Positions 1 through 30,671 of a DNA stretch of 30,671 bases are shown one piece after another; position 1 is the stretch's first letter, and the number at the start of each line of letters is the position of its first letter. The position numbers and the translations under genes are program-made. A model generated the notes under the pieces. That model had not been told where the DNA came from. It worked only from the letters and a program-made list of their open reading frames with translations, and searched no databases. The stretch is from Oligoflexus sp. (lineage in GTDB: Bacteria; Bdellovibrionota_B; Oligoflexia; Oligoflexales; Oligoflexaceae). The stretch is from assembly GCA_041736305.1 (NCBI GenBank), contig JBGSTX010000083.1:1-30671 (forward strand), read 5' to 3'.

Positions 1-3000
1 CACTCCCTTAAAATCCAGCTGGCGAACCACACCGATCTCATACATATCACGGATGGCTTCGATTTCTGAGTGGCCGTGATGGACTTTGGTAAAACCCTGA
101 GTGGCATCCAATCCGCAGTAGTTGATCAGGACTGTCGCGCCGCCCGGATGCATCCCGATAAATTCAGTGATGTTGTAGACGACATTGTCGATGATCATCC
201 AATAGCCTTTCAGCCTGTTGTTGTGATCGACTACGGTAGAGATATCGTACTGGACTCGTTCCGTTTCCCAAGCGCGGGCATGCGTGAACACTTCCTGCAT
301 GAAGCGACCTTCGGCTGCCGTTTCGCAAAGACTCTGATGAGCAGCTTTGAGACGGGCCGCTGGAGAACCGCTGAAGAAGCGGGAAAAGCCACGTTCAAGC
401 GCCTCTAGTATAGCCTTCGCAAAGCGCGTTCGGCCGCAAATATAAAGGTAGGCTCCCCTCCCACCGTCCTCGGGCTTTTGCAGCATAGTCCACAGTTGCT
501 GGATGGTATCTTCTCGGAGGAGCAGGTCCTGGATGTGGCAGCGAGGGGAAGATTCATAGGTGAACTTCCCATGATTCGCTGAGGACTTTTTAAAGACCGG
601 GCGCGTATCCTCTTGTGAAAAAATAACATCGAGTCGCAAGGAGCCTTGCGCGAGTCCTGGTATCAGATCATCTTGGTAGTAAAAGTAGTCCCGGGACGGA
701 AGTCCCAGCATGATCCACGCAGGGCCGCTCACCTTATCATGCATACGCGAAGCCAGAAAACTGCGGAAGGGAGCGAAGCCGGTTCCACCGGCTATCATAA
801 TCAGCGGGGTGCTGGGATCCTGCGGCAGACAAAAGCGCGGCGGATGATCGATGATAAAGGAGATGAGGTTCTTGCTGCCGTTGCTGGTTGCGAGAAAGTT
901 GGACGCAGTACCGAGACGCTCGGTAGGACCGTCGTCGCCTTCTGCCTGATAGCGCACCCGGCCCACGGTCAGATGAATTTCGCTCGCCGTTGCCTGAGTT
1001 TCCATGGCCGACGAGATTGAATACATACGAAACTGTTCAGGTGGAACGACCCGCGCAATGTGAGCGGGCGAGTGATAATCGCTCCGCCAAAGGCGAGAAG
1101 GGTCGAAGCCGTCTTTCTTCAAAAGCAATAAGAGGTCCCAGAGCTCCCAGCGAGCTGTGTTCTGATTTTTGATAGCATGAGCCAGAGTCTTGTTCTGAGT
1201 CAGAGCGTGCAGGGCTTCGGCCAGACGGGGCACGACCGGACGAATCTTCGCAAAGCGGAGAAAGGTGCGAAGATTGAGGCTATTGCTAGCCTCGTAGCCC
1301 GAGCGTAAGTGGGCTGCCTGCACCCACTCTTCGGTTAAGAGAATCAGATCATCGCCGGTGGATTCGAGAGCAGCTAGGGTCTTTTCGATCAGTTCTTCGG
1401 AGTTTTCTGGCAGAATGCCGCAGCGATCGCCTGGGGCGTAGCGTATCCCCGCACCCGAAACATCGATCACGACGTGCTTAACGTTCTGGGGACCAGAGAG
1501 ATGCGTCTGCCCCACCGATTTGATAATTCCGTAGTGGCAGCGACTAGGAAATGATTCGAGACGCTCGAGTCGTGAATACTCCAACTCAGCATCGACCTGT
1601 TCCCAGGTACGGTCTTTGAACACGCCCGAAAAACCGCCGATCGTCACCGAACGGCCAACTTTGAAGGCGATTTCAAGGTAGCCAAAGACTTTCATGCGAT
1701 GCCGTCCCAGAAATCCGTTCCTGCCCGCATAGATTTCGAAAGCTTCTCGGAAGAGGCCCATGAGGCTTTCATCTTCCTTTTGACGAACATAATCCGGAAT
1801 GGAAATTTGGGCTGTGGCGTCGATGAAATCCTGCCAGAAAGCTGGGTAGGTACTCCTAAGCTCTTTGATCTCCTTACCAAGAAAGGTCGCGTGCTTTTTT
1901 CGACCAAAAAAAGTGTCGAGGAGGTTAAAGATGGGCGACGAGGTCCCACTCGGCCCTTGGACCCCGGGCTGCACCGGCACGGCAAAGGGTGCCACCGTTT
2001 TCGCCCAGACCACGGGATCTACATGACTCTCGGCTGCAGCATTGGGATTTATCTTGGGCAGCGCTTCGTGAACGACCCGGCTTAGACAGCGGATAATGAG
2101 GTTCAATTCATCGGCAAGGCCGAGCTTGTCATCGATGCGCACAGCTTCTTGGCTGCGGACGATAGCGCCGATGATGGGGGAGCAACGAGCTAATATTTCA
2201 GCTTGCGTCAGATAGAAATGCTGCTCTTCCTGATTGCTTACCGTAGGAATTAACAGTCGCATGTTTTCGACGCGAAAGGGGTCTTCGGCCTCAGGGTCAA
2301 TAAAACGCCAGTTATAGACGATCAGATCGATGTAGCTCAAGACCTCCTGTTCGCGCCCCAAGCGACGTCTAACGTCGGCCCAGGGTAGGTGCAATGCAGG
2401 TGCTAGTTTACTGGGTAGATCGGTTTCAACATAGGCATAGGCGTGCGAAAGCATCGCGAGCACTGCCCCAGCTCGCAAAAGATAGGTGTCAGCTAGGTGA
2501 TCTTCGCTGGCGTCGAGGGTAGGCATCGCCTCGATAGCCTTGCGCAAGTCCAGAGTGCGATAGAGTTCGGGAAGTTTGGCCACTATATCGTCCCAGATAT
2601 GGAAAGGCTCTGGCAGCTTGAGTCTGGGATTTTCGAGCGGCATGAATCCGCGAGAGAGTGAGAGCGATCCGAGATTTTCGTGGCCCAGCATGCGATTGAT
2701 GCGCTCGGCCTGGGTGATGACCGTGCGGGTAGGCACCTCTTCCCGCGGTTTTTTAGGGGAAGCGCGCTGGACCTGGGTGTTTCTTGAGAGGTCGAGCCGA
2801 TAGTCCATTTGGCCTACAAATTGGTACTCACGGTCGAATTCGTGGAGATAGTTGGTCAAATAGCGCTTCTGCCCATCGTTGATCAGACCTTTGAATATTT
2901 CTTCGAGAGATTCTTGCCCGGTACTCGAGTCCATTCTTTTGAGGAAAAAGAGAGTCATATCCTTAGCCGCAAAAAAATCCCGAATATAGGCATGTTCGGG

Positions 3001-3579
3001 TCGGGCCTTGCTCATATCGAAAACGGCACCGGCCAAAGCCGTATGGAAAGCTTGACTCTTAAGATCTTCTTTTGAAAAAATCCGTAAGGGACGAGTAGGA
3101 AAGTAGAAGGGTCTGAACACCGGGTCGGGCCTCACCTCGATCGCCTTGAGTCGGCGAATATACTGCGGGTCCAGATTCATCTGCTCGGCCCCTTTGAGCA
3201 GAATGTTAAGATAACGTCGGGAAGGTTGATAGCCTTCCTGCAGTCGTTCGCTGATACCAAGGTATACGTAAGCCGAGACGGAGCGTCCTGTATAGGTGGT
3301 AACCATCGTCTTGACCCGACGGTAGCTGACTCCCACAGCCTCCAGCTCGTCCAGCACTTCCAGCTGTTCGCTGCGGCAGGAATAGAGCACCCCGTGGACC
3401 ACTTCCCCTTCCGCCGCCTCGATGTTGCCAGTGCCACCCTCTATAAGGAAGAAGTCAGGAATATTGAAGGTCAGACGCCAGGCGTCAAGGATCGCCGGCT
3501 CGGCCGAAAGCGGGGTAACACCCTTGGCTTTCAACGATTTGACGTTCATATTGGAACCATAGCCGAAGTAATAAAACAT
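1..3579 (-). CDS. Large multidomain oxidoreductase, 3'-partial, >=1193 aa: GGCT + MAPR-like cytochrome b5 + IDO/PrnB-like heme domain + FAD/NAD(P)H (CPR/CysJ/FNR-type) reductase + cytochrome b5
   Basis: Translated by hand: ATG at 3579-3577 (in-frame TAG TAA just upstream), no stop down to base 1; absent from the ORF track. GGCT: MFYYFGYGSNM...LDELE...PSRRYLNILLKGA. b5-like: IFSKEDL...ALAGAVFDMS...FAAKDMT...EYQFVGQM. IDO-like: RGFMP...LSHAY...LPWADVRRRLGR...LSYIDLIVYNW...GPSGTSSP...RHRMKVFGYL...TIGG. Reductase: YAPGDRCGILPEN, RMYSISS, GTASNFL, AGGTGFAPFRSF, YLYICG, MQEVF. b5: WMIIDNVVYNITEFIGMHPGG...GLDATQGFTKVHH. Confidence 0.9.
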   Translation of the reverse strand, partial: MFYYFGYGSNMNVKSLKAKGVTPLSAEPAILDAWRLTFNIPDFFLIEGGTGNIEAAEGEVVHGVLYSCRSEQLEVLDELEAVGVSYRRVKTMVTTYTGRSVSAYVYLGISERLQEGYQPSRRYLNILLKGAEQMNLDPQYIRRLKAIEVRPDPVFRPFYFPTRPLRIFSKEDLKSQAFHTALAGAVFDMSKARPEHAYIRDFFAAKDMTLFFLKRMDSSTGQESLEEIFKGLINDGQKRYLTNYLHEFDREYQFVGQMDYRLDLSRNTQVQRASPKKPREEVPTRTVITQAERINRMLGHENLGSLSLSRGFMPLENPRLKLPEPFHIWDDIVAKLPELYRTLDLRKAIEAMPTLDASEDHLADTYLLRAGAVLAMLSHAYAYVETDLPSKLAPALHLPWADVRRRLGREQEVLSYIDLIVYNWRFIDPEAEDPFRVENMRLLIPTVSNQEEQHFYLTQAEILARCSPIIGAIVRSQEAVRIDDKLGLADELNLIIRCLSRVVHEALPKINPNAAAESHVDPVVWAKTVAPFAVPVQPGVQGPSGTSSPIFNLLDTFFGRKKHATFLGKEIKELRSTYPAFWQDFIDATAQISIPDYVRQKEDESLMGLFREAFEIYAGRNGFLGRHRMKVFGYLEIAFKVGRSVTIGGFSGVFKDRTWEQVDAELEYSRLERLESFPSRCHYGIIKSVGQTHLSGPQNVKHVVIDVSGAGIRYAPGDRCGILPENSEELIEKTLAALESTGDDLILLTEEWVQAAHLRSGYEASNSLNLRTFLRFAKIRPVVPRLAEALHALTQNKTLAHAIKNQNTARWELWDLLLLLKKDGFDPSRLWRSDYHSPAHIARVVPPEQFRMYSISSAMETQATASEIHLTVGRVRYQAEGDDGPTERLGTASNFLATSNGSKNLISFIIDHPPRFCLPQDPSTPLIMIAGGTGFAPFRSFLASRMHDKVSGPAWIMLGLPSRDYFYYQDDLIPGLAQGSLRLDVIFSQEDTRPVFKKSSANHGKFTYESSPRCHIQDLLLREDTIQQLWTMLQKPEDGGRGAYLYICGRTRFAKAILEALERGFSRFFSGSPAARLKAAHQSLCETAAEGRFMQEVFTHARAWETERVQYDISTVVDHNNRLKGYWMIIDNVVYNITEFIGMHPGGATVLINYCGLDATQGFTKVHHGHSEIEAIRDMYEIGVVRQLDFKGV

Positions 3580-3725
3580 GCCTGACCCTTACTAAAGAGG
3601 ACGAAAGCGCTCTATGCGATCTGCTTTTGCTTCTATTGTAGAGCCGATGGCCCTCGATTTTCTTCAGTAATTTCTAATTTCTGTCGGTGGGTAAGAAGTA
3701 GGAGCTTGTGATAAGTTTAAAAGGC

Positions 3726-3752
3726 TAAGATTTTCCCTAGAATATCCGATCA
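3726..3752 (+). promoter_or_regulatory. Putative sigma28 (FliA)-type promoter of the GST-like gene
   Basis: TAAGATTT-N11-TCCGATCA versus consensus TAAAGTTT-N11-GCCGATAA; ends 28 nt before ATG 3781. Confidence 0.45.
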
Positions 3753-3780
3753 TGTTTAAGTAAAGCAGAGAGGATGGCTT

Positions 3781-4650
3781 ATGCCACATAGAAAAAAATC
3801 ACCGATAGCGAGCACGAATCAAGCCGACTCAGGGGCGGGCCTGGCCTATGACTTCACCCTCTACCAGTGGCCGGCGAGCCGCTACACGGACAGCATCTAT
3901 GTCCGTTGCACTAAGGTTCACCGCTTGCTGGGCCTCTTGCAGCTGAAATACAGCGTAGCTGATGTCAGCCTTCCGAAAAGCGCCAACGAGTCTGAAATAT
4001 CTGATAAAGTCAATCCTCTGATGAAAAAGATCCCGATAATGAAAATCGATGGTGGCCAACTCGTCGAAGGAACTTCGAAGATTGTCCACGAGCTCCTGTT
4101 TCGCACAGGTTATAAGGGCTTTTTCCCCTCCAACCCTCTCGAAGAGAGAATGAGCTGGTTCATCGAGCATTGGGCTGAGCGCTGGCTAGTCTGGATGGTG
4201 ATCTACGGGCGCTGGTTTAAGGATGAGAATTACCTGAATTTTGTTAAGACCTTCACCGCGGCCCGCAACAACAGTGACATTCCACTGAGCATCAATTTCG
4301 TGCGGATGCGTGCAGTGCAGATTCTAAAATCTACGGAACTTGGTGGCCTTAAGCCAGGGCCTTATCTCCAGGAACTCCATGCAGGGGCGACGATGCTGGA
4401 TAAGATTCTGGCTCAAAACCAGTTCCTGCTCGGCCCCAAAATCAAAGAATGCGATCTGAGCATCTTCATGTCGCTGCAGTCGCTGCACGACCCTTCTCTG
4501 CGCGAAGAATCCCTGCTTCTTCGAGATTTCAAACATCTCATGCGCTGGCTGCAAGAAGTCGATGCCATGACCCAAACGGCTCACACCCGCCCGATTCCTT
4601 CTGGGCGCGACTGCGACGAGTTTATTCAGGCGAATGCCAAAACTGCTTGA
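3781..4650 (+). CDS. Glutathione S-transferase family protein (metaxin/FAXC-like subgroup)
   Basis: N-domain TLYQW...RCTKVHRLL...KIPIMKIDGG.LVEGTSKIV (cis-Pro loop, ES-like GT); C-domain LDKILAQNQFLLG...ECDLSIFMSL...HLMRWLQEV; RBS GAGAGGA. Confidence 0.75.
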   Translation: MPHRKKSPIASTNQADSGAGLAYDFTLYQWPASRYTDSIYVRCTKVHRLLGLLQLKYSVADVSLPKSANESEISDKVNPLMKKIPIMKIDGGQLVEGTSKIVHELLFRTGYKGFFPSNPLEERMSWFIEHWAERWLVWMVIYGRWFKDENYLNFVKTFTAARNNSDIPLSINFVRMRAVQILKSTELGGLKPGPYLQELHAGATMLDKILAQNQFLLGPKIKECDLSIFMSLQSLHDPSLREESLLLRDFKHLMRWLQEVDAMTQTAHTRPIPSGRDCDEFIQANAKTA

Positions 4651-4717
4651 GAAATGCTTGCTTCTAAGCTTTTCATCGGCTCATGGATTCTGTTATAAGC
4701 GCTATAAGGAGGTGGCC

Positions 4718-5161
4718 ATGGACACCCTCGCACTTATCGCTCACGACAGTCAAAAAGCGACTATGCTCGACTGGTCAAGGCGGCATTTACTCACACTAAA
4801 AAAGTTCAAGCTCGTGACGACGGGAACAACGGGTCAGATTCTCGCGGATCAACTCGGCTTAGATGTCAAACGCTTCCAGAGCGGGCCCTTAGGCGGTGAT
4901 CAGCAGATCGGAGCCGCGATAGTCGAAGGTAGCGTTCAAGGCATCATATTCTTTTGGGATCCACTCAGCTCGATGCCTCATGATCCCGATGTTAGGGCTC
5001 TCCTTCGTCTAGCCACCCTCTGGAACATTCCTATGGCCTGTAACGAGGCTTCCGCCGACTTTATTATGGGTTCCCCGCTCTGGGATTCAGGATATAAGCG
5101 GGAGGCGAAAATCGTCGCGCAGTACCTGCAGCAGCGAAGTCAGCTCTTCGTCAAGACCTGA
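4718..5161 (+). CDS. mgsA: Methylglyoxal synthase
   Basis: LALIAHD, TGTTG, SGPLGGDQQIG, FFWDPL..PHDPDV.ALLRLA motifs. Start re-called to ATG 4718 after AAGGAGG (track start 4634 overlaps the GST gene). Confidence 0.97.
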   Translation: MDTLALIAHDSQKATMLDWSRRHLLTLKKFKLVTTGTTGQILADQLGLDVKRFQSGPLGGDQQIGAAIVEGSVQGIIFFWDPLSSMPHDPDVRALLRLATLWNIPMACNEASADFIMGSPLWDSGYKREAKIVAQYLQQRSQLFVKT

Positions 5162-5163
5162 GA

Positions 5164-5949
5164 TTATCGCATAGCAGATTTGGCTTTTTCTATCGCCTTT
5201 GCGAGGGCGTCCTGGGTCAGCTCTTCCTCGGTCTGAGGGTTTTCTAGCTGAGGGAGCGAAGCTGCTAAAGCTTCGAGAGCAGGAAGTGCGCTTCTGGCCC
5301 TGAGTCTTCCCAATGATGATACTACGAAATACTGGATATAGGGCTCTGTGCTGCTTGCTGCGAGAATATCGAGTAAAGCGTCTTCGGCAGCCAGGGTCTG
5401 GATCTGGCCCATGGCTTCGATAGCATTGCTTCGGTTGAGATCCGCTTCAGCGTCTTCTTTATCCTTGGCTCGACCCGCGCTAAATCGTTGGTAGATCGCC
5501 TGAAGCTCATTGAGAGCAAAGCTTTTATCAGCCATATGGGGGGACGCGGCCGCTAGGGTAGCCAGACTTTTCATGACTTGAGCGAGCAGCAGACTATCCT
5601 GACTCGAGGCGAGCGCCGCGATCGACTTGAGGTGTTCGATTGCCCCCAGCTCTGTTAGCGCTTCTAGGGCGCTGTCCTGGACGATCACCGGGTGTCCTTC
5701 TTCGAGATAACGGAGGAGAAGCTCTTTATCTTTCTTAGTTTTGGCGACACTGATGGCAGCGAGCTCTTCCTGGGTGGAAGCGGTGTTTCCCGCTGCCTTT
5801 GGAGGCGGAGCGAGACTCGTGTCAGCCGCAGGTTTAGGCAGTTCGCTAGCTTTCTCTGGTGCGTTAGTAGGTGCTTCCTCGCTTTTGAAAAATTTAGCCC
5901 CGAAGCTAAGGCCGAGCAGCAAAGCGATCAGAATGCCAATCTTCTTCAC
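5164..5949 (-). CDS. Exported/membrane-anchored HEAT (PBS-lyase-like) repeat protein
   Basis: N-terminal MKKIGILIALLLGLSFG hydrophobic segment, P/A/E-rich linker, repeated helical units (VQDSALEALTELG, NAIEAMGQI, VVSSLGRLRARSALPAL); GTG start after AAGGAG, 15 nt after the lysozyme stop. Confidence 0.7.
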   Translation of the reverse strand: MKKIGILIALLLGLSFGAKFFKSEEAPTNAPEKASELPKPAADTSLAPPPKAAGNTASTQEELAAISVAKTKKDKELLLRYLEEGHPVIVQDSALEALTELGAIEHLKSIAALASSQDSLLLAQVMKSLATLAAASPHMADKSFALNELQAIYQRFSAGRAKDKEDAEADLNRSNAIEAMGQIQTLAAEDALLDILAASSTEPYIQYFVVSSLGRLRARSALPALEALAASLPQLENPQTEEELTQDALAKAIEKAKSAMR

Positions 5950-5964
5950 AGCAGTCTCCTTTGG

Positions 5965-6573
5965 CTAAGGTTTGCTGACGTTGGCTTGGTAGCGCTGCCA
6001 AGCTTCTTCGATGCTCCGGGTCGGCTGACCATAGGGTGAGCCGGGAAGTGAAGCCCAGACCTGGCCAAGGATTCCCATTGCTCTCTTGAAGCGGGGAAAA
6101 TCGTAAATCGCAGCGGTGTCGTTGACCTGCTTTTCTTTCATGAGGGCCCAGGCGCCTTCGTCTTGGTAGACAGGTTCAAAGGTCGGATAGCGATACTTGA
6201 GTGCGAGCTGTTCCCAGGTCGCCGCCAAGAATTGATAACGGCCTGCGGCTGTAGAGCAGAGACCGCTCGCACAAACTTTCATGCGTGGATGGTCGACGAA
6301 ACTGTCGAAAGTTTTATAGGCGAAGGTGTAGTAGTAGCAATCTCCGAGGCCTTCAGCCCAAGCAACTACGGAGAGGAGTGAAGGGGTTCCGATATCGCTT
6401 CCAAAATCTTTGACCGTGCTGCGAGCGACACTCTTGAGATTGCAATTGCGGAATTCAGCTGCGATCGGCAGGGGAGCTCGACTCTTCTGCTCGTCGCCTT
6501 CAGAATCTTCGCCGCAGGCGCTGAGCAGATGGGGACCGAGGATAAGAAACAATATTTTAAATATGATTTTCAT
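5965..6573 (-). CDS. Lipoprotein with phage-lambda-lysozyme-type muramidase/lytic transglycosylase domain
   Basis: Lipobox LLSAC; WAEG (catalytic Glu), STAAGRYQFL..TW, FEPVYQDEGA, WASLPGSPYGQP. Start re-called to ATG 6573 after AGGAG. Confidence 0.85.
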   Translation of the reverse strand: MKIIFKILFLILGPHLLSACGEDSEGDEQKSRAPLPIAAEFRNCNLKSVARSTVKDFGSDIGTPSLLSVVAWAEGLGDCYYYTFAYKTFDSFVDHPRMKVCASGLCSTAAGRYQFLAATWEQLALKYRYPTFEPVYQDEGAWALMKEKQVNDTAAIYDFPRFKRAMGILGQVWASLPGSPYGQPTRSIEEAWQRYQANVSKP

Positions 6574-6819
6574 ACGACTCCTGTCTTTGTTCGCCGAGGC
6601 TTGCAAGAATGGCAGCTCTTCCTAACACGGACCCCAGGCCCGCGAAAGAGACATTCTCAGTCAAAGCAATTTTGCCGCAAGTAAGGCGTACTAATGCTTT
6701 TTTTTAAGCGGGGTGTCATTTACCCAAGTAAAAATGACTTTACCAAATGGTACATTTTGTCCTAAAATTTCCGTTAAAATCAAATTCACACTTATCACAA
6801 TAGCGAAGGGGCGCGGTAA

Positions 6820-7254
6820 ATGGGCTTTATTCACGATCTGAACCTGTGGCTTACTTTTGAAATTGGTTCAGATGCTGTTATGACACCAGTGTACACAGGA
6901 CTTATCCTCCTAGCACTGGCCCTTGGCCTTAGCTACCTCCTCAAAGAGGAGAGCCCTTCGATGCTGGCGTCAAGACGGAGTAAGGCAATTTGCATGAGTC
7001 TCGGGATCACCCTACTTGGACTTTTCGCTATCTACATGCTTTCCATGCGCATCGATGATCGCTTGGCAGTGGCAGAGAAAATACGCCTGATCCGCATCAG
7101 AGGCGGAACGACAGCAGCGACTATCAGCAGATTAGCCCCGAGTGTGGGGATATTGACAGATAAATTTGCGTGGGTATGCGCTATGGAAAAAGATGCCTGG
7201 GACTGTGTTAAAAGCCGCGCTTACCTCTCAAAAACCAATGCACTCGTCCATTAA
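6820..7254 (+). CDS. Hypothetical membrane protein (two predicted TM helices)
   Basis: 144-aa ORF filling the gap between neighbours; hydrophobic stretches VYTGLILLALALGLSYLL and ICMSLGITLLGLFAIYML; GAAGGGG upstream. No family recognised. Confidence 0.55.
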   Translation: MGFIHDLNLWLTFEIGSDAVMTPVYTGLILLALALGLSYLLKEESPSMLASRRSKAICMSLGITLLGLFAIYMLSMRIDDRLAVAEKIRLIRIRGGTTAATISRLAPSVGILTDKFAWVCAMEKDAWDCVKSRAYLSKTNALVH

Positions 7255-7325
7255 ACCGGAGTATGTTTAATTGCGAATTTAAAGGGCTATAAAGCCGAGC
7301 AGCTGTTCGTCGCAGGAGAGTTCCA

Positions 7326-8024
7326 ATGTTAAGTCTCGGTGATCAGCTATGGGATCGGCTTTTCCAGCCAATAGATATCTATTGTGAACGGGTCGACGCC
7401 AGTTTCTTTTCGGAACCGCTAGGTCTTTTTTCTAACTTTGCTTTTCTACCGGCTGCTGTGGCGATCTTCTACTTTTCTCGCCGAGCCAGTTCACCTTTGA
7501 AGCAAAAAAGGCTGCGAATTCTGGCTGCTTTGGCTCTTCTCATCGGCATTGGCAGCGGCCTCTTTCATTCGACGCCCAACGCCCTGACGATGGCGGCCGA
7601 CGTCTTGCCGATCAGCGCGTTTGCGTTGGTTTTCATCATCTTCTTTTTCTCATTTCTTCGAGAGGAGGGGAGATTGATAGCCAAACCCTGCGCCATCGCG
7701 CTAGCCCTGATCTCTCTGCCAGGATTTATCGCAAGACTGGCTGATATGCCGAATGTCTTGGGTGGAGGTGAATTCTACTCGGGCCTTGGACCCGCGATGT
7801 TTTTCCTCTCCTACACCGATAAAGCGCCGGCCAGAAGGCGTCTACTCGCCGCTGGAGGAGTGCTTTTCCTCTTTGCTTTCGCCGCACGTACCCTCGATCT
7901 TTACCTTTGCAGCCAACTGCCGACCGGAACTCACTTTCTTTGGCATATCATCAATTCTGGTGTCGTTTTTGTCCTGGCCCTTGCCCTCTGGGTTTCACCC
8001 GACTTCACCGCTCAAAAAAGTTGA
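7326..8024 (+). CDS. Ceramidase-like (alkaline ceramidase/CREST superfamily) 7TM membrane hydrolase
   Basis: IDIYCER...SEPL..FSN, GIGSGLFHS (SxxxH), GTHFLWH (HxxxH); RBS AGGAG; 3' end overlaps the convergent MFS gene by 20 nt. Confidence 0.85.
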   Translation: MLSLGDQLWDRLFQPIDIYCERVDASFFSEPLGLFSNFAFLPAAVAIFYFSRRASSPLKQKRLRILAALALLIGIGSGLFHSTPNALTMAADVLPISAFALVFIIFFFSFLREEGRLIAKPCAIALALISLPGFIARLADMPNVLGGGEFYSGLGPAMFFLSYTDKAPARRRLLAAGGVLFLFAFAARTLDLYLCSQLPTGTHFLWHIINSGVVFVLALALWVSPDFTAQKS

Positions 8025-9282
8025 GATCTCGCCCGTAGCTTTCCCGCAAGACCCAAAGCGCAGCCGCGGCACAGACGATAGACATCATGCCGACGAAGAG
8101 CAGAGCCTGCGGGAAGCCCCAAAACCCTTTCAAATAAGCAGTTAAAAGCGAGAGGGGAGCGACTGCCCCGCGGACAAAGTTGGGTACCGTAGTCGCAGCT
8201 GTGGCCCGCAGATTGGTTCCGAACTGTTCAGCAGCCACGGTCACCAACACAGCCCAGAAGCCTGCGCCAAAGCCGAGAATCAAACAGAGGACATAATACA
8301 CCTGAGGGGACTTAGCCTGACCCGTGAGACAGATCGTAAGCATGAGAGCGATGAGGGCCAGAAAGCCCGCCACTACTTTTTTCCGTGAACGCATGACCTG
8401 ACTGAGAAGTCCACTAGCAAAGTCGCCGATCGCCACTCCTATCGTGCTGTACATGATGGCTAAACCAGCTGAGACCGGTGAACTCATTCCCAGTTCGCGG
8501 GTGATTTCTGGTGAAAAGGGCATCATCACACCCAGGACGAACCAGATCGGAATACCCACCACAATACAGGCCATATAGCGCTGGAAGCGTTCGGCTTTAT
8601 TAAAAAAGAAGCGGAATTGGCCAAAGGCCACATCCTTATTGCGACGAACCGAAGCAAAGAGTCCTGACTCGCCGAGCTTAGCCCGCGTAAGGAGCAGGAG
8701 AAGGCCAAGGCAGCCGCCGATAATATAAGTCGTCTGCCAAGAGAACATCTCACCGACGATGGTCGCGGCTATACCTCCGCAGATGCCCATAGTCGCTACG
8801 ATCGTCGTGCCGATTCCACGAGACTCGCGGGGCATTATTTCACTGACCAGGGTGATGGCAGCCCCTAATTCACCAGCTAAACCAAAGCCGGCAATAAAAC
8901 GCAAAATCGCGTACATTTCCACCGAAGTCACAAAAGCATTGGCGATGTTGGCGAGAGAGTAGATGAGGATAGAGCTGAAAAGAACGGCCATCCGCCCTTT
9001 TTTATCGCCAATGATGCCCCAGGCGACACCTCCGATCAGCATGCCTATGACCTGCATGTTGATCAAGAAAATGCCGGTATTGAGGAGACCAGCCTCGGAA
9101 ACGCCGAGGGCTTGCAAACTAGCAATGCGAACGATGCCGAAAATTGACAGGTCATAGACGTCTACAAAATAGCCAAGAGAGGCAACACCTACGGTTGCAT
9201 AGATCTGCGAACGAGTTGCCACCTGCTGGGGGGGGGCGTCGCCATCCTCTCCGACCAAAGCGGCCGATGATTCCAACTGCAT
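8005..9282 (-). CDS. MFS transporter
   Basis: ~12 hydrophobic helices, GIIGDKKGR motif A, RFIAGFGLAGELG, EQFGTNLRATA; RBS GAGGAG. Substrate unknown. Confidence 0.92.
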   Translation of the reverse strand: MQLESSAALVGEDGDAPPQQVATRSQIYATVGVASLGYFVDVYDLSIFGIVRIASLQALGVSEAGLLNTGIFLINMQVIGMLIGGVAWGIIGDKKGRMAVLFSSILIYSLANIANAFVTSVEMYAILRFIAGFGLAGELGAAITLVSEIMPRESRGIGTTIVATMGICGGIAATIVGEMFSWQTTYIIGGCLGLLLLLTRAKLGESGLFASVRRNKDVAFGQFRFFFNKAERFQRYMACIVVGIPIWFVLGVMMPFSPEITRELGMSSPVSAGLAIMYSTIGVAIGDFASGLLSQVMRSRKKVVAGFLALIALMLTICLTGQAKSPQVYYVLCLILGFGAGFWAVLVTVAAEQFGTNLRATAATTVPNFVRGAVAPLSLLTAYLKGFWGFPQALLFVGMMSIVCAAAALWVLRESYGRDLNFFER

Positions 9283-9526
9283 ATAAGTCTCCTCGTGATC
9301 GAGCTGCTAAGTGAATTTTGAAGCTCACTGTACAAAACAGTAATAGTTTTGGAAAGCACGACATTAAAGGCTAGGCAAAATTGCGAGTCAGGCGGCTTAG
9401 ACGAAGGAAATCTACGAGTTCTGGACAAAGCATGCATTCATACTTTTTCATACGTAAGTTTGTACAGTTCTCAGAAAAAGGACCAAAGAGGCCGAAACGA
9501 AAGCAGGAATAGGGGTCTGCCAAGCT

Positions 9527-10897
9527 ATGAAGATTTGGGCGCGTCTGCAGCATTATTACAGCTTCTTCATCGTCTCCGACGTAGGCATTACTGAGAAGGA
9601 GCGGGAGTATATCAAAGCTAAAGAAGACCGCAGGTTTGATGGAGTCGCGTCTAAATTTTTGACCAGTGCCGCTCTTATCATGCTGCTGAGCGCTCTCGCG
9701 ACTTTTGTACTGAGCCCCTATCCACAAAAATTTCCGCAGAGCCTTACCCATTTAGTCGTTGCAGTCTTCTTGATCTTTATGAGACTGGCCTTCGCTAGAA
9801 GTAAATTCAATCTGCGCCCAGCGATTTTAGTGGCCCAATACCTCCTCACGCTAGGCTACGCCTGGACGCTGCGAGTCACTTTCAGCCAGGTACCGGATAT
9901 CAATGATGTAGCGATCCTCTCGGCCATTTTTATTGCCATTATGATCTTCAATATCGCACTTTTTCCCTTCAAGAACGGCCTAGTGGTTTTTACAGCCTTT
10001 GCTCACGTTGCGATAACTTATTTCGCATGGAGTGCGAGCCCAATTTTGAAACCTTTCGATTGGATCTTCGTCGCCAGTCTCTGCGCAGCGTTCGCAATTG
10101 CAGTCTTCTACTTCCTTACCTATCTATCCCGGAACGAGGCTCTAGGAGAACTCGCGACGCGGCAGCTCCTGAATCATCGACAGACCAACCGCATTTTAGC
10201 GCTGCAACGGGACATGGAAGTCGCCGGCGAGATCCAGGACTCGATAGCGCCGCGAGAATCGATCGTGACAGGCCATGGCTTGAAGGTTTCATTTTACCAG
10301 ATCAAGTTCGATCTCTTGGGAGGCGATTGGTGTGCGGTGCGAAGCTTTGACTCTGGGGACCTGGTCCTCGTCGTCGCTGATGCCACTGGTAAAGGCATTC
10401 AGGCGGCGCTGGTCATTCATTCGATACAGACGCTTTGGGCAAATGCTCTGAGCAGTCCGACCTTCGACTCTGAAACCTGGCTGAATTCGGCCAACAGAAC
10501 GCTCATTGCTTTGGGCCAGCGCAAAGAGCATACGATGTCGCTCGGTTTGGTCATCATTCGCAAAGAAACCGTCACTTACTACTCGGCAGGACACTTACCG
10601 CTTTTTCTGGTTTTAAAGGTGGAGGATAAATTTCAAGTTCAAACCCTAATCGCGCGTGGTTCGCTCCTCGGCATGAGTGAAAATCTGCAGCTGCAGCCTC
10701 GTGAAATCACCCGTTCAGGTCTATGGATTGAAGCTCTTTTGCTTGGTACGGACGGTGTTTTCGAAGGTGGCAGCTCTTATAAGAATCGTACCGTATTAGA
10801 ATTAGTATCTCGCGTTAGAGCCAGGGGTGCGGCGGCGCTAGAGGACTGCCCGGCGCAAGACGATAAACTGCTGGTCTGGGTTGAACAGACAGCTTAA
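9527..10897 (+). CDS. Membrane-bound PP2C/SpoIIE (RsbU-like) Ser/Thr phosphatase
   Basis: ~6 N-terminal TM helices, then AGEIQ, LGGDW, VADATGKGIQAAL, SAGH, TDGVFE, QDD. Confidence 0.88.
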   Translation: MKIWARLQHYYSFFIVSDVGITEKEREYIKAKEDRRFDGVASKFLTSAALIMLLSALATFVLSPYPQKFPQSLTHLVVAVFLIFMRLAFARSKFNLRPAILVAQYLLTLGYAWTLRVTFSQVPDINDVAILSAIFIAIMIFNIALFPFKNGLVVFTAFAHVAITYFAWSASPILKPFDWIFVASLCAAFAIAVFYFLTYLSRNEALGELATRQLLNHRQTNRILALQRDMEVAGEIQDSIAPRESIVTGHGLKVSFYQIKFDLLGGDWCAVRSFDSGDLVLVVADATGKGIQAALVIHSIQTLWANALSSPTFDSETWLNSANRTLIALGQRKEHTMSLGLVIIRKETVTYYSAGHLPLFLVLKVEDKFQVQTLIARGSLLGMSENLQLQPREITRSGLWIEALLLGTDGVFEGGSSYKNRTVLELVSRVRARGAAALEDCPAQDDKLLVWVEQTA

Positions 10898-10978
10898 GAA
10901 GGCTCCTCCCGACGCAGGAAATATGATAGTCTGTTCAGAGCAGGTGGGGCCGTCGGTGAGTTCAAGAAGGAGCATGCT

Positions 10979-12439
10979 TTGACACAGTCGCGAAACGCTC
11001 ACGACAATCGAGAGGCAAGGCCTGTCGAACCGCCGAAGTTAGAACACATTCGACCCTTTCGCGCGAGCCAGATCAATATCGAGCCTTGTTCCGCTCGGGT
11101 TGAGGGTCAGATTCCGCCTTGGCTCAGAGGTGAACTAGTCCGGACTTGTCCTGGTGTCTTCGACCTCCCTCAGTGGAAAGCTGAACACTGGTTCGATGGA
11201 CTTGGATTGATTTTTACCTTTAAATTTCACGAACAGGGCGTCAGTCTCCGCTGTCGCCAGCTTGATTCGCGGGCTTCACGCTTGGCAGTCGCGGGTGAGA
11301 ATCCCTATGCGACCTTCGATACGAAAATAAAGAGAAGCGGTCTGAAACGAATTTTTGAGCCAGTACCCCGGGCCACTGACAATGCGAATGTCAACATCGT
11401 TAGCTATGGCGATGAGTGGGTTGCCCTAACTGAAACTCCCTTTCCAGTTATCGTCGATAAGAATGATCTGAGCACGAAGGGTTACGTATCCTTTGCGGAC
11501 AGTTACCCTGAGCGCTGTATCATGACGGCCCACCCTCACTTCGACTTCAGCCGAGGGAAGGTCGTTAACGCGTTAGTCTATATCGGAGCTTTTTCCTATA
11601 TCGCGTTTTATGAGCATGATGGCTCTGGTCGAAAGCGCGAAGAAATCGCTCGCATACACTTTCAAAAATTACCCTATATTCATTCTTTCGCTATGACTCC
11701 GCAGCATATAATTCTCGTCTCTCATCCATTTCGCGCTTTTGGACCTCGTTTTCTCTGGTCGAATCAGGGTTTCATAGAGGCTTTCAACTGGAATCCTCAG
11801 GATGGGACCGACATTTATGTTTTCGATCGGAGCAGCAGAAAGTGGTCGGTCTACGAAACTGAAGCGCTCTTCACGTTTCATTTGGCTCATGCATTCGAGC
11901 AAAAGGGTGAGCTCGTGCTCGATCTGGTGGCTCATCCCGATCCTAGTTTCATCTTTACTTATCGAACAGAATCCCTACGCCAACAGCTCCCTATTTTGCG
12001 AGGCCAGCTGCAACGTCTGCGTATGCAGCTCGGACAGAAGACAAGCTCGCTAGAAACCATCACTAAGCTAGGGATGGAGTTTCCGAGTGTCGCCTACAAG
12101 AGGACCCAGGGCAAAGCTGCCCGCTGGGTGTGGGGTGCGGGGACCATGGGCGAAGCAGAGACCTATCGATCGACTCTTATAGCAAACGATGTCATCAGCG
12201 GCAGAACAACAACATACAGCGAAACAGATATTATATTTGGCGAGCCTGTTTTTGTGGGAAAACCCGGGACTGATGACGAAGCCAATGGTGTAATCATCGC
12301 TGTCGGCACTCACCTGCATAAGGACCGTTCGGTTTGCGTGGTCCTCGATGCAGCTAGCTTCAAGCCCATCGCTCGGGTCGAGGTCGATTACGCTTTGCCA
12401 CTGGGTTTTCACGGCTCTTTTTTTGCCGATACCGTTTAG
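10979..12439 (+). CDS. Carotenoid cleavage oxygenase (RPE65/CCD family)
   Basis: VEGQIPPWLRGEL, HWFDGLG, four Fe-His motifs TAHPH, IHSF, FHLAHAFE, GFHG, plus GEPVFV; TTG start after AAGGAG. Confidence 0.93.
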   Translation: MTQSRNAHDNREARPVEPPKLEHIRPFRASQINIEPCSARVEGQIPPWLRGELVRTCPGVFDLPQWKAEHWFDGLGLIFTFKFHEQGVSLRCRQLDSRASRLAVAGENPYATFDTKIKRSGLKRIFEPVPRATDNANVNIVSYGDEWVALTETPFPVIVDKNDLSTKGYVSFADSYPERCIMTAHPHFDFSRGKVVNALVYIGAFSYIAFYEHDGSGRKREEIARIHFQKLPYIHSFAMTPQHIILVSHPFRAFGPRFLWSNQGFIEAFNWNPQDGTDIYVFDRSSRKWSVYETEALFTFHLAHAFEQKGELVLDLVAHPDPSFIFTYRTESLRQQLPILRGQLQRLRMQLGQKTSSLETITKLGMEFPSVAYKRTQGKAARWVWGAGTMGEAETYRSTLIANDVISGRTTTYSETDIIFGEPVFVGKPGTDDEANGVIIAVGTHLHKDRSVCVVLDAASFKPIARVEVDYALPLGFHGSFFADTV

Positions 12440-12445
12440 GCGGAT

Positions 12446-14083
12446 TCAGCCGCTTTCGGCTGTCTTCTTCTCCACATAGTACTGATAGTTGCCTTCGTAA
12501 ATAAGCATGTGGCCATCGTGGATTTCAAATACGCGATTGGCAATCTGGTGCAGGAAATGCCGGTCATGGCTAACGACAAGCACAGTCCCTTCAAAAGCTT
12601 GCACGGCCTTCAGTAAGACCTCGCGCGACTCGATATCGAGATGGTTAGTAGGTTCGTCGAGGACTAAGAGGTTGAGCGGGCTGGCAAGGATCGTGGCCAG
12701 CAGAACCCGACTGCGCTCACCACCGGAGAGTACGCTGATTTTCTTTTCCACATCGTCGCCGCTGAAAAGAAAAACTCCCAGGAGATTTCTGATAAAACCA
12801 ATCGATGCATCGGGAAGGCGTCGCGAGATTTCCTCGAATACGGTCTTGCCAGGATCGAGCGAGTCGAGGGCGTGCTGGCTGAAGTAGCCAATGCGCACGC
12901 TGGGGCCGACGCTGACCTGACCAGAGCTAGGTTCGGTTTCACCCACGATCGTCTTCAGCAGAGTCGACTTGCCGGCGCCGTTGACTCCCGTCAGGGCGAT
13001 CTTGTTGAGGCGTTGAACCACCCCCGAAACCCCCCGAAAGACTTTGCGCGTCGAGCCGTCCTCGAGGCGCCATTCCTTGCTGACGTCAGCAAATCGAACT
13101 ACATCCTGCCCGCTACGCGGCGGAGTCGGGAAGGTGAAATCTATGGTTTTCGTCTCAGGCGGAGCTTCAAGGCGATCGATTTTATCGAGCTTTTTCACGC
13201 GAGACTGGACTTGTGAGGCATGTGAGGCCCTGGCGGCGAAGCGAGCTATGAAATCTTCTTCCTTGGAGAGCATTTCCTGCTGACGTCGATGGGCGGCTAT
13301 CAACTGCTCGCGACGCAGCTCGCGTTCGCGGAGATAGAATTCATAGTTGCCTGAGTAAACGTTCACCTGCTTGTTGGCGATTTCAACGATACGGCTGACG
13401 AGACGGTTCATGAACTCCCTATCGTGACTCGTCATCACGATGGCCCCTTTATAGTTCTGTAGCCATTCTTCAAGCCAGATGATCGATTCTAAATCCAAGT
13501 GATTGGTCGGTTCGTCCATCAGGAGGACGTCCGCTTGAAGCGTCAGTATACCAGCCAGGGCGATGCGCATTTTCCAGCCACCGCTGAACTGCTCCACAGG
13601 CCGATTGTAGTCGCGCGGACCAATTCCCAGACCCGTAAGAACCGCCTGGGCACGAGATTCCAGATCGTAGCCATCGCGTTGCTGGAACTCCATCTGGGCA
13701 TCACCGTAACGTTCCATCAGAGAGTTGAAGGCATCAGGCTCCATAGATTCTGTAATACCGGAGGAGAGCTGCGCCTCAACTTCGGCGATAAAACGCCCTA
13801 ATTCAGCGACGCGGCCTGAGCTGGCGATAACTTGCTCGAGAGCCGTGCAACCATGCATTTCGCCAACGTCCTGCGAGAAGTAGCCGATGACAGTCTGATT
13901 CTGTATAGCGAGCGTCCCTACGTCAGGATGATCTTCGCCTACGATCAGTCTAAAAATTGTAGTCTTGCCAGCGCCGTTAGGACCAACCAGGCCGATCCGA
14001 TCTCCGGGTCTGATCATAAAAGAAGCATTTTCGTAGAGGACTCGCTGACCCTGACGCTTAGTAATATTAGATAGATGAATCAT
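12446..14083 (-). CDS. ABC-F family ATPase (ribosome-associated)
   Basis: Two NBDs (GPNGAGKT, FSGGW, DEPTNHLD; GVNGAGKS, LSGGE, DEPTNHLD), no TM segments. Confidence 0.95.
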   Translation of the reverse strand: MIHLSNITKRQGQRVLYENASFMIRPGDRIGLVGPNGAGKTTIFRLIVGEDHPDVGTLAIQNQTVIGYFSQDVGEMHGCTALEQVIASSGRVAELGRFIAEVEAQLSSGITESMEPDAFNSLMERYGDAQMEFQQRDGYDLESRAQAVLTGLGIGPRDYNRPVEQFSGGWKMRIALAGILTLQADVLLMDEPTNHLDLESIIWLEEWLQNYKGAIVMTSHDREFMNRLVSRIVEIANKQVNVYSGNYEFYLRERELRREQLIAAHRRQQEMLSKEEDFIARFAARASHASQVQSRVKKLDKIDRLEAPPETKTIDFTFPTPPRSGQDVVRFADVSKEWRLEDGSTRKVFRGVSGVVQRLNKIALTGVNGAGKSTLLKTIVGETEPSSGQVSVGPSVRIGYFSQHALDSLDPGKTVFEEISRRLPDASIGFIRNLLGVFLFSGDDVEKKISVLSGGERSRVLLATILASPLNLLVLDEPTNHLDIESREVLLKAVQAFEGTVLVVSHDRHFLHQIANRVFEIHDGHMLIYEGNYQYYVEKKTAESG

Positions 14084-14144
14084 TTTTAAGTCCAGGTCTC
14101 CATATGGGTCAGTCAGTATACACGAGCTGTATAGCCAGAGCTAG

Positions 14145-16499
14145 CTAGGCTTGGGTTTGGGCAGCCTTAGAGCTGGAGTTGATAGTGTGCATGAGATCTT
14201 TGAAGTTGATGGGTTTGCTAAGATAGTGGCACATCCCCACCTGCAGGCAGCGCTCGCGTTCCTGAGCGAGGGCGCTCGCGGTCAAAGCCACGATAGGGGT
14301 CTGGCGGTTTTTGGAGCGAGGACTGTTTTTAATTTGCTCCGATGTCTTAACTCCGTCGATGTCGGGCAGGCCGATATCCATCAGGATCAGGTCGTAGCTT
14401 TCTTGCTCGCAGTTTGTAATGGCCTTCTGGCCCGTATCCGCTTCAACTGCGGAGAGTCCGCTCATGGCCAGATAAGTCCTGATCAGCTCGCGATTAACTG
14501 GATCGTCCTCAACCAGCAGAATTTTCCGCTGTGACGATTGAAGATTCGGCAGAGTGGCCGGAGCTTCTGACTTCCCTTCGGAAAAAAGCGCCGTGAAATG
14601 AAAAGCGCAGCCACCTTCAGGCCGATTCTCATACCAGATCTCGCCGCCGAGAGTTGCCACCAGCCGTTTGCAGATGCTGAGACCCAGGCCGAAACCTTGC
14701 TGCTTTTTTTCGAGCTTTTGGCGAAAGGGATGCATGAAAGAATCAAAAACGACTGGCCCGATCTCAGCAGGAACACCAGGACCATCGTCGATCACGCTGA
14801 AGCATAAACAATACTTGCCTGCTGGAATACCTGGCTTAGTTTGCTCTCTGCAGTAGAGTTCAATATGCCCTTCATCACTAACGAACTTAGAGGCGTTACT
14901 GATCAAGTTGATAAGAATTTGTCTCAGTACGAGCAAGGGGCCCTGCAGGGGGGGTAGATCCAAGGGAATGGAGTACAGGGTAAATTTAATATTCTTGCTA
15001 CGGAAGAGTGGGTCAAACGAAGCCTCAATTTCGGCCAGCTCTTCCTCCAGATTGAAGGTGCTGATCTTCGACGAGACAGTACTGCTCTCCGACTGAATAA
15101 GCTCTAGCGTCTGATTTACCAGAGCCAGGAGGTCCTGGGCGCGAGTTTGGATAATCTTCATCCAGGCTCGCTGCTGCTGGCTGAGAATAGTGGTCTTCAT
15201 GAGTTCAGAAAAGCCCAGGATGGCGGTGAGTGGAGTGCGAAACTCATGACTGATGCTGGCCAGAAACATAGTCTTGGCTGCGTTAGCGCTCTTGGCTTCT
15301 TCCGAACGCAAGTCGGCTAGACGCATAGCTTCTTCGGTGTCTCTTGTGCGCTCCTTGACGGCGCGTTGCAGCTGGAAGACCCAGCCCAAGGAAAATATGA
15401 GAAGTAGTACTATGCCAGCCCCAACGAACCCAAATCGCTGGGCCATCAAGTGACTTTGGACGGCCGGCAATTGGTATACAAAACCTTTTAGGCGCTCTAT
15501 ACGAAGGTTTTGTGGATCGAGTATCACCAATTCTCTAGCCATCTTCTCCCAACGAGCCTGATTCATCGAGCCTAGCTCAATAATGTCCGGCAGGATGAGA
15601 TGTCGCATGACGGTAGCTTCATAACGCAATCGATCGCGCGTGATCCGGCGTTTTTGGACCGAAGGCTGAGCGAGAATATAGTCGATCACCTCTTCGGGAT
15701 GTTCAAATGCGTAGGCCCAACCGTCGAAGGTAGCTTGCCGGAATTTTTCTACTAAGTCCGGATGCTTGGCCAGGTACTCCGCATCGGTAAAAAGAGTGTC
15801 TCCATAGAATTCCACTCCGTAGTCAACGGGATAAATCACATGATAAGGAATGTTCAGTTCTCGGAGGCGATAAAGCTCACCGGTGGCGTAGGCGCCGTTG
15901 GCGTCGATCTCGCCCCGAACGATAGACTCGAGGTTCCACCGAGGAGGTACCAGCGTGACTTCGTCGAGTTCGATACCCTGTTTTCGAAACATAGCCTTGA
16001 AGAGATAAGAGCCTCGCCCCTCGGCAATTCCAACTCTCTTGCCACGCAGATCGTCGAGGGTCATGATATTGCGGCGAGCCAGGCTGACGAGACAATAGGC
16101 AGAATGTTGGAAAATGACACCCAGCGCCACCAGAGGATCACCCTTTAAACGCCGCCAGAGAACATCGGTATCAGATACGCCGAAATCAGCCGAGCCTCTG
16201 AGAACGGATTCTATCGGGTCATGCTGTGGACCTCCTTCTTGAATCGTTACATCTAGATCACTTTTGTCATAAAGACCGAGATACTGAGCAGCATAGAAGC
16301 CGGCAAATTGGAACTGATGAAAATATTGCAGCTGCAGTTTAACGGGCGATTTGCCAGCTTGGGTTTCAGCGAGCGATAGGTCTGGAACGGCAATCCAGAA
16401 AAGAGCTATGCCTAGCAAAAGCCTGATTATTGTGCAGCCGAACAGCAGATGCATAACTCGTACTCGCGTCGAGAGATTTAAGCCAAGCAGAACCCTCAC
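14145..16499 (-). CDS. Hybrid histidine kinase with NMT1/THI5-like periplasmic binding sensor domain and receiver domain
   Basis: LQLQYFHQFQFAGFYAA (NMT1), TM, H-box SISHEFRTPL, N-box NLISNASKF, DDGPG, GFGLGL, REC LLVEDD/LMDIGLP/KP. Start uncertain (alternative ATG 16454). Confidence 0.9.
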   Translation of the reverse strand: MRVLLGLNLSTRVRVMHLLFGCTIIRLLLGIALFWIAVPDLSLAETQAGKSPVKLQLQYFHQFQFAGFYAAQYLGLYDKSDLDVTIQEGGPQHDPIESVLRGSADFGVSDTDVLWRRLKGDPLVALGVIFQHSAYCLVSLARRNIMTLDDLRGKRVGIAEGRGSYLFKAMFRKQGIELDEVTLVPPRWNLESIVRGEIDANGAYATGELYRLRELNIPYHVIYPVDYGVEFYGDTLFTDAEYLAKHPDLVEKFRQATFDGWAYAFEHPEEVIDYILAQPSVQKRRITRDRLRYEATVMRHLILPDIIELGSMNQARWEKMARELVILDPQNLRIERLKGFVYQLPAVQSHLMAQRFGFVGAGIVLLLIFSLGWVFQLQRAVKERTRDTEEAMRLADLRSEEAKSANAAKTMFLASISHEFRTPLTAILGFSELMKTTILSQQQRAWMKIIQTRAQDLLALVNQTLELIQSESSTVSSKISTFNLEEELAEIEASFDPLFRSKNIKFTLYSIPLDLPPLQGPLLVLRQILINLISNASKFVSDEGHIELYCREQTKPGIPAGKYCLCFSVIDDGPGVPAEIGPVVFDSFMHPFRQKLEKKQQGFGLGLSICKRLVATLGGEIWYENRPEGGCAFHFTALFSEGKSEAPATLPNLQSSQRKILLVEDDPVNRELIRTYLAMSGLSAVEADTGQKAITNCEQESYDLILMDIGLPDIDGVKTSEQIKNSPRSKNRQTPIVALTASALAQERERCLQVGMCHYLSKPINFKDLMHTINSSSKAAQTQA

Positions 16500-16704
16500 G
16501 AAACGGCAGATAGAACAAACTTGGACTTATCCATTTGAGTCATGCTTGGAGTTCAGCATACTTCTTTATTCCGAGTAGTTAAAGATTCTTGAATTAGCCT
16601 TAATTCTTGACAGAGTCTAAAAATTATCCCCAGCCTCTGGATTTTGTATCGACCTGAGTCATCTTATGCGATGCTAGTATTTCACGGCCAAAATATGGGG
16701 GTTT

Positions 16705-17691
16705 GTGATGATAGTGAACGGCAGAAAAATTCTTGGAACACTCGTAACGCTGCAGCTCCTCTCGTTATCTCATGGAGGATGCAGTCGGAGCAGTTCAGGC
16801 GATGATGATGTAGCGTCTTCGAAAGAGCCTCAAGGTGTTAATGACGGTGCTGAAGGCTTGAGCGTTACCATGGATAGTGTATCCGAGCTCATCAAGATCG
16901 AGGATGTTCCAACCTGTAAAGGCGGAGACGTCCAGCTCTATGCTGACCTCGCTTACCCGAAACCGGTGGAAAATAAGCTCCGCCCAGCACTGATCTTTAT
17001 TCACGGCGGCAGCTGGACAGCTGGCTCGAGGAAGGACTTCAGTCAGTTCATCGCGTACGCAGCCAAGCGGGGTTATGTTGCAGCTACTATCCAGTACCGC
17101 CTGACTGAACCTGTTTTTCCTAATGAGATTTTCGATGTGAAGTGTGCGGTACGCTGGATGCGAGCCGAGAGCAATCGCTATGGAGTTGATCCCAATCAGA
17201 TTGGGGCTTTTGGAGCATCAGCTGGTGGACATCTCGCTCTCATGCTGGGGACGACCGCAGGAGATGCTTCGCTCGAAGGGGATGGCGGCTTCGGGGAATA
17301 TTCAAGCGCAGTCCAGACCGTCGTGAACTGGTTTGGTCCCGCTGATCTTGCGGCCCTTTATAGAACACTGGACGCAGATGGCAAAAATGGTTTCGATCGC
17401 AATCTAGGCGGATCACCCGAGTCGAAGCCCGAAGTTTATGCCCGCTTCAGTCCTCTCAATATGGTGAATAAAGCGAGTGCACCAACTATCACCGTGCACG
17501 GTGATGCTGACCCCTTGGTGCCCTATGCTCAAGGTCTGGCTTTGAAAGCCCGATTTGAGGAAGTCGCGGCGCCTCATGAATTGGTGACTGTAGTCGGAGG
17601 CGGACATGGATTTCCCGAAGCGAAAACCATAGAGGCTCTCGATAGCAGCTTTGAATATTTGGAACGGGTCTTACCCCTTCCTCAAGATTAA
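16705..17691 (+). CDS. Exported alpha/beta hydrolase (HSL-like esterase/lipase), possible lipoprotein
   Basis: HGGSW oxyanion motif, GASAG nucleophile, HGDAD, GGHGF; signal-like N-terminus ending HGGC. Confidence 0.9.
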   Translation: MMIVNGRKILGTLVTLQLLSLSHGGCSRSSSGDDDVASSKEPQGVNDGAEGLSVTMDSVSELIKIEDVPTCKGGDVQLYADLAYPKPVENKLRPALIFIHGGSWTAGSRKDFSQFIAYAAKRGYVAATIQYRLTEPVFPNEIFDVKCAVRWMRAESNRYGVDPNQIGAFGASAGGHLALMLGTTAGDASLEGDGGFGEYSSAVQTVVNWFGPADLAALYRTLDADGKNGFDRNLGGSPESKPEVYARFSPLNMVNKASAPTITVHGDADPLVPYAQGLALKARFEEVAAPHELVTVVGGGHGFPEAKTIEALDSSFEYLERVLPLPQD

Positions 17692-19286
17692 CGGGATTTA
17701 GTCCCAGATAGTAGGCTTTCGAGTTTCTTGGCTATATCGCTAAGATCGCAGATGTGGTCGACAGCGCCCAGCTGAATAGCTTCGCGAGGCATGCCGAAAA
17801 CAACAGAGGACTTCTCGTCCTGTGCAATGGTTTGGCAGCCTTGCTCTTTCATTGCTTTCATACCTCGGGCGCCGTCGGCTCCCATTCCCGTCAGTATAAT
17901 GCCGATAGCCTTGCCCTTGGCGAGCTTGGCCACTGAATCGAAGAGGACATCGACAGAGGGTTTATGTCTATTCACTGGGGGGCCGTCCTCGACCTTCACG
18001 CGAAAGCCATAGCCATCCTGGACGATACGCATCTGCATGGCACCTGGAGCGATGAGGACGCGTCCAGCCAGAACCTGATCGCCGTCTGCAGCTTCTTTGA
18101 CCTCGAAAGGGCAAATACTGTTGAGGCGATCGGCATAGGCTTTAGAAAATACTGGGGGTATATGCTGGACGATGACTATGGGCGGAATATCGGGACTGAG
18201 CTGAAGCAGGACTTCTTGCAGCGCTTGTGTGCCTCCCGTGGAAGCTCCTATCGCGACCAGAGGGCGGCCACTCGTCCTTTGGGTGCATTTCACAGCGCGG
18301 GTGCGGCTTTCTGAAATCCTTCCAGCTCGGATATGCGCAGAAGCTGCTGCCTTGATTTTCTCGCAGATCTGCGGTGCTAGCAGGGGAAGTTCCGCCATTC
18401 GGGGTTTTTGGATATAGTCGACGGCACCAAGTTCCAGAGCTCTGAGGACTTCGCCTCCGTCTTCCATGCTCAGAGCCGTCAACATCACTACGGGCATCGG
18501 CCGTGTGCTCATGAGTTTTGTGAGATACGCAATCCCGTCCATTTCGGGCATATGGATGTCGAGAGTCATGACGTCGATCGCTTGCGATTTGAGGATTGCA
18601 TCCGCTTCGCGAGCGCTCGCTGCCATCGCTGCGACTTCAAGCTCGGGGTCCTGTCCGAAGACAAGTTTGAGCATTTCTCGAACTGTTTTCGAATCGTCGA
18701 CGATGAGCACGCGTTTTCGCTTCGGTTTCTTCTCCGGGAGCGCTTTGCTAGCTAGGGGAGTCGGGGCGATCTTCAGGATTGCTTTCTCGCTTATTTCGCC
18801 AACTGGACTGACGCGCAGCTTTCCCGAGGCGGTATAAAAGAAAATCTTTCGGCCTTGCCGCCCTCCGACATCGGAAGCGACGATTTTGATTCCAAACTCG
18901 CTCAATAGCTTCTTAGCCATATTCTGATTATGCTCACCAATTTCACCACTGACTAGCCCAGGACCGCGGATGCTGGCGCCCCCGATGATCTTGGCTCTCA
19001 GGTCTCTAGCGAGTACACCGGGGGTTTCCAGAATGGTTTCAATCAGAGTACGGGTCGAGGTATTGCCATAGCGAAGGTAATCAGCTGCAGCCGCTTTGGC
19101 CATAGGATCTTTGGGAAGCACGAAGTGATTGATGCCGCCGATCGTACCATGGATCGAGTAGATGCAGACGGAAATGCAAGATCCCAGCACGGTGCTGACG
19201 ACAGCGGGCTGATCCGAGATGACGATCTCTCCGATACCGAGGCTGATGTAGAGCTGCTTAGGGGCTCTTGGATCCGCGCTTCCCAT
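17688..19286 (-). CDS. cheB: CheD-CheB fusion (receptor deamidase + REC-methylesterase)
   Basis: N-terminal CheD (TVLGSCISVC, GGINHFVLP, RYG, AKIIGGA, IGEHN, DVGG..GRKI) in frame with REC (IVDDS, TLDIHMP) and methylesterase (GASTGG, VQHIP, GMGADGA). Confidence 0.92.
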   Translation of the reverse strand: MGSADPRAPKQLYISLGIGEIVISDQPAVVSTVLGSCISVCIYSIHGTIGGINHFVLPKDPMAKAAAADYLRYGNTSTRTLIETILETPGVLARDLRAKIIGGASIRGPGLVSGEIGEHNQNMAKKLLSEFGIKIVASDVGGRQGRKIFFYTASGKLRVSPVGEISEKAILKIAPTPLASKALPEKKPKRKRVLIVDDSKTVREMLKLVFGQDPELEVAAMAASAREADAILKSQAIDVMTLDIHMPEMDGIAYLTKLMSTRPMPVVMLTALSMEDGGEVLRALELGAVDYIQKPRMAELPLLAPQICEKIKAAASAHIRAGRISESRTRAVKCTQRTSGRPLVAIGASTGGTQALQEVLLQLSPDIPPIVIVQHIPPVFSKAYADRLNSICPFEVKEAADGDQVLAGRVLIAPGAMQMRIVQDGYGFRVKVEDGPPVNRHKPSVDVLFDSVAKLAKGKAIGIILTGMGADGARGMKAMKEQGCQTIAQDEKSSVVFGMPREAIQLGAVDHICDLSDIAKKLESLLSGTKSR

Positions 19287-19292
19287 TAGGAT

Positions 19293-20138
19293 TCACTTCA
19301 CTTTCTTGCGATAGACGGACGGCCGCAACCTTTCCCAACCTGCAGTATCCTTCTGCAAGGCTTCCGAGTGGCCTACAAAATGATAAGCTCCAGGTTTGGC
19401 CGCTTCATAGAGGTTTCTGATCACTTGGGTGATCGTCTCTGGCGCAAAGTAGATCAGGACGTTCCGGCAGAAGATGACGTCGAATTTATGTTCCCAAGGA
19501 AAGGGGGGAGCGATCAGGTTGCACGCTTTGAAGCTTATTTTGTCGCGAATATGTGCTTTGACACTGATCCAATCCTTGATTTCCTTGGTCCCGAAATTGA
19601 AAGCTTCTTTGTGATACTGAAGCGGAATTTCCGAAAGTCTAGCCTTTTTATAGACACCATTTCTAGCTATGGGCAGGACGCTCGTATCGATATCGGAAGC
19701 TGCTACCGAAAAATCGAAATTATGGCGCTTCTTCGCATCACTCAGCACCATGGAAAGCGTGTAAGGCTCTTCACCAGTCGAACAGGGTACCGACCAGATT
19801 CGCCAAGGACCGCGCGGACGGCCACCTAACCATTCGGGCAAGGCTTCGTTTACAAGATACTGGAAGTGCTCTTCTTCCCTAAAAAAATCGGTCTTGTTGG
19901 TCGTCAGGCAGTTGAGAAAAATCTGCCACTCCTCATGGCTCTGCGGCAGAGATTTGAGGAAGTCTACATACTCGTGCAGCGATTTTAGCTGAAGCGTCAG
20001 CAGACGTTTTCTCAGCCGACCCATCAGCAGATCGGACTTGGATTCAGACAGAGCGATGCCCGCCATGCCTTCAAGAGTGCGCCGGAGGTATTGGAACGAT
20101 TCACGATCAACTGACTGGCGGATTTCGGCGACGCTCAT
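19293..20138 (-). CDS. cheR: Chemotaxis protein methyltransferase
   Basis: LTTNKTDFFRE, RIWSVPCSTGEEPYTL, ASDID, FDVIFCRNVLIYF, GHSE. Confidence 0.96.
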   Translation of the reverse strand: MSVAEIRQSVDRESFQYLRRTLEGMAGIALSESKSDLLMGRLRKRLLTLQLKSLHEYVDFLKSLPQSHEEWQIFLNCLTTNKTDFFREEEHFQYLVNEALPEWLGGRPRGPWRIWSVPCSTGEEPYTLSMVLSDAKKRHNFDFSVAASDIDTSVLPIARNGVYKKARLSEIPLQYHKEAFNFGTKEIKDWISVKAHIRDKISFKACNLIAPPFPWEHKFDVIFCRNVLIYFAPETITQVIRNLYEAAKPGAYHFVGHSEALQKDTAGWERLRPSVYRKKVK

Positions 20139-20154
20139 ACCAATCCATTCAAGT

Positions 20155-20191
20155 AAAAATCCTGCTCGAACACCAAAGCGTCGAGTAGGAT
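20155..20191 (-). terminator. Intra-operon stem-loop with U-tract between mcp and cheR (possible partial terminator/stabiliser)
   Basis: Arms 20159-20169 ATCCTGCTCGA and 20181-20191 TCGAGTAGGAT (one mismatch on the minus transcript), 11-nt loop, followed on the minus strand by TTTT. Confidence 0.5.
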
Positions 20192-20200
20192 GCTTAGAAA

Positions 20201-21961
20201 TTAAACTTCAGTAAACCGTGGGTCGTCTTCAGAAGGTATTACGTCACTGCCCGATGCCATACGCACCTGGGAAGGCTGAGGTGCGTGCTTCGATTTCTTT
20301 GCGCCGAGATGCAGGACGCGGCCGTTCTCCTTCGGCGGATTTGCCGATTTACTCGCTCTCTGAACCTGACGCGCAGGAGGAGCAACGTGATGAACTTGAG
20401 CGGCATCGCCGCCCTTGATAGTGACGATGAGCGTCTGTACAACAGCTTGCATGCTCTCAGCCTGGGCGGAAAGTTCTTCAGCGGCGCTGGCGGTCTCTTC
20501 GGATGCAGCCGCATTCTGTTGGGTCATCTGATCTAGTTGCGTCACAGCCTTAGTGATTTCGGCGATACCCCTTGCCTGCTCGTCGCTAGCGCCGGATATG
20601 GAGTGAGACATAGAGGCAACCTGTGAAACATTGCTAACGATCTCTTCGAGAACTTCGCCGCAATCGACCGCTACCTTGGTGCCGAGCTCAACTTTCTGCT
20701 TGCTCTCTGTGATCAGTTTCTCGACTGAGGAGCGCGTCTCCCGGACGATACTTTCAACTTTTTGAATGCTCGAGTCGAGCATGGTGGAGATTTCCTTGGC
20801 GGCGTTACCACTCATCTGAGCCAGATTGCCTACTTCTTCGGCGACAACCGCGAAACCCTTGCCGTGCTCACCGGCGCGAGCGGCTTCCACCGATGCGTTG
20901 AAGGAGAGGAGCTTAGTCTGGAACACGATGTCGTTGATGACTTTGGTCTTATTGCCGATTTCACTGATGACTTTGACGATTTCAGATATTTTTTCGTTAC
21001 TTTCGTTGGTCTGATGCATGATGTTGCTGTTGGCTGCATCGATGTCTTGCATAGCCCGCTTCATCTCTTCGACGACCTTCTTGCCTCGCGTGGCACTGGT
21101 GCCGCTGGCGGTAGAAACTTCGGAACTTTGGCGAGCGCTTTCAGCATTCTTTTGGACCATCGAGTTCATTTCCTCGACAGCGGAAGAGGTCTCTTCCAGC
21201 GAAGATGCCTGCTCGGTAGCCCCCTGCGAAAGCTCCTCTGAAGACGCGGCGATCTGCTGAGCTGCTGACGTTACTTGGTTTGCGCTGTCATTCAATCCAG
21301 AGATGACATTGTCAATAGCTTTATTCAAAGCGCGAAGAATGAAGAAGGCCAAAGTGAGTCCGATCAAAATTGAGGATAGACTTACGGCTAAGAGGATATT
21401 CCGCGATTCTGTGTAAAGCGCAATTGCGTTCTGCTCTTCTACTATCATCATCTTGTCATTGCGTTCCACAACTGCATTCAAGCGATCTGATACACCATTC
21501 ATGAGATCTCGAGATTTGCCTCGGGCTAGAGCTGTAGCCTCGACGTTCTTGCCCATTCTGCTTAAACGTTGAATTTCAGCATCAACATCGCTCCAGCGCT
21601 TGACGTCTTCTATTGAGACTTCGAGTTCTTTCTTACTCACTTCGAGGACAAGCATGCTTTTCAGCTTTTCCATATCAGCCGTGAGAGATTTCTCAAGGCC
21701 CGCCAGCACGCCTTCGATCCTGTCCATGCCTTCTTTGCTAGACTCGAGGATGAATACTTTTTCTTGGTTTTTTATTTCGGCTGCGGTAGCTAAAAGCTTC
21801 TGCGAGATAGCGACGCGAGGCACTACACTGGTAACGATATTATCCAGAGAATCATTGAGTTTGCTCAACTTAAAGATACCCAAGATAGAGATGAGCAAGC
21901 TTGCCGCGACAAAAATTGAGAGGACTCCAACGAACTTTGCATTAAGGCTCAGATTCTTCAC
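20201..21961 (-). CDS. Methyl-accepting chemotaxis protein (four-helix-bundle sensor)
   Basis: TM1, periplasmic helical domain, TM2, signalling hairpin [30 protein letters not shown], methylation helices, flexible tail ending DDPRFTEV. Confidence 0.96.
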
Positions 21962-22000
21962 AAAATTACTCCTCGACCTATGTTGATTTTAACTTCTTTG

Positions 22001-22528
22001 TCAAGCTGCATGCCGCTTTGCGGCTTGATTTTTCAGAGTAACCAGATCGTCGACACTCAAAGTCTTTTCAATGTCGAGGATGAGAACGAGCTTTTTGTCA
22101 ACTCGCGCCACTCCAGTCAGATAGTCAGAGCTAATAGTGCTTTCCAGATCGGGAGGGGGAATGATGTCTTCCGATGAGAGTGCGAGTACAGCGTCGACCG
22201 AATCGACTATCACGCCTATACAGAGCGGGCTCAAATCGAGGATAACGATAGCTGTCTCCGCTGTGGTGTCAGCCCGCTGCATCTTGAACTTGACCCGTAG
22301 ATCCATCACGGAAATGACCTGGCCTCGCAGGTTCATGATGCCCTTGAAATGCGACGCAGTGTAAGGCACCGTGGTAATTTCGCCAAGTGCGATCACTTCC
22401 CGCACTTTGAGCAGGGGAACCGCATAGGATTCATTGCAAAGAGCAAATGCCAGAAACCTGTGCTCGCCGCCTGTCGATCGGCGAGAGCTCGATTGTTTGG
22501 TTTCTGACTTGGAGCTGTCTGAACTCAT
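22001..22528 (-). CDS. cheW: Chemotaxis coupling protein
   Basis: FLAF..YAVPL..VREVI, GIMNLRGQVISVMDL, GVIVDSV; ATG overlaps the cheA stop (ATGA). Confidence 0.95.
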   Translation of the reverse strand: MSSDSSKSETKQSSSRRSTGGEHRFLAFALCNESYAVPLLKVREVIALGEITTVPYTASHFKGIMNLRGQVISVMDLRVKFKMQRADTTAETAIVILDLSPLCIGVIVDSVDAVLALSSEDIIPPPDLESTISSDYLTGVARVDKKLVLILDIEKTLSVDDLVTLKNQAAKRHAA

Positions 22529-24282
22529 GCGGCTTCCTTTCTCACGGACTTGTTTGACTTGGTTGCGTTGATTAGTTCAGCAAAATCTATGATAAGGGCC
22601 GCCTTCCCATCTCCAAGGATGGCTGCGCCTGAGAGACCAGCTAGCCCATGCAGCTCATCGCCGAGTCGTTTGATTACAATCTGCTGCTGACTGATGATAT
22701 CGTCGACTAGGACGGCAAATGACACTCCACCCTTGCCCTTCCCAACCACGGCGATACCGTTCATTGCTTGGTCGGCCGCGGGTTTCTGTCCGAGAATTTG
22801 CGAGAGGCGGAAGAGCGGAATGGTTTGGCCCCGCACGTTGAGATAGTGGCCCCGTTGGGCAGCGAAGGTAATGTCATCAGGCCCTGGCAGTAGAGATTCT
22901 TGAATCGCCGTGATCGGTATCACGTAACGCTGATCCCCCGTAGCGACAACCATGCCGTCGATAATCGCGAGCGTAAGAGGCAGGAGTATGCGAAAGCAGC
23001 TGCCTTTACCTAGGGTAGATTCCACTTCGATGCGGCCATGGATCTGTTCGACGTTCGTCTTGACTACGTCCATGCCCACGCCACGACCGGATATAGACGT
23101 GACGGCTTCTTTGGTGGAAAATCCCGACTTGAAAATCAGCTGATAGGCTTCCTGCTCCGTGCGGACAGATCCAGGATTGATGAGCCCAAGTCGCTCAGCT
23201 TTAGAGATCAACTTGTCCTTATCGAGCCCCCGGCCATCGTCCGAAATTTCTACGACGATATGCTCGCCGAGGTGATAGGCCTTTAAAGTCACGGTGCCTT
23301 CGGCAGGCTTTCCGCTAGCTTCGCGATCTGCCGCTGATTCGATGCCGTGGTCCACTGCATTGCGAACCAGGTGAACGAGGGGATCTGACAGGAGATCGAG
23401 GACGGTTTTGTCGATTTCTGTATCGTCGCCAAATGTCTTCAGGCGCATTTTTTTGTCGAGTAACTGGCTGGTATCTCGGACTATGCGCTGCATTTTCTGG
23501 AAGGTCTGGGACAGGGGTACCATCCGCAGACTCATCGAAGAATCTTGGATTTTTCGGGTAATTTTCTCGAGATGTGAGATAGTTTTTTGCAGGAGATCTG
23601 AGGGAACAAGGTGACGGTGCTCATAGAGAACAGTTTGTAGAATCACCAGTTCGCCCACGTCATTTACCAGCTCATCTATCCTTCGGAGATTTACCCTGAT
23701 TGATTCATCGAGGGCCACTGTGTTAGGACTTGCAGGAGGGGAGTCCTTGCCGCTTACGGGCGGCTTGCTCGCAGGAGCCGGCGTGGGACTGGAATCGGCA
23801 AATAAGTGAAAGCCAGAATCTGCGCTCTTCTCCGCATCGTGGCTTAGAGAAATCTGAGGCTCATCGGCAACTGCAGCTTGCGCAGCCATCTGGGTAGAGT
23901 TGAGTACTGCTTGTATATCAGCGATAAAGGGTTCGATTGTGAAGCGACGATTCAGATCGGCTCTAAGGCTGCAGACCATGCTGTTTAGTTCGTCGTTGGC
24001 ACGTAGAAGGAGGTTGACTGTCGCTTTGTCCACCTTATGCCGGCCGCTCTTAATTTTCTCAAGGAGTGACTCGAGATGATGCGCAAACGATGAAAGATCC
24101 TCGAATCCAGCGACGCCTGCGGATCCTTTAAAACTGTGTGCGAGTCTGAAGATCTTATCGATGATGCTGGAGTCGTCAGGTGCTCCCTCAAGGAGCAAAA
24201 AGCTCTGCTCGCAGCCGCTGAGCATCTGCTCGGCCTCTTCGAGAAACGAAAACTTAAGCACCTTCTCAAAATCGTCCATCAT
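22525..24282 (-). CDS. cheA: Chemotaxis histidine kinase (P1-P3-P4-P5, no P2)
   Basis: IFRLAHSFKG (Hpt), DESIRV, HLVRNAVDHGIE, DDGRG, GFST, SGRGVGMDVV, LPLTLAI, C-terminal CheW-like domain. Confidence 0.96.
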   Translation of the reverse strand: MMDDFEKVLKFSFLEEAEQMLSGCEQSFLLLEGAPDDSSIIDKIFRLAHSFKGSAGVAGFEDLSSFAHHLESLLEKIKSGRHKVDKATVNLLLRANDELNSMVCSLRADLNRRFTIEPFIADIQAVLNSTQMAAQAAVADEPQISLSHDAEKSADSGFHLFADSSPTPAPASKPPVSGKDSPPASPNTVALDESIRVNLRRIDELVNDVGELVILQTVLYEHRHLVPSDLLQKTISHLEKITRKIQDSSMSLRMVPLSQTFQKMQRIVRDTSQLLDKKMRLKTFGDDTEIDKTVLDLLSDPLVHLVRNAVDHGIESAADREASGKPAEGTVTLKAYHLGEHIVVEISDDGRGLDKDKLISKAERLGLINPGSVRTEQEAYQLIFKSGFSTKEAVTSISGRGVGMDVVKTNVEQIHGRIEVESTLGKGSCFRILLPLTLAIIDGMVVATGDQRYVIPITAIQESLLPGPDDITFAAQRGHYLNVRGQTIPLFRLSQILGQKPAADQAMNGIAVVGKGKGGVSFAVLVDDIISQQQIVIKRLGDELHGLAGLSGAAILGDGKAALIIDFAELINATKSNKSVRKEAA

Positions 24283-24474
24283 CTCATCCTTTTCAGGCTT
24301 CGATTCCCTTGAGGGCTTCGCCGCGCAGACTTAGGTAATTTATTTCGTCTCCTAGCGTACGAACTAAAATGTTTTTAATTAAAGAAATTCTGACTCACAA
24401 GAACGCATAGACATAACAATGAGTTAGTGTCAGGAAGCGGTCTCTGTGCGCAGAAAAAGGGTCTTAGGCCAATA

Positions 24475-24496
24475 GTGTTTGTAGAAGTTTTGTAGA
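24475..24496. promoter_or_regulatory. Putative CarH-type operator: two tandem 11-bp direct repeats
   Basis: TTTGTAGA at 24478 and 24489 (11-bp period). Minus strand reads TCTACAAAACT-TCTACAAACAC, fitting the TnnACA core of CarH operators; lies upstream of the MerR-B12 gene. Confidence 0.55.
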
Positions 24497-24591
24497 GAGT
24501 ACGAAACGATTTCGTCCCTAATTCTTACGCAGAATAATTATTGCTTCTTCGACTTCCTAATCATTATATAGGCTGCTAGCTTCACAACAGA

Positions 24592-25623
24592 TTGCGCAGG
24601 AGTGAGGGTACGAACAAGAGTACAGCAGATGTTGAGTATGGATTAAAAGCGGTTTGTAAGCTGACAGGGCTTATAGAGTCGACCTTGCGCGCCTGGGAAC
24701 TGCGTTATAGGGCAGTATCGCCTCGACGCTTGGATAATGGGCGGAGAATCTATAGCGCGCATGACGTAGAAAAGCTGCAGCTGCTTGTTGCCGCCAGGCA
24801 GGCAGGACATTCCATTAGTCAGATTGCAAGTATGGAAAACCCGGCTTTAAAAGAGCTGATTGGACGCTATATGGAAAACACAAAATTGCGTGCAGATCTA
24901 CCTGATGAGTCTATCCAAGAGACCGAGGACAAGCGTCGTACGGGGTTTGGAACCTCGCCTCGTCGGCTCTTCAGCCAGCTTGATAAATTTGATTTTGTTA
25001 GTACCTACAATGAGTTGCTTGGGTTGAGAGCTAAGACCGATCTCGATACTTTTATTCTTGAAGTTCTCGATACCGTTTTTAAGCAGCTCGATGAGGGGGT
25101 CAGCAAACATATGATTTGCTTAGCACAAGAGCATGCCCTCAGCGCAATGATTAAATCGATACTGCTGCGTGAATTTTTTCATCCAAGGAAGATTCGTCTT
25201 GAGCTACGATCTAAGAACGAGGAGCCCAGGGAAAAATTTCGGCAGCTCGCTTTTGCTACCCTAGACGGTGATTTGCATGAATTCGGGATACTGATGGCTG
25301 CGGTTCTTTGTGCGAATCGAGGAATTTCTTCGTTCTATCTCGGATCTAGCGTGCCAGCGGAAGAACTTATCAACGCAGCGCGGAGACTGCGGATAGACAC
25401 CCTGATCCTCAGCATTCCCAAGGAGCCTCTCATCGCGGCGAAGGCCCCGGGCGTGTTCCAAGATCTGCTCGATAATCTGCCCCCGCACTGTCGCATTGTC
25501 ATCGGTGGAAAGAGCGAGAGCCTTGGGATTCCTAGCGACGATCGGATCCAAGCTTTCCAAACGATGAAAGCTTTGGGCAAATTTTTGGAGAACATAAAAG
25601 CCGATCCGGTCGTAGCCTATTAG
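24592..25623 (+). CDS. MerR-family HTH regulator with cobalamin-binding domain (CarH/LitR-like)
   Basis: TLRAWELRY..VSPRR..NGRRIYS (MerR, RxWERRY-like), AQEHALS, GDLHEFG (B12 His motif), YLGSSVP. Start codon uncertain. Confidence 0.88.
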   Translation: MRRSEGTNKSTADVEYGLKAVCKLTGLIESTLRAWELRYRAVSPRRLDNGRRIYSAHDVEKLQLLVAARQAGHSISQIASMENPALKELIGRYMENTKLRADLPDESIQETEDKRRTGFGTSPRRLFSQLDKFDFVSTYNELLGLRAKTDLDTFILEVLDTVFKQLDEGVSKHMICLAQEHALSAMIKSILLREFFHPRKIRLELRSKNEEPREKFRQLAFATLDGDLHEFGILMAAVLCANRGISSFYLGSSVPAEELINAARRLRIDTLILSIPKEPLIAAKAPGVFQDLLDNLPPHCRIVIGGKSESLGIPSDDRIQAFQTMKALGKFLENIKADPVVAY

Positions 25624-25645
25624 TTTTGAGTCAGGAGACGACTTT

Positions 25646-26098
25646 TTACTCGCTGGCTTTTTTAGCTTGAGTTTGAAGTGCAGCAATAATTGGCCTAGGC
25701 TGCAGGGCTATATCTTGCAGAGATACCTCATCAAGCTGTCTGAAAAATGCTTCCCGAGCCTTATATAGCACAGCTTTCAGCCCACAGACGCGAATGATGG
25801 GACAGGTATTGGCTTCAGTGTCGAAGCACTCAACGAGGTGGAAATGCGGTTCCATCTTGCGCACGACCTGCCCCATATTGATCTCGCTGGGCGGGGTACC
25901 AAGTCTTATACCACCGCCACGTCCACGCGTCGTTTCTATAAAACCGAATTTGCTTAGACCATGAACGACCTTCACGAGGTGGTTCTGCGAAATCCCAAAT
26001 GAACGGGAAATCTCTTCGACAGAGCTTTGCTCCTGGTCCATGCAAGCCAGGAATATCAGCACGCGGCATCCGTAATCGGCGTAGAGAGAGAGTTGCAT
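25646..26098 (-). CDS. nsrR: Rrf2-family NO-responsive transcriptional repressor
   Basis: ADYGCRVL, NHLVKVV, RGRGGG and three Fe-S Cys in LVECF...NTCPIIRVCGL. Start re-called to ATG 26098. Confidence 0.85.
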   Translation of the reverse strand: MQLSLYADYGCRVLIFLACMDQEQSSVEEISRSFGISQNHLVKVVHGLSKFGFIETTRGRGGGIRLGTPPSEINMGQVVRKMEPHFHLVECFDTEANTCPIIRVCGLKAVLYKAREAFFRQLDEVSLQDIALQPRPIIAALQTQAKKASE

Positions 26099-26210
26099 AT
26101 CATCTGCTTTCTGGAACAAGAAAAGATTCGTTCAGACCAATTTAGCAGACCTATGCGTGATTCTGAAAGCTCGTGCTAAGGGCCAGGAATTAATGGGAGC
26201 TAAGTTCGTG

Positions 26211-26233
26211 AATATGTATTTTAGATTCAAGTT
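26211..26233. promoter_or_regulatory. Putative NsrR operator
   Basis: AATATGTATTTTAGATTCAAGTT resembles the NsrR palindrome aaGATGyAT-N5-ATrCATCtt; lies in the nsrR divergent spacer. Confidence 0.6.
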
Positions 26234-26253
26234 TGGCGCGCTTTTTCCGATAA
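26227..26253 (+). promoter_or_regulatory. Putative sigma28 (FliA) promoter
   Basis: TCAAGTTT-N11-TCCGATAA (7/8 and 7/8 matches to TAAAGTTT-N11-GCCGATAA), ending 24 nt before ATG 26278. Confidence 0.65.
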
Positions 26254-26277
26254 AGATGAGATAAGGGGACCAAGCTG

Positions 26278-26829
26278 ATGAGGACACTGAGAAAGTTTAA
26301 TAAAAGCATAAGCCTAGCCCTAACGCTTTGGCTGGCGGGCTGCGATGGACAAGCTGAGATGGAAGCAGAAGCCAAATCAGGGAATGTAGGAATAGAGGCG
26401 ACTCCCCAAGCTGCGGAAAAGGCTAGTGCGGAGACCAACGCCCCTGCCGGTACTTCGCCGAGCAAAGCAGCTCCAGTGAACAAAGTGGTTCTCAATGGCT
26501 TCTATCAAATCAAAGACGCGCGTCCCGCTCAGGTTTGTGGCGCTGAAGGCTTCGCCTATCTTTGGCAAGGCTATCTCGTTCCTGAGTGTGGTGGCTGCCA
26601 CTACGCTGGAAATAAATTCAACGTGAGCGCCTTTGCGAATGCTCCCAGCCTCGACACTTCCTATTCGGTCATGAGCAGCATCGTCAATCGCCAAACCTTT
26701 GTGGAGGCGACGAAGGTCAATCCATTCTGTATCAAATGCATCCTCAAGCCCGAAGATCCCTTGGCAGCTGACCTAGCCTATTTCGCTCAAAACGTTAGAA
26801 CCTGTCCCACAGCAAGTGCCACTCCCTAA
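26278..26829 (+). CDS. Uncharacterised lipoprotein with a single CxxCH heme-c motif
   Basis: Lipobox LWLAGC, A/P/E/S-rich linker, ECGGCH, extra CIKC and two single Cys; RBS AAGGGG. Confidence 0.7.
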   Translation: MRTLRKFNKSISLALTLWLAGCDGQAEMEAEAKSGNVGIEATPQAAEKASAETNAPAGTSPSKAAPVNKVVLNGFYQIKDARPAQVCGAEGFAYLWQGYLVPECGGCHYAGNKFNVSAFANAPSLDTSYSVMSSIVNRQTFVEATKVNPFCIKCILKPEDPLAADLAYFAQNVRTCPTASATP

Positions 26830-27055
26830 GAAGCTGAGCGCGCAGTCGCTCCAGGCCAGAGATGAGCGAAATTTTATTAAGTTTCTGCGCTGAAAAGCTT
26901 TCAAATCTCTTCATAAAGAGCAGCTTGACTTAGCCAAGCTCTCGTCCTTCTGCTTTTACAAAGCTATTACATTGTTCATGCGCCTAATCCCTTAGAGTCA
27001 GCAGCGTGAACTCAGCGTGCAGTTTGCCTCATGGCTTTTCGAAAGGGAATTTCTT

Positions 27056-27940
27056 ATGGCCACCTATCTTCGATCTTTGCCTGACGAGACTGAACGCTTC
27101 GATCCAGCTCGCATAGCCTATCTGATCGTTGCCCACATCCTGGCTGTCGTCGGCCTTTTCAATTTTACCTGGCAGGCTTTTACGGCTTTTTTCGTGCTCT
27201 ATATCATCACCGGAGTGGGCATTACCTTCGGCTATCATCGGCTCTTTACGCATCGATCTTTCAAAGTTCCTCGTCCTCTTGAAATCTTTTCCGCTCTGGC
27301 TGCGACCCTAGCTATGCAGGGTAATATCCTGCGCTGGGTGGTTCATCATCGCATGCATCATGCTTACTCGGACAAGTCCCGCGATCCTCACGACGCTACG
27401 CGCGGCTTCTGGTATAGCCACATCGTATGGGTCTGCCAGCACGAAAAGCATCTGGCGAACGCGACTGAAGTTCGGCGCTTTGGCCGCGACATCACCGCTG
27501 ACCCCGTGCTTATGCTGATGTCTACGGATACTTTCATGGTGGCTCTACAGGTGCTGCTAGGGGCTGGGCTCTGGATATTTGGTGGCTGGGAAGTGATGCT
27601 TTGGGGCATTTGGGTCAGGGTAGTAGCCGTCTATCATGCAACTTGGTTTGTCAACAGCGCGGCCCATAAGTGGGGCTACCGCAACTATCGCGATGCAGAC
27701 AGCGCGACCAATTGCTGGTGGGTGAGCCTCATAACCTTCGGCGAAGGTTGGCACAACAATCATCACGCTCACAGTAACGTCGCACCTGCTGGCCGCAAGT
27801 GGTGGGAATTCGATATGACTTGGCAGTTGATCAAGCTGCTCAGCGTCTTTGGTTTGGCCACGGATATCAAGCTACCGCCCGATATCGAGCGCGATCCCAG
27901 TGCGTTTATGAAGGTCGAGGGTGCGTTGAAAAAAGCGTGA
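27056..27940 (+). CDS. Membrane fatty-acid (Delta9-type) desaturase
   Basis: His boxes HRLFTH, HRMHH, GEGWHNNHH; DPH; VNSAAH. Start re-called to ATG 27056 after GAAAGGGA. Confidence 0.94.
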   Translation: MATYLRSLPDETERFDPARIAYLIVAHILAVVGLFNFTWQAFTAFFVLYIITGVGITFGYHRLFTHRSFKVPRPLEIFSALAATLAMQGNILRWVVHHRMHHAYSDKSRDPHDATRGFWYSHIVWVCQHEKHLANATEVRRFGRDITADPVLMLMSTDTFMVALQVLLGAGLWIFGGWEVMLWGIWVRVVAVYHATWFVNSAAHKWGYRNYRDADSATNCWWVSLITFGEGWHNNHHAHSNVAPAGRKWWEFDMTWQLIKLLSVFGLATDIKLPPDIERDPSAFMKVEGALKKA

Positions 27941-27986
27941 GTCGGTGCTATTAAAGCCTTCATGATTTTTTTCGATGAGGGACTCT

Positions 27987-28523
27987 ATGGAAGCTGTAAA
28001 AGTTACCAATAAATGCTACTTCGACGTACAAATAGGCAACGCCAAGCCCGAGCGTATCGTAATCGGACTCTTTGGCGATGTTGTTCCCAAAACGACGGCC
28101 AATTTCCTCTCTCTCTGTACCGGTGATAAAGGTCAGGGCAAATCAGGCAAGGCACTGGCATACAAGGGCAGTAAATTCCACCGCATCATTCCCAATTTCA
28201 TGATCCAAGGTGGCGATTTTACGCGTGGCGATGGCACCGGTGGTGAGTCTATCTACGGCGAAAAATTCCAGGATGAGAATTTTAAGTTGAAGCACGAGGC
28301 TCCAGGTTATTTGAGCATGGCGAATGCTGGCCCCAATACCAACGGCTCGCAGTTCTTCATCACGACAATTAAGACGCCTTGGCTCGACGGACGCCACGTG
28401 GTTTTTGGTCAGGTTCTCGAAGGTCTAGAAGTGGTCAAAAAGATCGAAGAGCAGGGTAGTGATAGCGGTAAGCCTAAGGCTGAAGTTGTCATTGCTGACG
28501 CAGGCGAGCTACCTCTGAGTTGA
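27987..28523 (+). CDS. Cyclophilin-type peptidyl-prolyl cis-trans isomerase
   Basis: [56 protein letters not shown] 27987 after GAGGG (alternative 27975). Confidence 0.97.
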
Positions 28524-28547
28524 TTTCCGCCAGATTTTTCTGCCAAG

Positions 28548-28578
28548 AAAAAGCTCGCCTCCACGAGAGAGGCGAGCT
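28548..28578 (-). terminator. Rho-independent terminator downstream of ahcY (may also serve the convergent cyclophilin gene)
   Basis: Perfect 10-bp stem AGCTCGCCTC (28552-28561) / GAGGCGAGCT (28569-28578), 7-nt loop, A-tract at 28548-28552 giving a U-tract on the minus strand. Confidence 0.8.
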
Positions 28579-28598
28579 AGTCATCCTAAGATAACATC

Positions 28599-29957
28599 TT
28601 AGTACTTATATTCATCAAGCTTGTAAGGCCCTTCGACCTTAACGTTGATGTACTTTGCTTGCTCTGGGGTGAGCTGAGTGATGACGCCGCTAAAGCCTTC
28701 CACCATGTTACGAGCCACTTCTTCATCAAGCTTCTTGGGTAGAACTTTGACGAAGAGGGGTTCGCTCTTCTTATCAGCCCACTTCTTGGAATAAAGATAC
28801 ATCTGCGCTAGCACCTGGTTGGCGAACGAGCCGTCCATGATGCGCGAAGGGTGACCAGTCGCGTTACCGAGGTTTACGAGACGACCTTCCGAAAGGAGGA
28901 TGAGGAAGTTTTCTTCATCTTTGCTATCACGGAAAATCTTGTGTACCTGCGGCTTCACTTCTTGCCACTCAAATTTTTCGCGGAGGAACTTGGTGTCGAT
29001 TTCGTTATCGAAGTGACCAATGTTACAAATCACGGCGCCTGATTTCACAGCGGTCAGCATGTGCTTGTCACAGACGTTGATGTTACCAGTAGTGGTGACG
29101 ATCAGATCTGTGTTGCCGAGGAGGGTCTTATCAATGCCTTCAGCTGTGCCGGTGTTAACACCGTTTTTGTAAGGAGAAACGACTTCATAGCCGTCCATGC
29201 AGGCTTGCATCGCACAGATAGGATCGATCTCAGAGACCTTGACGATCATACCCTCTTGGCGCAAGCTCTGCGCTGAGCCCTTACCAACATCGCCGTAGCC
29301 GATCACGAGCGCTTTCTTACCAGAAAGGAGCATGTCGGTACCGCGCTTGATAGCGTCGTTGAGGCTGTGACGGCAGCCGTACTTGTTGTCATTCTTTGAT
29401 TTGGTGATGGAATCGTTGACGTTGATGGCAGGAACTTTGAGTTCACCTTTGCTCATCATGTCCATCAAGCGATGCACGCCTGTGGTGGTCTCTTCGGTGA
29501 TACCGTGAATTTTGTTGAGGAGCTGTGGGTATTTATGGTGAATCATTTCGGTGAGGTCACCACCGTCGTCAAGAATCATGTTGACGTCCCAAGGCTTGCC
29601 GTCCTTCAGGATAGTTTGCTCGATGCACCAGCTGCCTTCTTCATTGGTCTGGCCTTTCCAAGCATAGACGGCGACGCCTGCAGCGGCCATGGCAGCTGCG
29701 GCGTGATCTTGGGTCGAGAAGATGTTGCAAGAGGACCAGCGCACTTCTGCACCGAGTTGGACGAGGGTTTCGATCAGAACGGCAGTTTGTATCGTCATGT
29801 GGATACAGCCGATGATTTTTGCGTCCTTGAGAGGTTGGGTGCTGCCGTGCTTGCGTCGGAGAGCCATGAGAGCCGGCATTTCACGCTCGGCGAGTTTGAT
29901 TTCGCGACGGCCGAAATCGGCCAGGCTAATGTCTGCTACTTTGTAATCTTTACCCAT
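28599..29957 (-). CDS. ahcY: Adenosylhomocysteinase
   Basis: [62 protein letters not shown]. Confidence 0.99.
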
Positions 29958-29985
29958 AATCTTTTATCCTCGATGAGCGTGAATT

Positions 29986-30671
29986 TTATAGAGATCGAAA
30001 TAGCTTCAGCTGAATCTGGAAGCCATTTTTTAAACCTAAATACAAACTTTGTTCTTCGCTGAATCCGCTGCTACTGCCCCATTCTTTGAGATCCTGCGGA
30101 TCGAAACCCAGCCAGACGTCGCCGCAGGATTCCCGTGTCCACTCCTGATTGTGGGAGCAGAGGTCGGCTATCAGCAGGTAGGCGTCTTGTTTGACGAGCT
30201 TACGCAACTTTTGGAAAGCCTGCGCGGGAGAAGGCATGTGATGCAGGACCATGTTCAGGACTACGGCGTCGAAACCTGCTGGCTCAGGGGAGAAATCTTC
30301 TAGCGAGCTTTGGATAAACTTGATTTTGTCTTTGCTCGCTAGCTTGGTCTTGGTGAGGCCGAGCATCTCTTCGGAGCTGTCGAGGGCTACTAGCGAATCG
30401 TAGCGCTTTGCGAGCTCTTTGAGGAGCTCCCCTTGGCCGGGTCCGACTTCTATCAGACGGCTTTTTTTAGGCAGATCCATGAGATCGAGCAGCTCTTGCA
30501 AATTGGGCAGGTACTGCGAGAGTTCGCAGAGCATACCTTGGTTCTCTTCGAACTTATCGACGTTGCGTTCGAAGTAGAGGCGCGATTGTGAAGCTCGATC
30601 TACGTAGGTGCTTTGGATAGTGCGGGCGTATGCCTCAGATAGAGGTAGATCCGCTATCGTTGCAAAGAGAC
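29986..30671 (-). CDS. sahR: ArsR/SAM-methyltransferase-fold regulator SahR, 5'-partial (only linker and methyltransferase domain in window)
   Basis: Frame stays open upstream of the track start 30534 to the window edge (...LFATIADLPLSEAYARTIQSTYVDRASQSRLYFERN...); EVGPGQG, NMVLHH.PSP, LLIADL..H.QEW.RE.CGD.WLGF; directly upstream of ahcY. The ArsR domain itself is not visible. Confidence 0.8.
   Translation of the reverse strand, partial: LFATIADLPLSEAYARTIQSTYVDRASQSRLYFERNVDKFEENQGMLCELSQYLPNLQELLDLMDLPKKSRLIEVGPGQGELLKELAKRYDSLVALDSSEEMLGLTKTKLASKDKIKFIQSSLEDFSPEPAGFDAVVLNMVLHHMPSPAQAFQKLRKLVKQDAYLLIADLCSHNQEWTRESCGDVWLGFDPQDLKEWGSSSGFSEEQSLYLGLKNGFQIQLKLFRSL

Follow-up and report, generated by a model that had tools for sequence, protein, structure and literature searches.

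A gene for a multidomain protein that joins an IDO-family haem domain, a CysJ/CPR-type flavin reductase and a canonical cytochrome b5 in a single chain lies at the edge of the window, the 30,671-nucleotide stretch of Oligoflexus sp. DNA analysed here. The favoured reading, to which we give about an even chance, is a self-reducing IDO-type oxygenase operating within signal transduction, rather than a plain kynurenine-pathway enzyme. The protein belongs to a widespread and conserved family on which literature searches recovered no paper, nor any characterised protein of this architecture, in agreement with the original prediction. This unstudied design could show how such haem enzymes stay active, or how they serve as sensors.

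Gene integrity and domain order

The original prediction, a stop-free frame of at least 1193 codons with further domains beyond the window, was borne out at all coordinates (Table 1). Window position 1 is the end of a contig (G000:C320), which interrupts the gene; the remaining 371 aa are encoded outside the window on another contig of the same assembly (G000:C382:3-1118, locus L002), share 81% identity with residues 1200–1571 of relative P0002, and add an orphan helical domain followed by a STAS/SpoIIAA-like domain. Approximately 5 residues are missing in the gap between the two parts, which when joined give a protein of ~1570 aa and seven modules, proposed to be a cytoplasmic haemoflavoprotein.

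Since the source assembly is fragmented (392 contigs, 92.7% complete) and the gene lies in two pieces on separate contigs, a chimeric reading frame from misjoined metagenome contigs might be suspected, but the same architecture occurs in relatives on long contigs and in complete genomes (for example, Oligoflexus tunisiensis on a contig of 7.57 Mb and Sandaracinus on one of 10.3 Mb). No misassembly was seen in contigs of run X1, identical over window positions 9–915, 935–1085, 1168–3295 and 3288–3699, or in those of run X2, from a separate study, which are colinear and ~96% identical, show 0 gaps and continue across the contig end, one extending 2906 bases beyond window position 1. An artefact is thus effectively refuted by relatives and independent contigs, and its probability is negligible. 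Among the 40 differences listed between X2 and the window (111 more exist), 37 fell at third codon positions of the frame; this, together with the lack of gaps against a 96%-identical relative, indicates that purifying selection acts on an intact fusion gene.

Table 1. Features of the fusion gene and its divergent neighbour, in window coordinates.
Feature	Position	Strand	Basis
Interrupted fusion gene, N-terminal 1193 aa	1..3579	minus	ATG at 3579, open frame to window edge
GGCT-type gamma-glutamyl cyclotransferase domain, aa 1–152	3124..3579	minus	Pfam, fold match, phmmer
MAPR/cytochrome-b5-like fold, aa 161–260	2800..3099	minus	AlphaFold2 model fold match
Low-confidence linker, aa 261–305	2665..2799	minus	pLDDT 40–71 over residues 261–300
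IDO-family haem domain, aa 306–690	1510..2664	minus	Pfam, IDO profiles
CysJ/CPR-type FAD-binding + NAD(P)H-binding module, aa 697–1098	286..1491	minus	Pfam, NCBIfam, CysJ 1ddg
Canonical bis-His cytochrome b5 domain, aa 1111–1190	10..249	minus	Pfam Cyt-b5
GST-like gene, 289 aa, divergently transcribed	3781..4650	plus	weak GST_N_4/GST_C_2 matches, under cut-offs

All five domains first read from the window (GGCT, MAPR-like b5, IDO-like, CysJ-type reductase, b5) are present in that order. The GGCT domain matched Pfam GGACT (aa 4–108) and AIG2_2 (aa 61–144), both at E about 2e-11, and human GGCT by phmmer (E 8.5e-9), while a confident AlphaFold2 model of aa 1–300 (pLDDT 89.8) matched 2i5t with Z 23.7 (161 aligned, 27% identity). 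Its YGSN motif at aa 7–10 aligns with human GGCT and is kept as a YGSN-type motif in 44/45 of the full-length relatives over which motif conservation was counted; Glu80 (codon 3340–3342) aligns with Glu98, the catalytic Glu of the human enzyme.

For the MAPR-like domain no sequence-level match, Pfam included, was found, and the evidence is the fold of the model, which bears out the original call: residues 161–260 are closest to the b5-like domain of PGRMC1 (4x8y_B, Z 8.7, rmsd 2.7 Å, 86 aligned), and b5-type entries made up 14 of the top 27 rows listed, the other 13 scoring Z 5.1–6.8. PGRMC1 is without both b5 axial histidines (PMC4802085), and here too the HPGG motif is absent (alignment A4). 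Equivalents of the PGRMC1 haem ligand Tyr113 are not assignable; His196, Tyr198 and Met216, invariant in the same alignment, are candidate ligands for a putative haem. Unlike PGRMC1, the domain is fused to GGCT rather than membrane-anchored.

The central region is firmly IDO-like, as predicted, with a Pfam IDO (PF01231) match over aa 307–525 at E 1.9e-32 (113 bits, the cut-off being 26), and matches to IDO2 (E 2.6e-12, and 4e-16 by profile) and IDO1 (profile E 2.8e-18). It holds a GPSGTSSP loop, conserved as GPSG[TS]SS in 43/45 full-length relatives. His627 (codon 1701–1699) lies in GRHRM, a motif of the form G[RK]H[RK] in 44/45, and this His falls a fixed 85 residues past the GPSG glycine in 42/45. 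Because alignments to solved IDO chains end at least 9 residues short of it, His627 is a candidate proximal haem ligand from its conservation and spacing. The Arg of IDO1 that we take to bind the tryptophan carboxylate, Arg231, aligns to His/Tyr in a low-confidence stretch and is apparently not kept, which places the substrate class of a putative oxygenase in doubt and leaves catalysis not assured.

Pfam divides the reductase into FAD_binding_1 (aa 698–895) and NAD_binding_1 (aa 928–972), with no FMN/flavodoxin domain found in the fusion protein. Over 697–1098 the module matched NCBIfam CysJ-type alpha subunits (E 3e-41, under equivalog cut-offs), and it matched CysJ 1ddg at E 1.3e-31; RxYS is kept in 40/45 and GGTG in 44/45 full-length relatives. 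In the final b5 domain (Pfam Cyt-b5, aa 1116–1185, E 4e-18) the histidines are His1144 of HPGG (codon 150–148) and His1167 (codon 79–81), with both HPGG and a second His at +23 present in 45/45. The His codons originally singled out, 1701–1699 and 150–148, were exact.

An invariant core with exchangeable ends

Scoring of 8000 candidates gave 495 family matches at E<=1e-3, full-length members being about 1560–1590 aa. The helical domain, which includes a 75-residue helix, is family-specific: it has 193 representatives among 1.84e9 proteins, is preceded by Cyt-b5 in 58 of 68 scanned (the other 10 being without Pfam match), and was found in no foreign architecture among those 68. A new finding is that IDO, b5 and the helical domain form the invariant trio of the family, to which reductase, GGCT-MAPR module and STAS domain are optional additions; reductase-free IDO-b5-helical forms, for example, are 717–749 aa long (P0151, P0158, P0169 and P0206). 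Also new, the N-terminal slot may carry an FHA domain instead of GGCT (13/120 relatives listed), and the C-terminal slot, empty or STAS-like in other relatives, may carry a nucleotide cyclase, either fused, as the Guanylate_cyc domain of G048, or encoded separately by a downstream gene that overlaps the fusion. In G047 the overlap, at the fusion stop codon, is 4 bp, and the 374-aa cyclase module encoded there shares 73% identity with residues 1420–1792 of G048.

The GGCT-MAPR module also exists as a stand-alone protein (41–49% identity to aa 1–260 of P0002, the closest relative), newly seen to be an operon partner of kinase-AAA-GAF-cyclase giants. In 22/34 metagenome loci it adjoins an unknown 238-aa protein, a Pkinase-AAA_16-GAF-cyclase or GGDEF giant, or both. 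A further link to signalling is that PAS histidine kinases divergently adjoin the fusion gene in L025, L027 and L028. The original interpretation is supported in part: the domains are as predicted and their motifs conserved, but a reductase that is not universal, an optional GGCT exchanged for FHA, a STAS or cyclase slot and the operon partners of GGCT-MAPR together make the protein look like a signalling-linked oxygenase or a sensor, and less like a plain catabolic haem oxygenase with gamma-glutamyl activity on the side.

Oxygenase or sensor

Domain content suggests an electron path, a substrate class and a coupling to signalling for the favoured oxygenase. NAD(P)H would reduce FAD, which would pass electrons singly to the b5 haem, and b5 would in turn reduce the IDO haem, whether to maintain the ferrous state or to feed in electrons during turnover; O2 would then bind to the ferrous haem, and the molecule oxidised would be a small one of indole type, which need not be free L-tryptophan. 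As input and output modules, the N-terminal GGCT-MAPR and C-terminal helical-STAS parts would place this chemistry within signal transduction instead of the bulk breakdown of tryptophan; in line with this, the genome carries a separate TDO gene.

Fusion of a haem domain to a CPR/CysJ-type FAD/NADPH module is familiar from P450 BM3/CYP102, CYP116B and NO synthase (matches of the reductase to the corresponding domains of BM3, CPR and NOS have E values of 1e-13 to 4e-20), although here the haem domain is of IDO fold with a putative His ligand, not Cys-ligated, and b5 haem would take the place of FMN or 2Fe-2S as one-electron mediator. Ncb5or, whose b5 domain (3lf5) is among the fold matches of the MAPR-like domain (Z 6.6), and other b5/b5-reductase fusions also link b5 to an NAD(P)H flavin reductase; Ncb5or, however, has no IDO domain, and its reductase is of b5R type, not the CysJ/CPR type with FAD_binding_1. 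Human IDO1 and IDO2 share the haem domain (PF01231), and cytochrome b5 is the proposed physiological reductant of IDO (PMC4191572), but there b5 and reductases act in trans, whereas here both are in the same chain, in a bacterial host, with Arg231 apparently lost and GGCT, MAPR-like, helical and STAS-like modules extra. Human IDO also performs monooxygenase chemistry (PMC12921851).

Clearly less probable than such an oxygenase, though a serious competitor, is a pure haem sensor of gas or redox state, in which the IDO-fold haem would reversibly bind O2, NO or CO without substrate chemistry, reductase and b5 would be a built-in met-haem reductase keeping it ferrous, and the helical domain would relay ligand or redox state to a STAS-like output or, in other lineages, to a cyclase. 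Signalling domains that vary at both termini are more typical of sensors than of enzymes: FHA can stand in for GGCT-MAPR at the N-terminus, and the output slot after the 75-residue helix may hold a fused or translationally coupled cyclase. The existence of relatives without reductase, the apparent loss of the carboxylate Arg and the indirect assignment of His627 also count against an oxygenase. Precedents are the haem-globin RsbR of Vibrio, which senses O2 and has a STAS domain, and globin-coupled sensors with other outputs, in which haem domain, helical linker and STAS or cyclase output are arranged as here (PMC4976288); soluble guanylate cyclase, which needs ferrous haem and is re-reduced from the ferric state by CYB5R3 (PMC7949132); and abalone IDO-like myoglobins, which bind O2 reversibly and have lost tryptophan catabolism (PMC4191572), so that an IDO fold need not be an enzyme. 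The myoglobins, however, are single-domain, eukaryotic and without redox partners or signalling domains, and compared with the other sensors the fold would be IDO rather than globin or H-NOX, with the reductase built in and a candidate ligand-dependent output. Against a sensor, a 400-aa reductase plus b5 would be costly for mere upkeep, the near-invariance of the GPSGTSSP loop and many IDO-core positions is what a substrate pocket would be expected to show, the attached GGCT keeps catalytic residues, and most family members are without cyclase. We know of no IDO-fold sensor, and literature searches found none.

Neighbouring genes and metabolic alternatives

No metabolic neighbour conserved beyond one genus (g1) was found in the examined loci, a further point against the favoured oxygenase. 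The divergent GST-like gene is 54% identical to a likewise divergent gene in O. tunisiensis (L003:8926-9777), yet was not found beside distant members of the fusion family (loci of families f3 and f13, and the remote fusion locus L034), which makes it no more than a possible partner. It does bear on a glutathione-dependent pathway, a rather improbable alternative in which the oxygenase would activate an indole or aromatic, a GST would add glutathione and GGCT would remove the gamma-glutamyl group, a C-S lyase perhaps coming next. Glutathione-based sulfur incorporation with a C-S lyase operates in gliotoxin and camalexin biosynthesis. In keeping with such a pathway are the catalytic residues of GGCT, GST genes downstream in L003 and L024, a DCC1-like thiol oxidoreductase in L003, a convergent-adjacent GST-like gene and Cys_Met_Meta_PP PLP enzyme in L026 and L027, and MarR and OsmC genes downstream in the window's own genome. 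These neighbours all lie in genus g1, however, and may be inherited synteny; they are absent from the f3, f13 and L034 loci; the GGCT module, moreover, is optional and on its own accompanies signalling giants, not GSTs.

MarR and OsmC, as oxidative-stress genes, would also suit a flavohaemoglobin-like detoxifying dioxygenase or oxidase, converting NO and O2 to nitrate or reducing another small oxidant, as would the union of haem domain and FNR-type NAD(P)H reductase in one chain. This reading is very unlikely: the match to an NCBIfam flavohaemoprotein model is marginal (E 0.0074) and covers the reductase only, the examined loci showed neither an NO-responsive regulator nor a nitrogen-oxide gene, and the b5 intermediary, GGCT, STAS, FHA and cyclase would be left unexplained.

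A conventional IDO that carries its own reductant and opens the kynurenine pathway by 2,3-dioxygenation of tryptophan is just as unlikely as NO detoxification, although IDO family membership, the role of b5 as IDO reductant and two PF04199 (kynurenine-formamidase-type) genes in the genome are consistent with it. A canonical TDO gene, adjacent to an aminotransferase gene, is already present in the genome, and in bacteria IDO and TDO are reported to be mutually exclusive (PMC4191572, citing Yuasa 2011); no kynureninase was found in the 92.7% complete genome, and the substrate-carboxylate Arg is apparently missing. The gene context, finally, is one of signalling.

Seven modules across two contigs

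The minus-strand frame was stop-free across 1193 codons from the ATG at 3579 to base 1 and open at the window edge, in keeping with the original observation of at least 1193 codons. Because the frame runs into a contig end (the window starts at the end of contig C320, in an assembly of 392 contigs that is 92.7% complete), it has been cut by assembly rather than by biology. Contigs from two public sequencing runs, checked for a stop, frameshift or misassembly, showed no stop, indel or joint; in the more distant run (~96% identical), 37/40 listed differences lay at third codon positions of the window frame, and one of its contigs extended 2906 bases past the window edge. When the closest full-length relative (P0002, 1571 aa, 85% identical) was searched against the window's genome, its residues 1200–1571 matched contig C382, bases 6–1115. 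The window protein's last residues are ...LDFKGV, C382 begins ..SLKDQARSVVG, and P0002 has five residues in between. Further domains had been suspected beyond the window, and C382 indeed encodes 371 more aa; the observation is confirmed and extended to seven modules, in the order GGCT, MAPR/b5-like, IDO, CysJ-type FAD/NAD(P)H, Cyt-b5, helical and STAS-like. The first five were recovered in the predicted order, GGCT, IDO, FAD/NAD and Cyt-b5 by Pfam and the b5-like fold by modelling (see the table), and the two histidine codons had been placed exactly (His627 in GRHRM, His1144 in HPGG). Directly downstream of the 3′ end of the gene on C382 lie a convergent MarR-family regulator (1115–1606) and an OsmC/Ohr-type peroxiredoxin gene (1679–2095).

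Domains of the window protein (aa numbering) and chemotaxis genes of the window (nt numbering)
Feature	Position	Strand	Basis
GGACT/AIG2_2 (GGCT)	aa 4-144	minus	Pfam, E about 2e-11
IDO PF01231	aa 307-525	minus	Pfam E 1.9e-32, 113 bits vs cut-off 26
FAD_binding_1	aa 698-895	minus	Pfam
NAD_binding_1	aa 928-972	minus	Pfam
Cyt-b5 PF00173	aa 1116-1185	minus	Pfam E 4e-18
Chemotaxis cluster	window 17688-24282	minus	five genes listed below
CheA	window 22525-24282	minus	chemotaxis cluster
CheW	window 22001-22528	minus	chemotaxis cluster
MCP	window 20201-21961	minus	chemotaxis cluster
CheR	window 19293-20138	minus	chemotaxis cluster
532-aa CheD + receiver + CheB methylesterase fusion	window 17688-19286	minus	chemotaxis cluster

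Properties of the individual domains

The central region, predicted to be of IDO/PrnB type, belongs by its Pfam match to the IDO family; it also matched IDO2 at E 2.6e-12, and a profile search against IDO1 gave E 2.8e-18 over 294 positions. Motif conservation was counted in 45 full-length relatives, in 40–45 of which the cofactor motifs were retained. His627 (GRHR) was kept in 44/45, and a conserved His stood exactly 85 residues past the GPSG glycine in 42/45, a spacing that we take to equal that of G261 and H346 in IDO1. The proximal haem ligand of human IDO1 is His346, on the C-terminal helix, and His627 is the candidate proximal ligand of this family member. Alignments to solved IDO chains stopped before His627, and the proximal-His segment alone gave a chance match only against the PDB (E 0.8). 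The active-site loop GPSGTSSP, nearly invariant in the family, paired with GGSAGQSS of IDO1 in the alignment.

The flavin part, which follows the IDO domain after only ~7 residues, sits with CysJ/CPR-type FAD/NADPH modules among NCBIfam and PDB sequences (CysJ 1ddg, E 1.3e-31; NCBIfam E 3e-41, under equivalog cut-offs). With the Pfam matches, these results agree with the predicted CPR/CysJ-type FAD/NAD(P)H module; its RxYS and GGTG motifs were present in 40/45 and 44/45 relatives, respectively. Since Pfam returned no flavodoxin/FMN family at E≤1 and the gap to the IDO domain is so short, it is described as a CysJ-type FAD/NAD(P)H module and not as a diflavin reductase. The signature of cytochrome b5 is an HPGG His followed by a second His some 23–24 residues on; both HPGG and a His at +23 were found in 45/45 relatives (His1144 and His1167 in the window protein), as expected of the canonical bis-His b5 that had been proposed.

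An AlphaFold2 model of aa 1–300, made from 45 relatives (pLDDT 89.8), was compared by structure scan against representative structures. Residues 1–152 matched human GGCT (2i5t, Z 23.7), to which phmmer also aligned the sequence (E 8.5e-9), with the YGSN motifs in register and Glu80, invariant in family alignment A1, paired with Glu98, which we take to be the catalytic residue of the human enzyme. By this alignment the GGCT domain looks catalytically competent. Residues 161–260 matched the cytochrome b5-like domain of PGRMC1 (4x8y_B: Z 8.7, rmsd 2.7 Å, 86 aligned) and 13 other b5-domain entries (Z 5.1–6.8). Of the MAPR-like b5 originally predicted here, the fold was upheld and family membership by sequence was not: Pfam had no match between residues 150 and 300, nor any for the MAPR-like domain at E≤1; hhalign against the family's own b5 domain gave a probability of 0.16%; and against the PDB, phmmer gave chance UvrA matches only and the profile 0 matches. 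On the strength of the model, we accept that aa 161–260 adopt a b5-like fold; the sequence tests being negative, it is called a MAPR-like fold and not filed as a PF00173 member. His196, Tyr198, Met216 and Tyr252 (window numbering) were invariant across nine diverse members (alignment A4). In PGRMC1, haem is held by Tyr113 alone, both b5 histidines are absent, and the propionates are contacted by Tyr107, Lys163 and Tyr164 (PMC4802085).

The 371-aa C-terminal part had no Pfam family at E≤0.01. Its model (pLDDT 89.3) comprised two units, a predicted helical domain (residues 3–220 of this part, including one 75-residue helix) and a predicted alpha/beta domain (residues 243–368). The latter, the last ~120 aa, matched 2q3l_B (Z 10.3, 114 aligned), stressosome 7b0u (8.3), STAS 4xs5 (8.2), RsbS 6jhk (8.1) and SpoIIAA 1tid (7.3), the STAS-type entries spanning Z 6.5–8.3; Foldseek gave a probability of 1.00 and a TM of 0.64 on target (2q3l, 4xs5), at an E of only 0.025. 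The modelled structure points to a SpoIIAA/STAS-like fold and, as no sequence-profile match was obtained in this part, is filed as ‘STAS-like fold’ only. The helical domain is an orphan: it had no Pfam family, its best VIA match (Z 8.4) did not reach what helical models give by chance, nothing came up in Foldseek at E≤0.001, and in the ESM Atlas the recognition score was under trust level, with generic helical clusters only.

Searched alone and exhaustively by HMMER, the helical domain found 193 representatives among 1.84e9 proteins. Pfam scanning of 68 of the 150 listed matches (62 of 239–812 aa, 6 long) showed a Cyt-b5 domain in 58, ending 10–21 residues before the helical match where compared (P0125, P0130, P0151), and no Pfam match in 10, six of which (e.g. 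P0122, P0123) start at or near the helical domain start; no foreign architecture around the helical domain was seen among the 68. Four proteins of 717–749 aa (P0151, P0158, P0169, P0206) carry IDO, b5 and helical domain without the reductase. IDO, b5 and helical domain are thus the constant trio, to which reductase, GGCT-MAPR module and STAS-like domain are optional additions. Short forms with the core architecture also occur in the family, P0100 being one.

Exchange of terminal modules and links to signalling genes

A word-indexed search recovered 495 proteins at E≤1e-3 among 8000 candidates scored, and composition was counted on the best 120 of these from a precomputed Pfam column: GGCT was present in 86, FHA in its place in 13, and neither in 21. 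In the same best 120 of 495, GGCT and STAS motifs, counted roughly, occurred together in 60 proteins, GGCT without STAS in 20, STAS without GGCT in 11, and neither in 29. Among the named carriers are Oligoflexus tunisiensis (71% identity) and Sandaracinus amylolyticus (50%); others belong to MAGs bearing the labels Kofleriaceae, Polyangiaceae and Chloroflexi. The gene is patchy in the window's phylum, with 13/131 genomes carrying it; in its own genus it is present in 7/14, the window's genome G000 counted. Source annotations of relatives read only ‘cytochrome b5 domain-containing protein’, ‘gamma-glutamylcyclotransferase’ or ‘sulfite reductase alpha subunit-like flavoprotein’.

Both ends of the protein are exchanged. 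FHA domains stand in for the GGCT-MAPR module in Chloroflexi-type members, and in family f13, which belongs to the same taxonomic order as the source of the window, a cyclase may occupy the other end. The 1793-aa protein of genome G048 (P0066) ends in an adenylate/guanylate cyclase domain; that of G047 has 1439 aa and ends with the helical domain, its stop overlapped by 4 bp by a 374-aa gene whose product shares 73% identity with G048 residues 1420–1792. These are a fusion/fission pair, in which the cyclase takes the slot held by the STAS-like domain in the window protein. A third f13 gene, in G049, is in two pieces followed by a 375-aa cyclase-module gene; the pieces were read as overlapping ORFs (L032:7796-9631 and L032:9592-12078, 611 and 828 aa), for which a frameshift, pseudogene or sequencing error is possible. 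At L029:6161-7393 (genome G014), two genes downstream of a STAS-form member, with a histidine kinase in between, a 410-aa protein has no Pfam cyclase match and is 28% identical to the G048 cyclase module (residues 1458–1785).

PAS-HisKA-HATPase-REC kinases were divergently adjacent to the gene at L025, L027 and L028, and genes for SpoIIE-type phosphatases lay no more than a few kb away, both in the window and at L003, L026 and L027. Scanning metagenomes with the N-terminal alignment gave 80 loci, 34 of them matching via the MAPR-like domain; of these 34, L034 is a full IDO fusion, L033 is cut off and 10 are too short or unresolved. At the other 22/34, GGCT-MAPR is a separate protein of ~262 aa, 41–49% identical to P0002 aa 1–260, adjoining a 238-aa protein and/or a giant of ~1700–1840 aa. 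The order GGCT-MAPR, 238-aa protein, giant was visible in 11/34 loci (for example L035:10001-16973; also L040, L046, L050, L052, L053, L054, L057, L059, L061 and L071), often with a PF04185 phosphoesterase gene upstream (L035, L061, L071); the giants of this conserved operon measure ~1780–1840 aa. In the four giants scanned, Pfam found Pkinase, AAA_16 and GAF, followed by Guanylate_cyc in L035, L061 and L063 and by GGDEF in L036. The 238-aa partner had no Pfam family, no BLAST similarity to the family of the window protein at E 1e-5, and in the ESM Atlas hypothetical clusters only, with a 13% DUF4336 lead. Identity of the f13 cyclase module with the GAF-cyclase of the giants was considered and rejected, only the catalytic domains being alike (26% identity); the ~200 residues ahead of the f13 cyclase domain had no Pfam family.

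The exchange of FHA, STAS-like and cyclase modules, together with the kinase-cyclase operons of free GGCT-MAPR, suggests that bacterial IDO-type chemistry or O2 binding is used for signalling. Kynurenine signalling is central in animals; we know of no described bacterial counterpart. The family also holds three uncharacterised pieces, namely the b5-attached helical domain, the MAPR-like domain fused to GGCT and the 238-aa operon partner.

Oxygenase, sensor or pathway enzyme

Taken as a whole, there is an even chance that the protein is a signalling-linked, self-reducing IDO-type oxygenase. Electrons would pass from NAD(P)H through FAD and b5 to the IDO haem, this being the most parsimonious account of such an architecture. 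Cytochrome b5 has been proposed as the physiological reductant of IDO and is the leading candidate in the continuing debate over what holds IDO ferrous in cells (PMC4191572); a concurrent monooxygenase pathway has been described in human IDO (PMC12921851). No published account of an IDO-b5-reductase fusion was found in the literature covered, in which subscription journals are largely missing, so that a description may exist elsewhere; within that coverage, the supposition that no protein of this architecture has been characterised was borne out. The TDO-like MarE is reportedly a monooxygenase modulated by ascorbate. A relationship to cytochrome P422, an unrelated Cys-ligated family, was rejected.

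A pure haem-based sensor is about half as likely. The succession of haem domain, long helix and STAS-like domain or cyclase, known from sequence and models, is an architecture consistent with it; the presence of a reductase for NAD(P)H and a b5 of its own suggests that electrons are delivered repeatedly, and the nearly invariant IDO loop and the apparent GGCT competence are, with the reductase and b5, points for catalysis. In a more elaborate and still doubtful form, the IDO fold might serve bacteria as a haem sensor of a new class, its ferrous haem reporting O2, NO, CO or an indole signal, with NAD(P)H-FAD-b5 as a built-in met-reductase that keeps it able to signal, the helical domain as family-specific transducer to interchangeable outputs (a STAS-like partner-switching domain in the window protein, a nucleotide cyclase in f13), and GGCT-MAPR as a second, portable input shared with the Ser/Thr-kinase-AAA-GAF-cyclase giants.

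In favour of a plain kynurenine-pathway enzyme, the window's genome has two PF04199 cyclase/kynurenine-formamidase-type genes (contigs C252 and C117). Against it, the genome, in which the present gene is the only IDO, has its own canonical TDO gene (285 aa), followed by a class I/II aminotransferase gene (L007:1459-3375, on contig C109), and kynureninase (TIGR01814) was not found in it, an absence not proven at 92.7% completeness. In addition, the position of IDO1 Arg231, presumably the residue that binds the Trp carboxylate, aligns to His in the window protein and Tyr in the family consensus, a low-confidence placement (low posterior probability, beside a gap).

A role in a glutathione pathway is suggested by neighbouring genes: a GST-like gene transcribed divergently (window 3781-4650) is kept in O. 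tunisiensis at 54% identity, and the genes downstream in congeners include GSTs and a Cys/Met PLP enzyme. Since all of these neighbours occur in a single genus and are absent from distant loci, the idea is kept as a minor rival only to the self-reducing oxygenase. If that preferred reading is true, the protein, in which nature has joined NAD(P)H, FAD and b5 to an IDO haem, would offer a direct, tractable model of IDO reduction and, as the IDO counterpart of P450 BM3, would be useful in indole oxidation as a cofactor-independent biocatalyst. The proposals are testable, since a cultured carrier, O. tunisiensis, exists.

Elsewhere in the window, a MerR-family regulator with a B12-binding domain (24592-25623) is of the CarH-like light- or B12-responsive type, and a hybrid histidine kinase (14145-16499) combines an N-terminal NMT1/THI5-like periplasmic-binding-type domain with HisKA, HATPase and receiver domains. 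A SpoIIE/PP2C phosphatase (9527-10897) is directly followed by an RPE65-family carotenoid oxygenase (10979-12439, E 5e-93).
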